From contig JAUSJT010000004.1 in the NCBI GenBank assembly GCA_030647485.1, positions 173,088-237,087 of the forward strand: DNA of 64,000 nt. The letters run 5' to 3'. The position numbers and the translations under genes were made by a program. How positions within the stretch are numbered: the stretch's first letter is position 1; every line of letters starts with the position of its first letter. This document shows, in pieces, positions 1-64,000 of this stretch. The DNA comes from a bacterium (lineage in GTDB: Bacteria > Patescibacteriota > Minisyncoccia > Minisyncoccales > UBA10102). Below the pieces are notes generated by a model. It had not been told where the DNA came from. It ran no database searches and saw only the letters and a program-made list of their open reading frames with translations.

Positions 1-465
1 GCTTCCCCTTCTTTAGTGGAGGACGTTATGGTTGACGTATCCGGGCAGGCGATGTCGCTCAAACAACTGGCTGGCATCTCATGCCCCGAACGAAGGCAAA
101 TCCTCATTCAGCCATGGGACAAATCATACCTAGAGCCCATTGAGAAGGCTTTATTCAAGGCCCAGTTGGGCGTAACTCCAATAGTGGATAAAGATACGGT
201 GCGGGTTTCCCTTCCTTCCCTGACGCAAGAGTATAGGCAAGATCTTATAAAGATGCTGAACCAAAAAACAGAGCAGGCAAAGCAGGTTATGCGAAAGTGG
301 AGAGAAGAAGCATGGAGCAATATTCAAGGTAAAGCCAAAGATGGAACCATACGGGAAGACGAGAAGTTCCGGGGGAAAGACGAGCTTCAAAAGCTTATAG
401 ACGAGTATCATGCCAAAGTCGACCAGCTTTCAGAAAGAAAAGAGAAAGAGATAGAGTTTGACTAA
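1..465 (+). CDS. frr: ribosome recycling factor (5' end cut by window edge)
   Basis: Frame is open from base 1. RRF-like sequence (ISCPERRQILIQPWDKS, TVRVSLPSLTQEYRQDLIK, coiled C-terminus). Confidence 0.85.
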   Translation, partial: ASPSLVEDVMVDVSGQAMSLKQLAGISCPERRQILIQPWDKSYLEPIEKALFKAQLGVTPIVDKDTVRVSLPSLTQEYRQDLIKMLNQKTEQAKQVMRKWREEAWSNIQGKAKDGTIREDEKFRGKDELQKLIDEYHAKVDQLSERKEKEIEFD

Positions 466-1525
466 TATGCTGTTTCTTATAGCGTTTTTTAGTTTGATAG
501 GTCTGGTTGTGCTCCATGAGTTAGGGCATTTTCTTGCCGCAAAGAAGTTTGGCGTAAGAGTAGAGGAGTTTGGCATTGGCCTGCCCCCTAGGATTTTTGG
601 GAAGAAGATAGGGGAAACTTTGTATTCTCTAAATCTTTTGCCTTTGGGGGCTTTTGTAAGACTCACCGGTGAGGAAGGGCAAAGCTCTGACCCTCGCAGC
701 TTTGGATCAAAATCCTTGCTGTCTCGTGCCATTATTATAGGGGCTGGCGTGATTGCGTTTTGGATCATCTCTTTTTTTATCTTTGCCGGATTGGCATTGA
801 CTACGGGAATTCCTGCAGGCGTTTCTGACGAGACTACAGAGGGCGTGCTTAATCCTCACGTGAGAGTTTTAGGTATAGCTCCAGGATCTCCGGCCAAAGA
901 AGCGGGGTTGCAAGCCGGAGATACGGTGCAAGATTTTGAAAAAGTAGGGGAGTTTCAATCTTTTATAAACCAGCACAAAGGAGAAGAAATTGTCTTGTCT
1001 ATTGTGCGCGCAGGTCAGAATCTCTCCATACCTGTTACTCCAAGACTAGAACCGCCGGCAGGAGAGGGACCCCTTGGCATACAGTTAGTGCGTACAGGGA
1101 ATATGCAATACCCTTGGTATGAGGCTCCTGTCGTCGCTTTCCAGAAGACCGCAGAGATAACCAGAGATATTGTACAAGGTTTACTAGGAACTTTGGCAGG
1201 AGTATTTAGCGGCAAGGGTCTGCCCGAAGGAGTTGGGGTTGTAGGGCCCATAGGTATTGTGGATCTTTTGCGCAACTCCTTTGCCTTTGGCATCAGCCAC
1301 TTCCTTTCTTTCTTAGCAACGCTTTCTATATACCTTGCCATATTCAACGCCCTTCCCATTCCTGCCGTAGACGGAGGAAGACTGTTCTTTTTGGGCATTG
1401 AGGCAGTACGAAAAAAGCCCATGGGAACGAATATAGAGCAGCGCATTAATGGCGTATTCTTTATGCTCTTGATTACCTTCATGATTTGGGTCACCATAAA
1501 GGATATTACGCGGTTATTCTTCTAG
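458..1525 (+). CDS. rseP: M50 site-2 zinc metalloprotease (RseP family)
   Basis: HELGHF motif in first TM helix, PDZ-like segment (GIAPGSPAKEAGLQAGD), C-terminal NALPIPAVDGG motif. Confidence 0.85.
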   Translation: MTNMLFLIAFFSLIGLVVLHELGHFLAAKKFGVRVEEFGIGLPPRIFGKKIGETLYSLNLLPLGAFVRLTGEEGQSSDPRSFGSKSLLSRAIIIGAGVIAFWIISFFIFAGLALTTGIPAGVSDETTEGVLNPHVRVLGIAPGSPAKEAGLQAGDTVQDFEKVGEFQSFINQHKGEEIVLSIVRAGQNLSIPVTPRLEPPAGEGPLGIQLVRTGNMQYPWYEAPVVAFQKTAEITRDIVQGLLGTLAGVFSGKGLPEGVGVVGPIGIVDLLRNSFAFGISHFLSFLATLSIYLAIFNALPIPAVDGGRLFFLGIEAVRKKPMGTNIEQRINGVFFMLLITFMIWVTIKDITRLFF

Positions 1526-1526
1526 T

Positions 1527-2768
1527 ATGCGCCAGTCACAGCTGTTCACAAAAACCCTCAAAGACGCTCCTCGAGACGAGGAAAGCACCAACGCTAAGCT
1601 CTTGATACGAGCTGGCTTTGTGCACAAGGAAATGGCGGGCGTATATACCTTTTTGCCTCTGGGGTTGAGGGTTTTAAAGAATATAGAGAATATTATCCGC
1701 GAGGAAATGAACAGGGCTGGAGGCCAGGAGCTGTTTATGCCTGCCTTGCATCCCAAGGAAAACTGGAAGCAGACAGGAAGATGGGATTCTTTAGATACTC
1801 TGTTCCGTTTCACTTCTTACTACACTAAGCAAGAGTATGCGCTAGGAGCCACTCATGAGGAAATTGTGGTTCCCCTTGCCAAAACACTCATTTCTTCGTA
1901 TCGGGATCTGCCCCAGTACGTGTACCAGATTCAAAACAAGTTCCGAGATGAAAAGCGCGCAAAGTCGGGAATCCTGCGCTCTCGGGAATTTCTCATGAAA
2001 GATCTGTATTCTTTCCATAAAGATGAGGCAGACTTGGACGCGTATTATGAAACAATGAAGGACTCCTACAAAAGGATTTTTGAAAGAGCAGGCATTGGAC
2101 ACGTTACCCACCTTACATTCGCTTCAGGGGGGACATTCTCAAAATATTCCCATGAGTTTCAAACGATAACCCAGGCAGGGGAAGATACTATATATCTGTG
2201 TGAGAAATGCGGAGTTGCGGTGAATGAGGAGATCATAAAAGACCAGCCTGTATGCCCTGAATGCCAGAACAAGAATCTCAAGCAGGAAAAAGCGGTAGAA
2301 GTGGGGAATATCTTTAAACTAGGCACCAAGTATTCAGAGCCCTTTCGTCTTACCTATAAAGACGAGAAGGGGAAGGAGAATCTTGTGGTTATGGGATGCT
2401 ATGGCATAGGATTAAACAGGCTTATGGGAGTTGTTGCGGAGGTATTCCATGACGAAAAAGGGATTCTGTGGCCAAAAGTTCTAGCTCCTGCTCTTGTGCA
2501 CCTTTTGTCCCTCGCAGGAGGGGAGCAGCAGGCTGACGAACTGTACAAAGATTTTCAAAATAAAGGTATTGAGGCGTTGTATGACGACCGGCGCGATTCC
2601 AGTCCAGGGGAGAAATTCACGGACGCAGATCTTATCGGTATTCCTTTGAGGATTGTGGTGAGCGCAAAGACGTATTCTGAAGGGAAGGTAGGGGTAAAGA
2701 AAAGGAATGAAAAGCAAGAACGCCTGATTGATGAGAAAGAGATCATGGAATGTATTCAATCTCTATGA
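1527..2768 (+). CDS. proS: prolyl-tRNA synthetase, short form without INS editing domain
   Basis: ProRS-type N-terminus (MRQSQLFTKTLKD..AKLLIRAGF) and class II core. Only 413 aa, with a small CxxC..CxxC insert (CEKCG..CPEC). Confidence 0.9.
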   Translation: MRQSQLFTKTLKDAPRDEESTNAKLLIRAGFVHKEMAGVYTFLPLGLRVLKNIENIIREEMNRAGGQELFMPALHPKENWKQTGRWDSLDTLFRFTSYYTKQEYALGATHEEIVVPLAKTLISSYRDLPQYVYQIQNKFRDEKRAKSGILRSREFLMKDLYSFHKDEADLDAYYETMKDSYKRIFERAGIGHVTHLTFASGGTFSKYSHEFQTITQAGEDTIYLCEKCGVAVNEEIIKDQPVCPECQNKNLKQEKAVEVGNIFKLGTKYSEPFRLTYKDEKGKENLVVMGCYGIGLNRLMGVVAEVFHDEKGILWPKVLAPALVHLLSLAGGEQQADELYKDFQNKGIEALYDDRRDSSPGEKFTDADLIGIPLRIVVSAKTYSEGKVGVKKRNEKQERLIDEKEIMECIQSL

Positions 2769-3826
2769 AAAACATATTCAGAAAAGCTCTCTCGTTCCTT
2801 GGCCAGGATATTGCAATTGATCTTGGTACCGCAAACTCGGAGGTGTATGTTCGCGGCAGGGGTATTGTTATCCAGGAACCTTCGGTGGTTGCGGTGAATC
2901 AAAGAACGGGGCAAATCCTAGCCATTGGAGCTGAAGCAAAAAAAATGGTTGGCCGCACGCCTGCCCATATTGTTGCCACAAGACCCTTGAGAAAAGGCGT
3001 TATTTCCGATTTTGAGGTTACCGAACAAATGCTTCGGTATTTTATTGAGAAAGCGACAAGAAGAAGGTTCTTGTTTAGTCCAGGGCCTCGCGTGATTGTT
3101 GGGATTCCCTTTGGAGTCACCGAGGTAGAAAAGAAAGCGGTGCGCGATGCTACGTTAAACGCAGGAGCCAGAGAGGTCTTTCTTATTGAAGAACCCATGG
3201 CAGCTGCCATAGGGGCCAGGCTACAGGTGCAAGAGCCAGGGGGCAACTTTATTGTGGATATAGGAGGAGGAACCGCAGAGGTCGCCATTATTTCTCTGGG
3301 CGGCATTGTATTGGCAAAATCTCTGCGTATTGCAGGGGATAAATTGAATGAGGATATCATCCAATTCGCGCAAGAAGAATTTAAGCTTTTGATAGGAGAG
3401 CGAACCGCAGAAGCCGTTAAGATTGCCATTGGGTCTGCGTATCCTCTGAAAGAAAAAATGGAAACTCCGCTTCGAGGAAGAAATTTGGTTACCGGGCTTC
3501 CCGAAGAGATTATGGTGTCTGATACGGATATTAGAAAGGCAATGGAGCGGTCGGTGCGCCAAATTGTCAACGAAATCAAGGCGACCGTAGAAGAAACTCC
3601 CCCAGAACTGTTGGCAGATATTATGGCAAAGGGTATTCATTTGTCAGGAGGAGGAGCATTGTTGAGAGGGCTTGACGTACTCATTGCGAAAGAAACAAAA
3701 ATCCCAACTATTGCCGTAGAGGATCCCCTCACCGCAGTGGTGCGGGGAGCGGGGCTCGTTTTAGAAAACCTTGATGAATTAGAAGAGGTGCTTGTGGAAA
3801 CAGAGGACTTAGAACCACCGCATTAG
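2765..3826 (+). CDS. mreB: rod-shape protein MreB
   Basis: Actin-fold motifs DLGTANS, VDIGGGTAEVA, HLSGGGALLRGLD. ATG at 2765 overlaps the proS stop (ATGA). Confidence 0.9.
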   Translation: MKNIFRKALSFLGQDIAIDLGTANSEVYVRGRGIVIQEPSVVAVNQRTGQILAIGAEAKKMVGRTPAHIVATRPLRKGVISDFEVTEQMLRYFIEKATRRRFLFSPGPRVIVGIPFGVTEVEKKAVRDATLNAGAREVFLIEEPMAAAIGARLQVQEPGGNFIVDIGGGTAEVAIISLGGIVLAKSLRIAGDKLNEDIIQFAQEEFKLLIGERTAEAVKIAIGSAYPLKEKMETPLRGRNLVTGLPEEIMVSDTDIRKAMERSVRQIVNEIKATVEETPPELLADIMAKGIHLSGGGALLRGLDVLIAKETKIPTIAVEDPLTAVVRGAGLVLENLDELEEVLVETEDLEPPH

Positions 3827-3909
3827 TTTTTACCCCGACCCCCGACTTAAGACACCTTCGGTTTCTTAGGTCGCTAGCGCTCCCATTTTTTCCACCACGG
3901 GCTAAAAAC
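3826..3909 (-). repeat. SR element copy A (structured dispersed repeat)
   Basis: Reverse complement carries CCGTGGTGGAAAAAA .. TAAGAAACCGAAGGTGTCTTAAG .. GGGGGTCGGGG. Flanks GTTTTTA.CCC / GGG.TAAAAAC pair with each other. Confidence 0.7.
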
Positions 3910-3927
3910 ATTTTTCCAAGAAAAATT

Positions 3928-4224
3928 ATGATTACAAAAGAAGAAGTACAACATATCGCGCAATTGGCGCGCATTCGAATAAATGAAAAGGAGGTAGAAA
4001 AACTCCAGCAAGATATTTCCGGAATCCTTGATTATTTTGCCGTGCTCAAAGATGCAGATACGTCAAAAGTTGAAGCGACAACGCATTCAATTATTCTTGA
4101 GAACATATCAAGAGAAGACGTTGCCCATCCGGGAAGCCCTGCGCTTTTACAGAAGCTCGTTGATATGTTCCCGGCTGTACGAGATGGGCTGCTAAGAGTA
4201 AAAGCTATTTTCTCTTCCAGATGA
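3928..4224 (+). CDS. gatC: Asp/Glu-tRNA amidotransferase subunit C
   Basis: 98 aa GatC-like protein (ITKEEVQHIAQLARI). Its stop overlaps the gatA start. Confidence 0.85.
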   Translation: MITKEEVQHIAQLARIRINEKEVEKLQQDISGILDYFAVLKDADTSKVEATTHSIILENISREDVAHPGSPALLQKLVDMFPAVRDGLLRVKAIFSSR

Positions 4225-5633
4225 ACTTAGATCTTTCTATTAAAAACATTGCAGACGGGCTTGTCGGAAAGCTGTTTTCTGCAAAGGAATTAACCAAAGA
4301 GTTTTTGGATGCTGCCAAGAAAAAGGATAAGGATATCCATGCGTTTTTGAATTTTACAGAAGACATTGCTTTGAATCAAGCAGAAAAGATTGACGAGAAA
4401 ATCGCTCAAGGAGAAAAGCTTGGAGCGTTGGCTGGGGTGCCCTGTTCCGTTAAGGACGCAATTTTAGTGGAAGGCGCGCCTTGCACCGCAGGTTCCAAGA
4501 TCTTGGAACGATATGTAGCTCCGTATGACGCTACGGTTGTAAAAAAAATTAAGGAGGCAGGGGCAATCATCATCGGGAAGACAAATATGGATGAGTTTGG
4601 CATGGGCGGCTCCACGGAAAATTCTGCGTTTGGGCCAACAAAGAATCCACATGATCTCACTCGAGTTTCAGGGGGAAGCGGAGGAGGATCAACAGCAAGC
4701 GTTGCGGCGGAAGAATGCGTTATTGGGCTCGGAGAAGATACGGGCGGTTCCATACGTTTGCCCTCGTCCTTTTGCGGAGTTGTGGGACTTAAGCCGACCT
4801 ATGGGGCAGTATCAAGATACGGAGTTATTGCCCTTGCCTCTTCTTTAGATCAGGTGGGGCCAGTTGCAAAGACCGTGGAAGATGCGGAAATCCTATTCAA
4901 CGTCATTCGTGGAAAGGATGAGTTAGATTCAACTTCAGTTGAATACGAAATACAAGATACGAAATACAAGATACAAGATTTACGCATTGGAATTCCTAAA
5001 GAATATTTTAGCAAGGGCCTTGATCCTGACGTAGAGAAGGTGATACGAGATGCCATCAAGAAACTAGAAAACGCAGGGGCAAAGATCCAGGAGATTGAAC
5101 TTCCTCATACCAAGTATGCTCTTGCGGCATACTACATTATCAATACATCAGAGGCGTCTGCGAATCTTGCGAGGTATGATGGGATACGGTATGGATTGTC
5201 TTTGCAAGGAGGTTCTTCTTTATTGGATACGTATCTGGATGCACGGGGAGAAGGACTGGGGCAAGAAGTGAAACGACGCATTATCTTGGGCACCTATGCT
5301 TTATCTGCGGGGTATTATGAGGCATACTATAATAAAGCCCAGAAAGTAAGAACCTTGTTAAAACAGGATTTTGAAAAGGCTTTTGAGAAAGTGGATGTTA
5401 TTGTTGGCCCAGTTAGTCCTTTTCTTCCCTTTACAATAGGGGAGCGTATCACAGATCCCTTGCAGATGTACTTGGTGGATATTTACACGGTTCCCGTGAA
5501 TCTTGCAGGATTGCCTGCGTTATCAGTGCCAGCAGGAAAAGTAGGGAACCTTCCCGTAGGATTGCATATGATAGCTCCTGCGTTTGAGGAACAAAGGCTC
5601 TTTGAGACAGGCAAACTTTTTGAAAAGTTATGA
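4221..5633 (+). CDS. gatA: Asp/Glu-tRNA amidotransferase subunit A
   Basis: Amidase signature (GGSGGGS, EDTGGSIRLPSSFCG). Typical GatA length. Confidence 0.95.
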   Translation: MNLDLSIKNIADGLVGKLFSAKELTKEFLDAAKKKDKDIHAFLNFTEDIALNQAEKIDEKIAQGEKLGALAGVPCSVKDAILVEGAPCTAGSKILERYVAPYDATVVKKIKEAGAIIIGKTNMDEFGMGGSTENSAFGPTKNPHDLTRVSGGSGGGSTASVAAEECVIGLGEDTGGSIRLPSSFCGVVGLKPTYGAVSRYGVIALASSLDQVGPVAKTVEDAEILFNVIRGKDELDSTSVEYEIQDTKYKIQDLRIGIPKEYFSKGLDPDVEKVIRDAIKKLENAGAKIQEIELPHTKYALAAYYIINTSEASANLARYDGIRYGLSLQGGSSLLDTYLDARGEGLGQEVKRRIILGTYALSAGYYEAYYNKAQKVRTLLKQDFEKAFEKVDVIVGPVSPFLPFTIGERITDPLQMYLVDIYTVPVNLAGLPALSVPAGKVGNLPVGLHMIAPAFEEQRLFETGKLFEKL

Positions 5634-6151
5634 TTGACATACAAGAGATAATTGCTCGCGTGACCAACCCTGGCATGATAATGATATTTTTCCCTTGGAG
5701 CATGATCTTGGGAATCATAGGCATTGGCATGCTCGTTTTTATCGTTTGGGTTATTTGGAACTTCAGTTGGAAACAGTTTGTGTTTATGTTTGATGCCACT
5801 GAATTCTTTACCTACCGAGCATACGGGACAGGAGGGCTAACTAATCAATGGAAGAATGTCTTAAGACGCTTGGAGACTCCAAGCGAAGAAGAGTATAAGC
5901 TTGCGGTACTTGAAGCGGACGGTATGCTTGATCAATCGTTAAAGCGTATGGGGTTTGCGGGGGATACTTTGGCTGACCGTTTGCAGAAAGTAAGTGTTGG
6001 GATTATCTCCAATCTTTCCGAAGTTCGCCAAGCGAACGCTATTCGGAACAATATTGTGCATGATCCAAATTATAAGATTACCCTAAGCGAAGCGCGGAGA
6101 ATCATAGAAGTCTACGAGACTGCCTTTGAGGGTCTTGATTTGATCTCTTAG
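5630..6151 (+). CDS. hypothetical membrane protein with C-terminal R-N-x3-H (HEPN/DUF4145-like) motif
   Basis: One or two N-terminal TM helices. C-terminal helical region contains AIRNNIVHD. Start overlaps the gatA stop. Confidence 0.5.
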   Translation: MIDIQEIIARVTNPGMIMIFFPWSMILGIIGIGMLVFIVWVIWNFSWKQFVFMFDATEFFTYRAYGTGGLTNQWKNVLRRLETPSEEEYKLAVLEADGMLDQSLKRMGFAGDTLADRLQKVSVGIISNLSEVRQANAIRNNIVHDPNYKITLSEARRIIEVYETAFEGLDLIS

Positions 6152-6155
6152 TTTG

Positions 6156-6226
6156 TTGCGGGGCCGGGAGTTGAACCCGGATCTAAAGGTTATGGGCCTC
6201 TCATGATACCGATTCACTTCCCCGCG
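6156..6226 (-). tRNA. initiator tRNA-fMet (CAT)
   Basis: Hand-folded cloverleaf. 5' CGCGGGG and 3' CCCCGCAA match the E. coli tRNA-fMet ends, giving the C1:A72 mismatch. Anticodon loop is CCCATAA and T-arm is CCGGG-TTCAACT-CCCGG. Confidence 0.75.
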
Positions 6227-6283
6227 CAACTATTGTATCTTGAAATTTGTTCAATGTAAAGCTATACTTCAGGATGCAGAAAT

Positions 6284-6356
6284 GCCGGGGTAGTTCAGCG
6301 GTTAGAACACCGCCTTCATAAGACGGGAGTCGTGAGTTCGAGTCTCACCCCCGGCA
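6284..6356 (+). tRNA. tRNA-Met (CAT), elongator or Ile2-type
   Basis: Cloverleaf GCCGGGG/CCCCGGC, anticodon loop TTCATAA, T-arm GTGAG-TTCGAGT-CTCAC. Confidence 0.8.
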
Positions 6357-6369
6357 CAAGGCAATTCAT

Positions 6370-6445
6370 GCGGGCGTAGCTCAGCTTGGTTTAAAGCGCC
6401 TCCCTGTCACGGAGGAGATCGTGGGTTCAAATCCCATCGCCCGCG
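6370..6445 (+). tRNA. tRNA-Asp (GTC)
   Basis: Acceptor GCGGGCG/CGCCCGC, anticodon arm CCTCC-CTGTCAC-GGAGG, T-loop TTCAAAT. Confidence 0.9.
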
Positions 6446-6580
6446 CCCTTAAAACTTAATTCCATTAAGTTATTCATACCTTAGACAAACTAAGGATTTT
6501 GTGTTTGACAAATAAAGCAGATCTGTTATCTATAAAGAGGGAAAGAACTTTAACAATGCTTTAGTAAAGGAAGGTGTCGC

Positions 6581-7243
6581 ATGGTAAACTCCCTAAGCAT
6601 TCACGAAAGAGAAATCGGCCTTGATATTTTTGACTCGGGAATGGTGAGTCTCGAAGCAGTCTCTTGGCACGTACATAGAACGCATCCTGAACTGCAATTG
6701 CCGCCAGCCCCCATATTCATTGACTTGGGCGGATTGCCGCAAGAGCTTGTCACTAAAATAGGGGCACTCCTGTGCGCAAAAGCCGTTCAAGCAGCTATGC
6801 GCTTTGACAAGATTGCTGGGGTTCCAACCGGAGGCAATGGCTTTGCAGAAGCATTTTGCACGGCACTTAGGGGTGATAGATCCCTATTGCTAACATTGCA
6901 AAAGACAGGCCAGGGAATTCAAGGTCCAGTTGAAGGATTCCTTGAATTGCGTAACCTTGTCTTACTAGTGGAAGACGTCATTACAACCGGCGAAAGCACG
7001 CTTGAGACGATTGAAGTTCTTGGAGCAGGAGGCTGTATTGTACACAACGTGATGGCTGTCATTGATTACGGGCTAGGGGCAGCCGAACGTCTCAACGCAA
7101 AAGACCTAACCCTTCACTGTATCTTTCCGATTTCACAGTTACTTAGTTTGTGGCTTGATACGGAAAGAATCGCTACAGAGCAATACGATGAGGTAATGGC
7201 ATTTTTTAATACCGTGAGAACAAAACTAATGCCAAGCCTGTAG
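6581..7243 (+). CDS. type I phosphoribosyltransferase (orotate PRTase-like)
   Basis: PRPP-binding loop VLLVEDVITTGEST. About 220 aa. The N-terminal part is divergent. Confidence 0.65.
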   Translation: MVNSLSIHEREIGLDIFDSGMVSLEAVSWHVHRTHPELQLPPAPIFIDLGGLPQELVTKIGALLCAKAVQAAMRFDKIAGVPTGGNGFAEAFCTALRGDRSLLLTLQKTGQGIQGPVEGFLELRNLVLLVEDVITTGESTLETIEVLGAGGCIVHNVMAVIDYGLGAAERLNAKDLTLHCIFPISQLLSLWLDTERIATEQYDEVMAFFNTVRTKLMPSL

Positions 7244-7266
7244 TTGTTCTCTTGCTCGATTTTCTT

Positions 7267-7297
7267 GCCGCTGAACACTCGTTCAGCGGCTTTTTTC
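7267..7297 (+). terminator. rho-independent terminator
   Basis: GCCGCTGAAC-ACTC-GTTCAGCGGC followed by TTTTTT. Confidence 0.8.
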
Positions 7298-7371
7298 TTC
7301 TTTTACCTTCTAAAAACTGGGGATAACTAGGGTTGATTTCTCTTTCATTTTAAGGTAGAATAAGGAGGTAT

Positions 7372-8502
7372 ATGGATATTAAAATAAGCTTGGCAGAGGA
7401 GCAGGAAATAAGAAAATCACTTGAACAAAGAGACGATCCGGAGGCCAAAAGAATGCTTCGGTTTTTGAATATGCCAGACTTGTCGCGCGCGCCCGATAGT
7501 CCGCTTGCCGCAATTATAGAACGGGTAAAAAAGGTGCCCGTGCTGAAAAACTTTGACGACATCAAGATTCCCGATATTGTCTCGACTCATGTTCTTTTTG
7601 ATTTGTTCAATATGCCTCCCGGTCACCCGGCCCGCAGCAAATCAGATTCTTATTATGCAGATGAGGAGCACATTTTGATAACCCACGATACAGTGATGTG
7701 GTATTTCTACCTGAACCATCCCGATGTAAAGAAAAAGATTGAGAACGGTGAAGACCTGGGGGTCATCTGTTACGCCAAAGTCTACCGCAAAGACGAAATA
7801 GACAGAAAGCACATGAACGTTTTTCATCAGTTTGGCGGACTGTATTTGGTGCGCGACGAACAAAAGACCTTAGCCATAGAGGACTTAAAAAGCGCCCTTA
7901 CTGAAATAGCGCAAAGTATTTTCGGCAAAGGCATAAAGATCCGTTTCAACCAGGACAATTTTCCCTATACGGATCCCAGTTTAGAAATGGAGATCGAGAT
8001 AAACGGTCAATGGATTGAGATGCTGGGCTGCGGTATGGCCCGTAAAAGCGTTTTGGCCAACTTCGGTCTTACCGGATACCACGGCTGGGCATTTGGTTTT
8101 GGCCTGGAACGCATGGCCATTGTTAGTATGAACCTTCCTGATATTCGGCTTTTATGGTCAGAAGATCCCCGGGTAAAAAAACAGTTGAAGATCGGGAACT
8201 CCTTTGTTCCGGTGAGCAAGTATCCGTCCATCACCCGGGACATATCTTTTGTCGTCAGCAAGGATTTTATTCCCAATAACTATTTTGATTTGATCCGAGA
8301 CATTGGTAGAGACTTGGTCGAGGAAGTTAAACTCATTGATAAATATGAGGATACGGAAAAGTTTGGTCAAGACAAGATAAGCTATACTTACCGGATCGTA
8401 TACCGAAGCAATGAAAAAACCCTGGTAAGTAAGGAGGTTGATGTGCTCCAGAATGAGATTTACAAGCAAACAGCCGAACAGTTTGGCGCAGAACTTCGTT
8501 AG
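7372..8502 (+). CDS. pheS: phenylalanyl-tRNA synthetase, single-chain type (PheS-like core fused to FDX-ACB-like domain)
   Basis: Class II motif 2 (YRKDEIDRKHMNVFHQFGG) and motif 3 (GWAFGFGLERMAI). The C-terminal ~95 aa (SKYPSITRDISFVV..YRIVYRS..) resemble the anticodon-binding domain normally found at the PheT C-terminus. No pheT is adjacent. Confidence 0.8.
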   Translation: MDIKISLAEEQEIRKSLEQRDDPEAKRMLRFLNMPDLSRAPDSPLAAIIERVKKVPVLKNFDDIKIPDIVSTHVLFDLFNMPPGHPARSKSDSYYADEEHILITHDTVMWYFYLNHPDVKKKIENGEDLGVICYAKVYRKDEIDRKHMNVFHQFGGLYLVRDEQKTLAIEDLKSALTEIAQSIFGKGIKIRFNQDNFPYTDPSLEMEIEINGQWIEMLGCGMARKSVLANFGLTGYHGWAFGFGLERMAIVSMNLPDIRLLWSEDPRVKKQLKIGNSFVPVSKYPSITRDISFVVSKDFIPNNYFDLIRDIGRDLVEEVKLIDKYEDTEKFGQDKISYTYRIVYRSNEKTLVSKEVDVLQNEIYKQTAEQFGAELR

Positions 8503-8510
8503 AAAATATT

Positions 8511-10442
8511 ATGGCAAAAAAACCAACACAATCATCTAGTTATACCGCAAAAGATATCCAAGTCTTGGAGGGATTGGATCCTGTTAGGAAGAGACCTGCA
8601 ATGTATATTGGGTCTACTGGCTTGGATGGGCTTCATCATTTAGTGTGGGAGGTTTTAGATAATGCCATAGACGAAGCCATGGCAGGATATGCAAAGAATA
8701 TTGCTTTGTCTTTATTGCCCTCAAACAGGGTGCGTGTTATAGACGACGGGAGAGGAATCCCGGTAGAAAAGCATCCCCAGACCAAGAAATCTACCCTAGA
8801 GACCGTCATGACCATTCTGCATGCAGGAGGAAAGTTCGGAGGAGAAGCATACAAGGTATCAGGAGGCCTTCACGGAGTTGGTGTTTCTGTGGTGAACGCT
8901 CTTTCTATTTATATGAAGGCCGAGGTGTCACGAGACGGCATGCGATACGAACAGGAATATGTAAGGGGAGAGCCTAAGGGTCCTGTTAAGAAAGTAGGGA
9001 GTTCAAAGGGGACTGGCACTGCCGTGCTATTTGAGGCGGATCCCGAAATCTTCAAAGAGATCAAATTTGACGCCAAAAAAATCAAGGACCATTTGCGCCA
9101 GCAAGCATACCTAACTTCAGGAGTATGCATTACGTTTGTTGACGAGCGAGACGAGCAAAAAAAAGAAACCTACGCTTTCTATTTTGAAGGAGCTCTGGCC
9201 TCTTACGTAGACTACCTTACAAGGGGCATGACTTCCGAGCATGAAAACATATTCTATGCAAAGGGAGAACGGGATGGCATTGTAGTAGAAGCAGCATTTC
9301 GTTACACAAAGGAATTTGAGATCTATGAAGAGAGCTTTGCAAACAATATAATTACTCCGGAAGGAGGGACGCATCTTACAGGTTTTCGTTCTGCGCTTAC
9401 CCGTACGCTCAATGATTACGCAAAAAAGAACAACATTCTCAAAGGAGAAGATACTCTTACGGGGGATGATGTAAGAGAGGGCATGACCGTGGTGGTGTCA
9501 ATAAAAATTAGAGAACCTCAATTTGAGGGCCAGACAAAAGCAAAACTAGGAAACCCTGAAGCCAAAACCGTGGTAGAGACCATAGTCACAGAGACCCTGA
9601 ATGATTTCCTTGAACGGAACCCGCAAGACGCCAGAGCTATTTTAGAGAAATGCCTTTTGGCTTCTAAGGCACGACAGGCTGCAAAAGCAGCGCGCCAGAC
9701 CGTGTTGCGTAAGGGAATCTTGGAGGGCCTCGCTCTTCCTGGAAAACTTGCAGACTGTTCTTCAAAAGATCCCGAAGAATCAGAATTATACTTAGTAGAA
9801 GGAGAGTCAGCAGGAGGTTCAGGTAAGCAGGCCCGAGACCGAAAATTCCAGGCCATACTGCCCCTTCGAGGGAAGATTCTAAACGTAGAACGAGCGCGCC
9901 TAGACAAGATCCTTTCTTCTAAAGAAATACGTTCTTTGGTTATTGCTTTGGGCACTGCCATTGCAGAAGATTTTGATATTGAAAAGCTTCGTTATCACCG
10001 CATTATTATCATGGCTGACGCGGATTCTGATGGAAACCACATCCGCACGCTTATCCTTACCTTGTTCTATCGATATTTTAAGCCATTGATTGAGCATGGA
10101 TACCTGTATATCGCCCAGCCTCCTCTGTATAAAATACAGGTGGGAAAACATATAGGGTATGCCTACACGGAAGATCAGAAAGAAAAAGTGGTGGCAGGGC
10201 TAATAAAACAGGCAGGATCTGGCAAGCCAAACATTCAGCGCTACAAGGGTTTGGGAGAAATGAACCCAGAAGAGCTTTGGGAGACTACTATGAACCCTCA
10301 AAACCGCATTCTTCTTCAAGTTACCATTGAGAACGGTAAAGAAGCAGACCGTATTTTTGACATCTTGATGGGGGACGAAGTGCTACCCCGCAAGAAGTTT
10401 ATCCAAACCTACGCTAAGAGTGTGAAGAACCTTGACATTTAG
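8511..10442 (+). CDS. gyrB: DNA gyrase subunit B
   Basis: GHKL ATPase (HHLVWEVLDNAIDE) and Toprim (LVEGESAGGS, PLRGKILNVE, IMADADSDGNHI). Confidence 0.97.
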   Translation: MAKKPTQSSSYTAKDIQVLEGLDPVRKRPAMYIGSTGLDGLHHLVWEVLDNAIDEAMAGYAKNIALSLLPSNRVRVIDDGRGIPVEKHPQTKKSTLETVMTILHAGGKFGGEAYKVSGGLHGVGVSVVNALSIYMKAEVSRDGMRYEQEYVRGEPKGPVKKVGSSKGTGTAVLFEADPEIFKEIKFDAKKIKDHLRQQAYLTSGVCITFVDERDEQKKETYAFYFEGALASYVDYLTRGMTSEHENIFYAKGERDGIVVEAAFRYTKEFEIYEESFANNIITPEGGTHLTGFRSALTRTLNDYAKKNNILKGEDTLTGDDVREGMTVVVSIKIREPQFEGQTKAKLGNPEAKTVVETIVTETLNDFLERNPQDARAILEKCLLASKARQAAKAARQTVLRKGILEGLALPGKLADCSSKDPEESELYLVEGESAGGSGKQARDRKFQAILPLRGKILNVERARLDKILSSKEIRSLVIALGTAIAEDFDIEKLRYHRIIIMADADSDGNHIRTLILTLFYRYFKPLIEHGYLYIAQPPLYKIQVGKHIGYAYTEDQKEKVVAGLIKQAGSGKPNIQRYKGLGEMNPEELWETTMNPQNRILLQVTIENGKEADRIFDILMGDEVLPRKKFIQTYAKSVKNLDI

Positions 10443-10541
10443 AGATAGATATGCTATTGTAATTTTACAGAAAAAGGGGTGTAAAATTCTCATCGACTAG
10501 TTTCGATGTTACGCCCTAAGCACTTTTACAGGGAGGAAAAG

Positions 10542-11264
10542 ATGTCAGCAGTCACTCTTCATGAGGGTGCCCAACGAACTGGACCGACAGAGACGGTCGG
10601 TGTATTCTGCGGATATTCAGAGCGAGGTGCCAGGCGAGCAGTAAAAACCGCCGAGGGGAAACTTTATACGGTAAGCAGTTGGCGTAGAACAAGCACCGGA
10701 GGAAGGGAATCCTTAGAAGTGGATTACCTTCCAGAATCTAAGCCGGTGGCAAAGTTCTGTTACCTTCCCGGATATGGAGGGAGAAGGAAAAGCTTTTTCC
10801 TTTTTCCGATACCGGGGAACTTTGAAGGGATCCGTCCCACGCGGAGGATGATGCGTCAGGGAGGAGCCACCTACTTAGACTTTCCTTCTTATCTTCTTGC
10901 AGTCCAGTGGGGAAGGAAGTCATCAGCTTATCTGCTTGTCGTGCAACAGTCGTGTCGGGAGGACGAATGGATCCGTGGCCTCAAAACCTCTGAGTGGACC
11001 GCCACTGCTTTTAATCAGATCCTCCAGGGAAAGGAAGACGAGGTTGCCGCCCTCAGAAGTCTAGAAGAATACTTAGATATACTGAGGAAGGCGCAGGATA
11101 CAGACTTTCCCGGCATCTCTACCTTCGTTAGGCTTACTCTGGAACGCTTACCTTCCATGCCTTCTGGTATGAATGTTAGAGACTTAGGCTGGGGGGCTAC
11201 TACAGTGTTACAGCAAGGCCTCCCCAGACCGCCAAACCCTTTTTATAGCAAGGAGGTTGTATAG
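10542..11264 (+). CDS. hypothetical protein (orphan)
   Basis: Long ORF. ATG at 10542 is preceded by GGGAGGA. No motif recognised. R/G/W-rich, with G/C-ending codons unlike its neighbours. Confidence 0.5.
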   Translation: MSAVTLHEGAQRTGPTETVGVFCGYSERGARRAVKTAEGKLYTVSSWRRTSTGGRESLEVDYLPESKPVAKFCYLPGYGGRRKSFFLFPIPGNFEGIRPTRRMMRQGGATYLDFPSYLLAVQWGRKSSAYLLVVQQSCREDEWIRGLKTSEWTATAFNQILQGKEDEVAALRSLEEYLDILRKAQDTDFPGISTFVRLTLERLPSMPSGMNVRDLGWGATTVLQQGLPRPPNPFYSKEVV

Positions 11265-11287
11265 AGAGCAAGTAAAAGGCAAAAGGG

Positions 11288-11331
11288 CCCCGAGAAGAGA
11301 GTGAAAACTTTCTCGGGGCTTGACTTTTTTT
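11288..11331 (+). terminator. terminator hairpin
   Basis: CCCCGAGAA..TTCTCGGGG stem followed by a T-run. The stem sequence is shared with the terminator at 28272. Confidence 0.6.
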
Positions 11332-11398
11332 GACGAAGGTATAAAAATAGAAGTATGAAGAAAGTGAGGCCTAGAGGCCTTTTTAGATAGAAAAACGC

Positions 11399-11593
11399 AT
11401 GACATCTATATTTGGGAAAATCCTCCTGTTTTTAAAGGAGGTACAGCTTGAGACAAAAAAAGTTAATTGGCCCAAAAGGCAAGACACCATAAAGAGCACT
11501 GTCATTGTGATTCTGTTTTCTGTTGTGGTTGCCATGATTTTGAGCCTTTTTGACCTTGCCTTTACTTCTTTGATGAAGCGTTTTATCTTGTAG
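11399..11593 (+). CDS. secE: preprotein translocase subunit SecE
   Basis: 64 aa. KKVNWPKRQDT followed by a single TM helix. Located immediately upstream of nusG. Confidence 0.8.
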   Translation: MTSIFGKILLFLKEVQLETKKVNWPKRQDTIKSTVIVILFSVVVAMILSLFDLAFTSLMKRFIL

Positions 11594-11614
11594 AAATTTA
11601 TGTATAATAAATTT

Positions 11615-11682
11615 AGGTTTCCCCCGTGTAGGAAATTATTCAAAACCGAGGGTTTTGAAAAGAGGGGGGTCGGGGGAAACCT
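11615..11682 (+). repeat. SR element copy B
   Basis: AGGTTTCCCCCG-TGTAGGAAA..CAAAACC-GAG-GGTTTTG..GGGGGGTCGGGGGAAACCT. The outer stem is a perfect 12 bp. Confidence 0.7.
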
Positions 11683-11693
11683 TGTGAACGTGT

Positions 11694-12239
11694 ATGCCTA
11701 AACAACAAATCACCCAGGAACGCAATTGGTACGTTATTCATACGTACTCTGGCTATGAAGATGCGGTAGCGCGCAATCTCAAGCAAAGGATTGAATCCTT
11801 GGGCATGGAAGACAAGATATTCCAGGTATTGGTTCCAAAGGAGAAAAAGATTAAGATTAAGAATGGAAAGCGCAAGCTCATTGAAGAGAAGATTTATCCA
11901 GGGTATGTCCTCGTGGAAATGGTTGTGACTGACGATTCCTGGTACGTAGTACGGAATACTCCCAACGTAACTGGATTCGTGGGAGCGGGAACCACTCCTA
12001 TTCCCGTATCTACCGATGAAATAGAGTATCTGAAAAAGCGCATGGGGACAGATACTCCCCAGTACGACATCCAAGTGACCATAGGAGACGTGGTTAAAAT
12101 AACTGACGGCCCATTCAAAGATTTTGAGGGAAAAGTGTCTGCAATAGACCAAGAGCGCGGCAAGATAAAAGTGCTGGTCAATATGTTTGGCCGAGACACT
12201 CCCGTAGAGCTAGACTCCTTACAGATTAAAAAATTGTAA
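11694..12239 (+). CDS. nusG: transcription antitermination factor NusG
   Basis: NGN domain (WYVIHTYSGYE) and KOW motif (GDVVKITDGPFKDFEGKV). Confidence 0.95.
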   Translation: MPKQQITQERNWYVIHTYSGYEDAVARNLKQRIESLGMEDKIFQVLVPKEKKIKIKNGKRKLIEEKIYPGYVLVEMVVTDDSWYVVRNTPNVTGFVGAGTTPIPVSTDEIEYLKKRMGTDTPQYDIQVTIGDVVKITDGPFKDFEGKVSAIDQERGKIKVLVNMFGRDTPVELDSLQIKKL

Positions 12240-12317
12240 TCAGCTTGTAGCTAGTAGCTTGTAGCTTTTTAGGAAAGAATTTCTACAACCTACAAGCTAA
12301 TTCCTACAACCTCGCTT

Positions 12318-12740
12318 ATGGCAAAGAAAATAAAAGCAGTAGTCAAACTTCATATCGCCGCAGGAAAGGCGACCCCGGCTCCTCCCGTAGGCCCTGCCTT
12401 GGCTCAACACGGAGTAAATATTGGGGAGTTCTGTTCTAAGTTCAACGAAGCCACAAAGGCAAACGAGGGTTTTAAGATTCCTGTAGACATTACCATATAC
12501 GAAGACCGAAGCTACCAGTTTAAACTTCATGAGCCTCCCGCAGCCCAGTTGATCAAAAAGGCCATGAGTCTTGAAAAAGGTTCGGGTACTCCAAATAAAA
12601 CAAAGGTTGGAAAGATAACCCAGGCTCAATTGGCAGAAATTGCGAAAAAGAAGATGTCTGACCTCAATACCGAAGACCTAGAGCAGGCAAAGAAAACCAT
12701 TGCCGGCACTGCAAAAAGCTTAGGCATTACCGTAGAATAG
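12318..12740 (+). CDS. rplK: ribosomal protein L11
   Basis: [18 protein letters not shown] motif. 140 aa. Confidence 0.95.
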
Positions 12741-12745
12741 ATCCC

Positions 12746-13324
12746 ATGATTCTTTCTGATCAGGATATTAAAAAGATTATCCAAGAAGGAAAGGTGCAGG
12801 TATACCCTGCTCCAAACTTTGAAGAACAGCTTGGTCCCTGCTCTCTTGATTTGCATCTTGGGAATGTTTTTAAGGTGTTTAAACCTTCGCAATATCCCTA
12901 CCTTGACTTAAAGAGGCCCGTCAATATTGAAGATATTATGGAAGAAATAGTGATAGGTGAGAATGAGAGTCCCTTTATTCTGCAACCAAAAGATTTTGTG
13001 CTTGCTGTTACGAAAGAAAGCTTCACCTTGCCAAATGACCTCATGGCACGTCTGGACGGAAGGAGTTCTCTGGGACGATTAGGCCTTGTGGTGCATTCCA
13101 CCGCAGCGCGGTTTGACCCTGGATGGTCGGGAAAGGCGGTAATGGAATTAGGCAATATGGGAATTATGCCGGTTGTTCTCTATACTGGCATGAGGGTATG
13201 CGCTCTTACATTTGAAATGCTTTCGAGTGCTTCTCAGAGTCCTTATGGCTCCAAAGCAACGCACAAATACGCTTCTCAAGAAAAGCCTCAAGCAAGCAAA
13301 ATCAATAAGGAATTCACTCAATAG
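12746..13324 (+). CDS. dcd: dCTP deaminase
   Basis: Collinear with E. coli Dcd (DGRSSLGRLGLVVHSTAARFDPGWSG). Confidence 0.9.
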   Translation: MILSDQDIKKIIQEGKVQVYPAPNFEEQLGPCSLDLHLGNVFKVFKPSQYPYLDLKRPVNIEDIMEEIVIGENESPFILQPKDFVLAVTKESFTLPNDLMARLDGRSSLGRLGLVVHSTAARFDPGWSGKAVMELGNMGIMPVVLYTGMRVCALTFEMLSSASQSPYGSKATHKYASQEKPQASKINKEFTQ

Positions 13325-13330
13325 TAATGA

Positions 13331-13357
13331 AAAGCCCGCCTACATGGCGGGTTTTTC
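13331..13357. terminator. bidirectional terminator between dcd and thyA
   Basis: CCCGCC-TACAT-GGCGGG flanked by an A-run and a T-run. Confidence 0.7.
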
Positions 13358-13364
13358 GTATACA

Positions 13365-14351
13365 CTATTCTGCCATTTTACCTGTCGTGGGGTCGTATAA
13401 TCCGCCGGCAACCGTCAGCTCTCCTTTTATTGGAGGATGCGCTTCGTATCCCTCAAGAGTCACCATTTCCGGCCTAAAGTCATCTATATCCTTAAGCAAA
13501 GGGTCAATATGAACTTTAGGAAAGGGCTTTGGTTCTCGAGCGAGCTGTTCTTTTACCTGCTCTATATGATTTTCATATACGTGGTAGTCTCCAAACGTAT
13601 GGATAAATTCTCCTGGTCTATACCCAGTCACTTGAGCAAGGATAATCGTTAAGAGTGCGTAGCTCGCAATGTTAAATGGTACCCCTAGAAAGAGATCAGC
13701 TGAACGTTGATAAAGCTGGAGCGAAAGTTTGCCATCCCTTTGAGAAAATTGGTACATATTATGGCATATGGGGAAACGGCAGGCATCCTCGTTAGTTGCC
13801 ATAGTATAGAGATATTCTGGATTCCAAGAATTTATAATTAAGTTCTTCGCGTCTGGATCATCTTTGAGTTCTTGTATTGCCCATTTAAGCTGGTCAACGG
13901 TTCTTCCCGGCGTTCGTGTAGGCCACCGTCTCCACATTTCTCCATATATACGAGGCAATTCACCATATTCTTTGGCAAACGCAGGATCCTTGCCTATCTT
14001 TTCAATAAATTCTTCTTTGGTTAATTCGGGGAGTGAGTTTTGTTTTGCATTCCTTTTGTAAATTTTATACGGATAGTCGTCCCATATATGGACATTATTG
14101 TCCACTAGATACTTAATATTCGAGTTCCCAGACAAAAACCAGAAAAGCTCGTGCAACACTCCTTTCCAGTATACTTTCTTGGTAGTGAGCAAGGGAAAAT
14201 CCTGCGACAAATCATACCGTATTTGACTGCCAAAAAGGCTGTACAAAACAATGTTTGTGCCACGGTCTACCTTCTTTGCCCCTTTTTCGAGAGCATCTTT
14301 AAGTAAATTGAGATATTGGTATTCTGGATGCATTATGATACTATACCACAA
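13365..14351 (-). CDS. thyA: thymidylate synthase ThyA
   Basis: FPLLTTKKV, INSWNP, CHNMYQF, LYQRSADLFLGVPFNIASYALL motifs. Confidence 0.95.
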   Translation of the reverse strand: MWYSIIMHPEYQYLNLLKDALEKGAKKVDRGTNIVLYSLFGSQIRYDLSQDFPLLTTKKVYWKGVLHELFWFLSGNSNIKYLVDNNVHIWDDYPYKIYKRNAKQNSLPELTKEEFIEKIGKDPAFAKEYGELPRIYGEMWRRWPTRTPGRTVDQLKWAIQELKDDPDAKNLIINSWNPEYLYTMATNEDACRFPICHNMYQFSQRDGKLSLQLYQRSADLFLGVPFNIASYALLTIILAQVTGYRPGEFIHTFGDYHVYENHIEQVKEQLAREPKPFPKVHIDPLLKDIDDFRPEMVTLEGYEAHPPIKGELTVAGGLYDPTTGKMAE

Positions 14352-14866
14352 TGAAAGTTTTCATTATAGCAGCCCTTTCCGCAGACGGGTTTATAGCCAA
14401 GAATCCTGGCCAATCAACATTAACATGGAGAAGTAAGGGAGATAGACAGTTTTTTATCGCAAAGACAAAAGAAGCTAGGGTGGTGGTTATGGGTCTAAAC
14501 ACTGCTAAAACCTCCAAGCGACCTATGCCAGACCGCCTAAACATCATCTACGCAAAGAGCAAAGAGGAGCTTCCTCACTGGCAAGAGTTTGAAGGATGGG
14601 AAGTTACGCAGAAAGATCCTGCCTCTCTTATACAAGAAATCACAGAAAGGGGATACGATCAAGTCGCAATTTGCGGAGGTTCCACCATATACACCATGTT
14701 TATGCAGGCTGGCGTTGTAGGCACCTTGTACCTTACCATAGAGCCAGTGCTCTTTGGACAGGGCATGAATCTTTTCAATAAAGAAGTGGATAAAAATCTT
14801 ACCCTTATCTCAACAACAAAATTAGAAGATAATACATTGCTTCTTGAATATGGTGTTGGGCATTGA
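14351..14866 (+). CDS. folA: dihydrofolate reductase family protein (RibD_C-like)
   Basis: MKVFIIAALSADGFIA N-terminus and GGSTIY motif. Divergently adjacent to thyA. Confidence 0.65.
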   Translation: MKVFIIAALSADGFIAKNPGQSTLTWRSKGDRQFFIAKTKEARVVVMGLNTAKTSKRPMPDRLNIIYAKSKEELPHWQEFEGWEVTQKDPASLIQEITERGYDQVAICGGSTIYTMFMQAGVVGTLYLTIEPVLFGQGMNLFNKEVDKNLTLISTTKLEDNTLLLEYGVGH

Positions 14867-15389
14867 ACAACTTCATACGCTTGTAAAAGAGAAAGGTCTT
14901 GTTACAAACCTTTCCGAACGAGAATTAACAAATCCAGAAGGAGCTGGGTTTGATTTACGGATAGGGGAGTTATACGAGGTTTCGGGCCAGGGATTGCTTG
15001 GGGTTACAGAACGGGAAACCCCCGAGATGAAACTCATTGCAAAATATAAAGAGGGTAAAACTACTGAAGTTCAGCTAAAGCCCGGCGTCTATTACCTTAT
15101 GAAAACCATGGAAGATGTGAATATGCCAGAAGATCTCTTAGCGATTATGACCCCGCGTTCTACTCTGTTTCGTTCTGGGGTATATATCTTTGGGGGTCAA
15201 GTTCCCCCAGGATACAAGGGGGGGCTCAATATGGGCATATATAACTACCGAGACACCGATTTTCGCTTAGAGATGGGAGCAAGAGTTGTCCATATCATGT
15301 TTTTTGAAGTAAAGGGGAAAGGGAATCTATATCGGGGCCAATGGCAGGGGGGGAGAACCACTACAGACAAAAAAGAAACTCAAGTATGA
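14844..15389 (+). CDS. dCTP deaminase/dUTPase-superfamily paralog
   Basis: GAGFDLRIGE, MTPRSTLFRSG and GYKGGLNMG motifs of the trimeric dUTPase fold. Second family member in this cluster. Confidence 0.65.
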   Translation: MNMVLGIEQLHTLVKEKGLVTNLSERELTNPEGAGFDLRIGELYEVSGQGLLGVTERETPEMKLIAKYKEGKTTEVQLKPGVYYLMKTMEDVNMPEDLLAIMTPRSTLFRSGVYIFGGQVPPGYKGGLNMGIYNYRDTDFRLEMGARVVHIMFFEVKGKGNLYRGQWQGGRTTTDKKETQV

Positions 15390-16060
15390 TAAAGAAGCTT
15401 TACCCTGGGAAATTTATCGTATTTGAAGGTATCGATGGGGCTGGAAAAACCACCCAGACCAATCTCCTGATACGACATTTGAAAAGAGCCAAAAAGAAGG
15501 TGGCTTTCATTCATTTTCCCCAATACCAAACCAAGTCGGGCGGCCTTGCTGAAAACTACTTGCAAGGGAAGTACGGTAAGATTGATCCTTATCAAGCCTC
15601 CGTGTTCTATGCAGCAGACCGGTTTGATGGAGGATTCCGTATTAAGCAGTGGCTCCGTGACGGATACATTGTGGTGGCAGACCGATACTGGGCTTCCAAT
15701 ATTGGACACCAGGGCGGGAAAATACAGAATAAACGGGAACGGGAAAAATTCTTTCGCTGGTTATATCACTTTGAGTATAAGTTGTTCAACATCCCCAAAC
15801 CAAACATTTCCTTTCTTTTAAACATGCCTCCTCGCGTTGCCCAGCAACTCAGCATCAAGCACACAAAAGAGCAGGGAGAGAAACCCGATATTCACGAGAA
15901 AAGCATTGTGCATTTGCAGAATGCCGACCGGGCATACCAACACGCTTTGGTATTCTTCAAAGACGGCTTTCGTATGATACATAGCATGGCAGGAAAAAAA
16001 CTGAGAACTCCCAAAGACATACACCAGGAAATATGGGGCAAGATACAAAAGCTTCTATGA
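15386..16060 (+). CDS. tmk: thymidylate kinase
   Basis: P-loop FEGIDGAGKTTQ and ADRY motif. ATG at 15386 overlaps the upstream stop (ATGA). Confidence 0.9.
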   Translation: MIKKLYPGKFIVFEGIDGAGKTTQTNLLIRHLKRAKKKVAFIHFPQYQTKSGGLAENYLQGKYGKIDPYQASVFYAADRFDGGFRIKQWLRDGYIVVADRYWASNIGHQGGKIQNKREREKFFRWLYHFEYKLFNIPKPNISFLLNMPPRVAQQLSIKHTKEQGEKPDIHEKSIVHLQNADRAYQHALVFFKDGFRMIHSMAGKKLRTPKDIHQEIWGKIQKLL

Positions 16061-17511
16061 ACTATATCCCTACCATAGGCCTGGAAATTCACGCGGAGCT
16101 CAAAACAAAGAGCAAGATGTTTTGCTCGTGCAAGAACGATCCTCTAGAACAACATCCAAACGTGAACATTTGCCCTATATGCATGGCGCACCCAGGAACG
16201 CTTCCTGTGGCGAATAAAGATGCAATTTATAAGGTGATGCAAGTTGGGCTTGCTTTGGGATGTACAATTTCCGAAAGATCAAAGTTTGATCGCAAGAACT
16301 ACTTTTACCCCGATCTTCCCAAGGGGTACCAGATAAGCCAGTATGACATGCCCTTTTGCAAAGGAGGAAAGCTGAAGATAGGGGAAAGAGATGTTCAAAT
16401 CACCAGAGTTCATTTAGAAGAGGATACCGGGAGATTGGCACATCCGGTTGGAGCAGAATACTCTTTAGTGGATTTTAATAGGGCAGGAGTGCCTTTAATG
16501 GAGTTGGTAACAGAACCCGACATCACTTCCGCAAAAGAGGCCTCTGCCTTTGCCCAAGAATTGCAGCTTATACTGCGATATCTTGGCGTTTCAGATGCAG
16601 ATATGGAAAGGGGGCAAATGAGAGTTGAGGCAAATATTTCAGTGCGGCCAGAAGGACAAGAGAAACTGGGCACGAAAGTGGAGGTTAAAAACCTCAACTC
16701 ATTTAGGTCTGTTCATGACGCCATTGAATTTGAGATTAAGAGGCAGACAGAAGCTCTTGATTCAAGAACCAAGGTTATACAGGTAACAATGGGGTGGAAT
16801 TCAACTACTGGAGCTACGTTTGTTCAAAGAGAAAAGGAATCTGCGCATGATTATCGGTATTTCCCTGAACCAGATCTTCCGCCTCTTCGCTTTTCTAAAG
16901 AGCAGATACGAACCCTGCAGGTACAGCTTCCCGAGCTTCCTCAAGCAAGAAGGGGTAGATTTCAAAAAGAATATAGACTTTCTTCAAACGAGATTGAGGT
17001 TTTTGTTGGGCAAAAGGATTTGGGAGAATATTTCGAAAAAGTGATAAGCGAGTTAGGCCCCAATCTGTCTAAAGAACGTGTACATAAACTCATCAAACTC
17101 TCGGCAAACTATATTCTCTCTGACCTTCTAGGCCTTCTCGAGAAAGCTTCGGTGGTAGGCGAGGATTTCCTCATCACACCAGAAAACTTTGCAGAACTTG
17201 TTCTTCTTATTGAAGAAGGTAAGGTGTCGAGCGCTATCGCCAAAACAGTACTCAAAGAAATGTTTGCAAAAGGAGGAGATCCCTCTCACATCATAGAAGA
17301 CAAGGGGCTAACCCAGGTTATTGACGAAAAAAAGATTCAAAGCATTGCTCAGGAGATTATAAAAAAGAACTCTAAGGCAGTAGAAGACTACAAAAAAGGC
17401 AAAGAAAACTCTTTGCAGTTTTTGGTAGGCCAAATGATGGCTCAAACGAAAGGAACAGTTAGCCCCGACCTCGCCAACCAGATTTTGCGCACCCTCTTGA
17501 CAATAAATTAA
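16057..17511 (+). CDS. gatB: Asp/Glu-tRNA amidotransferase subunit B
   Basis: PTIGLEIHAEL, NRAGVPLMELVTEP and a C-terminal YqeY-like tail. ATG at 16057 overlaps the tmk stop. Confidence 0.95.
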   Translation: MNYIPTIGLEIHAELKTKSKMFCSCKNDPLEQHPNVNICPICMAHPGTLPVANKDAIYKVMQVGLALGCTISERSKFDRKNYFYPDLPKGYQISQYDMPFCKGGKLKIGERDVQITRVHLEEDTGRLAHPVGAEYSLVDFNRAGVPLMELVTEPDITSAKEASAFAQELQLILRYLGVSDADMERGQMRVEANISVRPEGQEKLGTKVEVKNLNSFRSVHDAIEFEIKRQTEALDSRTKVIQVTMGWNSTTGATFVQREKESAHDYRYFPEPDLPPLRFSKEQIRTLQVQLPELPQARRGRFQKEYRLSSNEIEVFVGQKDLGEYFEKVISELGPNLSKERVHKLIKLSANYILSDLLGLLEKASVVGEDFLITPENFAELVLLIEEGKVSSAIAKTVLKEMFAKGGDPSHIIEDKGLTQVIDEKKIQSIAQEIIKKNSKAVEDYKKGKENSLQFLVGQMMAQTKGTVSPDLANQILRTLLTIN

Positions 17512-17525
17512 AACGGCGCTATCGT
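17497..17525 (+). promoter_or_regulatory. candidate sigma70-type promoter inside the gatB 3' end
   Basis: TTGACA (17497-17502), 17 nt spacer, TATCGT (17520-17525). The predicted start lies near 17531. Confidence 0.35.
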
Positions 17526-17529
17526 TTTA

Positions 17530-17704
17530 CTTATCAAGACAGCGAGCAAATGACGCGAGACGGAAGGCCTTTCCTCACATTGGTAGCGCGTGGGCACCGC
17601 CCCGATGCCAGCTAAGGCACAAGTTTGCTGATGCTCGTTGTTGCGATAAGGCGCTAGCTATGCGGATTAACCCAATGATCTACGCAGGGCTAGCGCCTCT
17701 TTTA
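17530..17704 (+). ncRNA. candidate small structured RNA (unknown family)
   Basis: 17530-17548 pairs with 17632-17650 (6 bp, 2x2 internal loop, 11 bp). Two G.U pairs are valid only on the + strand. Internal hairpins GGAAGGCCTTTCC, GGGC-ACC-GCCC and TGCC-AGCTAA-GGCA. Ends in the GGCGCTAGC..GCTAGCGCC hairpin plus TCTTTT. Confidence 0.35.
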
Positions 17705-18589
17705 TTGCACAGAGAATCTCTCTATGAGATTTTGTGCTTCTTTATATGAATGAATCCAGTGGATACGCTGGTCTTTTTTAAACCAGGTTATTTGGCGGCG
17801 GGCGAAATCTTCTGTTGCTTTTACCGTCTTCTCAATCATTTCTTGTTTAGAAATCTTCCCTTGAAGGTATTGGGAAGCTTGGCGATACTCTAGGCCAAAA
17901 TTTTCTATTGCATTCCATGAGAGTTTATTTTTACGCAGTGTCTTAACTTCGTTGAGGAAACCGCGGCGTAACATTGAGAGAAAACGCTTCCGAATGTTTT
18001 TTCGAAGAACAATAGAAGATTTCTTGACACCTAGAAATAATACAGGATAGGGGAGGGGATGTTTTCGAAACTGGGGAACTGGTTTCTTTGTTGTCATCAC
18101 TATCTCCAAAGCACGGATCAATCGTCTTGGATTCTTCTGTTCAATGGTTTTGGCGCGCCGAGGGTCAAGTTTTTTAAGCTTACTTAGTAACTCTACGGCC
18201 GTAAGTTTATTGAGTTTCTCCCGCAGTGCGTTATTGGGAGAAACCTTGGGGAGAACCCAGCCGTCTGTCACGGCATAGATATAGAGAGGACTTCCTCCCA
18301 CAAAAAAAGGGATCTTATCTTTCTTCTGAACGGATACAACTGCTTGCTGCGCCAGTTTCGCATACTGCGATACCGTAAACCTTCTCTTGGGAGAAGCTAT
18401 GCCTAAAAGATGATGGGGAACACCCCCCATCTCTTTTTTAGTGATTTTTCCAGATCCGATATCCAATCCCTTATACACTTGCCTTGAATCAGCAGAGATA
18501 ATTTCACCTTTGAATTTCTTTGCCAATTGCACGCCCAAGGCGCTCTTCCCGGAAGCGGTAGGCCCCAAAATAACAATCAACTTTTTCAT
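17702..18589 (-). CDS. miaA: tRNA dimethylallyltransferase
   Basis: MKKLIVILGPTASGKS P-loop start at 18589. MiaA-like throughout (ISADSRQVYKGLDIGSGK). Confidence 0.9.
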   Translation of the reverse strand: MKKLIVILGPTASGKSALGVQLAKKFKGEIISADSRQVYKGLDIGSGKITKKEMGGVPHHLLGIASPKRRFTVSQYAKLAQQAVVSVQKKDKIPFFVGGSPLYIYAVTDGWVLPKVSPNNALREKLNKLTAVELLSKLKKLDPRRAKTIEQKNPRRLIRALEIVMTTKKPVPQFRKHPLPYPVLFLGVKKSSIVLRKNIRKRFLSMLRRGFLNEVKTLRKNKLSWNAIENFGLEYRQASQYLQGKISKQEMIEKTVKATEDFARRQITWFKKDQRIHWIHSYKEAQNLIERFSVQ

Positions 18590-18612
18590 AGTAAAAGCGA
18601 GATAGGGATAAA

Positions 18613-18750
18613 GCGAGGGATTCTGCTTTTCTGGGACGCTTCGGAGGCCGAACGGCCATGGTTTCCGTCGAAAACGGAAGAGTGAGGCCGAGAACCGAGC
18701 ACTCATTTCCACGGAGGGGAAATGAAGTGCGGTCTCCAGAAAGCAGGATC
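18613..18750. other. structured intergenic element (multi-hairpin closed by a long-range helix)
   Basis: GGGATTCTGCTTTTCTGG (18613-) pairs with CCAGAAAGCAGGATCCC (-18750). Encloses hairpins GGCC-GAAC-GGCC, TTCCGT-CGAAA-ACGGAA and CATTTCC-ACGGAGG-GGAAATG. Confidence 0.25.
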
Positions 18751-18757
18751 CCGAGCG

Positions 18758-20347
18758 CTAATGGACTTCCTCTTTCTTCTCCTTGAGGAAAGATCTCCAA
18801 TGCTCCAGGAATTCCACGAATATCTGAAATGGAATCTCAATAAGGAAGTTAAGAAACACGACAAGGATATTATACCTTGCAATTTTGCGAGACAGCCATC
18901 TTCCCACCTCAATTAGCGGAAGAGTGAAGAAGTCAAAGACGCTATACAGGAATCCTTGCTTTTGTTCTCCAAAAAGGAGCTCTGCCCCTCTCTGGCGTAT
19001 TCTTGTTCCTCCAAAGGCAATAAGAGAGATGAAGAGCAAAAACACAATGCTAGAAAGCATGCTGAAGTTCAAACCAGTGAGAATTAAAAATAGAAGACCA
19101 AATGAGAGAATGAAACTTGCGAGATACATCGCATAGATAATTGTATTCAAAATCACCCCTCTCTTTTTAGGAGAAGCAAGCTCATGAACATTGCGTTTGT
19201 CTGTTGCGTAGGTAATCCTCATAACCTCCAGCATAACTTTCTGGAAGTTCTCTTCGGAAGAAGTCGTAATGCTGGTCACCAAAAGAAGCATTAAAAGGGG
19301 AGGAACGGCAACGCTAATCCCAATGGCTGTCGTATTGAACTCATGGGTAATATATTTGTCAAAAGGAATCTCGACTGCAAGAGCAATAAGCACCTTTGTA
19401 AGAAACACAGAGAGCGTACCGTAGAATGCAGCCCTATGCATTTTGCCTCGCAATTTTCCAAGGCGAACGGCGTATGCCTCTTTCATTGCCGCTTCTAGTC
19501 GTATGGGGTCTTGGGCAAGTTCAGAAAAGTTTTCAGGATTCTCCGTCATGATGTCCCCAACAAGAAGGTACGGCGTATCGTATCTTTCTACAAGCTGGTA
19601 CAGTTTTTCAGAGAGGGGATGAGAAAGAATCCCGCGAATCTTTTCTTGGAGCACATATGTCTTTTCCGTGATTGCAAGAAGAGTCTCTTGATTCGGGTTC
19701 TTCCATGATGGGTATAATTTTTCAAAGAGATGATACGAAATAGTGGCGTCATCAAGCTTGAATAAGGCACGAGAAATAGCTACGTACACCTGAATGTGTT
19801 TGTCTTGGAGAGAAAGGGCTGTTCCATTTTTCATCACAATATCCTGTTCTATACTCTCGGCCATAAAATCAATCAGGGCGCGCTCTCTCCTGGAGGATAT
19901 GAGCGTTTCTTCGATTTCTGCTGCCGCAATACCAAGGATCCAATCATGAAGCTTTGCGAGAATCCTACTTGAAGCATCCCGAGAAGCACGCTCTAGAAGA
20001 AAGAGATATTTTGAAATGATTTGCTGAATTTCTGAAATTTTACGTTGCGGAATACTGTTATTGGGGAAATGCCCTCCCCGAATAAGCTCTTGGAGAAAGG
20101 GTTCTGCAAAATCCTCTCCAGGGGTTCTCGTGAATACTCGCCGTTTAAGAATCCTTTCAATAGCAGTCTTGCGAAGCAAGTGCTCTTCTCGCCAGTCAAC
20201 AACCCCTCTAATCTTTTCATAAAAAGAGGCGACGCGGGCTGCAACCTCGTCTACCACAATAGTGGTGTCTTCCTGCTTTGGTTCTGCCTCTTGTCTCCAA
20301 AGTCTATGCTGCTCAATAAGATTTTTAACGTTTTTTGATAGTTCCAT
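18758..20347 (-). CDS. hypothetical multi-pass membrane protein
   Basis: 529 aa ORF with a soluble N-terminal ~300 aa and a C-terminal half containing several TM helices. No motif recognised. Confidence 0.7.
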   Translation of the reverse strand: MELSKNVKNLIEQHRLWRQEAEPKQEDTTIVVDEVAARVASFYEKIRGVVDWREEHLLRKTAIERILKRRVFTRTPGEDFAEPFLQELIRGGHFPNNSIPQRKISEIQQIISKYLFLLERASRDASSRILAKLHDWILGIAAAEIEETLISSRRERALIDFMAESIEQDIVMKNGTALSLQDKHIQVYVAISRALFKLDDATISYHLFEKLYPSWKNPNQETLLAITEKTYVLQEKIRGILSHPLSEKLYQLVERYDTPYLLVGDIMTENPENFSELAQDPIRLEAAMKEAYAVRLGKLRGKMHRAAFYGTLSVFLTKVLIALAVEIPFDKYITHEFNTTAIGISVAVPPLLMLLLVTSITTSSEENFQKVMLEVMRITYATDKRNVHELASPKKRGVILNTIIYAMYLASFILSFGLLFLILTGLNFSMLSSIVFLLFISLIAFGGTRIRQRGAELLFGEQKQGFLYSVFDFFTLPLIEVGRWLSRKIARYNILVVFLNFLIEIPFQIFVEFLEHWRSFLKEKKEEVH

Positions 20348-20348
20348 A

Positions 20349-22100
20349 TTATTGTCTGCGCTGTATTTGTTCTGCTACCATATTAGAAAATGCCTCAAGC
20401 GTGGTCTGTCCAAGATCTCCTTTTTGGCGATCCCTTACGCTTATTGTCCCTTGCTGTTCTTCTTTTTCTCCCACAATCACAAGATAAGGAATCTTCTGAA
20501 TTTGCCCTTCCCTGATTTTTTTCCCAAGAGTTTCATTCTCTTCCCTTACTATTACCCTAAGGTTTCTGTCTTTCTGTAAGAGTTCTTCTCGGATCTTTTT
20601 GGCAAAAGCAAGAAATTTATCCGATATAGGAAGAATCCATACTTGCTCTGGCGCCAGCCACAAGGGAAATGCGCCTGCGTAATGCTCAATGAGTATGGCC
20701 AAGAAACGTTCGGTTGATCCCAGTATGGCTCTATGGATAACCACCGGCCTTGCCTTTTTACCTTCAGAGTTCGTGTATTCTAACTCAAAACGTTCTGGGA
20801 GATTAAAGTCCAGCTGAATAGTAGAAAGTTGCCACTCTCTTCCCAGAACGTCCTTCATCATGAAATCCAGCTTGGGACCGTAGAACGCTGCTTCTCCCAA
20901 GGCTTCTGCCCATTTCATCCCTGTGTTTTGAATCACGGTTCGTAGGGCATTTTCTGCAATATTCCAGTTCTTTGGGAAGCCAATATACTGTTGTCTTTTC
21001 TTTGGATCTCGCAAAGAAATACGAACCCAAAAGTCATGAAACCCAAAATCTTCGTATACCTTCTGAATCATATCTAACATAAGACGAATTTCAGACTCTA
21101 TGTCTTCTGGCGCGCAAAAGACGTGACAATCGTCTTGAGTGAGGGCGCGTACCCTGGTGAGTCCTGAAAGTTCTCCTGATTTCTCATACCTATAGTTCGT
21201 GGTAGTTGCCGTGTATCTCAAGGGAAGATCCCTATATGAATGCAATAATGTTTTGTAAAGCATCATGAAATGCGGACAGTTCATGGGCTTTACATAATAA
21301 TCATCCTCACCCTTCAGCTTCATGGGAGGATACATGGCGTCAAACTTATCTAAGTGCCCAGAGATTTTGTAGAGTTTTCCTTTGGTAATATGGGGAATCC
21401 AAATAGGAACATACCCTCGTTTCTCCTGTTCTTCTATAATATAGTTTTCTACTGTTCGGCGCAGAACAGCTCCTTTAGGGTAAAACAGAGGAAGTCCAGG
21501 GCCAATTTCGTCAATAATCGTAAAAAGCCCCAAGTCTTTCCCTAATTTTCTATGGTCTCTTTTTTGCGCTTCTTCTTCTTGTCGTATGTGTTCTTCAAGC
21601 TCTTTTTTTGTAAGAAACGCAAGACCGTACACACGAGTGAGCATGGGGTTTTTCTCGTCACCCCTCCAATAGGCGCCAGCCACCTTATTCAAGGCAAATC
21701 CTTCAAGAGGAAGCTCTTTTGTATTCTTGACGTGTCCACCTCGACACAGATCCAAAAAAGCATTACCCGTGTATACCATACCTACCTTCTGGGTCTTGAG
21801 ATCTTTAATGAGCTCAACCTTATATGGCTGTTTCTCTTTCTTAAAATGAGCTGCTGCTTTGCTTGAAGGCCAGAGTTCTTTTTTAAAAGGGAGGTCCTGA
21901 CTCGCAATTGCTCTCATTTCTTTTTCAATGCGAGGAAGCTCCTCATCGGTAATCTGAAGATTCCCGAAATCGTAATAGAACCCGTTTTCAATAACAGGCC
22001 CTATGCCAAGCTGCGCCTTGGGGTAGCATTTCTGAACGCTGGCAGCTAGAAGATGGGCAAACGAATGCCGTATATTCTCAATTTCTGTGGTTTTCTGCAT
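20349..22100 (-). CDS. thrS: threonyl-tRNA synthetase (no N-terminal TGS domain)
   Basis: Starts in the editing/SAD domain (HSFAHLLA), followed by class II core and anticodon domain. 583 aa. Confidence 0.95.
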   Translation of the reverse strand: MQKTTEIENIRHSFAHLLAASVQKCYPKAQLGIGPVIENGFYYDFGNLQITDEELPRIEKEMRAIASQDLPFKKELWPSSKAAAHFKKEKQPYKVELIKDLKTQKVGMVYTGNAFLDLCRGGHVKNTKELPLEGFALNKVAGAYWRGDEKNPMLTRVYGLAFLTKKELEEHIRQEEEAQKRDHRKLGKDLGLFTIIDEIGPGLPLFYPKGAVLRRTVENYIIEEQEKRGYVPIWIPHITKGKLYKISGHLDKFDAMYPPMKLKGEDDYYVKPMNCPHFMMLYKTLLHSYRDLPLRYTATTTNYRYEKSGELSGLTRVRALTQDDCHVFCAPEDIESEIRLMLDMIQKVYEDFGFHDFWVRISLRDPKKRQQYIGFPKNWNIAENALRTVIQNTGMKWAEALGEAAFYGPKLDFMMKDVLGREWQLSTIQLDFNLPERFELEYTNSEGKKARPVVIHRAILGSTERFLAILIEHYAGAFPLWLAPEQVWILPISDKFLAFAKKIREELLQKDRNLRVIVREENETLGKKIREGQIQKIPYLVIVGEKEEQQGTISVRDRQKGDLGQTTLEAFSNMVAEQIQRRQ

Positions 22101-22121
22101 TTATAGAGTATAGCACAGAAT

Positions 22122-25100
22122 CTATCGCTCTAAAAGCTCTTCAACCTCTTCTGCAATGAGTTTTTGGTCTCCGTTCCGGCTATCCAACCTGCCGGTGATA
22201 AAGACGATTTTATTCTCCTGAAACATGGTGGGGTTTTTCTCCAATATTGAAGGAAACACTACCACCTCTATTTTGTCTGTCATATCCTCAACGCCCAAAA
22301 ACAGCATGGGTTTGCCTACCTTGGTGATGATCTTTTTCAAGGAAGAAATAATGCCCCCTATTTTAATCTTCCTTTCTTTCACAAAAAAGGGAGTTTCCGC
22401 CTCTTTTTTGATATGCGCGATAGAGAATGCCTTTTTAGCCAGAATGTTCTTTACCCCCTCCAAAGGATGCGAGCTCACATACAATCCCAGAAGCTCTTTT
22501 TCCCATACTAAGCGCTCATGCGGCGTTGCAGACTCGCTCTCTTGTAAAGACAAGCTGTGGTTAGAAGATGCGGTTCCAAATAAGGACTTCTGCGCTCCAT
22601 TCTGAACCTTGAGGTTTTCCCGTGCAACTTCAAGAAGCCGGTCCATATTAAAGAGTAATTGATTGCGCTCTCCGAAGTGATCAAACACCCCTGCCTTTAC
22701 CAGGCTTTCCAAGGATTTCTTGTTTAAATCTTTGGTATGCACCCTGTTGATAAAATCCTGAATGGAAAGATACGGCCCTTGGGCTTTTCGTTCTTTAATA
22801 ATTGCCTCCACAATGCCTTCTCCCACGTTTTTAATAGCCAAAAGCCCAAAGCGGATCTGGTTTTTTGCTGGCACCACAGAGAAATTACTGAAACTTTCGT
22901 TCAATTCCGGAGGAAGCACCTCAATTCCCATTTTTCGCGTTTCCTCTATAAGAAAGGCGATGCGTTCAATGTCGTTCTTTTCTGCGGTGAGTAAAGCAGA
23001 CATGAATTCAACAGGGTAGTATACCTTTAACCATGCAGTCTGGTAGGCAATGAGGGCGTAGGCTGCGCTATGCGACTTATTAAATCCGTAGCGCGCAAAT
23101 GGTTCAATAAAATGGAAGACGGCTTCCGCTATCTTTTTGTCTATGCCGTTCTCCACGGTTTTCCTGATAAATTTCTCTTTCTGTTCCTGCAGAAGCTCTT
23201 TTATTTTCTTTCCAATAGCTTTGCGTAGAACGTCTGCTTCTCCGTACGTAAAACCTGCAAGGTCTCTTGCAATCTGGAGTACCTGTTCTTGGTATACCGC
23301 AATGCCATAGGTGTTCTTGAGTATGGGCTGGAGCTTTGGATGCAGATACGTGATTCTCTTTCTTCCGTGTTTTCTGTTGATGAAGTCTGGAATAAGCTCC
23401 ATAGGGCCAGGCCTATACAAAGCAATCATGGCAATGATGTCTTCAAACTCGGTTGGCTTGAGTTCTTTCAAGTATCGCTGCATACCTGGACTTTCAACCT
23501 GAAAAATACCTACTGTATTTGCATCCTGAAATAGTTTGTATACTTTTTCGTCATCCACAGGAAGATTATCCATATCAACATTCTTTCCGTAGATAGCGTA
23601 AATGCGCTTTAAGGTTTCTTCAATAATAGAAAGGTTCTTTAACCCAAGAAAGTCCATTTTCAAAAGACCCAAGTCCTCAATACTATGCATCTCATATTGC
23701 GTGACGATATGGGTATCGTTTTGGGTAGGATGTTGCACGGGAGCAATGTTCTCTAGGGGTTCAGCAGAGATCACTACTCCGCAGGCATGCGTAGAGGCAT
23801 GACGCGCTACGCCCTCTAGTTTTTGAGCAAGGTCAATAAGCTTCTTTGCTCTTTCGTCTGTATCGTACAGTTCTTTAAACTCAATAACATCTCTTAAAGT
23901 ATCTCCCAGGGTAAGACCAAAGGGGATTAATTTTGCAATTCTGTCGCAGTACAGATATTCATACCCTAATGCGCGCCCCACATCCCGCACGGCAGCACGA
24001 GCTGCCATAGTTCCGAATGTGATTATTTGTGCTACCTTGTCATGCCCGTATTTCTCTCCCACATAGGTAATAACCTCATCTCTCCTGTAATCGGCAAAGT
24101 CCAGGTCAATGTCTGGCATGGAAATACGCTCTGGGTTGAGGAATCGCTCAAAGAGAAGGTTATACTGCAACGGGTTTATATTCGTAATATTCAAAAGATA
24201 TGCAACCAAAGACCCTCCCACTGATCCTCTTCCTGGTCCTACAACAATGCGGTGTTCTTTTGCCCAGTTCACAAAATCTTGGACGATAAGAAAGTACGAG
24301 GCAAATCCGGTTTGTTTGATAACTCCCAGTTCATACTCAAGACGTTCTGGCGCTTCAGAATATTTCGCAAGCTCCGGTCTTCTGCTAAATCCTGCAAGGC
24401 ATAATTCTTTTACATATTCGTCAGCAGTCTTTCCTGGAGGCAAGGGAAACGAAGGTAGCTTTGTCTTGCCTAGTTCCAGCACAAGGTTGCACGCATCAGC
24501 TATTCTTTGAGTGTTTGCTATGGCCTCTGGAATATCTTTAAAAATCTCCTCCATTTCTGCGGGGTTTTTTAAAGAGAAGTCGTCTTGCAAGAGCGTAAGA
24601 CGCTCTGGGTCGTCTGGCCGAGCTCCTGTGTTGATAAGCATTAAAATGTCTTGCGCTTTTGCGTCTTCCTGCTTTAAGTAGTGGGAATCTCCTGTCGCCA
24701 CTAAGGGGATGGATAATTTCTTGGAAAGTTCAATCAGCCCTTTATTGACTATGCCTTGCTCTGGGATATTGGGATGATGCTGAAGTTCAAGAAAGAAGTT
24801 TCCTGGACCGAATATCTCTTGATATGTTCTTGCTCTTTCTTCTGCTTCTTTTGTCTTCTTTGCAAGTAAGAGACGTGGAATTCTTCCCGTTAAACATCCT
24901 GACAGAGCAATTAAACCCGCAGAGTGTTTTTTTAACAACTCCTCGTCAACCCTGGGTTTGTAATAAAAACCTTCCAGGTGAGCCCTGGTAAGAAGCTTCA
25001 CGAGGTTTCGATACCCCTCCTCATTCTTCACAAGCACGGTAAGATGGTATATGGCGTCATCTATGCCGGGTCGCTCTTGATGCATATTCTCAAAAGCAAG

Positions 25101-25307
25101 GTAGAGTTCAGCCCCTAGAATTGGTTTTATTCCGCGATCCTTTGCCTTTTTGTAGAATTCTATGGCTCCGTACATGTTTCCATGATCGGTGAGCGCAATA
25201 GAATCCATGCCGAGTTCCTTGACTCGGTCTAGGAGTTGGTCAATCTTAGGAAGACCGTCTAGCAAGGAATATTGAGAGTGAAGGTGAAGATGAGTAAACT
25301 TAGACAT
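22122..25307 (-). CDS. dnaE: DNA polymerase III alpha subunit
   Basis: PHP domain start MSKFTHLHLHSQYSLLDG at 25307. Palm/fingers (GRGSVGGSLVAYLL) and C-terminal OB fold. Confidence 0.95.
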   Translation of the reverse strand: MSKFTHLHLHSQYSLLDGLPKIDQLLDRVKELGMDSIALTDHGNMYGAIEFYKKAKDRGIKPILGAELYLAFENMHQERPGIDDAIYHLTVLVKNEEGYRNLVKLLTRAHLEGFYYKPRVDEELLKKHSAGLIALSGCLTGRIPRLLLAKKTKEAEERARTYQEIFGPGNFFLELQHHPNIPEQGIVNKGLIELSKKLSIPLVATGDSHYLKQEDAKAQDILMLINTGARPDDPERLTLLQDDFSLKNPAEMEEIFKDIPEAIANTQRIADACNLVLELGKTKLPSFPLPPGKTADEYVKELCLAGFSRRPELAKYSEAPERLEYELGVIKQTGFASYFLIVQDFVNWAKEHRIVVGPGRGSVGGSLVAYLLNITNINPLQYNLLFERFLNPERISMPDIDLDFADYRRDEVITYVGEKYGHDKVAQIITFGTMAARAAVRDVGRALGYEYLYCDRIAKLIPFGLTLGDTLRDVIEFKELYDTDERAKKLIDLAQKLEGVARHASTHACGVVISAEPLENIAPVQHPTQNDTHIVTQYEMHSIEDLGLLKMDFLGLKNLSIIEETLKRIYAIYGKNVDMDNLPVDDEKVYKLFQDANTVGIFQVESPGMQRYLKELKPTEFEDIIAMIALYRPGPMELIPDFINRKHGRKRITYLHPKLQPILKNTYGIAVYQEQVLQIARDLAGFTYGEADVLRKAIGKKIKELLQEQKEKFIRKTVENGIDKKIAEAVFHFIEPFARYGFNKSHSAAYALIAYQTAWLKVYYPVEFMSALLTAEKNDIERIAFLIEETRKMGIEVLPPELNESFSNFSVVPAKNQIRFGLLAIKNVGEGIVEAIIKERKAQGPYLSIQDFINRVHTKDLNKKSLESLVKAGVFDHFGERNQLLFNMDRLLEVARENLKVQNGAQKSLFGTASSNHSLSLQESESATPHERLVWEKELLGLYVSSHPLEGVKNILAKKAFSIAHIKKEAETPFFVKERKIKIGGIISSLKKIITKVGKPMLFLGVEDMTDKIEVVVFPSILEKNPTMFQENKIVFITGRLDSRNGDQKLIAEEVEELLER

Positions 25308-25314
25308 TACAACA

Positions 25315-26049
25315 TTGTATAATAACATAATGCAATATCCAAACCTTAAGGAAGAAAAAAGACTTTGGAAAAAGGGATACCTGTTTGTGGCCTGTATTGA
25401 CGAAGCTGGCAGGGGACCTCTGGCAGGACCCGTGGTTGCAGCCGCCGTAGTTATTCTCCCAAAATCAGGCAAACTTAATTTCATTAAGAAAACAAGTAAA
25501 AACTTAATAAAATTAAGTTTTACAGGTCTTAGGGATTCAAAGAAGCTTTCTCCCAAAAGAAGAGAGGAGATTTATAGAATTATTATGAAACATCCTGCAA
25601 TACAATGGGGGATAGGAATGGTTTCTGAAAAGGTTATAGACCGGATCAATATCTACCAAGCAACAAAACTTGCAATGGAGAGAGCGCTTCGTCAATTGCA
25701 GGCAAAACTATCAAAAGCTACATATATAACAAAATCTTGCTATAGCAAGGAAAGATTATATATTGATTATTTAATTCTCGACGGGAATATGACACTTGAT
25801 GTTTCAATTCCCCAAAAAGCGATTGTGAAAGGGGATGAGAAAGTGTTCTCATGCGCTCTGGCTTCTATTATAGCCAAGGTAACAAGAGACAGGATGATGG
25901 TGCGCTATCACAAGAAATATCCACAGTATGGTTTTGATAGGCACAAGGGATATGGAACCGCTTTCCATATGGCGATGATTAAAAAGTACGGCCCCTGCTC
26001 GATTCACCGAATGAGCTTCAATCCTCTTGCAGAGCTTTTGAAAGCGTGA
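25315..26049 (+). CDS. rnhB: ribonuclease HII
   Basis: CIDEAGRGPLAGPVV catalytic motif and DSKKLS. Alternative start at 25330. Contains a ~25 aa Lys-rich insert. Confidence 0.85.
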   Translation: MYNNIMQYPNLKEEKRLWKKGYLFVACIDEAGRGPLAGPVVAAAVVILPKSGKLNFIKKTSKNLIKLSFTGLRDSKKLSPKRREEIYRIIMKHPAIQWGIGMVSEKVIDRINIYQATKLAMERALRQLQAKLSKATYITKSCYSKERLYIDYLILDGNMTLDVSIPQKAIVKGDEKVFSCALASIIAKVTRDRMMVRYHKKYPQYGFDRHKGYGTAFHMAMIKKYGPCSIHRMSFNPLAELLKA

Positions 26050-26064
26050 TAGACTCACAATATT

Positions 26065-26307
26065 ATGGGAGTTCCAAAATGGCATCGTTCTAAATCCAGG
26101 CAGGGGCAGAGGAGAATGCATATCTTTCTCAAGGCCCCTAAACTTCAAACCTGCCCAAAGTGCGCAAAGGCGCTTTTGCCGCACATCACATGCCCCAACT
26201 GCGGGTACTACAAGGGCGTGCAGGTGAAAGACGTGCTCGCCAAGCTTACAAAGAAAGAACGCAAAGTCAAAGAGAAAGAGCTGAAGTCAAAGGAACATGG
26301 CAAGTAG
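26065..26307 (+). CDS. rpmF: ribosomal protein L32
   Basis: [18 protein letters not shown]-terminus with CPKC..CPNC zinc ribbon. Confidence 0.9.
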
Positions 26308-26740
26308 GCATTTGGCAAGATCCATTGCAATGCAGTCTTTGTATGAGTGGGACTTTGCTGGAAAGAAAGAGGACTTAAAAGAACTCGTAGAGCGCAATAT
26401 CCAGGAGTTTGGCCCTGGGCTAGAAGACGTTAATAAGGACTTTATCAGAACGCTGGCCTCTGGAGTAAAAGAACATATGCCAGACTTAAACCAGATTATT
26501 GAAAAGGCGGCCCCAGAATGGCCTCTAGAGCAGATTACCATTGTGGACCGCAATGTGCTGCGCTTGGGACTCTTTGAACTCTTGTACGGAAACAAAGACG
26601 AAGTTCCCCCAAAGGTAGCCATTAATGAAGCCATTGAACTTGCAAAGAACTTTTCTGGGGAGTCTTCGGGAAAGTTTGTGAATGGGGTTCTGGGAACCGT
26701 GTACCGAGAATTAGAAAGTGGTTCGACAAGCTCACCATGA
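26297..26740 (+). CDS. nusB: transcription antitermination factor NusB
   Basis: [19 protein letters not shown]-terminus and [12 protein letters not shown] motif. Confidence 0.85.
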
Positions 26741-27438
26741 GCACCATGAAAGATTTTTCTCCTCTAGAGCTAAGCCTGAACGTTTCTTTCAAGGACAAGA
26801 ATTTCCTTGTGCAGGCGTTCATTCACCGCTCGTACTTGAATGAAAACCCGAATTCCGGCCTTCAGCATAATGAACGATTGGAATTCTTGGGAGATGCGGT
26901 GTTAGAGCTCGTAGTGACAGAGAACCTGTACCAGAATTATCCTGACAAACCAGAGGGGGAACTCACTACTTGGCGGGCAGCGCTCGTGAATGCAAAAATA
27001 CTGTCTGAAATTGCAAGATCCTTAAAGTTCAACGACTTTCTACTATTGTCTCGGGGAGAAGGCCAAGAAGAGGGGAAAGCGCGAGATTACATTCTTGCTA
27101 ACACCATGGAATCTTTTATTGGAGCCTTGTACCTTGACCAGGGGCTGAAAGTATGCGAAAAGTTTATCACAGAGCATATTCTTTCAAGACTCCCCGCCAT
27201 ACTTGCAGACAAACTCTTTGAAGACGCAAAATCCAGATTCCAGGAACTAGCCCAAGAAAAGGTGGGGATAACCCCTACGTACCAGGTTATTGAAGAGTGG
27301 GGTCCTGACCACGAAAAGAACTTTAAGGTGGGGGTGGTCATTGGAAGTGAAGTAATTGCACAAGGAAGAGGTACATCCAAGCAGGAAGCAGAACAAGACG
27401 CAGCTTCCCAGGCATTAAAAAAGAAGGGTTGGAACTGA
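26737..27438 (+). CDS. rnc: ribonuclease III
   Basis: [16 protein letters not shown] signature and C-terminal dsRBD. Confidence 0.95.
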
Positions 27439-27450
27439 AACGATACACAT

Positions 27451-27951
27451 ATGTTAATGATAAGATTCATGCGAATAGGGAGGAAGAATCAGCCGTCTTT
27501 TAAGATTGTGGTGACCGAAAAGACGAAATCTTCCACAGGAGGACGCTTTGTGGAAGATGTTGGTTTTTACAACCCCATCACAAAAGAGAAAGTCCTGAAA
27601 CCAGAGAGGTTAAAGTACTGGATATCACAAGGAGCACAGCCGACTCCCACCGTTTCTAATTTGTTAATATCAGAGAAGGTGATAGAAGGAGAAAAAATCC
27701 CAAAGCACAAAAAATCCAAGAAGCCCGCAGAAACTCCTGCAGCTCAATCTACAGCAGTCCCAGCTCAAATCCCAACTCCCCAGCCTTCGCCATCCGCCTC
27801 CGCTGAAGCTACGGCGAACAAGGAGGCTACGGCGAGCGTAGCAGAACAGCTCATCGAGTCTGAAGGCTCTTCAGAACCTGAACGGCCAAAAGTTGAAGAG
27901 CCAAAGCCCGCAGAACAACCGCCTCAAGTATCTCCAGAAGAGGGCAAGTAG
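27451..27951 (+). CDS. rpsP: ribosomal protein S16 with low-complexity C-terminal extension
   Basis: MLMIRFMRIGRKNQPSFKIVV N-terminus. The tail is rich in P, A, E and S. Confidence 0.9.
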   Translation: MLMIRFMRIGRKNQPSFKIVVTEKTKSSTGGRFVEDVGFYNPITKEKVLKPERLKYWISQGAQPTPTVSNLLISEKVIEGEKIPKHKKSKKPAETPAAQSTAVPAQIPTPQPSPSASAEATANKEATASVAEQLIESEGSSEPERPKVEEPKPAEQPPQVSPEEGK

Positions 27952-27977
27952 CCCTCTTCTGTTTATACACAAAAGTC

Positions 27978-28005
27978 TTGACATAAAGAAGAGGTTTGTT
28001 AGAAT
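27978..28005 (+). promoter_or_regulatory. sigma70-type promoter
   Basis: TTGACA, 16 nt spacer, TAGAAT. Confidence 0.5.
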
Positions 28006-28034
28006 GACTTAATTTATTTTATGGAGGTAGTTCC

Positions 28035-28253
28035 TTGAGAGACGATTCAAACACCACAGAAAACCTACAATGTACTAATTGCGGAATGAGATCCCCAGGA
28101 ATACTAAACGGTAACACATGCCTTAGCTGTGGGAAAACAGGGACATTTAAGACCATACTGCCACAGCTGGTTCTTCCAAATAGGGGAAGATTATATCCTA
28201 ACCGTGGCGGTGAACCATCTGGCAGGCGCAGGCGCGGATACCATAGCTGGTGA
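28035..28253 (+). CDS. small zinc-ribbon protein with Arg-rich tail (hypothetical)
   Basis: TTG start 7 nt after GGAGG. CTNCG..CLSCG motif and GRRRRGYHSW tail. Confidence 0.45.
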   Translation: MRDDSNTTENLQCTNCGMRSPGILNGNTCLSCGKTGTFKTILPQLVLPNRGRLYPNRGGEPSGRRRRGYHSW

Positions 28254-28271
28254 TGTGGTTAAGGCCCAATG

Positions 28272-28322
28272 CCCCGAGAAAGAATGGCGATTATAAGCGT
28301 TATCTTTCTCGGGGTATTTTTT
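28272..28322 (+). terminator. rho-independent terminator
   Basis: CCCCGAGAAAGA..TCTTTCTCGGGG followed by TATTTTTT. Confidence 0.75.
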
Positions 28323-28333
28323 ACAAGTGGGCC

Positions 28334-28362
28334 TTGACATTTGCAGGGTTATATGCTATACT
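28334..28362 (+). promoter_or_regulatory. near-consensus sigma70 promoter
   Basis: TTGACA, 17 nt spacer, TATACT. Confidence 0.55.
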
Positions 28363-28368
28363 CTACCT

Positions 28369-28699
28369 ATAGGATGAAATATGGCTTCGCTGGCGAAGAG
28401 AGAGCGCTAGCGAAATAACAATTTAGAAGTTTGAACGGCAAGCGGCTCTCCCTGCCCCGTAGCATCTCGCAAGAGATTGGTACGGGGTCAAAAGAGTCGC
28501 TTGTTCGTTGTAAAGAACCTGCACACTTGAGTTCATAATCCTAGATTAGGGATTCAAGTGTGGGGAAGCACATTGGCAAATCTTGTCGTGGTAGCAGATT
28601 GGGTATAAAATTGTATCTAATCTGCTGCTACGATGTACGTAGTAGTCCTTTCAAGCCACAAGCGCCCAGTGGAAACTGGGTAGGAGAAGGAGTATTATC
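28369..28699 (+). ncRNA. long structured leader or ncRNA (unknown family)
   Basis: Downstream of the consensus promoter. Extended hairpin 28439-28503 (11 bp, 7 bp and 5 bp helices with a GCAA loop). Further hairpins at 28522-28562, 28587-28632 and 28665-28680 (CCCAGT-GGAA-ACTGGG). Confidence 0.4.
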
Positions 28700-28909
28700 A
28701 TGCGTCAGGTTCTTGGTCTGAGAGCTCTTCGGCGGATCACTGGGGAAACGTATTTTACGCCAGAGAGGTTTAATCGCCTCAATCAGATTGCGGAAGTCGC
28801 AATCGGGGTGAGGCCCGATCTGGCTTCACGTGGTTCGTGGAACTGGGATAGACCCACTTCCACGCTTACCGTGCTAACGAGGCACGGCATGATGGAAAGA
28901 AGTTTTTAG
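28700..28909 (+). CDS. hypothetical protein, 69 aa (coding status uncertain)
   Basis: ATG follows GGAGAAGGAG. However, codons are G/C-ending and several internal hairpins are present (e.g. 28786-28804). Confidence 0.3.
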   Translation: MRQVLGLRALRRITGETYFTPERFNRLNQIAEVAIGVRPDLASRGSWNWDRPTSTLTVLTRHGMMERSF

Positions 28910-29030
28910 TAGCTCTTTGGAGAAAGGGAAGCTGAACTCGCGAATGCAAGTCCAGCTTCCCAGATCTCTTGAGTTCATCACTGTAAAAAATCTTGGTGGT
29001 GAACCGAAGGGAGAAAAGTTGAAAAGGGGG

Positions 29031-29297
29031 ATGACTAAGCAGCAGATCTTTGAAGATCTTAAAGGACAAGTAGATAGAGGGGAACCTCTTCTGCTTGAGA
29101 TTATTGGCGGAGTTCACAAGATTCTTTCCTTGGATCTCGTAGAGGGTGGGTACTATATACAAACCTCAAACGAGCAAGGAGAAGTTATTGGAAAAACGCT
29201 GATTGATCCGGATGTCGCGCGAGCAGAACTTCGGACCCTCGCAATAAAAAGGTCTGTAGGTAGAACTCAAAGGAGGCGAAAAAGGGGGAAGGCATGA
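29031..29297 (+). CDS. hypothetical basic-tailed protein, 88 aa (ORF track start 28917 is less likely)
   Basis: ATG at 29031 follows AAAGGGGG. The region upstream of it folds into strong hairpins at 28926-28961 and 28973-29004. C-terminus is RTQRRRKRGKA. Confidence 0.4.
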   Translation: MTKQQIFEDLKGQVDRGEPLLLEIIGGVHKILSLDLVEGGYYIQTSNEQGEVIGKTLIDPDVARAELRTLAIKRSVGRTQRRRKRGKA

Positions 29298-29401
29298 AAA
29301 TGCTCTTCCCCGATCCCTTAAGCCCAAGGCTAGGCCTTGTGCCGATGTCGTGGGCTTAAGAGATTGAACAGCACCTTATACAATTTCTTCGGGGCGGCGA
29401 A

Positions 29402-29698
29402 ATGGACATCAGGGTAGTAGTAGAACTACAAACTACTAACTACAAACTAAAAACTGATTCTGGTGTTCAGCTCGCCGCTATGGAATTCATAGCGAAACAG
29501 AAAGAAAAGAATGGGGTAGCACCTAAAGGAAGAGAGATGTTCGCACAAAAGGGGCCGGGAACTTTGAATGATTTCTTCACGCAAGAACGCGAAGAGATAA
29601 GAAATTTTTTCCACCGACAGGCAGACGTGGAGATGGCATTAAAGACCCAGGTAAGTGTTGAGGTAATTCTCCGGAATTACCTGGGAAGACCCCGATAA
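29402..29698 (+). CDS. hypothetical protein (alternative start 29480)
   Basis: ORF of 98 aa. The first 26 codons overlap a G-poor CTACAAACTA leader-like motif also seen upstream of other genes, so 29480 (MEFIAKQ) may be the true start. Confidence 0.35.
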   Translation: MDIRVVVELQTTNYKLKTDSGVQLAAMEFIAKQKEKNGVAPKGREMFAQKGPGTLNDFFTQEREEIRNFFHRQADVEMALKTQVSVEVILRNYLGRPR

Positions 29699-29822
29699 GG
29701 CGGCGGGGCAAGGCGAGGAGCAAGAGAATTTGTTCACACGAATCCCTCTGCTCCTCCATTCATCAAAGTTCAGAAAGAAATTTATGGATTTTGATGGGGA
29801 AAGTTCTTTGAAATAGACTAGG

Positions 29823-30110
29823 CTAAGAGAGATCAACGCCGAGTTTCGCTTTGAGCACTTGTTTGACGCGATTGATGTCCTGTTTCATAATGGTAAATTC
29901 GTCTTCCATGTCGGTCATGCGCTTGAGAAACTTATCCAGCGTGGTAGTAAGTTTCTCAATCTTCTGATTAATCCGTAGTTCCATCCTTTCCAGCTTTTTA
30001 TCAACATCTGAAAGAATAACAATACGGTTCATTGAAAGTTTTTCATCCACGGCATTCAGAATAACCTTTGTCTGTCTATCTAAAAGTTTTTCGATGTTTT
30101 GTTCCGCCAT
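29823..30110 (-). CDS. hypothetical coiled-coil protein, 95 aa
   Basis: Heptad-rich K/E/L sequence with native-like codon usage. Convergent with the preceding ORFs. Confidence 0.5.
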   Translation of the reverse strand: MAEQNIEKLLDRQTKVILNAVDEKLSMNRIVILSDVDKKLERMELRINQKIEKLTTTLDKFLKRMTDMEDEFTIMKQDINRVKQVLKAKLGVDLS

Positions 30111-30282
30111 ATATTTATTGTAAGTCTTCAGCGCAAGATGTCAACAACACTTTGAAAACATGTTACATAAGAGAGCATAGAGGCGCTCTCGCAGAAGATT
30201 ATTTTTTCTCTCCTATCTTCTGTGAGAGTACCTCTGCGTTCTTGACCCCTCCCTTTCTTAAAAAGGTTAGGAAAGGGAGGGA

Positions 30283-30310
30283 TTGACACTCCTAGAGAAA
30301 AATATACAAT
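30283..30310 (+). promoter_or_regulatory. sigma70-type promoter for the KH-protein/trmD genes
   Basis: TTGACA, 16 nt spacer, TACAAT. Preceded by an 11-bp hairpin CCCTCCCTTTC..GAAAGGGAGGG. Confidence 0.5.
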
Positions 30311-30370
30311 AAGAAAGTAATATCAGAAAGGTCGAATAGCAGTTTGTACCGTTGTAACTGAATTCATTAT

Positions 30371-30685
30371 ATGGCAGACGCATACCAAGATCTTCTCGAA
30401 TATATTGTGAAGGGCATTGTAGACCATCCTGACGACGTAAAGCTAGATAGAAAAGTTGACGAGATGGGCGTATTGCTCACCCTCAAGGTCAACCCAGAAG
30501 ACATGGGTCTTCTCATCGGCCGGGAGGGATCTACCGCACGATCAATAAGAACATTGATCCGCATTGCGGGCCTCAAAGCGCACGCAAGGGTAAACCTCAA
30601 AATAGAGGAACCTGAAGGAGGCCGCGTGCCAAGAAAGGAGTCTACAGACGAAAAGAAAGAATCTATCGACGACCTGAAGATATAG
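30371..30685 (+). CDS. KH-domain RNA-binding protein (YlqC/KhpA family)
   Basis: LLEYIVKGIVDHPDDV and LIGREGSTARSIRTL (GxxG loop). Confidence 0.85.
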   Translation: MADAYQDLLEYIVKGIVDHPDDVKLDRKVDEMGVLLTLKVNPEDMGLLIGREGSTARSIRTLIRIAGLKAHARVNLKIEEPEGGRVPRKESTDEKKESIDDLKI

Positions 30686-30804
30686 TCCTTCGATAAACTC
30701 AGGCCTTCGGCTCTGAGACTCAGGCTTGAAGAGATTAAGAGAGTTGTCTGAAATAAGAAAACAGTGCTACTATACAGGTGGCATTGTTTTCTTTTTTGCA
30801 ACAT

Positions 30805-31545
30805 ATGATTACATTTGACGTTATCACTATATTTCCAGAGTTCGTAAAGGCATTCTCTCAAGAATCTTTATTGAAAAAAGCTCAAGAGAAAAAACTCTTG
30901 AAGATAAACGTACACAACTTGAGAGATTGGGCAACAGACCCGCACAAGAAGGTTGATGACAAACCCTTTGGCGGGGGATTAGGCATGGTATTTAAAATTG
31001 AACCTTTGTACGAAGCAGTTCAAGATATAAGGAAATCCTTCCGCTCGCAAGCGTCAGGATCTCGACCAAAGGTCTCGAAAACTAAAGTCATCTTGTTCAC
31101 TCCTCGTGGAAAGAAATTCACCCAGCAAAAAGCAGAAGAACTTGTAAAGAACAAACGCCTTATCTTTATATGCGGAAGGTATGAGGGGATAGACGAAAGA
31201 GTGGCAAAACATATCGCAGATGAGGAACTGTCTATTGGGGACTATGTCTTAATGGGAGGGGAAATCCCTGCCATGGCCGTTATTGAGACAATAGCCCGTC
31301 TTATCCCGGGGGTCGTAGGCAAGCCCACCTTTCTTAAAGAACGCCGCCTAGGCGTCAAATCGGGCCAAAAACAAGGGTTTTTAGAGTATCCCCAGTATAC
31401 TCGCCCCGAGATTTTCTCCCCCCGCCTCGCCGGCGGGCGGGCTAAAAAGGGAGTAGTATGGAGGGTGCCTAAGGTTCTACTTTCTGGAGATCATAAAAAG
31501 ATTGAAGAATGGAAGCGAGAACAAGGCAGGGTTATTTGCAAATAG
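30805..31545 (+). CDS. trmD: tRNA (guanine37-N1)-methyltransferase
   Basis: MITFDVITIFPEF, CGRYEGIDERV and GGEIPAMAVIE motifs. Internal basic insert. Confidence 0.95.
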   Translation: MITFDVITIFPEFVKAFSQESLLKKAQEKKLLKINVHNLRDWATDPHKKVDDKPFGGGLGMVFKIEPLYEAVQDIRKSFRSQASGSRPKVSKTKVILFTPRGKKFTQQKAEELVKNKRLIFICGRYEGIDERVAKHIADEELSIGDYVLMGGEIPAMAVIETIARLIPGVVGKPTFLKERRLGVKSGQKQGFLEYPQYTRPEIFSPRLAGGRAKKGVVWRVPKVLLSGDHKKIEEWKREQGRVICK

Positions 31546-31574
31546 GGGATTTTATGCTATCGTAGTGATGAATT

Positions 31575-31657
31575 GGGTCGGTACTCAAGCGGTCAACGAG
31601 GTGACGCTGTAAACGTCATGACTTCGGTCTTCGGGGGTTCGAATCCCTCCCGGCCCA
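31575..31657 (+). tRNA. tRNA-Tyr (GTA)
   Basis: Type II tRNA with a long variable arm. Anticodon arm TGACG-CTGTAAA-CGTCA. Confidence 0.9.
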
Positions 31658-31683
31658 CAATTTTTCCTATAAGGAAAAATTGC

Positions 31684-31763
31684 AAATTATTCCGTGGTGG
31701 AAAAATAGGAACGAAGTGACGTAAGAAACCGAAGGTGTCTTAAGCTGGGGGTCGGGGTAATTT
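31684..31763 (+). repeat. SR element copy C
   Basis: AAATTATTCCG..GGTGGAAAAATAGG..AGAAACC-GAA-GGTGTCT..GGGGGTCGGGGTAATTT. Ends 3 nt before tRNA-Thr. Confidence 0.75.
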
Positions 31764-31766
31764 GGT

Positions 31767-31837
31767 GCCGAGGTAGCTCAATGGTAGAGCACGTCATTGG
31801 TAATGACGCGACAAGAGTTCAATTCTCTTTCTCGGCT
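31767..31837 (+). tRNA. tRNA-Thr (GGT)
   Basis: Acceptor GCCGAGG/TCTCGGC, anticodon arm CGTCA-TTGGTAA-TGACG. Confidence 0.85.
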
Positions 31838-31890
31838 CCGACAAACAGGTCGTATTCGTATATTCGTATAAATTCGTAATTCGTAGAATC

Positions 31891-32067
31891 ATGGCAACAA
31901 AAAGAAAGGCATACACCAAGATGATGTGCGCGGAGTGCAAGAAAGTGAACTATTTTGCGCATAAGTCAAAAATGGTAAAAATGAAAGAAGGAGAGCAGAA
32001 GCTTGAACTAAAGAAGTTCTGCAGACATTGCAAGAAGCATACTCCCCACAAAGAAACAAAGAAATAG
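31891..32067 (+). CDS. rpmG: ribosomal protein L33
   Basis: 58 aa, below the ORF-track cutoff: MATKRKAYTKMMCAECKKVNYF..FCRHCKKHTPHKETKK. Confidence 0.85.
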   Translation: MATKRKAYTKMMCAECKKVNYFAHKSKMVKMKEGEQKLELKKFCRHCKKHTPHKETKK

Positions 32068-32081
32068 GGGAAATTTTCTTT

Positions 32082-32177
32082 GAAAATTTGCGGTTCTCCC
32101 CGTGTAGGAAAACAGGTCGCCAAAGGCGACCGTTAGAAACCGTGGGTTTCTAAAAGAGGGGGGTCGGGGTGATTTTC
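32082..32177 (+). repeat. SR element copy D
   Basis: ..CTCCCCG-TGTAGGAAAA, GGTCGCC-AAA-GGCGACC, AGAAACC-GTG-GGTTTCT, GGGGGGTCGGGGTGATTTTC. Ends 1 nt before tRNA-Trp. Confidence 0.75.
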
Positions 32178-32178
32178 T

Positions 32179-32252
32179 AGGGGCGTAGTGAAGTGGTATC
32201 ACGAATCTCTCCAAAAGATTCGGCGGAGGTTCGATTCCTCCCGCCCCTGCCA
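32179..32252 (+). tRNA. tRNA-Trp (CCA), 3' CCA encoded
   Basis: Acceptor AGGGGCG/CGCCCCT, anticodon arm AATCT-CTCCAAA-AGATT. Confidence 0.9.
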
Positions 32253-32385
32253 CGTTCAGTTCACTTCGCCACAATTATGTAAACTAATTGTGGTTCGTTC
32301 ATGAACGTGGCGAGCCACAATTATGTGACTAATTGGTGACGAGCCACGTGAATAGAAGTAGAACATGAACGGTGGCCTGCCACAT

Positions 32386-32643
32386 ATGTATTACTTTTAT
32401 ATTCTTCGGAGTAAAAGGAATAGAAAACTCTATCTTGGTCAAACTGCAGATCTAAAAGCACGGATAAAATCTCATAATGCGGGGGAGAATAAAGCGACTA
32501 AACCTAACATCCCATACGAATTAATTTTTTACTCTGCTTTTAATAATGAGGGGGATGCCATAAATTCTGAGCAATATTTCAAAACAACGGCTGGTTGGAA
32601 ACGACTTAGTAAAATGCTAGAGAATACGCTAAAGGTAAAATAA
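32386..32643 (+). CDS. GIY-YIG nuclease-domain protein
   Basis: YYFYILRS..KLYLGQTADLKARIKSHN, about 85 aa standalone URI-type domain. Confidence 0.75.
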   Translation: MYYFYILRSKRNRKLYLGQTADLKARIKSHNAGENKATKPNIPYELIFYSAFNNEGDAINSEQYFKTTAGWKRLSKMLENTLKVK

Positions 32644-32675
32644 AGAATCGCCAAGACGGCGGGTTTTTGGTATCC

Positions 32676-32703
32676 TTGATTTTTTGCATGATTTATGTAT
32701 AAT
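32676..32703 (+). promoter_or_regulatory. sigma70-type promoter
   Basis: TTGATT, 16 nt spacer, TATAAT. AGGAGG lies before the ATG at 32738. Confidence 0.5.
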
Positions 32704-32737
32704 GCACTTAGCTAAGACAACGAAGGAGGAATAGAAC

Positions 32738-33004
32738 ATGTCTTTACAACTTACTTCCAGGGAGCTAGCCGAGCTTGTAGAGCGTTTGCGATTGTTCAAT
32801 AGCATACCACCAGAACAAAGAATTGACGTCTCTGGCGTTGTTCGTCAGCATTGCACAGAAAGCACCCAGCTCTTCGCTACTGTGTACGGTGATGAACCTA
32901 CGGAAAACGAAACAATACAGCTCTGTGAGCATATCAAGCAATGCATTCCCTGTGGGGCGTTCCTGCGCTACATGTGGCGTGTAACCAGTCGTGCTGGCTA
33001 TTAA
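32738..33004 (+). CDS. small Cys/His protein with H-x3-C-x2-C motif (hypothetical)
   Basis: CEHIKQCIPC resembles the zinc-binding anti-sigma (ZAS) motif. Strong promoter and SD. Terminator at 33038-33075. Confidence 0.5.
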   Translation: MSLQLTSRELAELVERLRLFNSIPPEQRIDVSGVVRQHCTESTQLFATVYGDEPTENETIQLCEHIKQCIPCGAFLRYMWRVTSRAGY

Positions 33005-33220
33005 CCGACTAGATCGCAGTCGAACAGGCCCAAATGAGAAGCGTCAGGTCTCGGTCTGACGCCTCTTTTCTTTTAATCCCTTTAAGCACCTAAATCTGGA
33101 ATGTAAATATGCCCCTTTTGCTGCTGTATTATAGTTCTAACGTCCTCCACGAGCCCCTGCATAAACAGAAAACGCCCTTTTGGGGGCGTTTTCTTGTACA
33201 ATAGAGTATAGAATTGTACC

Positions 33221-33541
33221 CTACATCTTGTTTGCTCCAGGAAGCGGAAGTCCCAACTTCTTGAGGTTTCGCACCACAGAAGCAAGCTGAGATACCACTA
33301 CGAGAAGAAAGCCAACCGGAACCAAGAATGCCAAGGAAGGAAGTCCTTGCGCAACAAGCTGCAACACCGCATACCCGAACACATACGCTAGTACGGATCC
33401 GTGCATGAACGCCGCAACCTTTCCGAATCGAAACTCCTTTCTAACCACTGCTCCCAATATACCCAAGATGACGTCAACCGCGATTAAGGCAACAATGATC
33501 TGCGTTTGAGTGCTTGAAAAAAGATCAACAAAATCTGGCAT
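33221..33541 (-). CDS. holin-like small membrane protein (hypothetical)
   Basis: 106 aa with 3 TM helices. IVALIAVDVILGILGAVVRKEF resembles phage holin/TcdE-type N-termini. Confidence 0.45.
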   Translation of the reverse strand: MPDFVDLFSSTQTQIIVALIAVDVILGILGAVVRKEFRFGKVAAFMHGSVLAYVFGYAVLQLVAQGLPSLAFLVPVGFLLVVVSQLASVVRNLKKLGLPLPGANKM

Positions 33542-33689
33542 TTTCGTAAATTATAGATTATAGTACCCTTGTGCTTAAAAGTCTTTCGACCTTTTATAGA
33601 GTTATTCATTATACCTTACGCAAGGAGCCCAGAGAAGAAAGTTATCCACACTTCGACTCGCTCAGTGTAAACACTTTTGCAAAAACAAC

Positions 33690-34172
33690 ATGTTAAAGAT
33701 AGTGAAGTACCCTAATCCCATACTCAAGAAGAAATCAGAAGAGATACACCATGATGACAAATCCCTCCGTTCCCTTATTCCCCAGATGATTGAAGCAATG
33801 AAAAAAAACCAGGGAGTTGGACTTGCCGCTCCCCAAATTGGGATTTCAAAGAAAATCATCGTTATCACAGAAGGAGAAGAAGCCCATGCATTCTTAAATC
33901 CCAGGATTGTAAAGCAAAGCAAGGAAAAGGAACGAGACGAAGAAGGATGCTTGAGTCTGCCCGGGCTGTTCGTAGGGGTTCTTCGGTCAAAACAAGTAGA
34001 GGTCACAGCTGAAACACTTAATGGACAAAAGATAAAGATTAAGGCCCGAGATCTTGCAGCAAGAATCTTCCAACACGAGATTGATCACATAGAAGGTAAA
34101 CTTATTATCCATCGCATCAGTCCGCTTGCCCAATGGAAACTACGGAATCAATTAAAGAACCTGGCAAAATAA
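33690..34172 (+). CDS. def: peptide deformylase
   Basis: GVGLAAPQIG, EGCLSLPG and HEIDHIEG motifs. Confidence 0.95.
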   Translation: MLKIVKYPNPILKKKSEEIHHDDKSLRSLIPQMIEAMKKNQGVGLAAPQIGISKKIIVITEGEEAHAFLNPRIVKQSKEKERDEEGCLSLPGLFVGVLRSKQVEVTAETLNGQKIKIKARDLAARIFQHEIDHIEGKLIIHRISPLAQWKLRNQLKNLAK

Positions 34173-34798
34173 CAAACCCGGCTATCCTTGAAGCGTTCCA
34201 CGACATACGAAGGGAAGATTTTCTGCCTTCGGATGTAAAGCCCCTCGCTTCCTTGAATGAAGCGCTTCCCATTGGATATAACCAAACAATATCCCAGCCC
34301 TTAACGGTTGGATTCATGCTGGAACTTCTAGAACCCAAAAGAGGGGACCGCATCCTTGATATTGGTGCTGGATCCGGGTGGACTACTGCTCTCCTTTCAC
34401 ATATTGTAGGCAAAGCCGAGTACAGTACTATACCCGGCAAAGAAGGAAGGGTCGTGGGATTAGAAATAATCCCAGAACTGGCAGAATTCGGAAAGAAAAA
34501 CGTAGCAAAGTACGGCTTTATTGAAAAAGGCATTGCCAAGTATCTGTGCCAAGACGCAAACAAAGGATATCCTCTTGAAGCTCCGTATGACGGAATACTC
34601 GTGAGCGCAACGCTTCCCAAGAAAGAACTGCCTCGCGCCTGGCGAGAACAGCTAAAAATAGGAGGAAAGATTGTGGTTCCCATTCAAGAATCTATCTGGG
34701 TGTTTACTAAAAAGCCTGCCCGCCGAGGAGGCGGGAGCGAACACAAGTTCACAGAAAAAGAATACCCAGGATTTGTGTTTGTCCCATTTGTTTCATGA
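34133..34798 (+). CDS. pcm: protein-L-isoaspartate O-methyltransferase
   Basis: ISQPLTVGFMLE and SAM motif ILDIGAGSGWTTA. Confidence 0.85.
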   Translation: METTESIKEPGKITNPAILEAFHDIRREDFLPSDVKPLASLNEALPIGYNQTISQPLTVGFMLELLEPKRGDRILDIGAGSGWTTALLSHIVGKAEYSTIPGKEGRVVGLEIIPELAEFGKKNVAKYGFIEKGIAKYLCQDANKGYPLEAPYDGILVSATLPKKELPRAWREQLKIGGKIVVPIQESIWVFTKKPARRGGGSEHKFTEKEYPGFVFVPFVS

Positions 34799-35691
34799 TA
34801 GTGCTCACTCGAAAAAAACTCTGGATAGGCGCACTCGTGGGGTTTTTGCTTTTTGTGTTGATCTTTATAACAATCTTTGCACCTGTGAGCAGGAAGTCCT
34901 CTATGGAAGTTATATTCTCCATCAAAAAGGGAGAGGGAAGCAGGGAGATAGGATACAACCTGCAAAGGTACGGACTCATTCGTTCTAGCCCGCTCTTTCG
35001 CATGTACGCAGTGATAACAGGGGTATCATTCAAGCTCCAGGCAGGGGATTATCTCTTAAGCCCAAGCATGTCGCTGTTTGACATGGTTAGGAAATTCACA
35101 ACAGGAGACGTCATACAAGAAAAACTCACCATTATTGAAGGATGGATCATTAAAGATATTGAAGACTATTTTGCAAAAAAGGGGCGCGTAATAGAAATCT
35201 CGCCTGATTTGGAAGGGTATCTATTCCCCGACACTTACCATATTCCAAACACTGCATCCAATAAAGAAATAGTTGGCATGATGCGTGAGAATTTTGAAAA
35301 GAAATTCAATAACGACTTACGACAAGAAACTTTACGGCAAGGAAAAACAATCGCTCAAATTATCACCATGGCTTCTCTTTTGGAAAAAGAGGTGAAGACG
35401 CTGGAAGATAAAAAACTAGTGGCAGGGGTCTTATGGAAAAGACTCTCTATAGGCATGGCCCTTCAGGTAGATGCCGCTCCCATCACCTATGCCGTGCAAG
35501 GGCTTCCTGCAGGGCCCATTTCAAACCCAGGGTTAGAAAGCATTCAGGCCGCTCTCTACTCAACAGACAACCCGTATTGGTATTATCTCTCAACTCCGGA
35601 AGGCCCGCCTGGCGGCGAGGCAAGCAAAACCATATTCAGCAGAACCCTAGGAGAACACAACATCGCAAAAGCCCGATATTTGAAAAACTAG
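34795..35691 (+). CDS. mltG: endolytic murein transglycosylase MltG (YceG-like)
   Basis: N-terminal TM helix followed by a YceG-like fold (LEGYLFPDTY, ASLLEKE). Confidence 0.85.
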   Translation: MIVLTRKKLWIGALVGFLLFVLIFITIFAPVSRKSSMEVIFSIKKGEGSREIGYNLQRYGLIRSSPLFRMYAVITGVSFKLQAGDYLLSPSMSLFDMVRKFTTGDVIQEKLTIIEGWIIKDIEDYFAKKGRVIEISPDLEGYLFPDTYHIPNTASNKEIVGMMRENFEKKFNNDLRQETLRQGKTIAQIITMASLLEKEVKTLEDKKLVAGVLWKRLSIGMALQVDAAPITYAVQGLPAGPISNPGLESIQAALYSTDNPYWYYLSTPEGPPGGEASKTIFSRTLGEHNIAKARYLKN

Positions 35692-35698
35692 ACTTAAC

Positions 35699-36451
35699 CT
35701 AGTTTTTAGAACCTCCTTTACGCCATTGTATTGCTTTCAATACTGGAGCATATAGATCATCTTTAAGTTCCATGTTCAGCTCTTTTAATTCTGCTTTTGT
35801 TGGATTCCTCTTTTGAAACTTCACAAACGGCACGTCCTCAATAACTGCTAAGGGAGTTTGTTCGTCTCCCTCTCCCATGAGAAGGACAGCCGCGGTTCCT
35901 AAGGCGTCAGCAACGGCTGCTTTTGTCATTTTTAGTTTTCTGCCAAAAATATCAGGCCTGCCAATATAACTATTGAGAGCCGCAAATCCGCTGTGCGCCA
36001 AGAACTGCCCACGCTGACCGCGAAGCATTGGAGAGCTTGTGGTATCGGTGATAATAATGCCAACATGTTGCAAACCGTACCTTTTTGCTAAGTGGGCGCG
36101 GATCTGATTTGCTGATTTTTGGGAGTCTTGGGGCCAAAGGATAAAAATGCCATTCCCGTTAGACTCGTCTATTCCAGAAGTAAACCCAAGTCTATGATTC
36201 TTTATGGTTAAAAGCATCCGGTATTTTCTTGAAGGAAGCACATGATAAAGATTGGCTTCTTTCTTTGCCAAATCAAGTTTGTCCTGACCGGTGTTTAACA
36301 CTGTCCTACCCTCGCATATAGCTACGATCTTTGAAGTGACCGCAACAACGGTGCATTCTTTCAGACGAGGCAGGTATCTATCTAGAATCTCAAAAATATC
36401 ACGGTCTCTTCCGGGGATAATCTTTCGTGTTTTCACAGGAGATACTCTCAT
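35699..36451 (-). CDS. CofE-like (F420-0:gamma-glutamyl ligase family) protein
   Basis: VVAVTSKIVAICEGR, DESNGNG and GIIITDTTSSPMLRGQRG match the CofE-family pattern. Confidence 0.65.
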   Translation of the reverse strand: MRVSPVKTRKIIPGRDRDIFEILDRYLPRLKECTVVAVTSKIVAICEGRTVLNTGQDKLDLAKKEANLYHVLPSRKYRMLLTIKNHRLGFTSGIDESNGNGIFILWPQDSQKSANQIRAHLAKRYGLQHVGIIITDTTSSPMLRGQRGQFLAHSGFAALNSYIGRPDIFGRKLKMTKAAVADALGTAAVLLMGEGDEQTPLAVIEDVPFVKFQKRNPTKAELKELNMELKDDLYAPVLKAIQWRKGGSKN

Positions 36452-36479
36452 TGGAGGATTGTAGCAAAAAGAGGGGATA

Positions 36480-36508
36480 TTGACAAAGAAACGAGAAGGG
36501 GATAGTAT
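36480..36508 (+). promoter_or_regulatory. promoter of the rplJL operon
   Basis: TTGACA, 17 nt spacer, TAGTAT. Confidence 0.45.
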
Positions 36509-36519
36509 AGCAACATATT

Positions 36520-36605
36520 CCGCAGACAGTGGGCGACCATAAGACCCACCGAGGAATGAGGCTCATGCCTTTCTTTGTCTGCGGAAACGCAGGCGTTTGT
36601 TTTTT
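36520..36605 (+). promoter_or_regulatory. ribosomal protein L10 leader-like structure with attenuator
   Basis: CCGCAGACA..TGTCTGCGG long stem enclosing an asymmetric region, then AAACGC-AG-GCGTTT followed by GTTTTTT. Located directly upstream of rplJ. Confidence 0.55.
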
Positions 36606-36651
36606 AAAAGAAATAAACGTCCTGATATAGAGAAGGATAATAATAGAAAAT

Positions 36652-37182
36652 ATGCCTAAAACAAAAGCGCAAAAAGCAATAACTCTAAAGGGATTAGGAG
36701 AACATATTGAGAAGCAGAACTCGATTCTTTTTGTTGACTATAAGGGGCTCAAGGTAAAAGAACTGCTCCTCTTGAGAAAACAGCTGAAAGAACTGGGGGC
36801 AAAACTCCAGGTCGCAAAAAAGACATTGCTCAAGAAAGCGTTGCAGGAAAAGGGGATAGACGTTGACCTGAAAGGAATGGAAGGGCAGGTAGCAGCAATC
36901 TTTTCTTTTCAAGACGCATTCTCACCTATAAAGAACGTAGCAATGTTCGCCAAGACAGCAGAAAAGCTAAAGATACTAGGGGGATACATTGAAAATCAAG
37001 TTAGAGACGCAAGCACCATGAAAGAGATCGGCTCCATTCCTTCAAAAGAAGAGCTGCTGGGAAGATTGGTAGGAAGCATTGCTTCACCCATGTCAGGATT
37101 CTTGAATGTCCTACAAGGAAACATTAAAGGTCTGGTTGTGGCATTAAACGCCATAAAAGATGCAAAAGCATCTGCTAACTAA
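36652..37182 (+). CDS. rplJ: ribosomal protein L10
   Basis: L10-like protein of 176 aa, directly upstream of rplL. Confidence 0.9.
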   Translation: MPKTKAQKAITLKGLGEHIEKQNSILFVDYKGLKVKELLLLRKQLKELGAKLQVAKKTLLKKALQEKGIDVDLKGMEGQVAAIFSFQDAFSPIKNVAMFAKTAEKLKILGGYIENQVRDASTMKEIGSIPSKEELLGRLVGSIASPMSGFLNVLQGNIKGLVVALNAIKDAKASAN

Positions 37183-37207
37183 AAACTAATAACTATAAAC
37201 TAACTAT

Positions 37208-37621
37208 ATGGCAGACGAAAAAGAAGTAGTTGAAGTCCCAGAGAAGTTCCAAGGACTTGTCTCAAGCGTTGAGAAGCTCTCGGTGCTTGATCTAGCCGAG
37301 CTCGTGAAGATCTTGGAGAAAAAGTTCGGAGTGTCTGCTGTCGCCCCTATAGCCGCAGCCCCAGCAACTGGAGCTGCCGCAGGAGCAGCGACAGAAGAGA
37401 AGACCTCTTTCAATGTCCAGTTGTCGGCAATAGGAGACAAGAAGATTGAGGTAATCAAAGTGGTCAGAGACGCAACAGGAAAAGGATTGAAAGAAGCAAA
37501 AGACCTAGTGGACGCAGCAGTTGCTGCTCCCCAAATGATAAAGGAGAATGCCTCAAAGGAAGAGGCGGAAGATCTCAAAAAGAAGCTTGAGGCGGCAGGA
37601 GCAAAAGTAGAATTGAAATAA
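37208..37621 (+). CDS. rplL: ribosomal protein L7/L12
   Basis: Ala-rich hinge and C-terminal [27 protein letters not shown]. Confidence 0.95.
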
Positions 37622-37622
37622 T

Positions 37623-39416
37623 CTATTCTAGCTCTATGGCAAACACCCTGGAACCTGCAAGAAGGTACAGGGTGTTTCCGTTTTTAGAAACGGTAAAATC
37701 CAATAGTGGTTCTTGAACGTCTATTCGATACTGCCCTACCAACTCTCCAGATTTAGTAAGAAGGATAACTCGAGATTCTGAAGGATCAAGAATATACAAA
37801 TAGGGGAGACCGGAAAAAGTCTTCACCATAGTTGCACCTTTAAACAAGGGGAATACCAACGGTTGTATGTCCTCCTGCCAAAATCCTCCAAAATATCTCT
37901 GTAGCGTATTATCTTGGGCAAGTATCCAGATATCTCCGTCAATGGCCATAGACTTTGCCCCCGTAGGGAATTTCAACGATTCTTCGCTCATCCATGCCAA
38001 AGGAGCTCTGGAATTGTTCAAAGGATCTTCATATTTTGCAATGGTCCCTTGCTGGGAGTTGAGAATATACAAGTTCTTGCCGAATTCAGCCGTACGCGCA
38101 TCCAATCGTATAATTTTTAGATCTGAAACAATCTTTCCTTTGCGTTCTTGAAGATCAAAGACGAATATCTGGGAAGAAAAGGGGTTAAAAAAATACAAAC
38201 TCTCCTGCGCCAGCAGCATGTTTTGAGGGATAAGATCAATATCTTCCTGCCTTATATCCACAATCGTTGCGGGATCCTCAACGTATTGAATGTTGTTTAT
38301 AGAAAGGAGCTGCCGCTCTAACTCCTCTTTTAGGGCAAGAAAGGTTTCGCGAAAGGGAACTTCTTTACCCGTGTGGCTGGACGCTTTCTTCCATGCTTCT
38401 TGCAAAAGGATGTTTGCGCTTCTTGTATCATTCAACTCCAAAGCGTCTTTTCCCTCCTTTTGAATAACCTGTATTTGCAACACAATGGCTTGAGTTTGCC
38501 TCTGCAGATCTTTCTTTTCTCCCTGAAAGGTAAGAAAACCGCCTGCTAACAACACACAAAACGCGGCGATCATAATAATCTTCTGCTTTCTCGTGTCATT
38601 CAGAATAAAAGAAGGCGTCTTTGCCTTGAATACCGGGAAACGCAAAAGATGCAAAAAGGGGACCTGAAGCTTAGGGAGGCGTATGGAGAACATACTTCTT
38701 TTGAGAAAAGACAATGGGGATGCTTGAGGCACAAACTCTTCGACAAGAACGGCAAATAAGATGCCAGATAACCTGGAGAATGTCTTTTCTCGCTTCTTTA
38801 AGAATGCCTGGAATTGCTTTGCGTTAGAGGGAACGCTCAAGTCTGAAAGGGCGTTTTCTTTTTGCAGGGCATTGTATATGTCTTTTGTAAGAACAACTAT
38901 TTTATCCTGGGCAAACGCATGCAAAGAGACAACGCTTCCAAACAGCTCTGCTCCATGGGAAGAATCCTGGAGATTTTTCCCAAGATCCACCACGTTTGTT
39001 CCCCGAGTCATGAACACTTTCATGCCCCCGGTTCTAGCAAACACGACAGAAGACTTCTTCCCAGAGTTCTTTACATACAAAAGAGTTATATGGAGATTGC
39101 CGAGCCAGTCTACGTTTCCCTTACGAAGTTCTTGGGCAAAAAAGTCATTTGCTTTTTTCAAGAGCATGCGGAAAAAAGCGTCTTGAGACTTTGGGGTAAG
39201 GGTTAAAGAATATCCATTGGAAATAACTTTTGCAAATTTCTGCAGCAATCCTGAATTTTGGGGGAGCGTATGGCTAAGTTCTCCAACGATATACAGATTC
39301 CCGTGCGAAGAATCTTTTTCTGCTTGCCCGCCGATGAGGTGGGGCTCTATGGAAGAAATCTCAAAGAGCCGGTCTTTTTGCGCCTTTGGATTAAAGTAGA
39401 ATTCAAAGATTTGCAT
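37623..39416 (-). CDS. hypothetical membrane-anchored protein
   Basis: 597 aa with a central TM helix (IIMIAAFCVLLAGGFLTF) and a repeat-like beta-rich C-terminal half. No motif recognised. Confidence 0.7.
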   Translation of the reverse strand: MQIFEFYFNPKAQKDRLFEISSIEPHLIGGQAEKDSSHGNLYIVGELSHTLPQNSGLLQKFAKVISNGYSLTLTPKSQDAFFRMLLKKANDFFAQELRKGNVDWLGNLHITLLYVKNSGKKSSVVFARTGGMKVFMTRGTNVVDLGKNLQDSSHGAELFGSVVSLHAFAQDKIVVLTKDIYNALQKENALSDLSVPSNAKQFQAFLKKREKTFSRLSGILFAVLVEEFVPQASPLSFLKRSMFSIRLPKLQVPFLHLLRFPVFKAKTPSFILNDTRKQKIIMIAAFCVLLAGGFLTFQGEKKDLQRQTQAIVLQIQVIQKEGKDALELNDTRSANILLQEAWKKASSHTGKEVPFRETFLALKEELERQLLSINNIQYVEDPATIVDIRQEDIDLIPQNMLLAQESLYFFNPFSSQIFVFDLQERKGKIVSDLKIIRLDARTAEFGKNLYILNSQQGTIAKYEDPLNNSRAPLAWMSEESLKFPTGAKSMAIDGDIWILAQDNTLQRYFGGFWQEDIQPLVFPLFKGATMVKTFSGLPYLYILDPSESRVILLTKSGELVGQYRIDVQEPLLDFTVSKNGNTLYLLAGSRVFAIELE

Positions 39417-39502
39417 TGCTTCAGTATATCATTGACTTTCAGCAAATTCTATGATAGAAAAAAACATCTCGCGCATTCCCAACCCAAAGGAAGGAGATTC
39501 CA

Positions 39503-40063
39503 ATGCCAGACAGTATACAGTTCCTTGCGATATGCTTTTATTTCATCTTTCCTGCCTACGCCGCGAATATTGCCCCAATCCTTGCTAAGCGCTTCAATAT
39601 CTTATCCCGTCTCGACCTACCGATTGATTGCAATGCAAGATGGAATGGAAAACCTGTTCTTGGTCCGCATAAAACCCTAAGGGGATTCGTGCTAGGTACG
39701 ACAGTTGCCATTGCTGTGGTGCTTAGTCAAACCCTTCTGTATCCGTTCTTTCCGTTCCCCACGCTTGGCCTTGTAAACTATGCCCAGATCAATCCCTTTC
39801 TTCTTGGATTTCTTTTGGGATTCGGATCGCTCCTGGGAGATAGCCTTGGCAGTCTCATAAAGCGCAGAATAGGAAGAGCACCAGGGGAATCCCTATTTGG
39901 TCTGGATCAAACAGGAATGGCAATTGTAGCAATCGCGTCTGTGGTGTGGATATATCCATTGTCGCTCACCACAAGCATTGCTCTAATTGCTATGACGTTC
40001 CTTTGGCACATTACGGCGGCAAGGACGGCGTTCCTTCTGAAAATCAGGAGGGAGAAATGGTAG
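39503..40063 (+). CDS. CarS-like (CDP-archaeol synthase / DUF46 family) membrane protein
   Basis: FPAYAANIAPIL, PIDCN, GPHKTLRGFVLG and multiple TM helices resemble the archaeal CarS family. Confidence 0.5.
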   Translation: MPDSIQFLAICFYFIFPAYAANIAPILAKRFNILSRLDLPIDCNARWNGKPVLGPHKTLRGFVLGTTVAIAVVLSQTLLYPFFPFPTLGLVNYAQINPFLLGFLLGFGSLLGDSLGSLIKRRIGRAPGESLFGLDQTGMAIVAIASVVWIYPLSLTTSIALIAMTFLWHITAARTAFLLKIRREKW

Positions 40064-40096
40064 CATTCCATGCACCTCTACACGAGGTGCTTTTCT

Positions 40097-40124
40097 TTGA
40101 CTTTCACTCTTACATTACTATAAT
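40097..40124 (+). promoter_or_regulatory. promoter of tRNA-Val
   Basis: TTGACT, 16 nt spacer, TATAAT. Confidence 0.5.
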
Positions 40125-40138
40125 ATACGTGTACAAAT

Positions 40139-40210
40139 GGGCATTTAGCTCAGCGGTAGAGCGCTTCGTTCACATCGAAGAGGTGACAGGTTCGACACCT
40201 GTAATGCCCA
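40139..40210 (+). tRNA. tRNA-Val (CAC)
   Basis: Acceptor GGGCATT/AATGCCC, anticodon arm CTTCG-TTCACAT-CGAAG. Confidence 0.9.
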
Positions 40211-40277
40211 CAACGTACAAAATCAAAGATTTTTACGTTGTAGGAACGTAGAATTTGAAAACAAATTCGTACGTTCC
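40211..40277 (+). repeat. post-tRNA double-hairpin module, copy 1
   Basis: CAACGTA..TACGTTG hairpin followed by GGAACGTA..TACGTTCC hairpin. Same architecture as 47821-47896. Confidence 0.6.
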
Positions 40278-40348
40278 ACAGCATCAAAAAGGTCGCATAG
40301 GTATCTATTAACTAAAAACTAATAACTATAAACTAAAAACTGAAGCAT

Positions 40349-40636
40349 ATGGCAACTCAAGTTATTAAGAAAGACGGCTCAAAGCAACCATTTGATGTAG
40401 AGAAAATCAAAAGAGCGATCGAGGGAGCGGCAAGAGAAGCTGGTCTTCCCGAAGAACGTATCTCTCAAGTGGTTCGAGAAGTTTCTGAAGCTGTTATATC
40501 GCAAACAGGCGCACGAGACGATAGTTCTGAAAAGGAAATCGCCTCGTCTGAAATCAAGGCAATGATTTTGAATGAGTTAGACAGGGTAGATCCTAGTGTA
40601 TCTGCTGCCTGGAGAACATACGAAGCGTCAAAATAA
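40349..40636 (+). CDS. ATP-cone domain protein
   Basis: VIKKDGSKQPFDVEKIKRAIEGA is a typical ATP-cone start. 95 aa. Confidence 0.65.
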   Translation: MATQVIKKDGSKQPFDVEKIKRAIEGAAREAGLPEERISQVVREVSEAVISQTGARDDSSEKEIASSEIKAMILNELDRVDPSVSAAWRTYEASK

Positions 40637-40651
40637 GGAGTACTGAACAGG

Positions 40652-40677
40652 AGCCGTGCAAAAGCACGGCTTTTGTT
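40652..40677 (+). terminator. rho-independent terminator
   Basis: AGCCGTGC-AAAA-GCACGGCT followed by TTTGTT. Confidence 0.7.
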
Positions 40678-40691
40678 ATACAATAAAAGCT

Positions 40692-41075
40692 ATGGCAAGC
40701 AACCTCATCTTGGATTTCTTTATATGGTTCTTAAGGGAGGTTCCTCTCGCAATTGTAAAGGCATGGCGAAACACCTTGTGGTTTGCGTTTCACTATTTCT
40801 CTCTTCCCGTTCTTGTACTAACCTTTTTAGCGCCTTGGCGGCGTTATTCCTGGTCGTACAAAGGGGGATTTAACATCGGAGGATATCTTGAAGCTTTAGC
40901 AAGCAACTTTTTTTCAAGGATTATCGGAGCCACAATGCGCATCCCTATTATAGCCACGGGGCTCGTTTCGGTATTTCTAGTCTTTTGCGCGGGGGCGATA
41001 GTTCTTGTTTCGTGGTTTCTTCTCCCCTTGATTATTTTTTTGTTATTCTCTCATGGCCTCAGAATTCTTTTTTAA
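40692..41075 (+). CDS. hypothetical membrane protein
   Basis: Start MASNLILDFF lies after the terminator. 3-4 TM helices. Overlaps the start of the Clp-like gene. Confidence 0.5.
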   Translation: MASNLILDFFIWFLREVPLAIVKAWRNTLWFAFHYFSLPVLVLTFLAPWRRYSWSYKGGFNIGGYLEALASNFFSRIIGATMRIPIIATGLVSVFLVFCAGAIVLVSWFLLPLIIFLLFSHGLRILF

Positions 41076-43548
41076 CATTCAACAAAGCAGAATATGGGAA
41101 ACCATTTTCTTTGATCAAGTATTCTGCATAAAGAAAGTGAGGTTTTTACGCAAAGCGTTCCAGTGGATTCTTTGGACCCTATGCGTTGTGTTTGTTGTAG
41201 GATTTGTTGCAAAAACACTTTCTCAAGAAACCCTCTCCTTGGCGCTCGGGGGCATGTTTCTTTCTCTTGCCTTGATTGGAACCTTCTTTCTTGTTGAGTC
41301 CTTTGGAGAATATCTAAAGACAGGGCGCCCAGAAAAAGAAACAAAGAACCTTGCAGACGCCCTTTCTTTTGAAAGCGCCAAGGCGCTCAAGAATGCTTCA
41401 TCCTCATCACAGACGCTTTTGCGACTTGTGCGAGAGAACCCGGAACTTCACTTTGTGTTCAACAGGCTCTTGTTAAATTGGCAGAGCATGCAGAAACAAT
41501 TGAAAATCCTGAGTAGCAACGAAGGACTCAAGGGGCAACAAGGAACGGAAGATATCTTAAGATTGGTTGAAAAAGCATTTACAGCAGCTAAAGAGAATAA
41601 TCACAGAATTATAGAGAAGGGAGACCTTCTGATTGCGCTCGCAGAGGAAGAGCCGGTCTTTAAGGAAGCGCTCCGGGAACATGATATAAGCCCAAAAGAT
41701 ATTGGGAAAACCGTGTGGTGGTTAAGCATACTTGAAGAACGCATAAAAGAGCAAAAACAATGGTGGCAAGAGAAAAACTTAAGAAAAAGAGGAACTCTGG
41801 CACGCCAATGGACCGCGGGATTCACTCCAACTCTTGACCAGTTTTCTTTTGATCTTACTGAATCGTTAAAAACGCAGGGATCCCCACGGCTTGTCGGTCA
41901 CAGAAAAGAAGTGGAATCCTTAGAACGGGCATTGTCCAGGATAAAGGCAAACAATGCGCTTTTAGTGGGAGAGCCCGGGTCTGGCAGAAAAAGCATAGTG
42001 TATGAAATTGCCTTGAGAAGCATGCTCGGGGAAAGCGCACCCCATATAAATTACAAAAGAGTTTTGGAGCTTGACGTACTCGGCCTTTTAGCTCGCGTAC
42101 AAAGCTCGGCAGAACGAGAACAATATCTTGACCAGATATTCCAAGAAGTGGTGGCAGCAGGCAACGTTATTGTGTTCATTGACGACTTTCACAACTATGT
42201 AAGCTCGAGAAATCAGGGGAGGCCTGGATCCTTGGATATTTCAGCAAGCATTGCAAAATATCTCGCCACCCCTTATTTCCCCGTTATCGCCTGTACTACG
42301 TTCTCTGGACTCCATCAGGATATTGAACAGAATTCAGGCATACTTGGACTGCTAGAAAAAGTGGAAGTATCAGAGATATCTCCCGACGAGACATTTCAAG
42401 TACTCTTTCAGCTTGTGTTCTCCTTGGAGAGAAAATACCGCAAGTTCATCCCATACCAGGCCATACGAGACATTGTGAAGCTGTCTGGAAAATATATTCA
42501 GGCAGTTCCATTCCCGCAAAAGGCAGTGGATCTTTTGCAAGAAGCAGTGGTGTTTCTTAGCCAAACAAAAGACAAGGTATTGCTTGGCTCGCATATTGCG
42601 TCTCTGGTTTCTCAAAGAACGCAGATCCCAGTAGGGGACTTGGAATCAAAAGAGAAGGAGGTGCTCTTAAACTTAGAAGATCTCATCCACAAAAGAATTA
42701 TAGACCAGGAAGAAGCGGTAAAAGAAGTTTCTTCTGCGTTGCGCCGCGCAAGAACAGAAATAGGGTCAAGGAAAGGGCCCATGGGAACGTTCCTGTTCTT
42801 GGGCCCCACCGGAGTAGGGAAGACAGAGACTGCAAAAGCGTTGGCTGCCATTTACTTTGGGTCTGAAGAACGCATGGTGCGTCTTGATATGTCAGAATAC
42901 CAGAACGTCCAGGACACCGAGCGATTACTAGGTTCTGCAACCCAGGAAGGGATATTCTGCACCCAGGTCAGAGAAAATCCTTTTTCTCTTATTCTCCTAG
43001 ACGAATTGGAAAAAGCCCACCCCAACATTCTCAACCTGTTCTTGCAGGTACTAGACGAGGGGCACATCACCGACGGCATTGGAAGAAAGGTAAGCTTCCA
43101 GCACACCATCATTATCGCAACAAGCAATGCAGGTAGCCAGCTCATCTTGCAGGCATTGAAAGACCAGAAAGATTTTGCAATATTGAAAGAAGAGATCATT
43201 GACTATCTATTCAAAGAAGGAGTATACAGGCCAGAATTTATCAACCGGTTTGACGCAATGGTACTGTTCAAGCCCCTTGCCAGAGAACATCTCTTGAAAA
43301 TTGTGGACCTCATGCTTTCAAAACTTAAAAAGAATCTTGCAGAACGCGGCATTGAATTTTCTGCCACCCAATCCTTAAAAGAAAAAGTTGCAGACCTGGG
43401 GTACGATCCCAAGTTTGGAGCGCGGAACTTAAAACGCATTATCCAAGACAAGGTAGAAAATGTATTCGCAGTTGCTCTCCTGGAAGATAAACTCCAGAGA
43501 GGGGACAAGGTCGAGATGCAAGAAGACTTTACCATTACAAAACTATGA
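41053..43548 (+). CDS. membrane-anchored Clp/Hsp100-family AAA+ ATPase
   Basis: Two N-terminal TM helices and Clp_N-like repeats. NBD1 has atypical motifs (GEPGSGRKS; FIDDFH). NBD2 is canonical (GPTGVGKTETAKALA; LLDELEKAH). Confidence 0.85.
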   Translation: MASEFFFNIQQSRIWETIFFDQVFCIKKVRFLRKAFQWILWTLCVVFVVGFVAKTLSQETLSLALGGMFLSLALIGTFFLVESFGEYLKTGRPEKETKNLADALSFESAKALKNASSSSQTLLRLVRENPELHFVFNRLLLNWQSMQKQLKILSSNEGLKGQQGTEDILRLVEKAFTAAKENNHRIIEKGDLLIALAEEEPVFKEALREHDISPKDIGKTVWWLSILEERIKEQKQWWQEKNLRKRGTLARQWTAGFTPTLDQFSFDLTESLKTQGSPRLVGHRKEVESLERALSRIKANNALLVGEPGSGRKSIVYEIALRSMLGESAPHINYKRVLELDVLGLLARVQSSAEREQYLDQIFQEVVAAGNVIVFIDDFHNYVSSRNQGRPGSLDISASIAKYLATPYFPVIACTTFSGLHQDIEQNSGILGLLEKVEVSEISPDETFQVLFQLVFSLERKYRKFIPYQAIRDIVKLSGKYIQAVPFPQKAVDLLQEAVVFLSQTKDKVLLGSHIASLVSQRTQIPVGDLESKEKEVLLNLEDLIHKRIIDQEEAVKEVSSALRRARTEIGSRKGPMGTFLFLGPTGVGKTETAKALAAIYFGSEERMVRLDMSEYQNVQDTERLLGSATQEGIFCTQVRENPFSLILLDELEKAHPNILNLFLQVLDEGHITDGIGRKVSFQHTIIIATSNAGSQLILQALKDQKDFAILKEEIIDYLFKEGVYRPEFINRFDAMVLFKPLAREHLLKIVDLMLSKLKKNLAERGIEFSATQSLKEKVADLGYDPKFGARNLKRIIQDKVENVFAVALLEDKLQRGDKVEMQEDFTITKL

Positions 43549-43940
43549 AAAAGCCAGAAGACTATTTCAACAACGGAGAAGTATATGTCTGGAAAGAAAC
43601 CTTTGCGGTTGCAAAATCAAAAAAACCCTTGCCAGACGCGGTGGTCACCATTCAAGACAAGAATGAGATTACGGTGGTGATAGACCAAGAAAAACTTGAG
43701 GCCCACAAAGACGATCTCGTAGAAACAGACAGGGATTGGAAAATCATTACCTTTGACATGCTCTTGCCCTTAGACATGGTGGGATGGATAGCCAAGGTGT
43801 CAGACATCCTTGCGGACGAAGGAATAAGCATACTAATCCTTTCTGCGTATTCTACTGATCACGTACTAGTGAAAATGTCCGATCTTGAAAAGGCAACTAA
43901 CAAGCTGAAATCCATGGGTTGTAGGATAAGCGAGAAATAA
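43545..43940 (+). CDS. ACT-domain-like small protein
   Basis: C-terminal MVGWIAKVSDILADEGISILILSAYSTDHVLV resembles an ACT fold. Confidence 0.5.
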   Translation: MKKPEDYFNNGEVYVWKETFAVAKSKKPLPDAVVTIQDKNEITVVIDQEKLEAHKDDLVETDRDWKIITFDMLLPLDMVGWIAKVSDILADEGISILILSAYSTDHVLVKMSDLEKATNKLKSMGCRISEK

Positions 43941-43994
43941 GACATAAGAAGGAGGGAAAGAGATGGCCAGCATAGAGCTGGCTCTTTTCTTTTC

Positions 43995-44084
43995 AAATCA
44001 CCCAGTGGTGGAAAAATAGGAGGTTGCCTCAGGCGACTGACGTAAGAAACCGAAGGTGTCTTAAGCTGGGGGTCGGGGTGATTT
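43995..44084 (+). repeat. SR element copy E
   Basis: AAATCACCC-AGTGGTGGAAAAATAGG, GTTGCC-TCA-GGCGAC, AGAAACC-GAA-GGTGTCT, GGGGGTCGGGGTGATTT. Confidence 0.75.
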
Positions 44085-44090
44085 GCATCT

Positions 44091-44240
44091 GGGGATAATA
44101 TGGGGAGAAACAGGGGATTTAAGGCAGGATTCCAAGGGGTAGAAATGTGGTTGACCAGGGTGCATGAGTGGGATATAGTGGAAATGTAGTGGAGACCTGT
44201 GGATAAAAGTGGGGATAACTCCCCATAACTGTGGATAACT
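44091..44240 (+). promoter_or_regulatory. phased GGGG/GTGG repeat array (MraZ operator-like) overlapping the mraZ promoter
   Basis: G-blocks start at 44091, 44102, 44113, 44136, 44147, 44158, 44168, 44178, 44189, 44199, 44209 and 44231 (period 10-11 bp). TTGACC-17-TATAGT promoter at 44151-44179. Confidence 0.6.
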
Positions 44241-44293
44241 CATTCGAGTCTGAAGACTCTTCAGAGTCTGAACGACTTAGCCAGGCTAAGGAT

Positions 44294-44725
44294 ATGTTCA
44301 TCGGAGAATACACATACTCAATAGACGATAAAAAGCGTCTTGCCATTCCTCCTAAGTTCAGGGAGATTTTAGGCAAAAAAGCTGTTATCACCAAAGGACT
44401 GGATACCTGTCTTTTTTTGTATCCCATAAAAGAATGGGAAGTGGAAGCTCAAAAGCTTGGGAATCTTCCGCCCACACAGGCAGCTGCCAGAAGCTACGCA
44501 CGAATTACCCTTGCGTCCGCGCGGGATGTTGATTTTGACTCATTAGGAAGAATTGTGCTTCCCGAATATCTTAAGGACTGGGCTGGATTTGGGAAAAGGG
44601 TTGTGGTGACTGGTGTCTACAAAAAAATTGAGATATGGGACGAGAAAAAGTGGACAGAATACAAAGAGAAGATTGAACCGAATATGGACAGCATCGCAGA
44701 AAGCTTGAAAGAATACGGCATTTAA
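44294..44725 (+). CDS. mraZ: transcriptional regulator MraZ
   Basis: MFIGEY start and two SpoVT/AbrB-like repeats (DDKKRLAIPPKFR; DSLGRIVLPEYL). Confidence 0.9.
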   Translation: MFIGEYTYSIDDKKRLAIPPKFREILGKKAVITKGLDTCLFLYPIKEWEVEAQKLGNLPPTQAAARSYARITLASARDVDFDSLGRIVLPEYLKDWAGFGKRVVVTGVYKKIEIWDEKKWTEYKEKIEPNMDSIAESLKEYGI

Positions 44726-44726
44726 C

Positions 44727-45617
44727 ATGCATATCCCTGTTCTAAAAGAAAAAGTCATAGAATATCTAGCACCCAAGCCAAATGAACATTTTATAGATTG
44801 CACGATAGGACAAGGAGGACACGCGCTTTCCATTCTTGAAAAGACAGGACCAAAAGGAAAAGTGCTCGGCATAGACCAAGATTCTGTATTCTTATCCCAG
44901 TTGCGGCAAACCATTCAGAAAGAATACAAGAATCGTTTACTGCTGGCAGAAGGAAACTTTGCACATATTACAACTATAGCGCAGCAAGAGAAGTTCAAAC
45001 CGGTGCACGGCATTCTCTTTGACCTCGGGTTTTCCTCTCTGCATATTGAAGAGAGCAAAAGGGGATTCTCGTTTCAAAAACAAGAACCCCTGGATATGCG
45101 GTACTCTTTATCCAATCCCATTACGGCAGAAAAAATAGTGAACTACTGGTCAAAGACGGATATTGAAAGAATCCTCAAGGAATATGGGGAAGAGCAGTTT
45201 TCAAAAGAAATCAGCCAGGCCATAGCAGAACATCGCTCGCAAACGCCTATAGTGAAAACAACGCAGCTGGTCAAAATCATTCAAGAAGCAACTCCCAAAT
45301 GGTACCACAAAAAGAAGGTGCATCCTGCAACAAAAACATTCCAGGCTCTGCGCATCGCGGTGAATAGCGAGTTAGAGAATATTAAAGAGGCGCTACCCCA
45401 AGCAGTGGAGCTCCTGGAACCTAACGGGAGAATAGCGGTCATATCTTTCCATTCATTAGAAGACAGAATCGTAAAAAATTTCTTTAAAACGCACCCCTCG
45501 CTTTCCATGATCACGAAAAAACCAATTACGCCTTCGTTGCAAGAACAAAAAGCAAATCCAAGGTCACGATCTGCTAAGTTGAGAATTGCCTCAAAACTCC
45601 CAACTCACAATACATGA
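44727..45617 (+). CDS. rsmH: 16S rRNA m4C1402 methyltransferase RsmH
   Basis: HIPVL, DCTIGQGGH, DLGFSS and SFHSLEDRIVK motifs. Confidence 0.95.
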   Translation: MHIPVLKEKVIEYLAPKPNEHFIDCTIGQGGHALSILEKTGPKGKVLGIDQDSVFLSQLRQTIQKEYKNRLLLAEGNFAHITTIAQQEKFKPVHGILFDLGFSSLHIEESKRGFSFQKQEPLDMRYSLSNPITAEKIVNYWSKTDIERILKEYGEEQFSKEISQAIAEHRSQTPIVKTTQLVKIIQEATPKWYHKKKVHPATKTFQALRIAVNSELENIKEALPQAVELLEPNGRIAVISFHSLEDRIVKNFFKTHPSLSMITKKPITPSLQEQKANPRSRSAKLRIASKLPTHNT

Positions 45618-45898
45618 AACTTTTAGCCACACTCACCCTTGCTTGTGCGGGTGTGTTTGGCTTTCTATATATTCTCCAAGTCAATGCGCTCACTGCCCAA
45701 GCCTATCATATGGGAGAATACGAAACGGAAAAACAACAACTTTCAGATCGCAATAAAACGCTGGAATCATCCGCGATTCGCATTCTTTCTATGAAAAACT
45801 TCGAGGATCTTGCGACTCTGATGAATTTTGAGAAGGCGTACGACATTTCATACATAAAAATTACAGAACCCGCAGTGGCAGCAACAAACACGAGATAA
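45614..45898 (+). CDS. FtsL-like small membrane protein
   Basis: Single TM helix plus coiled segment. Located between rsmH and ftsI. Confidence 0.5.
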   Translation: MKLLATLTLACAGVFGFLYILQVNALTAQAYHMGEYETEKQQLSDRNKTLESSAIRILSMKNFEDLATLMNFEKAYDISYIKITEPAVAATNTR

Positions 45899-45924
45899 TG
45901 GTTCGACTTTACTCGCCATAATAT

Positions 45925-47619
45925 ATGTCATCTTGGAGAACCAACATACTTCTTGTGTGCCTCATTCTATTGGGAACGGCCCTCATAGGCCGTTTGTCAT
46001 ATGTGCAAGTATTCCATCATGGGCTTTACAAGGCATTGGCCCAAGGCCAACAAGCCTTTCCCTACGTTGCAAAGGGGGAGCGGGGGAATATCTTTGCGCA
46101 AAACAAACAGGGAGACCTGCATACGTTGGCAACTCATGATACGGTCTCCATTGTCTTTGCGACTCCGTCTGAAGTAGTAAACCCAAAAGACGCAGCAAAA
46201 ACATTAGCAGATATTCTTGATATTGAAGAATCCTTTATCCAAGAAAAGCTTTCCCACACAGAGAGCCTGTTTGAGCTTTTAAAACGCAAGATCTCACTGG
46301 AAGAAGAGGAGGCCATTGCACGGGCAACAATTCCAGGCATATACCTTAAAGAAGAGAGCATCAGACGATACCCCCAAGAAACATTTGCATCCCAGGTGCT
46401 AGGGTTTACAAATCAAGACGGACAAGGCCAGTACGGTTTAGAGGAGTATTACCAAGAGGAACTTGATGGAAAAGAAGGATTCTTTACCACCATACGGAGT
46501 CCGGGTGGATACCTTGCTTCAGAATCAAAAGAGGCCATTGAAGACGGGTCGGATCTTTTGTTAACCATAGATTACAATATTCAGGCGCAGGCAGAAGCCA
46601 TACTACGTAGAGAACAGCCTAACCTAAAATTTAAACAGGCAAGTATTATTGTCATAGAACCCTCGTCTGGGAAGATTATGGCATTAGCGAACATCCCCGG
46701 CTTTAACCCCAATGAATATGGGAGCGTAAAAAATCTTGCAGCTTTCCAAAACCCCGCTATCCAAAGTCTGTTCGAACCGGGTTCCGTATTCAAACCTTTA
46801 ACCATGGCAGGAGCAATTGATGCTGGGGCGTTAAAGCCAGAAACAACCTATGAAGACAAGGGAATAGTTCGCATAGGGGGATATAAGGTGCTGAACTATG
46901 ATGAAAGAATATGGGGAAAGAGGACAATGACAGAAGTATTGGAATTCTCTATTAACACAGGGGCGGTATTTGCTCAACAACAACTAGGTAATGAAAGGTT
47001 TCTCCAGGTCCTAGAAAGGTTCGGCATGTTCTACTCAACGGGCATTGATCTTGCAGGAGAGGCATACTCTCAAAACCAGGAATTAAAAAAGGGGTATGAC
47101 ATTAACTTTGCAACCGCCGCATTCGGGCAGGGTATTGAAATAACGCCCATACAGCTGGTTCGCGCCTACAGCGCCCTTGCCAACAAGGGGGTCATGGTAA
47201 AACCATACATGGTAGAAAAACTCATGAAAGGAGGCACAGAGTATAAAACAAAACCCGAGTTCTCTTTGCCCGTTTTTTCTTCCAAAACAGCTAACCTCGT
47301 AACCCAGATGATGGTCAATGTGGTTGAGAATGGGTTTTCCAAGAAAGCAAAAATCCCCGGCTATTACCTTGCAGGGAAAACAGGAACCGCCCAAGTTCCT
47401 TGGTCTGCGTTGGGTCAGAATAAATCAGGATATTCTGATGAAACAGTACAGTCATTCGTGGGATTCGCTCCGGCGTACAACCCAAGATTTCTCATACTGG
47501 TGAAATTGGACAATCCCCAGACAAAAACTGCAGAATACTCCGCCATGCCTCTTTTTCGCGAATTGGCCAAATATACTATAGACTACCTTGAGATACCTCC
47601 GGACTACGAAATAGAATAA
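45925..47619 (+). CDS. ftsI: penicillin-binding protein (FtsI/PBP2-type transpeptidase)
   Basis: N-terminal TM helix and motifs SVFK, SINTG and KTGTA. Confidence 0.9.
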   Translation: MSSWRTNILLVCLILLGTALIGRLSYVQVFHHGLYKALAQGQQAFPYVAKGERGNIFAQNKQGDLHTLATHDTVSIVFATPSEVVNPKDAAKTLADILDIEESFIQEKLSHTESLFELLKRKISLEEEEAIARATIPGIYLKEESIRRYPQETFASQVLGFTNQDGQGQYGLEEYYQEELDGKEGFFTTIRSPGGYLASESKEAIEDGSDLLLTIDYNIQAQAEAILRREQPNLKFKQASIIVIEPSSGKIMALANIPGFNPNEYGSVKNLAAFQNPAIQSLFEPGSVFKPLTMAGAIDAGALKPETTYEDKGIVRIGGYKVLNYDERIWGKRTMTEVLEFSINTGAVFAQQQLGNERFLQVLERFGMFYSTGIDLAGEAYSQNQELKKGYDINFATAAFGQGIEITPIQLVRAYSALANKGVMVKPYMVEKLMKGGTEYKTKPEFSLPVFSSKTANLVTQMMVNVVENGFSKKAKIPGYYLAGKTGTAQVPWSALGQNKSGYSDETVQSFVGFAPAYNPRFLILVKLDNPQTKTAEYSAMPLFRELAKYTIDYLEIPPDYEIE

Positions 47620-47701
47620 GGAGCCGGGCCGAGCTTCCATATGCCGTCCCGCTACGCGGGACATGGCAATTAAGGTTGCTCGGCCGCAAAAATTCAAGCA
47701 G
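47620..47701 (+). repeat. small palindromic insert after ftsI
   Basis: GGCCGAGC..GCTCGGCC outer stem, inner GTCCCGC-TAC-GCGGGAC, then AAAATTCAA-GCAG-TTGAATTTT. Confidence 0.5.
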
Positions 47702-47734
47702 TTGAATTTTCGCCCAGATTATGAGATAGAATAG
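47702..47734 (+). pseudogene. displaced duplicate of the ftsI 3' end
   Basis: Encodes L-N-F-R-P-D-Y-E-I-E-stop versus the genuine L-E-I-P-P-D-Y-E-I-E-stop. The last six codons differ only at third positions. Confidence 0.65.
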
Positions 47735-47745
47735 GAAAGACACAC

Positions 47746-47821
47746 GGCCTCATCGTCTAGCCTGGTCTAGGACATCTGGTTCTCATCCAGAAGATCAGGG
47801 GTTCAAATCCCCTTGAGGCCG
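47746..47821 (+). tRNA. tRNA-Glu (CTC)
   Basis: Acceptor GGCCTCA/TGAGGCC, anticodon arm TCTGG-TTCTCAT-CCAGA. Confidence 0.9.
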
Positions 47822-47896
47822 CAACGTAATAAATTTGTCTTGCAAATTTAAACGTTGCTGGAACGTTGAATTTTGTTAAACAAAATTCAACGTTCC
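47821..47896 (+). repeat. post-tRNA double-hairpin module, copy 2
   Basis: GCAACGT..ACGTTGC hairpin followed by GGAACGTTGAATTTTGTT-AAA-CAAAATTCAACGTTCC. Confidence 0.6.
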
Positions 47897-47968
47897 GCAA
47901 ATCAAACTTGAATCTCACAATCAGTCGTGGTACAGTAATAACAGAACGTTTGAAGGAGGTAAGTAGTA

Positions 47969-48244
47969 ATGGCTAAGGTATTAGTCGTCCTCGGACCTCT
48001 TGGGGGCTTGGTACTCACAGTAATAGCGGGCTTCGTCGTTTTAGAAGATAGCGATGTGGCATTTGGAGGGGTATACATCTTCTTCCTACTACTCTCGTTG
48101 TCTATTCTCCTCGGAGAAGGTCTCATAACTTGGAATAACCCTACGCCGGAACGCTTACGCGCAAATTACACCCTTGCACTAACCCTTGGTGCTTTCGGTG
48201 TCGTACTCTTTGTAAGCGCCTTGGGCATCAGATATATCATCTAA
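47969..48244 (+). CDS. hypothetical small membrane protein
   Basis: GGAGG before the ATG. 91 aa with 3 TM helices. Own terminator at 48261-48291. Confidence 0.5.
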   Translation: MAKVLVVLGPLGGLVLTVIAGFVVLEDSDVAFGGVYIFFLLLSLSILLGEGLITWNNPTPERLRANYTLALTLGAFGVVLFVSALGIRYII

Positions 48245-48260
48245 GCAAGGGGAACTTAGG

Positions 48261-48291
48261 CGGAGGGATATCACATCCCTCTGTTTTTTTG
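48261..48291 (+). terminator. rho-independent terminator
   Basis: GAGGGAT-ATCAC-ATCCCTC followed by a T-run. Confidence 0.75.
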
Positions 48292-48294
48292 ACA

Positions 48295-48348
48295 TAGGGC
48301 ATCTGGTTCTCATCCTGAAGATCAGGGGTTCAAATCCGGTTGGGGCCG
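48295..48348 (+). pseudogene. tRNA-Glu 3' fragment (anticodon arm to 3' end)
   Basis: CATCTGGTTCTCATCCtGAAGATCAGGGGTTCAAATCC matches 47773-47810. Its acceptor 3' strand differs (TGGGGCC). Confidence 0.7.
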
Positions 48349-48360
48349 CACCACATCAAT

Positions 48361-48636
48361 TTATATTCTCTTGAGTACGCTCTTGTAAGCAACTGAGCGA
48401 TGCTGTATTAAAAGTATTTTTACAATAGAACTCTCAATACGAAAGACAACGCGATAATCTCCAACCCTCAGCTTGCGATACCCCTTCAGGGAATGACGAA
48501 GAGGCCTGCCAAATACCTCGGGCTGATGGGTGAGCTTTTCTTCAATTGCTCTCTTAATACTGTTCTGCCAATCTTTTGATATCTTGGGCATGTCTTCACG
48601 AAGAACATCTTCGTGGTAACGTATCTCAAAATTCAT
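48361..48636 (-). CDS. RelE/ParE-family toxin
   Basis: 91 aa. KLRVGDYRVVFRIE..ILLIQHRS is typical of RelE/ParE. Overlaps the upstream antitoxin gene by 4 nt. Confidence 0.8.
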   Translation of the reverse strand: MNFEIRYHEDVLREDMPKISKDWQNSIKRAIEEKLTHQPEVFGRPLRHSLKGYRKLRVGDYRVVFRIESSIVKILLIQHRSVAYKSVLKRI

Positions 48637-48881
48637 GCCCTTCGACTCTGCTCAGGGCCTACGACCCATGCTTGTTTATGGGAAACAAAACGGGCTTTTT
48701 TTGTATCCCGGGTATTCGCAACCTGATCCCAAATCATGTCCTCTTCTAATTCAAGGGCAAGCTGCAGCAGATGTACAGCTTTTGTTGCTTGAGGAACCTG
48801 GTCTCGCGCAGCTACCAATGAAAGCGCCTGCTCCACGGTTTTTGGGATACTTATATTGATTCTCTTTTTTGTAGTAGCCAT
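48633..48881 (-). CDS. antitoxin (RHH-like)
   Basis: KKRINISIPKTVEQAL N-terminal ribbon-helix-helix pattern. TTGACA-TACACT promoter and GTGTATC repeats lie upstream. Confidence 0.65.
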   Translation of the reverse strand: MATTKKRINISIPKTVEQALSLVAARDQVPQATKAVHLLQLALELEEDMIWDQVANTRDTKKARFVSHKQAWVVGPEQSRRA

Positions 48882-49016
48882 ATTGGTGTATCTTTAGTGT
48901 ATCACCTACGAAACATACGTGTCAAGACCCCTAGACTTCATCATCTACAAACCGGATAAACGGCAATATCAACCACGCTGCGGCGGTGAATACCGCAGAA
49001 ACCACAATAAGAGGAA

Positions 49017-49788
49017 GTGTTAGACCTCGGAGGTCTAACACTTCCGAGGTCTAACATCTTGGCTAAACCTATTCAAGAAAAAGATGGCTGAGATGAATCT
49101 CGTTTTCTTTAAGCTTTGCTGTGCTTGTATCCACAAATTCCTGGTAGAACTTTTGCGTTGTAAATTGATTCAGCACAATGTTTGGGTTAAGAAGTTCTTT
49201 CCAGCGATTTTCTCTGGCGAAATCCTGATAACTTGACCAGGGATAGGAAATCTCTTTATCCGTCCAGGCTTCCAATGATCTCGGGTTACGATGGATATAC
49301 GCTGAAAGATAAAGAAGTTGCTCGTTTTTCTCAACAGGTACCGCGCGAAAACTTCCCCGAAAAACATGTCCGCCCCTCTGGTATTTTGCATTAAAATATT
49401 TTGCGTATCCACCTTCAAGTCGTTGAAGATAGCTTGAGATACCACCCTTTTCTTTTTCTTGAATCAGCAGATGAAAATGATTGGGCATTATCGCAAAAGC
49501 ATTCAGTTCCACCTGCTGTTTGGAACGCATCTGCACTATTGCTTCTTGGGCAATGTTAAACTTTGTGTGTTCAATAAAATACGAGACGGAACGTCCGATG
49601 TTGAAAAACGGAGTGGGGAATTGATAAAAGAGCAGGAAGAAAATCATACGCGCATAGTCACGTTCGTCGAAAAAGATGGTTTTGCCATCGTTGCTTTTAT
49701 TGCAGAGATGATAATAGAACCCTGGCGCAAATTGAATTTTCCTCCTCATGCTTTTAGTGTATCATGCTAGACCTCCGAGGTCTAACAT
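49017..49788 (-). mobile_element. IS200/RAYT-like unit bounded by related palindromes
   Basis: GTGTTAGACCTC-G-GAGGTCTAACAC at 49017-49041 (plus a half-copy at 49042-49057). ATGCTAGACCTC-C-GAGGTCTAACAT at 49764-49788. Confidence 0.6.
49069..49749 (-). CDS. Y1 (HUH) transposase, IS200-like / REP-associated tyrosine transposase family
   Basis: HUH motif MPNHFHLLI and catalytic-Tyr region YLSAYIHRNP. 226 aa. Confidence 0.8.
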   Translation of the reverse strand: MRRKIQFAPGFYYHLCNKSNDGKTIFFDERDYARMIFFLLFYQFPTPFFNIGRSVSYFIEHTKFNIAQEAIVQMRSKQQVELNAFAIMPNHFHLLIQEKEKGGISSYLQRLEGGYAKYFNAKYQRGGHVFRGSFRAVPVEKNEQLLYLSAYIHRNPRSLEAWTDKEISYPWSSYQDFARENRWKELLNPNIVLNQFTTQKFYQEFVDTSTAKLKENEIHLSHLFLE

Positions 49789-49862
49789 GCTGCCGGGACT
49801 CTATGAGGCCGCTACGAATACACGGTATAGCGTAAACTCACCATTCTTTCTATAATAGAAGA

Positions 49863-52478
49863 ATGATATCATCATGGCATAGTCTTCCGGTAGAAAAAGT
49901 AATACAACTTCTGGAAACGAATATTGTTCAGGGACTCACTCAAAAGGAAGCAGAACAAAGGCAAAAGACATACGGGCCAAACACTCTTGGAGAAGAAAAA
50001 TCAGTTTCTTCTCTTTTCTTGTTTCTCTCGCAATTCACAAACCCTCTCGTACTCGTCCTCTTGTTCGCAGGATCTGTGACATTGCTTTTGGCAAAATACA
50101 CTGATAGCGTTGTTATTCTTGGCGCCATGCTCGTAAATGCATTCATTGGATATCTTCAAGAACAAAAAGCAACAAAGGCTCTTTCAGAACTCAAAAAAGT
50201 ATTGAAGTACAAGGCGCTGGTGATCCGGGATGGAATAGAACAAGAAATACCGCAAGAACATCTTGTTCCGGGAGATATTATTCTCCTGCAAGAAGGAGGC
50301 AGAGTTCCTGCTGATGCAAGGATTATTGAATCCTGGGAATTGAAGATTAATGAAGCTGTCTTAACAGGGGAGTGGCTGGCCTCATCAAAGCAAACAGAAC
50401 CTGTTGCAGAACAGACCCCTGTTGCTGACCGGGACACCATGGCGTATATGGGGAGCGTTGTGGAAGAAGGAGGTGGAACAGCAGTGATTGTCGCAACCGC
50501 CTCCAACACCGAGGTAGGAAAAATAGGGAAGCTGCTGCAAATCACGGCAAAAGAAGAAACACCATACCATCAAAAGCTTAAACGCCTTTCTTCTTTTATT
50601 GGCGTTGCCGTTACCCTCGCAGCTTTTCTCATATTCCTAGCTGGAGTCGCAACAGGAAAAGACCTTATTGAAATGTTCACCATAGCAGTAGCGGTTGCCG
50701 TGGCTGCGATCCCAGAAGGGCTACCGGCAGCAATGACCATTGTTTTAGCCATAGGCACGCAAAGGATATTGAAACAAAAGGGGCTCGTGCGCCATATGGC
50801 CTCTGCCGAAACTCTGGGGAGCACTTCGGTTATAGCAACGGATAAGACTCTAACGCTTACTGAAGGCAGAATGGAAGTTGAAGAGATTGTGCCTTTTGTG
50901 AAAAACGGAAGAGAAGACATTCTTTGTACGGCAGCACTTGCGAATCGAGCGTTCATTGAGAATCCTTCTGCGATGTTTTCCGCCCAAGGCGGATCCGCCT
51001 TTGGAGGAGAACAATGGCGCATCATTGGCAAACCAACCGACACGGCATTGGTGAGAGCTGCCATGGAAGCTGGCATTTCCAAAACCGTGCTGGAAAAAGA
51101 AATGCCCCTCATATTCAAAATTCCTTTTAGCTCCAAAACTCCTTACACGGCATCCTTTCATCAAACATTCCAAGGAACTTTGCAGTGCCATGTTGCCGGC
51201 CTTCCAGAAGCCATTCTTGCCTTGTCCTTGCTTTCGCAAGAAGAGAAAGAACGCATGGCTAAAAAACTTGAAGAACTTGCACAAAGAGGCCTGCGGGTTA
51301 TTGCGTTTGCTAAAAAAGAATTATCTAGAATTCCTCATTCCTTCCATCAAGAGGTCTCACGGCTCCAATTTCTTGGTCTCATTGCCTTTAAGGACCCCCT
51401 GCGCAAAGGGGCAAAAGAAGCCATTCGAGAGGCAAAAGAAGCAGGAGTGCGCATTATCCTGGTCACGGGAGATCATCCGCTCACTGCCAGAGCAGTGGCA
51501 GAAGAACTTGGGATAGACGGAGGAAGGGAAACTATGATGGAGGGAAAAGAATTAGAACGGCTTTCAGATAAAGAACTCCAACGGCGCCTACCTTATATCT
51601 CAATATTCGCAAGAGTAGAACCTAGCCACAAGCTCCGCATTATTGAGGCCTGGCAAGCAAAAGGAGAGGTCGTAGCCATGACAGGAGACGGAGTAAACGA
51701 TGCTCCCGCTTTAAAGAAAGCAGACATTGGGTTGGCTTTGGGATCTGGCACTGATGTTGCGAAAGAAGCGTCAGACCTTATTCTTCTCACTGACGACTTT
51801 GCCATTATCCCAGCTGCCATACGCGAAGGACGGCTTATTATAGACAACATACGGAAAATAATCACGTACTTAGTTTCAGGTTCTTTTACCGAAACCATTC
51901 TTATAGGAGGGAGCTTGCTGGCAGGACTTCCTCTACCCGTCACAGCTCTCCAGATTCTTTGGATAAATCTTGCAGAAGATGTGCTTCCTGGAGCCGCCCT
52001 TGCCTTTGAAAAGCCCCAGAAGGATTTGATGAAAAGAAAGCCCCTGAAAAAGCATGAGTCCTTGCTCACGGGAGAAATGAAAGCCATTATTTTCTTTGTC
52101 AGTGTTATAAGCGATGTCCTGCTCTTTTTACTCTTCTGGTGGCTTTTGCAAGGAGAATATTCTCTGTCGCATATTCAAACACTCATTTTTGTTGGACTTG
52201 GTTTAAACTCTCTTTTCTATGTATTCTCTATACGCAATCTCCGGGAAAACATCTGGCGCTATAATCCTTTGTCCAACCCCTTACTCGTGGGAGCTGTCGT
52301 ATTTGGAATCTCTTTGCTCTTCTTGGCGGTATATGCGCCGTTCATGCAGACACTTTTAAAGACCATTCCGCTTTCACTTTTTGATTGGATTCTGCTTGGA
52401 GGATTAACAATCCTAGATGTCACAATGATAGAAACTATGAAGTGGATTTTCATAAAGCGTGAAAAACTGATACAGTAA
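49863..52478 (+). CDS. P-type cation-transporting ATPase (type II-like)
   Basis: TGEW, phosphorylation site DKTLTLT (variant of DKTGTLT), TGDHPLTA, GDGVNDAPALKKADIG. About 10 TM helices. Confidence 0.9.
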   Translation: MISSWHSLPVEKVIQLLETNIVQGLTQKEAEQRQKTYGPNTLGEEKSVSSLFLFLSQFTNPLVLVLLFAGSVTLLLAKYTDSVVILGAMLVNAFIGYLQEQKATKALSELKKVLKYKALVIRDGIEQEIPQEHLVPGDIILLQEGGRVPADARIIESWELKINEAVLTGEWLASSKQTEPVAEQTPVADRDTMAYMGSVVEEGGGTAVIVATASNTEVGKIGKLLQITAKEETPYHQKLKRLSSFIGVAVTLAAFLIFLAGVATGKDLIEMFTIAVAVAVAAIPEGLPAAMTIVLAIGTQRILKQKGLVRHMASAETLGSTSVIATDKTLTLTEGRMEVEEIVPFVKNGREDILCTAALANRAFIENPSAMFSAQGGSAFGGEQWRIIGKPTDTALVRAAMEAGISKTVLEKEMPLIFKIPFSSKTPYTASFHQTFQGTLQCHVAGLPEAILALSLLSQEEKERMAKKLEELAQRGLRVIAFAKKELSRIPHSFHQEVSRLQFLGLIAFKDPLRKGAKEAIREAKEAGVRIILVTGDHPLTARAVAEELGIDGGRETMMEGKELERLSDKELQRRLPYISIFARVEPSHKLRIIEAWQAKGEVVAMTGDGVNDAPALKKADIGLALGSGTDVAKEASDLILLTDDFAIIPAAIREGRLIIDNIRKIITYLVSGSFTETILIGGSLLAGLPLPVTALQILWINLAEDVLPGAALAFEKPQKDLMKRKPLKKHESLLTGEMKAIIFFVSVISDVLLFLLFWWLLQGEYSLSHIQTLIFVGLGLNSLFYVFSIRNLRENIWRYNPLSNPLLVGAVVFGISLLFLAVYAPFMQTLLKTIPLSLFDWILLGGLTILDVTMIETMKWIFIKREKLIQ

Positions 52479-52483
52479 ACCTA

Positions 52484-53521
52484 ATGCAGCAGATTCTTTT
52501 TCTCATCATTCTCATTCTTTCTGGAATTGTAATATTCCTGTTCTTTTGGCGCAGTAAAAAGAGTTCAACTTCTGACAACTCTTTGCTACTCATACAGAAC
52601 CAGCTCCAAGACCTGCGCAACACCGTAGACGAAAAGCTCGGAAGCTCGGCTAAAATGTTCCAGCAGCAGTTCAAAGACAGCACAACTATTATTAAAGAGG
52701 TGACAGAAAAGCTTACCCGGCTTGATGACACGAATAAACAGGTTTTGAACTTTTCAGACCAGCTCAAAAACCTCCAAGACATATTAAAGAACCCAAAACA
52801 GCGAGGGATTCTAGGCGAGTACTATTTGGAGACCGTGTTAAAGAACGTACTACCCCCAGGATCGTACCAAATGCAGTATGAGTTTAAGGATGGGAAGGCC
52901 GTAGACGCAGTCATCTTTGTCAAAGAAAAGATTATCCCAGTGGATTCTAAGTTTTCCCTTGAAAACTACAACCACATTCTAGAATCAAGAGAGCCTGCAG
53001 ATCGGGAACGGTTTGAAAAGCTATTCCGCCAAGACTTAAAAAACCGCATTGACGAAACCTCCCAGTATGTAAAGCCAGAAGAGGGGACTATGGACTTTGC
53101 ATTTATGTTCATTCCTTCAGAAGCGGTGTTCTACGACCTGCTGGTGAATAAAATGGGATCAGTTGAAGCCCTGGACCTTGTAGAGTACGCATTCAAGGAA
53201 AAGCATGTCATTATCGTCTCTCCAACCTCATTCCTTGCGTACCTTCAAACAGTACTGCAGGGCTTGCGCGGCTTGCAGATAGAAGAGTCTGCCAAAGAGA
53301 TACGAAGGCGCGTGGAAGACTTGGGAAGGCACATTGCCAGCTATGAGACGTATATGAAGAAGCTGGGAACCCATTTGGGAACCAGCGTGAATACCTACAA
53401 CATAGCCTACAAAGAACTAGGTAAAATAGACAAGGATGTTCTCAAGATAACGGGAAAGAAAGACCGAGCAACAACCGTCATGGAATTGGAAAAACCGCAG
53501 AACGGAGACGAGGAGGATTGA
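52484..53521 (+). CDS. rmuC: DNA recombination protein RmuC
   Basis: N-terminal TM helix plus coiled coil, then RmuC nuclease-like core (RGILGEYYLE, FMFIPSEAVF). Confidence 0.85.
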   Translation: MQQILFLIILILSGIVIFLFFWRSKKSSTSDNSLLLIQNQLQDLRNTVDEKLGSSAKMFQQQFKDSTTIIKEVTEKLTRLDDTNKQVLNFSDQLKNLQDILKNPKQRGILGEYYLETVLKNVLPPGSYQMQYEFKDGKAVDAVIFVKEKIIPVDSKFSLENYNHILESREPADRERFEKLFRQDLKNRIDETSQYVKPEEGTMDFAFMFIPSEAVFYDLLVNKMGSVEALDLVEYAFKEKHVIIVSPTSFLAYLQTVLQGLRGLQIEESAKEIRRRVEDLGRHIASYETYMKKLGTHLGTSVNTYNIAYKELGKIDKDVLKITGKKDRATTVMELEKPQNGDEED

Positions 53522-53552
53522 CTTTTCTCTGATCCCCTGTATACTAATTCTT

Positions 53553-53858
53553 ATGTTCGCTGTGATTAAAACCGGAGGTAAACAATATATCGTTACTCCT
53601 GGGCAGAAAATAAAGATAGAAAAACTCCTCAACAAAGAAGGAGAGGAGGTTGTATTTGATCAAGTATTACTCCAAGAGACAGAAAAAGACACCAAGATTG
53701 GAACTCCTTTGGTTCAAGGTGCGAAGGTGAAAGGGAAAGTACTGCGTCAGGGCATGGGAAAGAAAATTATTACATACAAATACAAAGCAAAAAAACGGGA
53801 GCATTCAAAAAAGGGACATCGCCAATTATTCACCGAAGTAGAAATTACTGAAGTGTAA
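53553..53858 (+). CDS. rplU: ribosomal protein L21
   Basis: MFAVIKTGGKQYIV start. Confidence 0.9.
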   Translation: MFAVIKTGGKQYIVTPGQKIKIEKLLNKEGEEVVFDQVLLQETEKDTKIGTPLVQGAKVKGKVLRQGMGKKIITYKYKAKKREHSKKGHRQLFTEVEITEV

Positions 53859-53866
53859 AAATAAAC

Positions 53867-53900
53867 GAGGGCTAACCGCATGGCTAGCCCTCTTTGTTTT
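53867..53900. terminator. bidirectional terminator
   Basis: GAGGGCTAACC-GCA-TGGCTAGCCCTC followed by TTTGTTTT. Confidence 0.7.
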
Positions 53901-54386
53901 CTATGCACCTCCTATTAACGTTGCTACCCATATCCCTCCCCCTAGAAACCCCAGGAGCATAAACCCCCGGACCCTAAAGCCAAAGGCATGCCTTAATCCT
54001 AGGGAGACCCACACGATATGTCCTGCAAAATAGGGCAAGTGGACCCACCCTAGCAAAGAGGCCTCTCCCGGTGCGGGATACGCGGAGTCTGGATACTGCT
54101 GCCAGAGCCACATCCAATGCATTCCTGCCGTAAGAAGAACTGCAAACAGGATAACGCCTATGACGTACTGTCTTCGAGGAAAGCCGGTACGACTAAGGAT
54201 ACTCCCCACGGCAAAGGCGACTAAAGAGAGGCCGATGACATCTCCGATCCGGAATAAATTCCGGTCCAAGAGATATAGGAAGCTTTCCTGTCTCAAAGGA
54301 ATCCATCCCTGTTGGGATATGAAGGTTTCCACGCCAAGTAGAAGCCCAAAGAACAACAGGTTTACCGTTGCGGCAATGATGCCCAC
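53901..54386 (-). CDS. hypothetical membrane protein
   Basis: 161 aa with 5 predicted TM helices. Confidence 0.5.
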   Translation of the reverse strand: MGIIAATVNLLFFGLLLGVETFISQQGWIPLRQESFLYLLDRNLFRIGDVIGLSLVAFAVGSILSRTGFPRRQYVIGVILFAVLLTAGMHWMWLWQQYPDSAYPAPGEASLLGWVHLPYFAGHIVWVSLGLRHAFGFRVRGFMLLGFLGGGIWVATLIGGA

Positions 54387-54476
54387 GTTAGGCCTCCTTC
54401 TGGCGTTTCCGCCTGCTAGATTTTGTACGTACTACTACACTATTAAAATGAACTATACCGCTTTAGGCAGTATTTG

Positions 54477-55349
54477 TCAATATTGGGTTTGAAGTTCTTC
54501 AAAAATATCGCCCCAGCCCGTGATCTTTTTTCCAAGGGAAAAACGCAGTTTTTCTTCCTCGTCTTTCGTTACTCTCCACTGCGCTCTCTCCCCAAACATA
54601 ACCTGAATTCTAGCGAAAGGAATCTGCCATACGCCGTCTGACCCGTCTATCATCTCAAGGTAGCTCGTATAGTAAAAGACAGCGCATTCCGCCAAAATAG
54701 CAAGATACTCTTCTTTTGAAACATAAGTAATGCGTTTGAGAATAATATCGTACGCAAGGGAAAGCAATGCAGAAATCTCTCCCGCGCAAAAATATGAGTC
54801 ATACAAAGACCTGCGAGCAATTCTTTTTATGCCCTGAAAGGCTACGCGTACTTCATCAAGAGAAACAGGATGCGCAATTTCTGCGAGAGGGGAATAAATC
54901 CTAATTTTTGCATGAGGCCTTACCCAAGAGCCCATATCTGCGGCTTCTGCTAAAACCTGAAGGTCTGCATGAAGAGGATCTCGATACAAGGCATCAAGCT
55001 TTTTTGAAAAACCGTCTTCAACGCGAAGACAAAGCTTCTCACGTTCTCCTTCGCTTGGAAGAGCAATGTTCCTTTGAGAATCCCAGAATATCGCAAGAGC
55101 AACCACATGCTTGCAGTAATCTTCATTTAACGCATACGGACAAGTGCAAGAGCCCTTCATGTATTTGGGACCTTCCTTAAACTGCACCTCGTACGGTTGA
55201 GAACCTGTAACAATGGCGGATAACTTTTTGTTCGAAACTTGGAGGTCGCGCACCCTTCCTTCGCGCGCATACGCAACTCCTCTTTCAAAAATGCGTTCCG
55301 TGGTATTCTCCAAGATGTATCTGCTTAACGATTGAGACAAAAGAGCCAT
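54477..55349 (-). CDS. SWIM zinc-finger protein
   Basis: CTCPYALNEDYCKH fits CxCx9CxH. Starts 8 nt after the dnaB stop. Confidence 0.7.
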   Translation of the reverse strand: MALLSQSLSRYILENTTERIFERGVAYAREGRVRDLQVSNKKLSAIVTGSQPYEVQFKEGPKYMKGSCTCPYALNEDYCKHVVALAIFWDSQRNIALPSEGEREKLCLRVEDGFSKKLDALYRDPLHADLQVLAEAADMGSWVRPHAKIRIYSPLAEIAHPVSLDEVRVAFQGIKRIARRSLYDSYFCAGEISALLSLAYDIILKRITYVSKEEYLAILAECAVFYYTSYLEMIDGSDGVWQIPFARIQVMFGERAQWRVTKDEEEKLRFSLGKKITGWGDIFEELQTQY

Positions 55350-55357
55350 GCACAGAA

Positions 55358-56731
55358 CTAAAGAGAGAATTCTTCTCCTGGAGCTTCTTGGTATTGCATA
55401 TCTTTTGCCAAGTCGGTAAAGCTTACCGTACGCTCGTTAAAGTAGAGCTTTACCGAACCTACCGGGCCATTGCGATGCTTGGCAATGATAATTTCTGTGA
55501 TGCCCTGGTTTGTGGGATCTGGTTTGTATTTATCCTCGCGGTAGATAAAGAGCACCACGTCCGCATCTTGTTCCAGAGATCCAGACTCACGAAGATCGGA
55601 AAGGCGTGGACGCTGGGGCGTTCTTTGCTCTACTGCCCTTGAGAGTTGAGACAAAGCAAGGACAGGAACGTTCAACTCCCTTGCCAATCCCTTAAGAGAT
55701 CGGGAAATTTCCGTAACCTGCTGCACAATAGGAACCTGGCTGTTTCTAGGATCAATAAGCTGGAGATAGTCAATGATTAATAAGCCCAAACCATGGTTTG
55801 CCTGGAGGCGCCTTGCTTGAGCCCTCATTTGCAGAACATTCTGCATAGGGCTGTCCTCAATAAATATGGGGGCTTCAGAAAGAGTTCCCATGGCCTGTTG
55901 TATATGTGAGAAATCGTTTTCGTCTCCGTCGGAAGAAAGCTTTCCCGTTCTCAAGCGCCACAGATCTACTCCTCCTTGAGAGGCGATAAGGCGGTCTATA
56001 ACCTGGTCCTTGGACATTTCCAAACTAAACACGCCCACAGGGATTTTGTGATTCACCGCAACGCGACGCGCAATATCCATGGCCAAGGCAGACTTTCCCA
56101 AAGAAGGCCTGGCTGCAAGAATAATTAAATCAGACTTCTGAAATCCAGAAAGAATGTTATCCAAGTCCCCAAATCCACTAGGGACTCCTCTCGTTCCTCC
56201 TTCGTGTTTTGAAAGCTTATCAATCCTCTCAAACGCCTCTTCCAAGTCATCTTTCACTTGCACAAAGTTACGAGACATGGAACGCTGGGCAATAGAAAAG
56301 ATGCTTGACTCTGCCTTGTCTAAAAGAACATCAGGGTCTTCGGTCTCGTCGTACCCCATAGATCCTATCTCGTAAGAGACGGAGATAAGATCTCGCAGAA
56401 TTCTCTTTTTCTGCACTATTTTCGCATACGTTAACACATGAGAGGCAGTAGGCACGGTATTGATGAGTTGCGTGAGGTACGTATTTCCCCCAATCCCTTC
56501 TAACTTACCATTCTCTTTTAATCTTCCTGCCGCAGACAACACATCAATAGGGTCTCCCTTCTCAAAGAGTTCCCTCATTGCCTCGTAGATTATCTGATGC
56601 GTTGGCTTGTAGAAATCTCTGGGTTCCAAAAAATCAGCAACCTTAATCATTGCGTCTTTATCCAACATCAAAGACCCCAGAAGAGACATTTCTGCTTCAA
56701 TAGATTGAGGAGGAAGTTTAGAATCTGGCAT
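55358..56731 (-). CDS. dnaB: replicative DNA helicase DnaB
   Basis: PPQSIEAEMSLLGS N-terminus and Walker A ARPSLGKSALAMD. Confidence 0.95.
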   Translation of the reverse strand: MPDSKLPPQSIEAEMSLLGSLMLDKDAMIKVADFLEPRDFYKPTHQIIYEAMRELFEKGDPIDVLSAAGRLKENGKLEGIGGNTYLTQLINTVPTASHVLTYAKIVQKKRILRDLISVSYEIGSMGYDETEDPDVLLDKAESSIFSIAQRSMSRNFVQVKDDLEEAFERIDKLSKHEGGTRGVPSGFGDLDNILSGFQKSDLIILAARPSLGKSALAMDIARRVAVNHKIPVGVFSLEMSKDQVIDRLIASQGGVDLWRLRTGKLSSDGDENDFSHIQQAMGTLSEAPIFIEDSPMQNVLQMRAQARRLQANHGLGLLIIDYLQLIDPRNSQVPIVQQVTEISRSLKGLARELNVPVLALSQLSRAVEQRTPQRPRLSDLRESGSLEQDADVVLFIYREDKYKPDPTNQGITEIIIAKHRNGPVGSVKLYFNERTVSFTDLAKDMQYQEAPGEEFSL

Positions 56732-56762
56732 GATGAGCCATCATAACGAACCGCGGGATTTT

Positions 56763-56790
56763 TGACAAGTAGGCAAGGTGGAGTAATATA
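56763..56790 (+). promoter_or_regulatory. sigma70-type promoter
   Basis: TTGACA, 16 nt spacer, TAATAT. Confidence 0.45.
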
Positions 56791-56849
56791 CAAGAAAGCT
56801 CTTTAGCACACTCAAAACAAGACGGAAAAGAACAGAAAGAAGGCAGAAA

Positions 56850-57491
56850 ATGTCATACGAAAGATGCGAACACGGAATGTGGCCATCCGAATGTGCTCTC
56901 TGCCCTCTTAACAAGCAGGAAGAGAACAGACTCGAGACAGAGACTACTTTTGTAACTCCTCGAACTCGTCGAGTAGCAGGGGAAGAAAACGGGGAAGAGA
57001 GTGAGAAAGCAAGAAGAACAGCGGAGAAAGATACGGCAAGAGACGCCATAGTAAGATCTCATACCACAGGAAGAAGAAATAGTAATCAGAAAAGAACGCT
57101 CAGGACTCCTACGAATGGGAGAACACGAAACAAAATCTCTCCTTTACCCCTCCCGGTTAAAAGGATTTGCAGTGCCTGCGGACTGCCCAAAACTGATCTT
57201 CATAGAAACCGTAGGACCGGCGAGGTAATCTGTTACAATTGCTACCGCAAAGATATTTCCATGCACGAGGAATGTTCCAGGTGTGGTAATATCAGACAGG
57301 TGGCAATGCGCAACGCGTCTGGCGGAGCAATTTGCAACAACTGCTACCGCAAGGATCCTTCCACGCACAAGGAATGTTCCAGGTGTGGCAATATTAGACA
57401 GGTGATAGCACGCAACGAGTCTGGCGGAGCCATTTGTAAAGATTGCTATCGACACCAACGTCTCGCCAAAATGGTCGCCCATCCCGCCTAG
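56850..57491 (+). CDS. tandem zinc-ribbon protein with basic disordered linker (hypothetical)
   Basis: Three CxxC-x16-17-CxxC units (CSACG..CYNC, CSRCG..CNNC, CSRCG..CKDC) and an N-terminal C/H cluster. Confidence 0.6.
   Translation: MSYERCEHGMWPSECALCPLNKQEENRLETETTFVTPRTRRVAGEENGEESEKARRTAEKDTARDAIVRSHTTGRRNSNQKRTLRTPTNGRTRNKISPLPLPVKRICSACGLPKTDLHRNRRTGEVICYNCYRKDISMHEECSRCGNIRQVAMRNASGGAICNNCYRKDPSTHKECSRCGNIRQVIARNESGGAICKDCYRHQRLAKMVAHPA
57240..57455 (+). repeat. 102-bp tandem repeat (about 2.1 copies) inside the zinc-ribbon gene
   Basis: Units begin TGCTACCGCAA(A/G)GAT at 57240 and 57342, with a partial third at 57444. In frame, 34 aa per unit. Confidence 0.8.
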
Positions 57492-57529
57492 GATCTCATT
57501 GAGTTCCAGGCGGGCTTTTCTTTAGAAGA

Positions 57530-58942
57530 TTATATCTTTTTAAGTTTTGGGCCCTTGTCGGTATCTTCCACCTGCCAACCTTTCTCTGAAATAAGCTCCC
57601 TGACTTCATCTGCTTTTTCCCATTCTTTGTCTGTACGGTATTGCTCCCGCTTTTTAAGCAACGCAGTAAGTTCTTGAGGAATCTTTGCTGTTTTCTCTTG
57701 CCAGAAGATGAAAGAGAAGATTTCGTCAATCTCTTTGAGAAGTGCAAGAATATCTCTCGCGTCATCTTTATTGAGTGCAAGTTTGGAAAGAAGGACGTTG
57801 CCTTTTCTCACAAGTTCAAATAATGCCGCAACAGCCTTGGGCGTATTCACGTCGTCATCCATTGCATTAAAGAATGCCTTCTTTGTCTCCTGAATAAGTT
57901 TTGTATTCTTGCTTGTTGCGGGCGCGCTCTTCAGTGTTTTTATCTTTTCTACAAACTCATCAATCCTCTCCAATTCTTGTTCCGCTTGCGCAAGATTCTC
58001 TTCTGAATAATCAATGGGGGAGCGGTAATGCGTCTTTAATACAAAAAAGCGCAAAAGACGGGAAGAATGCTTCAAGAGAAAATCCCTAATCGTGATGAAG
58101 TTTCCTAGAGACTTTGACATCTTCTCCCCCTGAATAGTAAGGAATCCTGTGTGCATCCAATAGCGCACCAATGGTTTCTTTCCTGAAATTCCCTCCATTT
58201 GCGCTATCTCTGCCTCGTGATGAGGGAAGATAAGATCTCTGGCGCCTCCATGAATGTCATACTGCGCTCCAAAGTGCTTCTCCGCAATGGCGGTGTCCTC
58301 AATGTGCCAGCCTGGTCTGCCCCACCCCCATGGGCTTTTCCACTTGGGCTCGCCTCTCTTTGAAAACTTCCAAAGAGCAAAGTCTCCCCTGTGCCGCTTT
58401 CTGACCGAGTCATCAATGCGGGAGACAGAATCTTCTGCCTGTTGCGTGGTGCGGCCAGACAGCTTTCCGTATTCCTTGAATGAAGAAATGTCATAGTAAA
58501 TCCCGTCATCGGGGATAACATACGCATGCTCTTTCTCAAGCAATCTGTGTACCTGGCTGACGATTTCTGGGATATAGTCTGTTGCTCTGGCGTATTTACT
58601 CACAGAAAGAACCTTAAGCTCCTCCATATCCTTTATGTATTCCTGCTCAAACCTTTTTGCCAAGGATTTTGGAGAAATCTGGGTTTCCGCGGCCCGCTTG
58701 ATTATCTTGTCATCAATATCGGTGATGTTCTGAAGGTAAAACACATCAAACTTCTTTGCCTTGAGGTACCGCGCAATCACGTCAAAGGCAATGTACGTTC
58801 TCGCGTGTCCAATGTGGGAAAAATCGTACACCGTAGGCCCGCACACGAATAAGTTTATCTTATTCGCCCTGAGCGAGTGCGAAGGGCTACCAATAATTTC
58901 TTTTTTTCGAGAACATGTATTGTATAGAGAAGTCATAATCAT
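57530..58942 (-). CDS. cysS: cysteinyl-tRNA synthetase
   Basis: HIGH region (FSHIGHARTY) and KMSKS motif. Confidence 0.95.
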   Translation of the reverse strand: MIMTSLYNTCSRKKEIIGSPSHSLRANKINLFVCGPTVYDFSHIGHARTYIAFDVIARYLKAKKFDVFYLQNITDIDDKIIKRAAETQISPKSLAKRFEQEYIKDMEELKVLSVSKYARATDYIPEIVSQVHRLLEKEHAYVIPDDGIYYDISSFKEYGKLSGRTTQQAEDSVSRIDDSVRKRHRGDFALWKFSKRGEPKWKSPWGWGRPGWHIEDTAIAEKHFGAQYDIHGGARDLIFPHHEAEIAQMEGISGKKPLVRYWMHTGFLTIQGEKMSKSLGNFITIRDFLLKHSSRLLRFFVLKTHYRSPIDYSEENLAQAEQELERIDEFVEKIKTLKSAPATSKNTKLIQETKKAFFNAMDDDVNTPKAVAALFELVRKGNVLLSKLALNKDDARDILALLKEIDEIFSFIFWQEKTAKIPQELTALLKKREQYRTDKEWEKADEVRELISEKGWQVEDTDKGPKLKKI

Positions 58943-59045
58943 ATTCTATCACAATTTCCTTCTCGCAAAAAAGCTCTCACGTAATGGTTGCGTTTTCATC
59001 GCATTATGGTATAAAAATAGGTAGCATAAACCTTGGAGGGAATAG

Positions 59046-59405
59046 ATGGAGAATAGCCCAACCGAGGCCGAGGCTAGAATACTGGAAGAGTTCGGAAAAA
59101 ATCCAGAAGAGTATCATAGCATGCCAAGGTCCGAGTTCCGGAGTTTTTTTCAAGGATTGATAGCCCAGAATACGGCAACGCAAGACAAGAAGCGGAAACA
59201 AGAAAGGGCTGAAAAAGAACTACGGACAAGAGAGGAGGCAATCAAAGAGAGAGGATTGTGTGCTGGCATGATTGTCCATTTGAAACATGGAAAAGACTCA
59301 AAGCATCGTATCAAAGCAATTACCCCTGATTGCTACATCATCCTGGAAGGGCGTGCACGCAGCGTTACTCCTCAGGCAATCTCTCCCATAGAAGCCCTTC
59401 CGTAA
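59046..59405 (+). CDS. hypothetical protein
   Basis: GGAGGG before the ATG. 119 aa with a charged helical N-terminal half. No motif recognised. Confidence 0.45.
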   Translation: MENSPTEAEARILEEFGKNPEEYHSMPRSEFRSFFQGLIAQNTATQDKKRKQERAEKELRTREEAIKERGLCAGMIVHLKHGKDSKHRIKAITPDCYIILEGRARSVTPQAISPIEALP

Positions 59406-59462
59406 AGGGCTTCTTTTTTGGAAAAACTCGCTCTTTCATGCTACTATGCACATGAAACTTAC

Positions 59463-59498
59463 ATGGCTAATCTTGTACTATATAGAAAATATCAACCA
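59463..59498 (+). pseudogene. displaced duplicate of the dnaX 5' end
   Basis: Encodes MANLVLYRKYQP versus the genuine MPNLVLYRKYRP located 157 nt downstream. Confidence 0.65.
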
Positions 59499-59500
59499 GT

Positions 59501-59593
59501 CGCTTCGCTCCCAAGACACCTTCGGTTTCTTGCGCTCACTGCGTTCGCTGTTTTTCCACCACGGGAGGATACCCAATCCTCCCGACCCCTCCT
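59501..59593 (-). repeat. SR element copy F (rearranged / possibly circularly permuted)
   Basis: Reverse complement reads GGAGGGGTCGGGAGGAT-TGGGT-ATCCTCCCGTGGTGGAAAAAC..AAGAAACCGAAGGTGTCTT. The GGTCGGG block precedes CCGTGG and is joined to it by a hairpin. Confidence 0.6.
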
Positions 59594-59619
59594 GTGCGGT
59601 CTATATTTTCTAAACTCAT

Positions 59620-60729
59620 ATGCCTAATCTTGTACTATACAGAAAATATAGACCTAAAACCTTTGGGGAAATCACGGGCCAAGAGCATGTGGTGAGAACC
59701 TTAAAGAACGCTGTGTTGCACGGCATGATCTCCCACGCCTATTTGTTTTCCGGCCCTAGGGGATGCGGAAAAACAACCATGGCACGGCTTCTTGCTAAAG
59801 CAGTAAACTGTGAAAAGCCAAAGCAAGGAGAACCCTGCAACGAATGCTCTGCGTGCAAAGAGATAAACCTGGGCAGCGCCATGGACTTAATAGAAATAGA
59901 CGCCGCCTCCAATAGGGGAATTGACGAAATCCGAGACCTTAAAGAAGGAGTGAGATTTTCTCCTACAAAACTCAAGTACAAGGTGTTTGTCATTGACGAA
60001 GCGCATCAGCTCACAAAGGAAGCTGCAAACGCGCTCTTAAAAACTTTGGAAGAACCCCCTTCCCACGCAATCTTCATCTTAGCTACCACAGAGATACAGC
60101 GCATGATCCCAACCCTAGCTTCTCGCTGCCAGAGGTTTGACTTTCGCAAGTTGAGAGTTCCAGAAATGGTTATGCGGCTTGAAGATATGGCAAAAAAAGA
60201 GGGGATTGAGGTAGAAAAAGACGCGCTTGAGCTTCTAGCCCATCATGCTGGGGGCTCTTTGAGAGACGCAGAAGGGCTTTTAGATAAGGTTTTGACTTTC
60301 CACTTGGGCGCAGGTTCGAAAGAGAAGATACGGACGGAGGTTGTGAGAGAATTGCTGGGGATAGTGGATGTTCAGATTATAGGATCTTTTGCAGACCTTC
60401 TCTTGGCAAAGAACCCCGGGAAGGCGATAGAGTTTTTGAATAAGAACTTGGAAGATGGCATGGATCCTCAAGAGTTTGCCAAGACCCTGATAGAATACTT
60501 GAGAACCCTTCTTATCTTAAAGATAAACCCGGCACTGGAAGACATGTTTGCGGGACCATTAACAAAAGAACAGCAAGAGAAAATGAAGCTGCAATCCTCC
60601 ACTATAAACGAGGAGTTGCTGTCTCGCACCATCAAAAACTTCATGGATGCGGAGCAGAAAATGAAATATTCCAGTATTATTCAGCTTCCTTTGGAGCTTG
60701 CGATTATTGATTCTTGCGGGGTCGTCTAG
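59620..60729 (+). CDS. dnaX: DNA polymerase III gamma/tau subunit (short form)
   Basis: Walker A GPRGCGKTT, Zn module CNECSACKE, VIDEAHQLT and SRC motif. Last 15 nt overlap tRNA-Gln. Confidence 0.9.
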   Translation: MPNLVLYRKYRPKTFGEITGQEHVVRTLKNAVLHGMISHAYLFSGPRGCGKTTMARLLAKAVNCEKPKQGEPCNECSACKEINLGSAMDLIEIDAASNRGIDEIRDLKEGVRFSPTKLKYKVFVIDEAHQLTKEAANALLKTLEEPPSHAIFILATTEIQRMIPTLASRCQRFDFRKLRVPEMVMRLEDMAKKEGIEVEKDALELLAHHAGGSLRDAEGLLDKVLTFHLGAGSKEKIRTEVVRELLGIVDVQIIGSFADLLLAKNPGKAIEFLNKNLEDGMDPQEFAKTLIEYLRTLLILKINPALEDMFAGPLTKEQQEKMKLQSSTINEELLSRTIKNFMDAEQKMKYSSIIQLPLELAIIDSCGVV

Positions 60730-60786
60730 CGGTAGGACGCCACCCTTTGAAGGTGGATATCCTTGGTTCGAATCCAAGCCCCGCAG
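60715..60786 (+). tRNA. tRNA-Gln (TTG)
   Basis: U1:A72 acceptor TGCGGGG/CCCCGCA, anticodon arm CCACC-CTTTGAA-GGTGG. Confidence 0.9.
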
Positions 60787-60891
60787 CCAATTAGGACAAA
60801 ACGAGTTTCCCGCCTCGCTCGGGGCAAGCCCTCGAAATTTATATCCTGTGCACATCCGATTTGTACATTTTTTGACTCAGTCCTAAAAATT

Positions 60892-61917
60892 ATGATCACT
60901 GTTAAAAACGAAGGTATAATTTTAGAAAAAACAAATCTGGAATTTGAAAATAAGGGTGTTTTAAACCCTGCCTGCATCCAGGTGGGTGGCATTACTCATA
61001 TGTTTTATCGGGCAGTCAGCTATAATGATATTTCTTCCATAGGCTACTGCCAGCTGAAAGACAATAAGGTTGTGGGAAGACTGAAAGAGCCGGTTCTTTT
61101 CCCTGAATACGATTATGAGAAAATGGGCGTAGAAGATCCCAGAATCACTCTTTTAGGAAGAACATACTATCTTTTTTACACTGCCTATGACGGTAAAAAC
61201 GCCCTCATTTCCTATGCCACAAGCAAAGATCTCGTCCATTTCACCAAACAAGGACTCGTCTCGCCGAAAATTTCTTACGATGAAGCGGAAGACATTTTTC
61301 GTAATTCAAAGGTCGCAAAAAAATATACTATGTTTGAGATGCTTTACAAAAAGAACAAGGGGAAAGATGTTTCGTTATTTGAAAAAGATGCTTCTCTTTT
61401 CCCCCAAAAATTCAAACATAAATTTGCTCTTCTCCACCGCATTCTGCCCGGAATCCAAATTATCTACTTTAACAATTTTTCCGAACTTACTGAAGACCGC
61501 TGGCGCGATTATCTCAAGAACTTAAGTGATTTTATCGTACTCGATCCTCTTTTTAGATTTGAAAACCGCAATATTGGTGGTGGTTGTCCCCCTATTAAAA
61601 CAAAAGATGGATGGCTTATTATCTATCACGCAGCGGAGAATACTCCTTTTGGAACAATCTATCATGCCTCCGTCGCCCTGCTTGATCTCAAGAACCCCTT
61701 AAAAGTTTTGGGGCGGTTAAAAGAACCCCTGTTTTCTCCGAAGGCTTCTTGGGAAAAAATCGGCAATATAAATAATGTCGTCTTTCCTACGGGAGCGGTA
61801 GTAAGAGATAAAAGGATTTATATTTATTATGGGGCTGCCGATAAGTTAATCGCCGCGAAATCCGTTGATCTTGCAGAACTGTTGGTTGAGGTCAAGAAAG
61901 ATTCCTTAAAACCATGA
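60892..61917 (+). CDS. GH130-family glycoside phosphorylase/hydrolase-like protein
   Basis: Start MITVKNEG. GVLNPACIQ, GVEDPRIT and YLFYTAYDG are beta-propeller motifs of the GH130/DUF377 family. Confidence 0.75.
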   Translation: MITVKNEGIILEKTNLEFENKGVLNPACIQVGGITHMFYRAVSYNDISSIGYCQLKDNKVVGRLKEPVLFPEYDYEKMGVEDPRITLLGRTYYLFYTAYDGKNALISYATSKDLVHFTKQGLVSPKISYDEAEDIFRNSKVAKKYTMFEMLYKKNKGKDVSLFEKDASLFPQKFKHKFALLHRILPGIQIIYFNNFSELTEDRWRDYLKNLSDFIVLDPLFRFENRNIGGGCPPIKTKDGWLIIYHAAENTPFGTIYHASVALLDLKNPLKVLGRLKEPLFSPKASWEKIGNINNVVFPTGAVVRDKRIYIYYGAADKLIAAKSVDLAELLVEVKKDSLKP

Positions 61918-64000
61918 ACACCGACCAACAAAGCAAATCTTGGGTTGTTTGTCTCTCCACCTTTCCGCCACGACAGTGCGGTATAGCTACCTTTACAGCC
62001 GACCTTAGCGATGTCATCGATCAAATGTTTGGACCGTCGGTTAAGTCAAAAATTGTCGCGATGAATCTCACTGAAGTAAGCCATTTCCCTTATTCCAATA
62101 AAGTAATTCTCCAGATAAGCCAGCCTCGCGAAGAGGATTATATTAACGTTGCCAACAAGCTCAACCAACTCAAAGAGGTAAAGCTCGTTAACATTCAACA
62201 TGAATTCGGTATCTTCGGAGGAGAATATGGCTCGTATCTGCTTCTTCTTTTGGAAAAACTTCAGAAACCGATTGTTACTACTTTCCATACCGTTCTTCCC
62301 AATCCGGACGAAAGAAGGCGCGACATTGTTCAAACTATAATGAAATATTCTAAGGGAATAATCGTTATGACCAACTCTTCAAAAGAAATTCTCGAGAAGG
62401 ATTACGGATTAGATCCCGATCGAATCCAAGTTATTCCTCACGGAATCCATCACGTATCCTATAGGACCAGCAAGCAAGCCAAATCTGCCCTCGGCTTTTC
62501 TGATAAAATAATCCTCTCAACCTTCGGATTTCTTAGTCGTGGCAAAGGGATTGAGTATATAATCGAGGCATTGCCAGCAGTGGTAGGAAAATTCCCCAAT
62601 ACCCGCCTTCTTGTCGCCGGTTCCACCCACCCTGTTGTTTTAGAGCAGGAAGGTGAAACCTACCGTAATTTTCTTACTCAAAAAGTGCGCCAGCTTGATT
62701 TAAGCAACTACGTTTATTTTTATAATACCTTTTTGAATATGAATAAACTTCTTCAATTTTTAGAGGCTACGGATATATATCTTTCCACTTCTTTAAACCC
62801 GGATCAAGCCGTCTCAGGCACTTTATCTTACGCCCTTGGTAGCGGCCGTCCGATTATATCCACAGCCTTTGCTCAAGCCAAAGAAGACGTCACTAATGAG
62901 GTTGGTATATTGGTTGATTTCAGAAACCCGCAGGCTTTTACCGAAGCAATCATTAAATTAATAAGTAATAACGAATTATGCTTACAGATGGGTAAAAATG
63001 CTTATTTTCGCACCAGGCATATGACCTGGGAAAATGTCGCCAATTCCTATATGAAATATTTCTCGCAATTTACGCCGGAGTTAATCTCGGAGCAGAAAAA
63101 ACTTCCGCCCGTAAAACTTGAGCACCTTGCCAAACTAACTGATAATTTTGGTATTATCCAGTTTGCCAAACTTACTGAGCCAGACATCTCTTCCGGATAT
63201 ACTTTGGATGATAATGCCCGGGCCTTAATTGCGGCAACGATTCATTATAAAAAATTCAGAACTAATTCTGTGCTAAAACTTGCCTCCATATATCTCAATT
63301 TTGTCTGCCGGGTGGCCAAACCCGATGGTTATTTTTACGATTACGTCAATTCGAATCGAGACGTCGACAAACAAAGAAATATTCAGGAAAATTCAGAAGA
63401 TCCAAGTGCTAGGGGACTATATGCTCTTGCCTTAGTTTCAACCACAGGGCAAATCCCAAAACGCATGAGGCATCAAGCCCACTCTCTTTTTGAGCAAAGT
63501 TTCCAGAAAAATATTGCTTTTTCCTCGCCTCGCGCCATAGCTTTTTACATCAATGCTCTCTACTGTTTGCTTTCGAAATGGAAAGAACCCCGGACTCTCG
63601 CCGTATTAAGATCGTGCTGCGAACATCTCGTAGACCTGTACGAGAAAAGCCACTCGCCCGACTGGGAATGGTTTGAGCATTATTTAACGTATTCAAATGC
63701 TATCCTGCCGGAAGCGCTTCTCCTTGGATATAAAATAACCGGAGAGAAAAGATATCTTGAAGTATCTAAGAAAACCCTCGGTTTTTTAATTGAGCAAACC
63801 TTTAAGGATAATATGTACATTTCCATTGGCCAAAGCGGTTGGTTTCTCAAGGGAGAGGAAAGACAATATTTTGACCAACAGCCCGAAGATGTCGCTGCCA
63901 CCGTAGGGTTTCTTAATACGATGTTTCAAGTGACGAAAGTTGATCGTTACAGGGAATTAGCAAACATCGCATTTAACTGGTTTCTGGGAGATAATGTTCT
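61914..64000 (+). CDS. GT4-type glycosyltransferase fused to a C-terminal helical domain (3' end beyond window)
   Basis: Hand-translated frame is open from ATG 61914 (overlapping the upstream TGA) to the window edge. GT-B motifs (HEFGIFGG, FGFLSRGKGIEY, SGTLSYALGSGRPIIST). An additional region of more than 300 aa follows. Confidence 0.75.
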   Translation, partial: MNTDQQSKSWVVCLSTFPPRQCGIATFTADLSDVIDQMFGPSVKSKIVAMNLTEVSHFPYSNKVILQISQPREEDYINVANKLNQLKEVKLVNIQHEFGIFGGEYGSYLLLLLEKLQKPIVTTFHTVLPNPDERRRDIVQTIMKYSKGIIVMTNSSKEILEKDYGLDPDRIQVIPHGIHHVSYRTSKQAKSALGFSDKIILSTFGFLSRGKGIEYIIEALPAVVGKFPNTRLLVAGSTHPVVLEQEGETYRNFLTQKVRQLDLSNYVYFYNTFLNMNKLLQFLEATDIYLSTSLNPDQAVSGTLSYALGSGRPIISTAFAQAKEDVTNEVGILVDFRNPQAFTEAIIKLISNNELCLQMGKNAYFRTRHMTWENVANSYMKYFSQFTPELISEQKKLPPVKLEHLAKLTDNFGIIQFAKLTEPDISSGYTLDDNARALIAATIHYKKFRTNSVLKLASIYLNFVCRVAKPDGYFYDYVNSNRDVDKQRNIQENSEDPSARGLYALALVSTTGQIPKRMRHQAHSLFEQSFQKNIAFSSPRAIAFYINALYCLLSKWKEPRTLAVLRSCCEHLVDLYEKSHSPDWEWFEHYLTYSNAILPEALLLGYKITGEKRYLEVSKKTLGFLIEQTFKDNMYISIGQSGWFLKGEERQYFDQQPEDVAATVGFLNTMFQVTKVDRYRELANIAFNWFLGDNV

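Follow-up and report, generated by a model that had tools for sequence, protein, structure and literature searches.

A conserved folded leader and inter-gene punctuation RNA in a fast-changing island of tiny orphan genes of groundwater Parcubacteria

The early genes of phage T7 are separated by RNase III processing hairpins. The locus described here would share with this system a strongly promoted polycistronic RNA with many small genes and conserved internal-loop hairpins between them, and the length of its helices would suffice for a double-strand-specific RNase. In contrast to the T7 region, it is chromosomal, syntenic across a bacterial clade, free of phage genes and without any instance in viral contigs. 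Integron arrays combine a head promoter with co-oriented, mostly promoterless small orphan ORFs, imperfect-palindrome structured repeats (attC), better conserved in shape than in sequence, at ORF boundaries, fast content turnover and widely differing array lengths. These features return here; the differences are the lack of an adjacent integrase, of attI and of RYYYAAC/GTTRRRY core sites, three ordered element types, a sense strand that folds better, a conserved structured leader, and a location in a ribosomal-protein/tRNA-modification gene neighbourhood of CPR bacteria. REP/BIME elements with their RAYT are likewise short, conserved extragenic hairpins that fold on one strand and can stabilise upstream mRNA, but REPs are genome-dispersed whereas the present elements are restricted to one island. 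Attenuators and riboswitch platforms have in common with the locus a conserved leader, ~110-150 nt after the start site, in which two hairpins are joined by a strong predicted alternative pairing; unlike them, it has no canonical U-tract terminator, conserved leader peptide or known aptamer. Finally, some small-gene neighbourhoods are rich in self-cleaving ribozymes (hammerhead, twister, pistol, hatchet), which was taken as a lead only. Such neighbourhoods also hold repeated conserved structured RNAs among small genes of unknown function, but no Rfam ribozyme model was matched in the window (the whole 64-kb stretch of DNA analysed) or in eight related loci.

The hairpin-dense stretch in this window is a genuine conserved folded leader followed by inter-gene "punctuation" RNA, and belongs to a fast-changing island of tiny orphan genes in groundwater Parcubacteria. 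The island is 2.4 kb long, lies between rpsP (S16) and a KH-protein gene, and has 28369-28699 as its front. Its RNA is built of three element families held by no database. The order of elements recurs between this island and related islands (promoter, leader, hairpin, linker, long hairpin, ribosome-binding site, ORF), and within any one locus the elements share one orientation. No island elements were found elsewhere in the 64-kb window, and only one strong + strand promoter is present inside the island. From sequence, a canonical terminator was noted just upstream of this promoter, at 28272-28322. Features are listed below; related loci are designated by L numbers.

28334-28362, + strand: promoter P1, TTGACA-17-TATACT with a TG extension, score 11/12
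28386-28414, + strand: leader hairpin H1, 10-bp stem with the conserved purine loop GAAG(G)AGAGAG
28434-28510, + strand: leader hairpin H2, conserved base GCAAGCGGCUCUC / GAGUCGCUUG, then the conserved tail UUCGUU
28519-28565, + strand: punctuation hairpin, 'D' variant, outer stem CACACUUG/CAAGUGUG, core AGUUC/GGAUU
28566-28584, + strand: linker GGAAGCACAUUGGCAAAUC, counterpart of the conserved box GGAA-AGUUCUUUGAGAA
28585-28634, + strand: H4, hairpin of ~23 bp in the 'B slot', after the linker and before the ribosome-binding site
28665-28692, + strand: H5 and ribosome-binding site, CCCAGU-GGAA-ACUGGG then GGAGAAGGAG
28700-28909, + strand: ORF69, first-ORF slot of the island, coding status ambiguous
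28926-28961, + strand: intercistronic hairpin, perfect 9-bp base, homologue not found
28965-29012, + strand: intercistronic hairpin, GAGUUCAUCAC...GGUGGUGAAC
29031-29297, + strand: ORF88, gene-like orphan, NCBI hypothetical protein Q7S62_02825
29309-29366, + strand: punctuation hairpin, 'A' variant, 3/58 nt different from the L002 copy
29387-29485, + strand: B element, GGCGGCGA-AA-UGGACAUCAG ... CUGGUGUUCA-GC-UCGCCGCU
29537-29698, + strand: third small ORF, gene-like; its longest reading begins at 29402, inside the B element
29756-29818, + strand: punctuation hairpin, 'C' variant, CAUCAAAGUUC...GGAUUUUGAUG plus the trailing box AAAGUUCUUUGAAAUAG

Folding of 28369-28699 gave an MFE of -148.9 kcal/mol, compared with -90.9 +/- 5.5 kcal/mol for dinucleotide shuffles (z -10.6; 0/100 shuffles as good), and the structure proposed in the initial annotation was thereby upheld against shuffled controls. 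The reverse complement reached only -99.4 kcal/mol (z -5.4), and a sliding scan with 300-nt segments across the window ranked 28401-28700 as the top + strand outlier. Using DNA energy parameters, the strand asymmetry was smaller but persisted (-66.4 vs -53.6 kcal/mol), and the hairpins were still significant (z -8.0). Across homologues, the + strand was the more stable one for 20/20 hairpins, 9/10 leaders and 15/20 B elements. Fold z-scores per segment place the structure mainly outside the ORFs, as follows.

28369-28699, + strand: leader, z -10.6
28700-28909, + strand: ORF69, z -2.8
28910-29035, + strand: intercistronic segment, z -4.2
29031-29297, + strand: ORF88, z -2.4
29298-29820, + strand: downstream segment, z -6.6

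The hairpins read by eye in the initial annotation at 28439-28503 (extended, with a GCAA cap), 28522-28562, 28665-28680 (CCCAGU-GGAA-ACUGGG), 28786-28804, 28926-28961 and 29317-29360 were all recovered in MFE folds, as was the one placed at 28973-29004, which spans 28965-29012. A further stem, claimed at 28587-28632 with 10-13 bp, is present but longer, covering 28585-28634 with ~23 bp. The promoter described there as consensus is indeed near-consensus (11/12) and stands ahead of a conserved, highly structured + strand RNA. GNRA tetraloops did not hold as a feature of the family: GCAA occurs in three lineages only, and the GGAA hairpin only in this genome.

Rfam 15 membership was defined as a score at or above the family gathering threshold, covering riboswitches, leaders, ribozymes, 6S, tmRNA, RNase P, SRP, OLE/HEARO/GOLLD/ROOL and other classes. 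At these thresholds, the covariance models detected only tRNAs in the whole window. Following relaxation to E<=10 for 27900-30400, only weak miRNA/snoRNA-type noise far under threshold was obtained, and the eight related loci at E<=0.5 gave only tRNAs, all outside the islands. The earlier statement that the RNA matches no recognisable family thus agrees with Rfam, and a literature search retrieved no description of such islands.

The P1 core TATGCTATACT is kept in all related islands, and the H1+H2 leader in at least nine related metagenomic lineages. In an alignment of 10 leader sequences, which was fitted to the model, 92.9% of cells were paired and 8/21 pairs were compensatory, with 0/500 shuffles as good and 31-48% paired in slid controls. 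The H1 consensus helix carries 6 compensatory pairs among 10 sequences, and H2 substitutions across lineages are wobble-compatible and compensatory. The apical, GCAA-capped insert of H2 is common to L107 and L103 only and absent from the others. In 8/8 lineages the H1 loop and 3' arm are complementary to the H2 5' arm (-13 to -22 kcal/mol, comparable to H2), and H1 and H2 are thus predicted to have mutually exclusive pairing potential. This alternative pairing lies in invariant sequence and covariation therefore gives it no support. The tails after H2 and the punctuation hairpins are UUCGUU or AAAGUUCUUUGA. Scans of the window, L111 and L100 for intrinsic terminators (G+C-rich hairpin then U-run) flagged neither H2 nor the punctuation hairpins; no U-run directly follows the stems, and classical attenuation via termination is therefore at most a candidate mechanism. 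No leader peptide is conserved: of the 14-codon ORF at 28374-28418, L111 has an identical copy and L107 an altered one, while L103, L102 and L100 lack it. Upstream of trmD, other Parcubacteria gave weak leader-model matches, which were rejected as ordinary terminator hairpins.

The inter-gene hairpins form one superfamily, with an invariant wobble-containing core AGUUC/GGAUU (pairs A-U, G.U, U-A, U.G and C-G), covarying outer stems and a conserved single-stranded box AGUUCUUUGAGAA. Among 20 sequences, 10/16 pairs are compensatory, and the G.U and U.G of the core are found in 20/20 and 18/20, respectively. An exact-pattern scan of metagenomes for the 'D' hairpin yielded zero matches. L002, which shares the near-identical 'A' hairpin, has a TrmD only 65% identical. 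The 'C' hairpin would end the + strand unit, and a convergent gene comes next. By eye and unscored, the hairpin at 28965-29012 resembles the L089 superfamily variant GAGUUCAUCACC...GGUGGUGGAUUC. At the position of H5, related islands carry another short hairpin.

Long B-type hairpins of at least 20 bp, with a 2x2 internal loop, stand immediately upstream of each ribosome-binding site. Among 20 B elements, 10/23 pairs are compensatory and U.G and G.U pairs are conserved. The interior of the copy at 29387-29485 consists of an AACTACA heptamer repeat; in a search for ToxI-like (type III toxin-antitoxin) repeats, the sole tandem repeat was this 7-nt unit of 4.6 copies, within the B element. By eye, the internal loop of B lacks the tandem G.A arrangement, and its interpretation as a kink-turn was rejected for that reason. 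H4 was assigned to the B slot by comparison with L002 and module 2; its sequence is unique to this genome, with no other copy. Conservation and covariation in homologous loci, suggested as a check in the initial annotation, were thus found for the leader, B and hairpin families. The conservation of stem and linker-box sequence exceeds the need of stability alone, and would also suit recognition by a protein or recombinase.

Whereas the RNA elements are retained in relatives, the small ORFs they carry are entirely different, some ORF families reappearing in other arrays. S16-KH islands of 1.3-3.4 kb were found in L002, L089, L100, L102, L103 and L107. In L111 the island extends at least 2.5 kb after S16 and the contig ends before any KH gene, and in L096 an array of >10 kb follows dnaJ, so that island length ranges from 1.3 kb to >10 kb. 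DNA similarity between and within islands is limited to modules of 40-200 nt. L002 and L089 have flanking genes that are 90-96% identical and yet completely different ORF content. Repeated elements of the L096 array are 98% identical over 164 nt. TrmD identity between element-bearing lineages goes down to 63-65%, and wobble pairs and covariation are still conserved. Among 80 TrmD loci of other Parcubacteria, elements were detected in L002 only. No match to patterns for the A and C hairpins and H2 was obtained in viral contigs. Three viral matches to a B-arm 19-mer were dismissed as chance (inside a coding region, partner arm absent); at the 17-mer matches to the H1 loop, no element was present.

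Such turnover could be explained by recombination sites. The main rival to the reading favoured below, considered unlikely, is that the hairpins fold in single-stranded DNA and serve an integron-like platform whose recombinase is encoded elsewhere. As in integrons, small orphan ORFs of variable content are co-oriented behind a single common promoter, with structured repeats of covarying stem and conserved core at their boundaries. The L002-L089 comparison, the spread in array size, the breaking of contigs directly after S16 and the significance of the hairpins with DNA parameters all fit this view. The positive GC skew makes the top strand the probable template for lagging-strand synthesis, so that these hairpins could also arise in exposed single-stranded DNA. 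On the other hand, neither IntI nor attI was found beside the array, the flanks being housekeeping genes in all S16-KH loci (rnc/rpsP on one side, KH gene/trmD on the other), and no recombinase domain, tyrosine recombinases included, was detected in window ORFs of 280-420 aa. Element ends read CCAUCAA.../...UUGAUGG or GCGGCGA.../...UCGCCGC, unlike the RYYYAAC ... GTTRRRY of attC. The sense strand is the stabler one in 20/20 hairpins, whereas integrons use the bottom strand, and three element types in fixed order relative to ribosome-binding sites contrast with one site per cassette.

The near-identical multiple copies inside the L096 array, together with a RAYT-like Y1 transposase gene in the window (49069-49749), would also fit selfish or neutral REP-/MITE-like repeats that accumulated in a permissive hotspot without contributing to expression of the island. 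We regard this as improbable: the elements are confined to the island, their orientation and order are fixed relative to promoter, ribosome-binding sites and ORFs, and their wobble pairs and covariation are conserved across lineages with TrmD only 63-65% identical. Moreover, the RAYT-like gene is flanked by palindromes of its own, TAGACCTCNGAGGTCTA, which are unrelated and absent from the island. A retron or other reverse-transcriptase-linked ncRNA was rejected, as no reverse transcriptase is adjacent and the island ORFs, all <130 aa in the window, show no Pfam domain above threshold.

Codon scores of ORF88, the third ORF and the convergent gene resemble those of real genes, and the third ORF has a weak homologue in L099. 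The coding status of ORF69 is ambiguous, its atypical codons and lack of a convincing homologue standing against a gene-like position behind a strong ribosome-binding site. Its atypical codon usage, as annotated initially, was confirmed (-0.042 per codon; among segments of 69 codons from real genes, this is the 2.9th percentile). Protein searches with ORF69 and ORF88 returned self-matches only (NCBI MAG protein Q7S62_02825; Logan contig L001, which is 100% identical and hence uninformative), and ORF69 found only itself among 5.8 billion proteins. The best full-HMMER match of ORF69 was a 17-residue motif, GETYFTPERFNRLNQIA, shared with a repeat of a 924-aa protein, with an E-value inflated because the same short match was counted per repeat; it was not accepted as homology, nor were the remaining, multi-stretch matches to other large proteins. 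AlphaFold prediction of ORF69 alone was uninformative (pLDDT 58.7).

These data bear on the view that 28369-29004 is one long non-coding structured RNA with its own function, ORF69 being untranslated. It is in line with the codon score, which 12.9% of non-coding frames exceed, with the search results, with the low-confidence structure prediction and with hairpins that run on through ORF69. Nevertheless it appears very doubtful. Conservation is partial, the conserved parts recur separately and in other orders, and H4, H5, the ORF69 region and 28926-28961 are without any homologue. ORF69 occupies the exact first-ORF position of related islands behind a hairpin and a strong ribosome-binding site, its frame 0 scores best of three, and its degree of structure does not exceed that of ORF88, which is clearly gene-like (z -2.8 vs -2.4). 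The single structured ncRNA of 330-650 nt annotated initially gives way to a chain of separable modules that recur shuffled and in multiple copies in related islands, and its alternative, a large cis-regulatory leader, is near the truth for 28363-28699.

The reading we favour, with slightly less than even confidence, is that a polycistronic transcript is attenuated, processed and stabilised at the RNA level. P1 (28334) to about 29818 would form a self-contained + strand transcription unit, of which the hairpin stretch is the promoter-proximal part; the unit would sit between rpsP and the KH-protein gene, within the hypervariable small-orphan-gene island of one Parcubacteria clade, with conserved RNA structure punctuating the transcript. 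As an attenuator or switch, the H1/H2 leader would set the amount of transcription or translation entering the island. The superfamily hairpin, placed after each ORF, and the B-type hairpins may be recognition sites for RNA processing and protection. Candidate agents are double-strand-specific cleavage by RNase III, which is encoded at 26737-27438, protection of 3' or 5' ends, or a dedicated RNA-binding protein. Through such sites the polycistronic RNA would be divided into units that are stable, with translation adjusted for every small gene, and the conserved elements may also supply homologous flanks for exchange of the ORFs between them.

Less probably, the three families could be parts of an undescribed CPR gene-cassette system, either as structure-specific recombination sites of an unlinked recombinase (an integrase-distant integron analogue) or because one of them is a new RNA, self-processing or guided by a protein, by which the polycistronic transcript is cut into units. 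In the latter case, the ~85-nt B element with its conserved interior subtypes would most plausibly be the part concerned.

CPR/Patescibacteria, with their tiny genomes, have mostly not been brought into culture, and large parts of their RNA biology are uncharted. In this island, the fastest-changing gene content of the neighbourhood is coupled with its most conserved non-coding sequence (a 58-nt hairpin with 3 differences, at a TrmD identity of 65%). Three RNA families emerge from the analysis that are new and testable, backed by covariation and by conserved wobble pairs, together with a defined hotspot for the swapping of small orphan genes. If the elements are processing signals, they would reveal how these organisms express accessory micro-gene arrays; if they are recombination sites, they would represent a new cassette-capture system. 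Under either reading, the covariance models offer a means of locating such islands in metagenomes and setting their limits; at present, the islands break assemblies there.

Folded from the predicted start at 28369 to 28699, the region behind the promoter at 28334-28362 (score 11/12, TG extension present) reached -148.9 kcal/mol, whereas dinucleotide shuffles gave -90.9 ± 5.5 (z -10.6); when the entire 64 kb was scanned in 300-nt windows, it was the top + strand outlier. The opposite strand folded at only -99.4 kcal/mol, so many of the pairs are G.U wobbles that exist on the + strand alone. Structure was located mostly in the non-ORF segments, the 28700 ORF (ORF69; z -2.8) and the 29031 ORF (ORF88; z -2.4) being ordinary. 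The structured stretch reported in the initial annotation is thus real and the observation more robust than its author could know: all hairpins listed there were found in minimum-energy folds, although the one at 28585-28634 had been drawn too short, its actual length being approximately 23 bp. Second in degree of structure within the window, on both strands, came 47620-47905, where a long hairpin (~47620-47690) precedes a tRNA gene (47746-47821) followed by a near-perfect palindrome (~47850-47900; AACGTTGAATTTTGTT/AACAAAATTCAACGTT).

The window originates from a Parcubacteria-type (CPR) genome, with a TrmD only 65% identical to that of the nearest species representative. Genes for RNase HII, L32, NusB, RNase III (26737-27438) and S16 (27451-27951) are followed by 2.4 kb without recognisable domain and by genes for a KhpA-type KH protein (30371-30685) and TrmD (30778-31545). 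S16 has 166 aa and a long Pro/Ala/Glu/Ser-rich C-terminal tail (109-131 aa in close relatives). Between S16 and the promoter P1, at 28035-28322, lies a 72-aa zinc-ribbon ORF (CxxC...CxxC) with its own consensus promoter (27978-28005), a canonical terminator (28272-28322) and a very atypical codon score (-0.17); its L107 counterpart, also 72 aa and in the equivalent place, is weakly similar (LQCT.C; E 0.004), and small zinc-ribbon ORFs occur again in the islands of L111, L002 (4781-5053) and L096 (12979-13296). Elements of the 2.4-kb island were resolved by iterated nhmmer profiles and covariance models.

Features of the island (A, C and D, variants of one hairpin superfamily; B, long hairpin type; box, single-stranded stretch after a hairpin)
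28334-28362, promoter P1
28386-28414, leader hairpin H1
28434-28510, leader hairpin H2
28519-28565, D hairpin
28566-28584, linker after the D hairpin
28585-28634, H4, unique in sequence, occupying the B slot
28665-28692, hairpin H5 and ribosome-binding site
28700-28909, ORF69
28926-28961 and 28965-29012, two intercistronic hairpins
29031-29297, ORF88
29309-29366, A hairpin
29367-29386, linker after the A hairpin
29387-29485, B element
29537-29698, third ORF
29756-29818, C hairpin and box
29823-30110, - strand, convergent coiled-coil gene, directly after the C hairpin and box

The coiled-coil protein (95-117 aa, opposite strand) is the sole island gene of the window kept in relatives (55-64% identity; L002 5155-5508, L089 3252-3578) and weakly matches phrog_3961. 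Its gene lies within the S16-KH island in the window and L089, and beyond the KH gene in L002. Between it and the KH gene (30117-30310), divergent consensus promoters (30144-30117, - strand; 30283-30310, + strand) enclose a long hairpin (30176-30238, ~24 bp per arm) that folds on both strands.

That the RNA belongs to no known family, as initially proposed, was borne out by Rfam: only tRNAs passed gathering thresholds in the window, E<=10 adding noise only, and eight related loci likewise gave no family for the elements. Protein searches with the island ORFs returned self-matches only. Set against L002, the closest TrmD locus, at the DNA level, the region proved to share short, strongly conserved non-coding pieces with a larger island in the equivalent place; a degenerate pattern from one piece retrieved 18 metagenome contigs, and S16 homologues led to closer relatives (L100, L102, L103, L107, L109 and L111). 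L002, L089, L100, L102, L103 and L107 each have, between S16 and the KH gene, 1.3-3.4 kb of small ORFs that carry no Pfam domain; the L111 contig stops within the island, after at least 2.5 kb. An array of >10 kb with ~20 domain-less ORFs (L096, 1231-12300) lies downstream of dnaJ instead of S16; at its head stand a pair of P1-like promoters and an H1/H2 leader that has diverged (39 bits), and it appears to finish near a tRNA gene (12392-12463). Contigs L106, L109 and L110 terminate 35-500 nt past S16, at the island start, as expected of a repeat-rich, strain-variable region, which suggests that assemblies break on its repeats or strain variation.

Recurring elements always had one orientation per locus, and none was found outside the island in the 64-kb window. 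P1 carries a near-invariant TATGCTATACT; H1 has a conserved purine loop and H2 a conserved base and UUCGUU tail, its apical GCAA-capped hairpin being an insert confined to the window, L107 and L103. The provisional motifs A, C and D form a single superfamily with an invariant core (AGUUC/GGAUU, two wobble pairs) and wholly different outer stems of maintained complementarity (CAUCAA/UUGAUG, CACUUG/CAAGUG, CCUCCG/CAGAGG, CUCAUA/UAUGAG), usually followed by the box AGUUCUUUGAGAA. B-type hairpins, 13-16 nt downstream of the box and immediately ahead of a ribosome-binding site, have the consensus CUUCAUAGCGGCGA-AA-UGAACAUUAG ... UUAGUGUUCA-GC-UCGCCGCUAUG with conserved interior subtypes. In the window, this interior (29424-29455) consists of 4.6 copies of the heptamer AACTACA, replaced in other lineages by either of two conserved sequences.

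Evidence for selection on the structures came from all three families. The leader (10 sequences, 21 pairs, 8 compensatory) had 92.9% of cells paired in an alignment that was fitted to the model and is biased towards structure; 0/500 shuffles were as good, slid controls gave 31-48%, and an independent MAFFT/RNAalifold run recovered the same pair of helices. Compensatory changes affected 10 of 23 pairs in B elements (20 sequences; U.G kept in 19/20, G.U in 16/20) and 10 of 16 in the hairpin superfamily (20 sequences; core G.U 20/20, core U.G 18/20). The sense strand was the more stable in 20/20 hairpins, 9/10 leaders and 15/20 B elements, and the L107 leader region folded with z -6.9 versus -4.3 for its complement.

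DNA similarity among and inside islands was confined to modules of 40-200 nt, with unrelated ORFs between them. The islands of L002 and L089, whose S16 and KH proteins are 90-96% identical, have no + strand ORF in common and carry identical B subtypes in a different order. Members of certain ORF families, diverged in a protein-like manner (54-68% identity), turn up again in distant arrays, which marks at least some of the ORFs as real, moving genes. NCBI lists ORF88 (88 aa) as a hypothetical protein of a 'bacterium' MAG, and its codon score (0.268) is like that of a normal gene. Against coding, the per-codon score of ORF69 was -0.042, which puts it at the 2.9th percentile of real 69-codon segments, and 12.9% of non-coding frames outscored it; in favour of coding, frame 0 scored best of the three, its structure does not exceed that of ORF88, and a strong ribosome-binding site precedes it. 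Also against coding, no homologue was found among the relatives' island ORFs or by word-indexed protein search, and AlphaFold was uninformative. An exhaustive HMMER match was discarded, consisting of just a 17-residue likeness to the repeat unit of a large protein, with an E-value inflated by separate counting of repeats. Further in favour of coding, the ORF69 slot corresponds exactly to the first-ORF position of L107, L109, L089, L085 and L103, after a short hairpin and ribosome-binding site. Tentatively, ORF69 is probably a translated micro-gene, recently acquired or fast-evolving. The initial proposal stands for a promoter-driven, structured, uncatalogued RNA, with 28363-28699 as leader, but not for a single RNA gene spanning the whole stretch. 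A 14-codon mini-ORF (MKYGFAGEERALAK, 28374-28418) overlaps H1; its peptide is identical in L111 (two synonymous changes), altered in L107 and missing from four other lineages.

Function in RNA is favoured since the elements point the same way as a strong promoter and the ORFs, their positions are fixed relative to ribosome-binding sites, sense-strand wobble pairs are conserved and the unit has only one + strand promoter. The H1 loop and 3' arm (GGAGAGAGCGC...) are complementary to the H2 5' arm (...GCGGCUCUCC) in 8/8 lineages (-13 to -22 kcal/mol), a pairing that rivals H2 itself in energy and would account for the sequence conservation of a hairpin loop. We read this pairing as a possible switch or attenuator; H2 is not a canonical terminator, and the leader has no conserved leader peptide. 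Long helices with internal loops are typical substrates of double-strand-specific RNases; by analogy with the established case of phage T7 early RNA, those of the island may be likened to such substrates, and the punctuation elements would serve processing and protection of polycistronic RNA.

The main rival explanation, that the hairpins are cassette recombination sites acting in DNA, draws on a strikingly integron-like architecture, on hairpins that are significant with DNA parameters too and on their probable location on the lagging-strand template; however, no recombinase lies beside the island, attC core sites are absent, the three element types have a fixed order and it is the sense strand that folds better. 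Elsewhere in the window, a REP/RAYT-like arrangement (49013-49789) without relation to the island hairpins comprises a 226-aa protein with an IS200-like Y1 transposase domain (49069-49749, - strand; 45 bits against a cut-off of 80 for the REP-associated tyrosine transposase model) and palindromes TAGACCTCNGAGGTCTA on either side (49013-49056, 49763-49789). The RNA role favoured here and a role in DNA recombination are compatible, not exclusive, and either way conserved RNA elements would provide homologous flanks for exchange. What is new are three covariation-supported RNA element families that punctuate a hypervariable micro-gene island in one Parcubacteria clade.

Follow-up and report, generated by a model that had tools for sequence, protein, structure and literature searches.

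A dispersed structured repeat of Patescibacteria found at tRNA genes and gene ends

Six copies of the element and their neighbours

The region presented here carries two copies of a short repeat, the SR element, one lying between tRNA-Tyr and tRNA-Thr and the other directly before tRNA-Trp. Four more copies are found elsewhere in the window, by which we mean the whole 64-kb stretch of DNA that was analysed. Each copy contains the 9-mer GGGGTCGGG once, giving exactly six occurrences in the window, and a covariance model (CM) built from 94 family members and run over the whole window with filters off recovered the same six copies and nothing else above noise, five of them at E values of 1e-13 to 1e-16 and copy F as a partial match (the next-best match, at 18.5 bits, was the reverse strand of copy B). 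Both results bear out the six positions given in the first-pass annotation, which also had the architecture right: the closing stem, G(U)GNNGGAAA, an optional hairpin, a conserved hairpin of 7-9 bp and AAG..GGGGGUCGGGG are all present. The copies are as follows.

Copy A: 3826..3909, minus strand; CM match 3824-3910(-), 75 bits, E 2.4e-15; standard topology
Copy B: 11615..11691 including tail, plus strand; CM match 11614-11684, 79 bits; in the secE/nusG spacer
Copy C: 31684..31763, plus strand; CM match 31682-31766, 75 bits; standard topology
Copy D: 32091..32177, plus strand; CM match 32090-32178, 65 bits; chimeric
Copy E: 43995..44084, plus strand; CM match 43993-44087, 75 bits; standard topology with the P2 hairpin
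Copy F: 59455..59650 as a whole unit, minus strand; partial CM match 59486-59574(-), 36 bits; circularly permuted subfamily

Copy A is antisense to both of its neighbours, a mreB-like gene (2750-3826) and a gatC-like gene (3928-4224), and on the element strand it is preceded by an AT-rich hairpin (3910-3927). Copy B is the minimal form, lacking the P2 hairpin; it carries a 9-nt 3' tail, TGTGAACGT, at 11683-11691, has a fold z-score of -3.7 and likewise has an AT hairpin upstream (~11596-11616). Copy C begins 25 nt past tRNA-Tyr, with a hairpin upstream at 31660-31682, and stops 3 nt short of the +1 position of tRNA-Thr (31763 against a tRNA start at 31767), while copy D stops 1 nt short of tRNA-Trp (32177 against 32179), both distances being as originally annotated. 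Copy E lies between an ACT-domain gene (43545-43940) and mraZ (44231-44725), both assigned with Pfam. A reading of the upstream AT-rich hairpin as a first target copy plus the inverted copy of a short duplication suits L072 but not the majority of copies.

Copy D required correction. Its start had been placed at 32082, but 32070-32089 forms a separate AT-rich hairpin outside the element, and the copy begins at about 32091. Its P1 closing helix is largely unpaired, with non-canonical marks in P1 in the CM alignment. The core and the 5' strand of P1 (CGGTTCTCCCC) are those of an L062-like subfamily and the 3' strand of P1 (GGGGTGATTT) is that of a subfamily resembling copy E; since the two strands come from different subfamilies, copy D is a chimera. 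The initial observation that the flanks always pair does not hold for copy D.

A one-strand fold conserved across Patescibacteria

The SR element folds one strand into a conserved three-way junction. Its closing helix, P1, has an invariant inner part (CCCCG/CGGGG) and an outer part that differs between subfamilies; two junction strands rich in purines, G-U-R-N-N-GGAAA and AAG..GGGGGU, accompany an optional hairpin, P2, and a conserved one, P3 (AAACC-GNR-GGUKU), and many copies end in a 9-nt 3' tail (UGUGAUCGU). Among 94 distinct copies, P1 and the conserved hairpin covary very strongly: 94.4% of cells are paired, compared with 75.4% in shuffles, and the covariation score is 0.49 as against 0.14 for shuffles and 0.06-0.13 for slid partners. 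Of the 21 pairs, 11 are doubly changed, and the outer 6-7 bp of P1 show 4-6 pair types per position, only CCCCG/CGGGG being family-wide. Some 25 unpaired or junction nucleotides are invariant across the phylum, although the search patterns themselves account in part for the invariance of GGAAA, AAACCG, GGT and GGGGTCGGG. Junction column 18 may form a tertiary pair with loop columns 72/73.

The fold is strand-specific. GCGAAGC occurs 73 times and its complement GCTTCGC never, GCGNAGC outnumbers its complement by 92 to 2, and the sense strand folds better than the antisense in 73 of the 94 copies. These loop motifs, rather than the G.U pairs first proposed as a strand marker, set the strand, since at family level G.U pairs (32) are not clearly preferred over A.C (22). 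As a test for RNA, the same 32:22 ratio is weak. What covariation supports in the original proposal of selection on RNA structure is selection on the secondary structure of one strand.

Immediately 5' of the element lies an inverted copy of the target, 10-16 nt long, which makes an outer helix, P0, stacked on P1; where the inverted copy is exact it measures 10-15 nt. Together P0 and P1 form helices of 20-25 bp, and tandem G.A pairs occur in P0 (GUGAGAU opposite AUCGAAC). A second, circularly permuted topology, with P1 capped and P0 entering between P3 and the G tract, is as common as the standard one and has target signatures identical in kind. The capped P1 hairpin is found in 121 of 121 permuted copies with 45 distinct stem sequences, and P3 covaries here too. 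Copy F, formerly described as rearranged, is no random rearrangement; it belongs to this conserved subfamily and is bracketed by a direct target duplication of about 39 nt (59650-59612 and 59493-59455). Its parts, read on the minus strand, are:

59650-59612, minus strand: target copy T1
59611-59598, minus strand: inverted target copy (P0 5' strand)
59589-59581, minus strand: GGGGTCGGG
59583-59563, minus strand: capped P1 hairpin
59562-59551, minus strand: GTGGTGGAAAAA
59550-59532, minus strand: P2-like segment
59531-59513, minus strand: conserved hairpin
59512-59499, minus strand: GGGAGCGAAGCGAC mini-hairpin
59498-59484, minus strand: P0 3' strand
59493-59455, minus strand: target copy T2

The same architecture and UGGGU cap are seen in L023 (2913-2978), L039 (1216-1279), L125, L158 and other loci.

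The family is very widespread in Patescibacteria and has so far gone uncatalogued. Among the matches listed from genome and metagenome scans, nearly all of the named ones are Patescibacteria; wells at Hainich and Rifle gave many of them, in some metagenome-assembled genomes (MAGs) the count is at least 9 or at least 16, and the density seen here, about 6 per 64 kb, goes with tens of copies at unrelated loci in genomes of about 1 Mb. A scan of 2.9 million viral contigs returned no SR match, and carriage by phage was rejected on that basis. With Rfam 15, the window and seven genome loci gave only tRNAs at gathering thresholds, and neither 31560-32300 at E<=10 nor twelve permuted loci at E<=5 gave anything on SR, in keeping with the first-pass annotation, in which SR was not recognised as a named RNA family. 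These scans covered hammerhead, twister, twister-sister, pistol, hatchet, HDV-like and hairpin ribozymes as well as group I/II intron domains, Drum, tmRNA and Y RNA-like families, none of which SR matches. By inspection, the hammerhead (CUGAUGA/GAAA/UH), twister, pistol and HDV-like cores could not be mapped consistently onto the element, and nothing resembling it was found in the searchable literature, including work on tRNA introns of Patescibacteria.

Empty sites, duplicated targets and the choice of insertion site

Two sites occupied here are empty in relatives. The secE/nusG spacer has no copy B in L104 (NusG 76% identical) or in L053, and in L021 (MreB 83% identical) mreB and gatC overlap (ATGA) without an insert. 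At the tRNA-Tyr/tRNA-Thr site of copy C, L077 carries an SR copy followed by a duplicated tRNA-Tyr 3' end. Copies resembling copy B are not secE/nusG orthologues, as nusG is found in only 3 loci and B-like copies at many.

Direct repeats of at least 15 nt flank 20 of the 94 standard and 42 of the 121 permuted copies, or 21-35%, in comparison with 28 of 2988 random positions (0.9%). Their length varies from 11 to 89 nt, and many copies have no duplication. Where insertion is internal to a gene, the target is duplicated from the insertion point to past the gene end, with the intact gene upstream of SR and the displaced copy downstream; the repeats always run to the gene end and often on to the terminator. 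The first-pass annotation had taken presence/absence together with short target duplications as the mark of a plain MITE. Signs of mobility were indeed found, but because the duplications are long and variable, SR is not a plain MITE.

SR inserts with its 3' end at the exact ends of tRNA genes; other sites are the T- and D-loops of tRNAs and the vicinity of protein-gene 3' ends. The 3' end of the element falls within 5 nt of a tRNA end in 18 of 98 copies, the 5' end in only 1; ten of these contacts are with tRNA 5' ends on the same strand and eight with tRNA 3' ends on the opposite strand. Among permuted copies, 48 of 121 lie 33-80 nt past a same-strand tRNA (T-loop targets), and these 48, together with L004, L005, L006, L009, L018, L055, L066 and L084, have a direct repeat of the 3' part of the tRNA at both junctions. 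Targets include tRNA T-loops, a tmRNA, an antisense D-loop (L020, L103, L031), gyrB and clpP (L086), with no common motif at the junctions. Opposite the copies in an apparent antisense T-arm, ARAGORN and Rfam call neither a tRNA nor an intron-containing tRNA, and the acceptor strands are unpaired. Copies are arrayed in tandem in L018, and L014 and L044 carry 1.2- to 1.5-mers.

In L080 and L104 the gyrB target gives a 76-nt exact repeat. Between these two loci SR and the displaced gyrB end are 88% identical, as opposed to 63% for the upstream gene, a contrast in sequence identity that may reflect horizontal transfer. The two gyrB ends of L104 differ at 16 sites, all synonymous, and displaced gyrB ends stay in reading frame; the differences are not adenine-specific, and a DGR-like VR/TR pair was rejected for that reason. 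Displaced target copies in L004, L009 and L112 include the unprocessed trailer.

Candidate mechanisms and relation to known systems

We consider it somewhat more probable than otherwise that SR is a family of non-autonomous, selfish mobile elements in which the conserved thing is the fold of one strand and not a pair of terminal inverted repeats. The element itself has no coding capacity. The folded single strand would serve as the substrate of a trans-acting machinery, and insertion may be a copy-in, target-primed reaction, in which a polymerase reaching the 5' end of SR, held by P1 beside the entry point, could switch to the adjacent target strand and so write the inverted copy, with rejoining downstream accounting for duplications of variable length. 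Single-stranded DNA would be a likelier folded form than RNA, because d(GCGAAGC)/GNA-type mini-hairpins are abundant, G.U shows little bias over A.C and insertion takes place in either orientation. Between lineages, SR probably spreads by natural transformation, with filled alleles exchanged through homologous recombination. No target duplication is made by the known ssDNA (HUH) transposons, and we know of no mechanism that yields the exact SR signature. Standard copies show no replication-strand bias (35:29), and strand bias was set aside as a test of ssDNA transposition, as that of the permuted copies is confounded by tRNA orientation.

Two candidate partners were considered. The only transposase-type gene in the window is Y1/RAYT-like (49069-49749); on either side of it stand TGTTAGACCTC..GAGGTCTAACA palindromes, which are unlike SR and are found nowhere else in the window, and 5 and 10 kb separate it from the nearest SR copies. 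No SR was found in the 72 kb sampled around the RAYT homologues of three other Patescibacteria, and of 229 SR-centred loci 3 contain a RAYT homologue, at 1.3-2.3 kb from the element. Since it showed neither adjacency nor co-occurrence in these sampled loci, RAYT was not retained as the candidate mobiliser. Within 400 nt of SR the only enriched protein family is a small GIY-YIG ORF, which was not retained as a partner either; since SR and GIY-YIG share tRNA clusters, the link may be indirect. In the window a GIY-YIG protein is encoded at 32365-32643.

The positions of copies C and D had earlier suggested a role in transcript processing or insulation, and SR might be a cis-acting RNA of benefit to the host, acting as a processing signal, insulator, terminator or stabiliser in tRNA and ribosomal-protein operons, with RNase P/Z or RNase III releasing it or cutting the long P0+P1 helix. 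We regard this as quite unlikely. Copies C, D and eight more do abut a tRNA +1 on the same strand, the 20-25 bp helices could suit the RNase III encoded in the window (26737-27438), the core is strongly conserved across a very diverse phylum and displaced gyrB ends keep their frame. Orientation across the family is mixed, however: relative to flanking genes or tRNAs, 33 copies are same/same, 23 opposite/opposite and 21 mixed, and about 40% are antisense to both neighbours, so that the proposed role finds no support. Convergent tRNA 3' ends are used as readily as 5' ends (8 and 10 copies), and this near-equality agrees with a rule of insertion rather than with a processing signal. Orthologous sites are empty in relatives, chimeric or decayed copies such as copy D exist, and tens of copies sit at unrelated loci in genomes of about 1 Mb. 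Nor does a scan of 31400-32800 find an intrinsic terminator at P1 of copies C or D, P1 being followed by no U tract; the one call made is the P2 hairpin of copy D, on the opposite strand.

Could the mobile form instead be RNA? The core might be a small self-cleaving/ligating ribozyme, or the reverse transcriptase-recognition fold of a SINE- or retrozyme-like retroelement, whose RNA would be cut at its own boundary (e.g. before a tRNA +1 or a displaced T-loop remnant) and inserted by target-primed reverse transcription in which folding back switches the template; the permuted and tandem forms would come from multimeric or circular intermediates. SR can be as small as about 70 nt, joins several helices at a junction whose unpaired purines are invariant, and occurs in two natural circular permutations, all of them features typical of the twister and hammerhead classes. 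The possible tertiary pair (column 18 to columns 72/73), the tandem sheared G.A pairs of P0, the better folding of the sense strand in 73 of 94 copies, the duplications that often reach the terminator, i.e. transcript ends, and the SR 3' end at RNA-defined tRNA boundaries all favour it as well. Indeed, the invariant junction, the possible tertiary pair and the G.A pairs resemble a catalytic RNA, or one that binds protein, more than they do the end of a simple transposon. Against this, no Rfam ribozyme matches even at E<=5-10, no reverse transcriptase was found in the window or near any copy examined, G.U is not clearly favoured over A.C (32:22), and GCGAAGC/GNA triloops are a hallmark of DNA, not RNA, hairpins. 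Many copies lie right behind strong terminators with little room for a promoter, and the trailer retained in displaced targets (L004, L009, L112) implies that mature RNAs were not the template. We hold an RNA element to be unlikely, and a third scheme more so still: that a small DNA circle carrying a target gene's 3' end plus SR integrates at that segment in the manner of Campbell, through RecA or a host site-specific recombinase or topoisomerase, SR being the recombination site, its P0 arms imitating the target duplex in the way of CTX-phage attP and the gene end being replaced as by phage 21/e14 in icd. This scheme would suit direct repeats that vary in length and always run to the gene end, and the 16 wholly synonymous substitutions of L104, as expected from two functional genes. 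T-loop and D-loop sublocations of tRNA genes are also classical integrase sites, and about 90 nt separate the target from its inverted copy, as they do attP1 and attP2 of CTX phage. But no integrase is found in or near the 150-250-nt units, SR has many targets where a single one would be expected of a site-specific recombinase, the inverted arm corresponds to the local target and must therefore be made anew at each site, and copies that abut tRNA ends without a duplication are left unexplained.

A more ambitious description is possible, and we offer it tentatively, as doubtful but worth stating. SR may be a new kind of small nucleic-acid machine: a catalytic or enzyme-recruiting core of about 70 nt in two permutations that homes to gene 3' ends and, in tRNA genes, to exposed loops and termini, writes its own antisense guide arm of 10-16 nt and spares the host gene by duplicating the target. 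It would then be either a new self-cleaving/ligating ribozyme retroelement or a new bacterial ssDNA copy-in transposition. A catalytic core would mean a new ribozyme class with natural permutations; an ssDNA substrate would mean a new transposition chemistry with a target-derived inverted arm. SR ranks among the most abundant uncatalogued structured motifs of Patescibacteria, whose genomes are streamlined to about 1 Mb yet tolerate tens of copies. The annotation of MAGs is confused by incomplete tRNA genes, duplicated ends of genes and odd hairpins between genes, which SR explains; it also reveals hot spots of insertion at the T- and D-loops and the exact ends of tRNAs, and provides a clean system in which to ask how a structured element enters essential genes without lethality.

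Each known system shares part of this signature. MITEs such as the Neisseria Correia elements, pneumococcal RUP/BOX and the Rickettsia palindromic elements are, like SR, small, non-autonomous and dispersed, present or absent between relatives, located in operons and beside or inside genes, and would form long hairpins when transcribed; SR is itself small, non-coding, multi-copy and variably present. Unlike them, it has no family-wide terminal inverted repeats beyond 5 bp, no parent IS in its loci, duplications of 11-89 nt in place of a fixed 2-10 bp, an added inverted target copy and circularly permuted members. The IS200/IS605-derived PATE have distinct left and right subterminal hairpins, a fixed tetra- or pentanucleotide target and no duplication, whereas SR has a single closed fold, no common junction motif and duplications. 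Tyrosine-integrase islands, and phage 21 and e14 in icd, likewise have as their target a protein gene's 3' end or, in tRNAs, the 3' part from the T-loop onwards, keep the gene intact with a displaced copy at the far junction and can leave two gene-end copies that differ only synonymously; in SR, however, the unit is about 150-250 nt without an integrase, no recombinase family is enriched nearby, and there are dozens of targets, an inverted target arm and a structured core. Integron attC sites, CTX-phage attP(+) and the T-shaped ITRs of parvoviruses resemble SR in their strand-specific fold, variable stems with few fixed bases, three-way (T/Y) hairpin shape and inverted arms about 90 nt apart, but R''/R' boxes and Xer sites are absent from SR on inspection, and it has neither cassette arrays nor associated IntI, Xer or Rep genes. 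Self-cleaving ribozymes (twister P1/P3/P5, hammerhead I/II/III) and retrozymes or SINEs are of similar size and likewise have a multi-helix junction with invariant purines, a peripheral hairpin that may be absent, and permuted topologies (two in SR); they too reach high copy numbers and are linked to mobile DNA. SR differs in matching no Rfam ribozyme, in its DNA-like loops (GCGAAGC) and in having no RT partner found, and its catalysis is only putative. Finally, the RAYT-mobilised REP/REPIN sequences are, like SR, short, non-coding, high-copy and extragenic in both orientations, are recognised as a folded single strand so that their stems covary, and bear a GTAG-like motif (GUGUAGG/GUGGUGG in SR) at the foot of the helix. 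A RAYT-like gene lies in the window as well, although it is not flanked by SR. REPs lack target duplications and are simple palindromes of 20-40 nt, whereas SR makes such duplications and is a three-way junction of 70-105 nt with about 25 invariant unpaired positions.

Copies, fold and strand of the structured repeat

The dispersed structured repeat (SR) has no coding content, occurs in many copies that are gained and lost, and folds strand-specifically; it exists in two permuted topologies, here called standard and permuted. The six copies that the first-pass annotation had claimed are real: the window contains the nine-base string GGGGTCGGG at exactly six places, one in each copy, and reading all six sites bore out the proposed order of parts, namely a closing-stem flank, CCCCG, UG(G)U(A)GGAAA, an optional hairpin (P2), a conserved hairpin (P3), AAG..GGGGGUCGGGG and the complementary flank. 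Covariance model R1, searched against the whole window with filters off, matched five copies in full (65-79 bits, E 6e-13 to 2e-16) and copy F in part (36 bits); beyond copies A-F it gave only noise (<=18.5 bits). Copies C and D do end 3 and 1 nt short of mature tRNA 5' ends, as had been noticed, both tRNA genes being placed by ARAGORN and Rfam:

3826-3909 (-), SR copy A
11615-11691 (+), SR copy B
31684-31763 (+), SR copy C
31767 (start), tRNA-Thr
32091-32177 (+), SR copy D
32179 (start), tRNA-Trp
43995-44084 (+), SR copy E
59455-59650 (-), SR copy F

Two earlier descriptions had to be revised. The flanks were said always to pair, which fails for copy D, whose closing stem (P1) is mostly unpaired; since the two P1 strands come from different subfamilies (5' strand CGGTTCTCCCC from one typified by L062, a locus from outside the window; 3' strand GGGGTGATTT from that of copy E), this copy is a chimera of the two. 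Copy F, described as rearranged, instead belongs to the distinct, conserved permuted topology, sharing a UGGGU cap and a CACAGGA-GGGGUC lead with four outside loci (L023, L039, L125 and L158).

The claimed covariation of the stems was confirmed in alignment A1, which holds 94 distinct copies: the score was 0.49 against 0.14 for shuffles, none of 500 reaching 0.49, and 0.06-0.13 in a slid-partner control. Paired cells in P1 and the conserved hairpin made up 94.4% versus 75.4% after shuffling, with four to six pair types at seven P1 pairs and four hairpin pairs. RNAalifold agrees with this pairing, and all these pairs rank top by mutual information, which also hints that junction column 18 may contact loop columns 72/73. 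That GGAAA, AAACCG, GGT and GGGGTCGGG look invariant is in part an effect of the search patterns; the few matches found only by the model tolerate GAACC, GGGGGCGGG and a loop of 4 nt. In many copies P1 is followed by a semi-conserved tail of 9 nt (UGUGAUCGU; TGTGAACGT in copy B). In permuted copies a short loop caps P1, and the opening of the element lies between P3 and the G tract, where an outer helix (P0) enters. At least 120 permuted stretches came from a metagenome scan; the capped P1 hairpin is present in all 121 permuted copies listed (mean 7.9 bp, 45 different stem sequences), and P3 covaries among them. There are also 1.2- to 1.5-mers (L014, L044) and a tandem array (L018, 2960-3299), each unit of which joins the 3' part of a tRNA, beginning at the variable loop, to a spacer of 45 nt, an inverted copy of 10 nt of the target and an SR; the array suggests unequal crossing-over or multimeric insertion.

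The fold is strand-specific. Among 216 element segments, GCGAAGC occurs 73 times in the sense direction and its complement GCTTCGC never, GCGNAGC 92 times versus twice, and in 73 of 94 copies the sense strand gives the better fold of the two strands. The hairpin d(GCGAAGC) and GNA triloops are classic ultra-stable DNA mini-hairpins, their RNA versions being unremarkable. G.U oppositions barely exceed A.C (32:22 in P1 and P3, 13:11 in P2). Because of the DNA-type mini-hairpins, this near-equality, insertion in either orientation and the copies found right behind terminators, the evidence tilts towards single-stranded DNA as the folded substrate. By local GC skew, strand bias is absent from standard copies (35:29), and the 39:9 ratio of permuted copies is confounded by tRNA orientation; as a test for replication-strand bias this led nowhere. 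The folded strand is the locally G-rich one for five of the six window copies, which is not significant. Across the window, cumulative GC skew climbs from 1 kb until about 50 kb and declines thereafter; the turning point at roughly 48-52 kb is possibly related to replication, and dnaB lies at 55358-56731.

A single pattern scan of a species-representative genome collection gave at least 109 SR stretches. Among the matches listed, almost all are in metagenome-assembled genomes labelled Parcubacteria, Paceibacterota, Nealsonbacteria, Patescibacteria or 'Saccharibacteria', some of which contribute from 9 to at least 16 copies. Carriage by phages was considered and dropped, the same pattern having no match in 2.9 million viral contigs. 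In agreement with the initial impression that SR is no named RNA family, scans of the window and 19 other loci matched it to no Rfam 15 family, whether gathering thresholds were applied or E values of up to 5-10 allowed, and we found no description of it in the literature, including one paper on Patescibacteria tRNA introns.

Insertion sites and duplicated targets

SR inserts at tRNA ends or loops and at the 3' ends of genes, duplicating the target distal to the insertion point. A tRNA gene lies within 5 nt of the SR 3' end in 18 of 98 standard copies (ten on the same strand, at tRNA +1; eight on the opposite strand, at the discriminator end) and within 5 nt of the 5' end in only one; 48 of 121 permuted copies lie 33-80 nt behind a same-strand tRNA. 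Flanking direct repeats of at least 15 nt accompany 20 of 94 standard and 42 of 121 permuted copies, versus 28 of 2988 random positions. The repeated segment spans the insertion point to the end of the target gene or beyond, and because of this the upstream gene stays intact and the displaced copy lies 3' of SR. Copy F, with a target repeat of about 39 nt, has the same pattern. An inverted target copy is acquired at the SR 5' edge: P0 lengthens P1 in roughly a quarter to a third of copies, its 3' strand being host sequence and its 5' strand an inverted copy of the first 10-16 nt of that host sequence. In such copies the tail forms a 3'-side bulge, and fold z-scores are -2.5 to -5.6.

Targets include tRNA 3' parts that begin within the T-loop or slightly ahead of it, the initial 17 nt, beginning in the D-loop, of an antisense tRNA (L020, L103, L031), the last ~23 codons of clpP (L086) and the last ~28 codons of gyrB (L080, with an exact 76-nt repeat, and L104). 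The tRNA-like end of tmRNA also serves as a target, a permuted SR lying directly downstream of the tmRNA gene in L156 (52-554, -; Rfam 116 bits). In older tRNA insertions the displaced T-loops are remodelled in two recurrent ways, either to GUGAGAU, which pairs with antisense AUCGAAC via tandem G.A/A.G, or by insertion of the mini-hairpin UAGCGAAGCG. Opposite-strand tRNA models for SR led nowhere. In many copies P1 is preceded, at a distance of 1-4 nt, by a short AT-rich hairpin of 6-8 bp, behind which there are often a few T (in the window, 3910-3927, 11596-11616, 31660-31682 and 32070-32089). Its sequence differs at each locus, even inside one genome, and derivation from the target failed in most cases; it may be a preferred target (the foot of a terminator), an insertion product or part of the element.

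The gyrB sites (L080 3889-4170, L104 5420-5700) carry functional and displaced last 28 codons with an identical peptide in two diverged genomes. The frame FDILMGSEVGPRKRFIQTHAKTVKNLD(I/V)* is kept in all four ends, and those of L104 are 16 substitutions apart, all synonymous. Between L080 and L104, SR plus displaced end is 88% identical and the gene just upstream 63%; displaced copies alone are 87.6% identical versus 75.3% for functional ones. This pattern points to gene conversion, to transfer of an already filled allele, or to repeated excision, through which the displaced end would come under selection. DGR-like mutagenesis was also tried and led nowhere.

Candidate partner genes

Pfam scans of 60 window ORFs returned housekeeping genes and two mobile-type genes (GIY-YIG and Y1 transposase); two further ORFs lie amid the housekeeping genes.

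32365-32643 (+), GIY-YIG protein, 92 aa (Pfam E 8.5e-15), 112 nt after tRNA-Trp
33221-33541 (-), holin-like small membrane ORF
48361-48636 (-), ParE-family toxin ORF
49069-49749 (-), Y1 (IS200-like) transposase, 226 aa (Pfam)

The best NCBIfam match of the Y1 protein is a REP-associated tyrosine transposase (E 7e-12, below cutoff). Its gene has its own palindrome on both sides (TGTTAGACCTC..GAGGTCTAACA; flanks 49017-49058 and 49764-49791), of the form TGTTAGACCTC-CG-AGGTCTAACA, absent elsewhere in the window. Y1 homologues are common in Patescibacteria (692 matches); no SR occurs in the 72 kb scanned around three of them, and in loci centred on SR no Y1 homologue lies adjacent to it. Within 400 nt of SR, GIY-YIG ORFs alone are enriched, but the link may be indirect, since they, like SR, occur in tRNA clusters. 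Homologues were found in L045, L049, L060, L069, L077, L078, L153 and L169, almost always in such clusters and in most of these loci 43-320 nt from an SR copy. In L060 the ORF is enclosed by a duplicated tRNA-Gln 5' fragment (with a 17-nt insert) and the complete tRNA-Gln, and for this reason it looks like a mobile, target-duplicating insertion itself. Between tRNA-Trp and the window's GIY-YIG ORF are nested and repeated hairpins unrelated to SR (32253-32345), in which GCCACAATTATGT(A/G)A(A)CTAATTG(T)GG occurs twice, enclosed by CACGTTCA...TGAACGTG.

Proposed insertion mechanism and known systems

We lean towards the view that SR is mobile but non-autonomous and that its insertion is a target-primed reaction of the copy-in type. 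The target 3'-OH would prime copying from the SR 3' end; the P1 helix would bring the polymerase, on reaching the SR 5' end, beside the entry point, and it would then go on to copy 10-16 nt of the neighbouring target strand, a switch that would account for the exact order of inverted copy, element, tail and target. Rejoining further downstream would leave a variable duplication, and permuted and tandem forms could arise from multimers or circles. An RNA element based on a ribozyme or reverse transcriptase is unlikely; SR matches no covariance model of a known ribozyme. Neither a reverse transcriptase nor an integrase was seen near any copy. That SR is a host cis-acting RNA is a poor prospect. 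The role in transcript processing or insulation first proposed for it is contradicted by how SR copies are oriented with respect to the closest long ORFs or tRNAs (33 same/same, 23 opposite/opposite, 21 mixed) and by empty orthologous sites: the secE|nusG spacer lacks SR in L104 (NusG 76% identical) and L053, and in L021 (MreB 83% identical) mreB and gatC overlap at the site of copy A. Treating B-like copies as orthologues led nowhere. A miniature Campbell-type integrative module is more improbable still. There is some chance, well below even, that the core of SR is a machine of a truly new sort, catalytic or guide-writing.

Unlike MITEs, SR has neither family-wide terminal inverted repeats nor a fixed duplication; unlike REPs, it does not flank the RAYT gene in the window; and unlike islands, it has no integrase. 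In its effect on target genes it is like integrative elements that bring a replacement 3' end, and in its way of working it is closest to REP/REPIN or MITE-type repeats. Failing the defining test of each known system, SR is rated as belonging among dispersed structured mobile repeats.

Follow-up and report, generated by a model that had tools for sequence, protein, structure and literature searches.

How does an essential gene remain intact when an element without any gene of its own sits right behind its start, and by what route could such an element have arrived there? The question is raised by the dnaX gene of a tiny groundwater-type bacterium, which is interrupted after codon 12 by a structured, gene-less element of 113 nt. 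The element is copy F of a family termed SR, of which copies A-E are also resident in the window, i.e. in the whole stretch of 64,000 nucleotides that was analysed.

The duplicated dnaX start

A repeat search revealed a direct repeat of the dnaX start at 59455-59498 and 59612-59655. The copies are 157 nt apart and identical at 37 of 44 positions, a quality far exceeding chance expectation for such a distance. A preliminary description of the locus had reported a 44-nt repeat with seven mismatches and 113 nt in between, and all of its sequence statements on the duplication hold. The new start (repeat copy 1, 59612..59655, plus strand) is composed of an 8-nt leader, the ATG at 59620 and codons 1-12, MPNLVLYRKYRP, and runs straight into the body of dnaX (59620..60729, plus strand), which encodes the gamma/tau subunit of the clamp loader (369 aa, Pfam DNA_pol3_delta2, 3e-50). 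The host gene is left intact by the cassette. The displaced old start (repeat copy 2, 59455..59498, plus strand) likewise features an 8-nt leader, followed by an ATG at 59463 and codons 1-12 reading MANLVLYRKYQP. It adjoins the native upstream region, and its MANLV sequence is that of the native starts in the close relatives P0002, P0004, P0006 and P0007. A terminator-like hairpin (59390..59414, plus strand; a 10-bp stem followed by a T run) ends an upstream ORF of 119 aa and marks the beginning of the native dnaX upstream region. Each start contains a target segment. X1 (59641..59654, plus strand, AGAAAATATAGACC, reverse complement GGTCTATATTTTCT) lies within the functional gene and covers the codons for RKYRP, while X2 (59484..59497, plus strand, AGAAAATATCAACC) is the old target segment with codons for RKYQP; the element is joined directly after position 59498.

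The preliminary description had proposed that an SR element entered a gene terminus, by insertion or recombination, and pushed aside an old, diverged end of the gene, and had named the cysS-dnaX region of relatives as the place to look. Empty sites found there support the proposal. In the three relatives L145-L147, DnaX is 90-92% identical and the cysS-dnaX synteny is the same, but there is a single start and the element is absent; the occupied locus L004 has an empty counterpart in L002. In the lineage studied here, F was demonstrably gained after dnaX codon 12, the old start together with the native upstream region was moved 157 nt upstream, and the gene now begins beside the element. The new starts in the window, L004 and L048 all carry Pro2, cluster together and are closer to each other than the new start of L048 is to its own old one (32/36 versus 25/36). 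In the window, old and new start agree at 31/36 with the 8-nt leader included, which equals the agreement of the new start with the other new starts, and local duplication or gene conversion is therefore inseparable from import.

Several trivial or known origins of the repeat can be dismissed. Collapsed or duplicated reads, one of the outcomes that had been named as fatal to an insertion, are rejected because the two copies differ at seven positions, and the same layout recurs in independent assemblies. The seven mismatches are not adenine-specific, which argues against the template and variable repeats of a diversity-generating retroelement. A simple target-site duplication of fixed length is incompatible with the spread of repeat lengths (14-80 nt) and with copies whose differences are mostly synonymous. 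An exact-match look-up of the window DnaX returned no contig.

Fold, family and cassette layout of SR elements

Element F (59499..59611, minus strand) fills the gap between the repeats and exhibits a P1-capped topology. Read on the minus strand, it consists of X', a linker, GGGGU, P1, GUGGUGGAAAAA, P2, P3 and GGGAGCGAAGCGAC. X' (59598..59611, AGAAAAUAUAGACC) is a guide-like segment and the exact reverse complement of X1 (14/14), whereas it matches X2 at 12/14 positions only. It is connected to the core by the purine-rich linker GCACAGGA (59590..59597), whose equivalent in the family is ..RRA before GGGGU. The invariant junction strand GGGGU (59585..59589) is followed by the P1 hairpin CGGGAGGAU-UGGGU-AUCCUCCCG (59562..59584), a helix that is open at the ends of copies A-E, by a second junction strand conserved in the family, (G)UGGUGGAAAAA (59551..59561), and by the variable P2-like insert CAGCGAACGCAGUGAGCGC (59532..59550), at which many family members have an optional hairpin. 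The stem of the P3 hairpin AAGAAACCGAAGGUGUCUU (59513..59531) is identical to that of P3 in the resident copies A, C and E. The 3' tail (59499..59512), of the form GGAG-P4-CGAC with a GCGAAGC mini-hairpin, lies against the target, its final base abutting X2, and X2 on the minus strand pairs with X' (12/14) and thereby closes the SR fold. The whole minus-strand fold of F has an energy of -48.6 kcal/mol (z -4.7).

In terms of blocks, F reads GGGGUCGGG, hairpin GGGAGGAU-UGGGU-AUCCUCCC and then CCCGUGGUGGAAAAA, or, in short form, GGGGUCGGG, capped hairpin, CCCGUGGUGGAAA; copies A-E are ordered CCCGUG..GGAAA, P3, GGGGGUCGGGG. A pattern for the permuted order matched the window once, at 59553-59589 on the minus strand, and never in 100 shuffles. 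The preliminary description had rendered the block order correctly, but had taken F for the odd copy. The order of F, GGGGUCGGG, capped P1 hairpin, CCCGUGKWGGAAA, (P2) and P3, is in fact the family standard and A-E are the unusual copies: the F-type order occurs in at least 120 metagenome contigs, and the order of A-E was seen in this window only, the metagenome scan having been made with the F-type (P1-capped) pattern. Covariance model R1 recovers F at 59524-59597 on the minus strand (45.8 bits, E 2e-11), the fit that had been called for beforehand, plus 126 further copies among the fetched loci. The conserved three-helix core comprises GGGGU, P1, GUGKWGGAAA, an optional P2, P3 and GGAG-P4-CGAC. 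P1 and P3 both have covariation support across members; across 106 sequences, P1 is paired at 98.2% with double changes at five of nine pairs, as compared to 38-62% pairing in slid-structure controls. Two explanations had been offered for the order of F, circular permutation of the fold and juxtaposition of two partial copies. The latter is excluded because more than 100 independent copies share the same order with a capped, covarying P1, and the former is borne out by the same observation.

We conclude that SR is a large and apparently undescribed family in Patescibacteria. When the whole window was searched against Rfam at gathering thresholds, and F and copies C and D at E values up to 10, only tRNAs were matched, and neither conceptual queries nor literal motif strings brought up any relevant literature. 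A phage origin was discarded after a viral contig collection gave no matches to three patterns, and two putative additional SR copies at 63771-63785 and 42963-43031 turned out to be chance matches within coding sequence. Inserts between flanking repeats are ORF-less and span about 95-540 nt with a median of 160 nt (113 nt in F). The heptamer GCGAAGC is found 57 times on the SR strand and its complement once, a strand bias that hints at a function as a single strand. G-U pairs are very few in SR helices, and RNA and DNA function are therefore indistinguishable on this basis.

About half of the family has an F-like layout: along the SR strand from 5' to 3', the intact end of the gene is followed by a spacer, by X' (10-19 nt, antisense to the target), by the core and by the displaced gene-end copy. 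Its statistics were derived from 99 loci with enough flanking sequence, with permuted pairs as controls. Direct repeats scoring at least 13 surround the insert at 52 of the 99 loci and in 4 of 293 permuted pairs; an X' complement scoring at least 8 was detected at 50 of the 99 loci as compared to 53 of 489 permuted pairs. Repeat and X start at the same position in 27 of 36 loci, and X' is better matched by the intact-gene copy than by the displaced copy in 31 of 38 cases, the opposite applying to one. F conforms in both respects, with a gene-terminus repeat whose intact gene lies 5' on the SR strand and an antisense X' beside the core that is complementary to the start of the repeat. The duplication noticed beforehand at dnaX is thus one instance of a systematic family hallmark, to which an antisense guide-like segment belongs that had been missed. 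Direct repeats are absent from about half of the family copies and from A-E.

Targets are diverse. They include 24 tRNA 3' ends (T-loops) and, among proteins, DnaX (four loci; RKYRP), DnaK, L11, EF-G, a LepA-like protein, an HMA-ATPase, MraY and GAPDH, in every case with a conserved motif close to the terminus. The flanking repeats are gene ends of variable length (14-80 nt) and often 100% identical, even at up to 80 nt; the two dnaK starts in L026 differ at about 12 sites, mostly synonymously, which, like the Pro2 shared by the new dnaX starts, speaks for a gene end carried in by the element. Serial insertions at a single target were also observed, and some copies fill the interval between tRNA genes exactly or lie immediately 5' of one (L075).

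Probable translation across the insert

An ORF that starts at the old ATG remains open through the antisense element without a single in-frame stop and comprises 54 codons (59463..59627, plus strand). Its stop codon, TAA at 59625-59627, overlaps the new start in ATGCCTAA. It had been pointed out beforehand that a longer DnaX translated from the upstream copy, together with an identical arrangement in all relatives, would speak against an insertion. Such a product is precluded, as the upstream ATG is out of frame with dnaX and its frame stops at 59625-59627; the upstream copy is probably translated all the same, namely as an out-of-frame uORF of 54 codons ending at ATGCCTAA. In all eight insertions at protein 5' ends, the ORF from the old start is open through the element, and its stop falls within -27 to +17 nt of the new ATG, while the remaining two frames contain stops in 14 of 16 cases. 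The product of the shuffle probabilities for this openness is about 3e-7.

In the mRNA sense, the complement of X' and X1 form a perfect 14-bp stem (59598..59654, plus strand) with a 29-nt loop that holds the new ATG. This hairpin (-16.1 kcal/mol, z -5.2) is also present in L004, L048 and L071, and z values for the start-enclosing hairpin range from -5 to -7 in the four genomes. As judged from sequence, open uORFs ending at the new ATG suggest coupling by termination and reinitiation: ribosomes that start at the old ATG would translate the uORF across the antisense element, unwinding the 14-bp hairpin in which the new ATG lies, and after terminating at ATGCCTAA would reinitiate, whereby dnaX would stay expressed. 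No strong promoter was found.

Possible modes of spread and relation to known systems

We assign a probability of roughly 0.6 to the reading that F is a non-autonomous, guide-bearing cassette, ORF-less, structured and widespread in Patescibacteria, that homes to gene termini. The mobile unit would consist of a substitute for the targeted gene terminus together with a short spacer, a 10-19-nt X' antisense to the target site, the conserved three-helix core, and a precise junction between the core's 3' end and the 5' edge of target segment X. Targets would be chosen by pairing or homology of X', and of the element-borne X1, with a highly conserved motif near a gene end. Integration may proceed via a single-stranded or small circular intermediate, which would also account for the occurrence of the fold in two circularly permuted orders, and the acting enzyme would be provided in trans. 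Counting against this homing cassette are the lack of a linked enzyme, the absence of repeats from about half of the copies and the absence of a strong promoter. It could also be that X' is a by-product of insertion or merely part of the mRNA hairpin instead of a guide, and the recurrent targets could be explained by homology of the carried gene end alone. That F-type SR elements make up a new, programmable class of mobile DNA guided by nucleic acid is a more tentative and, in our estimation, doubtful proposition. In such a class, a core of about 100 nt, a 10-19-nt antisense address and a spare gene end would achieve precise single-strand insertion beside the address, alone or with a host factor, by a mechanism distinct from those of CRISPR-associated transposons, IS110 bridge RNAs, IS605 guides and group II introns.

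If the homing cassette exists as proposed, ultra-small Patescibacteria genomes harbor a very abundant, apparently undescribed selfish element (at least 120 contigs) that finds conserved gene termini via a short complementary sequence without possessing a gene of its own. It would account for the puzzling "pseudo-starts", incomplete tRNA copies and pieces of gene ends met with in CPR assemblies, flag a source of start-codon mis-annotation, and provide natural cases in which essential genes are sustained across an insert by uORF termination and reinitiation. It would furthermore be a compact candidate for guide-directed DNA insertion, be it by an ssDNA transposase, host recombination or self-catalysis, and the presence in one genome of a fold in both circularly permuted forms would represent a rare natural experiment in nucleic-acid architecture.

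The same layout could arise without any guide if a circle of gene end, spacer, X' and core were excised between the direct repeats in the manner of Campbell and re-integrated, or spread on transformed chromosomal DNA, by homologous recombination within 15-80 nt of gene-end homology, with X' as a structural or expression feature only. The frequently identical and long repeats around the insert are in line with this, precise loss would restore the gene and fit the patchy distribution, the cargo start MPNL moves with the element, and cross-species homology persists exactly at conserved motifs. We nevertheless hold it to be unlikely: it leaves unexplained how new combinations of a duplicate and an exact antisense X' originated at 25 or more different targets, why X' has a fixed place beside the conserved core and why the junction between core and X2 is precise, and repeats of 14-25 nt (median 23.5) are poor RecA substrates. 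At the other extreme, F could be an immobile leader or attenuator specific for dnaX that stems from local duplication in place, or an assembly artefact. The uORF and the start-sequestering hairpin do look like a regulatory leader, and the old and new copies in the window are alike even in the 8-nt leader, but core and layout recur in over 100 assemblies of independent origin, at tRNAs and at a wide range of unrelated genes, the arrangement is absent from close relatives, and the sequence differences between the copies contradict an artefact. This explanation is largely refuted already and scarcely credible.

The acting enzyme may be a Y1 (HUH) transposase that moves SR as a PATE- or REPIN-like ssDNA element, a version of the homing cassette in which the long X' takes the role of the 4-nt guide sequence of IS200/IS605 elements. 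Target recognition by IS608 occurs via base pairing with an internal guide. Strand-specific hairpins with the GCGAAGC bias, the scarcity of G-U pairs and the signature of circular permutation point in the same direction, and Pfam analysis of 36 ORFs in the window uncovered a single transposase-like gene, a RAYT-like Y1 gene at 49069-49749 that is conserved, syntenic and widespread in Parcubacteria. We nonetheless regard its involvement as distinctly unlikely. The hairpins flanking this gene and four homologues are of the type GTTAGAC..GTCTAAC and resemble SR only in that some P3 variants have the same TTAGA/TCTAA stem ends, the 73 kb surrounding the four homologues contain no SR copy, a tblastn search of about 0.95 Mb made up of SR-bearing and dnaX loci detected no Y1 homologue, and IS200/IS605 elements do not generate flanking repeats. 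A linked transposase of any other kind was equally elusive, as clustering of the ORFs within 2.5 kb of 120 SR copies returned housekeeping families only. Improbable, too, is an undescribed self-cleaving or -ligating ribozyme or a tRNA-processing product, whose circular RNA would have been copied into DNA to yield the two permuted orders. A three-way junction with invariant single-stranded nucleotides and the existence of two natural permutations, known likewise from hammerhead and twister, speak in favor of it, and copies between or directly 5' of tRNA genes would be releasable by RNase P/Z. GCGAAGC hairpins, on the other hand, are exceptionally stable as DNA, which favors a DNA over an RNA reading; Rfam ribozymes remained unmatched even at E values up to 10, a conserved promoter is absent upstream of X', terminators often lie between gene and X', and the element is antisense to the gene at protein 5' ends. 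Moreover, since group II introns have not been detected in Patescibacteria, the common bacterial source of reverse transcriptase is missing (PMC13011429).

The homing cassette shares features with several known systems. As in integrative elements at the 3' ends of tRNAs and other genes (tyrosine-recombinase islands, attP), the element provides a substitute for the gene portion beyond the crossover, and the original end, pushed aside, forms a direct repeat with the new one; the tRNA T-loop is favored and conserved genes serve as safe, widely available targets. Gene ends are indeed found at both junctions of F, and the gene is restored by element sequence. SR elements differ in measuring only about 95-540 nt without integrase or other ORF (F is a gene-less 113 nt among housekeeping neighbours), in targeting many unrelated sequences including protein 5' ends, in carrying a matching antisense segment in each copy and in having a structured core in place of arm-type protein sites. 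The resemblance to IS200/IS605 elements, PATEs and REP/REPIN-RAYT systems, all small, non-autonomous and strand-specific hairpin elements moved in trans, as proposed for SR, would extend to reading of the target or cleavage site by pairing with element sequence and to circular single-stranded intermediates; a RAYT-like Y1 gene is present in this genome. The SR guide, however, comprises 10-19 instead of 4-5 nt, flanking repeats carry gene ends, the hairpins cognate to Y1 do not resemble the dispersed element, insertion does not occur 3' of a fixed tetra- or pentanucleotide without duplication, and Rfam gave no IS605-type RNA hits.

IS110/IS1111 bridge (seek) RNA systems include minicircles with only an RNA gene, e.g. 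ssr9 of ISPpu9 (PMC12288879). On the proposed reading, SR would have in common with them a programmable target choice guided by nucleic acid, minicircle intermediates and a small structured module able to spread alone with a transposase acting in trans. A DEDD/serine (DEDD-type) recombinase ORF was found neither in the window nor near 120 family copies; SR contains one antisense segment instead of two bipartite loops, duplicates a gene terminus, and has a fold with no apparent relationship to theirs. Mobile group I and II introns and inteins also home to the most conserved motifs, use pairing between internal and target sequence and preserve the function of the host gene. SR is not spliced and would preserve function by the spare gene end and the proposed translational coupling; with about 100 nt it is situated outside the functional ORF, antisense at 5' ends, and F is antisense to dnaX and lacks an Rfam match to introns. 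Permuted small ribozymes (hammerhead types I-III, twister P1/P3/P5) and retrozymes resemble SR in that the same three-helix fold occurs in two gene orders with a link to repetitive or mobile DNA, but SR matches neither sequence nor structure of Rfam ribozymes, as determined with covariance models for hammerhead, twister, hairpin, HDV-like, pistol, hatchet and twister-sister. MITEs can be set apart by the lack of common terminal inverted repeats in SR, its target-specific X' and its 14-80-nt repeats. Rickettsia palindromic elements are short palindromes that are tolerated in translated regions with one frame open and are translated in frame with the host protein, whereas the open frame of SR elements is a separate uORF ending at the new start.

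Copy F and the layout of its family

The window originates from a Parcubacteria/Wildermuthbacteria-like genome, the DnaX of which is 69% identical to its top match among species representatives and 100% identical to that of an NCBI MAG. As stated in the preliminary description, a 44-nt segment from the start of dnaX, consisting of 8 nt of leader, the ATG and 12 codons, is present at 59455-59498 and again at 59612-59655 with seven mismatches. Their peptides are MANLVLYRKYQP upstream and MPNLVLYRKYRP downstream, and the 369-aa clamp-loader gene is continuous only with the downstream copy. The whole interval between the copies (59499-59611, 113 nt) is one minus-strand element of the SR family of structured, ORF-less repeats, lying antisense to dnaX as originally proposed. 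Read on the minus strand, this copy F starts with the guide-like antisense segment X' (AGAAAAUAUAGACC), the linker GCACAGGA and GGGGU, continues with the P1 hairpin CGGGAGGAU-UGGGU-AUCCUCCCG and ends with UGGUGGAAAAA, a variable insert, the P3 hairpin AAGAAACCGAAGGUGUCUU and GGGAGCGAAGCGAC. The final base of the core directly abuts X2, the displaced copy of the target segment. X' (59598-59611) matches the target segment in the intact gene (X1, 59641-59654) at 14 of 14 positions and X2 (59484-59497) at 12 of 14.

Among the matches listed, 99 loci with sufficient flank were used for architecture counts, and permuted locus pairs served as controls. On the SR strand, an intact gene ending in X-E is followed by a spacer, X', a purine-rich linker, a core ending in ...CGAC, a second copy of X-E and the native flank, with X' reverse-complementary to the repeat over its first 10-19 nt. 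Direct repeats scoring at least 13 occur in 52 of these 99 loci versus 4 of 293 permuted pairs, and X'/X complements scoring at least 8 in 50 of 99 versus 53 of 489; where both features are present, X begins within 3 nt of the repeat start in 27 of 36 cases. In the 52 repeat-bearing copies among these matches, the repeat has a median length of 23.5 nt (range 14-80) and the insert between repeats one of 160 nt (range 94-543), while for the longest exact X'/X1 complement the median is 12 nt, with 10 nt or more in 39 of 52. X' fits X1 better than X2 in 31 of 38 listed cases (6 equal, 1 reversed) and often extends 3-4 nt past the junction into the gene body, so that its complement is the target site in uninterrupted form. 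Duplication of a gene end is a hallmark of the SR family, and copy F fits the recurrent layout exactly. A P1-capped subgroup of five loci (L035, L059, L104, L119 and L137) is devoid of the gene-end repeat and is located immediately 5' of the start codons of unrelated genes (rpsU, NUDIX, membrane proteins); the shared tails (5' ...CCCACAUCGGAGR, 3' ...YTTGGTATTACCACT) may represent an element-borne promoter or leader.

Fold and block order

The block order of F does differ from that of the other five copies in the window, A (about 3830-3901, minus strand), B (11615-11680), C (31680-31764), D (32071-32175) and E (43991-44085, B to E on the plus strand). These run CCCGUG..GGAAA, (P2), P3, GGGGGUCGGGG, with P1 as an open closing helix (P1-open). 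The preliminary description treated F as the odd one out and considered either a circular permutation of the fold or two juxtaposed partial copies. A search pattern that is satisfied by the F order alone (GGGGTCGGG, 8-30 nt, CCCGTGKWGGAAA) matched at least 120 metagenome contigs, and the full F architecture is present in all contigs listed except L103. When F was scored with a covariance model, the use of which had been suggested, the model built from 33 F-order copies gave it 45.8 bits (E 2e-11) and returned 126 further copies in the fetched loci. In 106 distinct sequences among the matches listed, pairing in the capped P1 reaches 98% and both partners change in five of the nine base pairs, one of which is split between G-C (51 sequences) and A-U (50); a slid-structure control lowered P1 pairing to 38-62%. 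A capped, covarying P1 throughout the family rules out two partial copies. Permutation thus stands, but not the exceptional status of F: the P1-open order has 0 matches in 876 kb of other SR contigs among the matches listed versus five in the 64-kb window, so that the circular permutation resides in A-E relative to the family and the topology of F is the standard one.

Neither flanking repeats nor an antisense segment were found at any of copies A-E. Copies C and D stop 2-3 nt short of tRNA-Thr and tRNA-Trp, respectively, and copy B is situated just past a TATAAT box, with 16 nt between it and a downstream nusG-like gene. The tRNA-Tyr/tRNA-Thr spacer harbors copy C in the window and a P1-capped copy in locus L075. 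Rfam contains no family matching either block order, and neither concept-based nor literal-motif searches of the literature retrieved anything relevant to SR. The family to which F belongs is large and, apparently, undescribed; its members are ORF-less cassettes that home into gene termini and are equipped with an antisense address.

Targets and origin of the new gene end

Among the matches listed, 24 repeat-bearing copies reside at tRNA 3' ends, where the crossover falls into the T-loop, the tRNA stays intact and the repeat often ends exactly with the tRNA. Genes on the SR strand are targeted at the protein 3' end, namely those for MraY (C-terminal RFW motif; two loci, L047 and L072), GAPDH (WYDNEW; L051, L078) and a probable Mur-type ligase identified by eye only (GAGDI/GAGNI; L084, L126, L134). 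Genes on the opposite strand are targeted at the protein 5' end: DnaX (RKYRP; window, L004, L048, L071), DnaK (GIDLGTTNS), L11, EF-G and a LepA-like GTPase (AHIDxGK motif) and a heavy-metal ATPase (GMHC). Every target among the matches listed is a strongly conserved motif within a few dozen nt of the gene end, a pattern characteristic of homing elements, which must find their sites in new hosts without killing them. Loci L036 and L096 contain serial or nested insertions at a single target. In L036 (1860-2010), another small element, distinct in its core (GGTTTCGGGGAGATTGAGAACTTCCAGTCCCCGAATC...), occupies the same tRNA-Ala 3' end as the SR element and closes with the shared ...CAGTGAGAT|TCTCCCC junction motif, followed by a third copy of the tRNA end and the terminator, suggesting related element families with a common junction chemistry.

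Comparison of orthologous cysS-dnaX regions, as envisaged in the preliminary description, supports the view that an insertion displaced an old, diverged gene end. Relatives L145-L147 encode DnaX proteins 90-92% identical to that of the window in the same neighbourhood and have a single start each (MANLV, MENLV or MTNLV), no element and no covariance-model match; the old, upstream start in the window is of their native MANLV type. Likewise, L004 is occupied and its close relative L002, with the same upstream region and start (MATNL...), is empty. L004 is the sole occupied one of 16 dnaX loci from Patescibacteria species representatives. The identity of F, its gain in this lineage and its targets are well supported, and the earlier interpretation of a real finding was essentially right.

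New starts in the window and in L004 and L048 begin with MPNL, while all old or empty starts have Ala, Glu or Thr at position 2. The new start of L048 matches that of the window at 32 of 36 positions versus 25 of 36 for its own old start, and L148 has a native MPNIV start and no element. The two dnaK starts of L026 encode approximately the same 17 residues with about 12 differences, and as these are mostly synonymous, both diverged as coding sequence in different genomes. Taken together, empty sites, MPNL starts and dnaK divergence indicate, at the level of sequence comparison, that the cassette brings its own gene end and moves between lineages. On the other hand, perfectly identical repeats run past the gene in L047 (80/80) and L039 (73/73), that of L054 covers terminator and X', and the window repeat takes in 8 nt of leader, so that local duplication at birth or gene conversion between the copies also occurs. 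For the window itself, import and local duplication or gene conversion could each account for the repeat.

A 119-aa ORF without Pfam match (59046-59405), followed by a terminator, lies between cysS and dnaX. It is absent from L145 and L146, in which about 20 nt separate the starts of cysS and dnaX, and L147 has a 164-aa ORF in its position, pointing at a variable insertion hotspot. Another displaced gene end, lacking an SR core, is that of tRNA-Glu (47746-47822): a decayed copy of its last 56 nt including CCA (48295-48350, 91% identical) lies 472 nt downstream. Between the tRNA gene and this copy are a 91-aa membrane ORF and, at about 47859-47897, a perfect inverted repeat.

Expression of dnaX and possible routes of insertion

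The element cuts off dnaX from its native upstream region and the old ATG (59463). From this ATG, an uORF of 54 codons stays open through the antisense element, and its TAA (59625-59627) overlaps the new start (ATGCCTAA). An open uORF leading to the new start is found in all eight protein 5'-end insertions examined, in five target genes (49-76 codons, stops -27 to +17 nt from the new ATG, two ATGA overlaps). Within the element, the frame of the old ATG is free of stops in 8 of 8 cases and the other two frames contain stops in 14 of 16; the per-locus product of shuffle probabilities is ~3e-7, or ~1e-4 with the four dnaX loci counted once. In the mRNA, the complement of X' and X1 are predicted to form a perfect 14-bp helix with the new ATG in a 29-nt loop (-16.1 kcal/mol, z -5.2), and the equivalent predicted hairpins of L004, L048 and L071 are stronger. 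The dnaX start region contains no strong sigma-70-like promoter, its sole signal being the terminator (59390-59414) that closes the upstream ORF. Ribosomes loaded at the native start would melt the hairpin and pass to the new start; such termination-reinitiation coupling is the simplest reading and is well supported by the comparison of loci. At its other end, dnaX (59620-60729) overlaps the 5' end of tRNA-Gln (60715-60789) with its last 15 nt including the stop codon.

Any mechanism has to accommodate the precise core-X2 junction, an X' spanning the intact target, the element-borne X1-E1, variable repeat length and one fold in two circular permutations. The motif GCGAAGC, which forms an exceptionally stable mini-hairpin as DNA, occurs 57 times on the SR strand versus once for its complement among the matches listed. 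Very few G-U pairs are present in the helices, SR elements have no promoter of their own and a terminator often lies between gene and X'. We favour a largely inferred intermediate of single-stranded or minicircular DNA, made up of {X-E, spacer, X', core}. Cutting and joining would take place at the 5' edge of X, and X' would bring the donor and target sites into register. Mechanistically, the nearest precedents are the pairing of guide and site in IS200/IS605 and, in an IS110 element, minicircles that contain the RNA gene alone (PMC12288879). A popped-out circle combined with plain homologous recombination is a rival explanation, as is an RNA or ribozyme route, for which the usual bacterial source of reverse transcriptase is missing because group II introns have not been detected in Patescibacteria (PMC13011429).

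A candidate enzyme is the product of an IS200-like Y1/RAYT-like transposase gene (49069-49749, minus strand; Pfam Y1_Tnp 2e-12), flanked on both sides (49021-49052, 49768-49786) by hairpins GTTAGACCTC(N)GAGGTCTAAC. The gene is syntenic in relatives, adjoining the P-type ATPase gene in one with a 76% identical protein, and it is widespread and conserved in Parcubacteria, where GTTAGAC...GTCTAAC hairpins with covarying inner stems always accompany it. The window contains no dispersed copies of these hairpins. Because its own hairpins differ, four homologue neighbourhoods are free of SR and no homologue resides near SR copies among the matches listed, the link is unsupported. Genes for a RelE-like toxin and a small upstream ORF (48361-48881) adjoin the transposase gene. 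Other repeats in the window comprise a 102-nt tandem duplication (57219-57422, 80% identical) in a 213-aa Cys-rich ORF without Pfam match (56850-57491) and AT-rich arrays of AACTA-like pentamers (repeat families D4 and D6) at three intergenic sites (29424-29457, 37152-37203 and 40285-40343).
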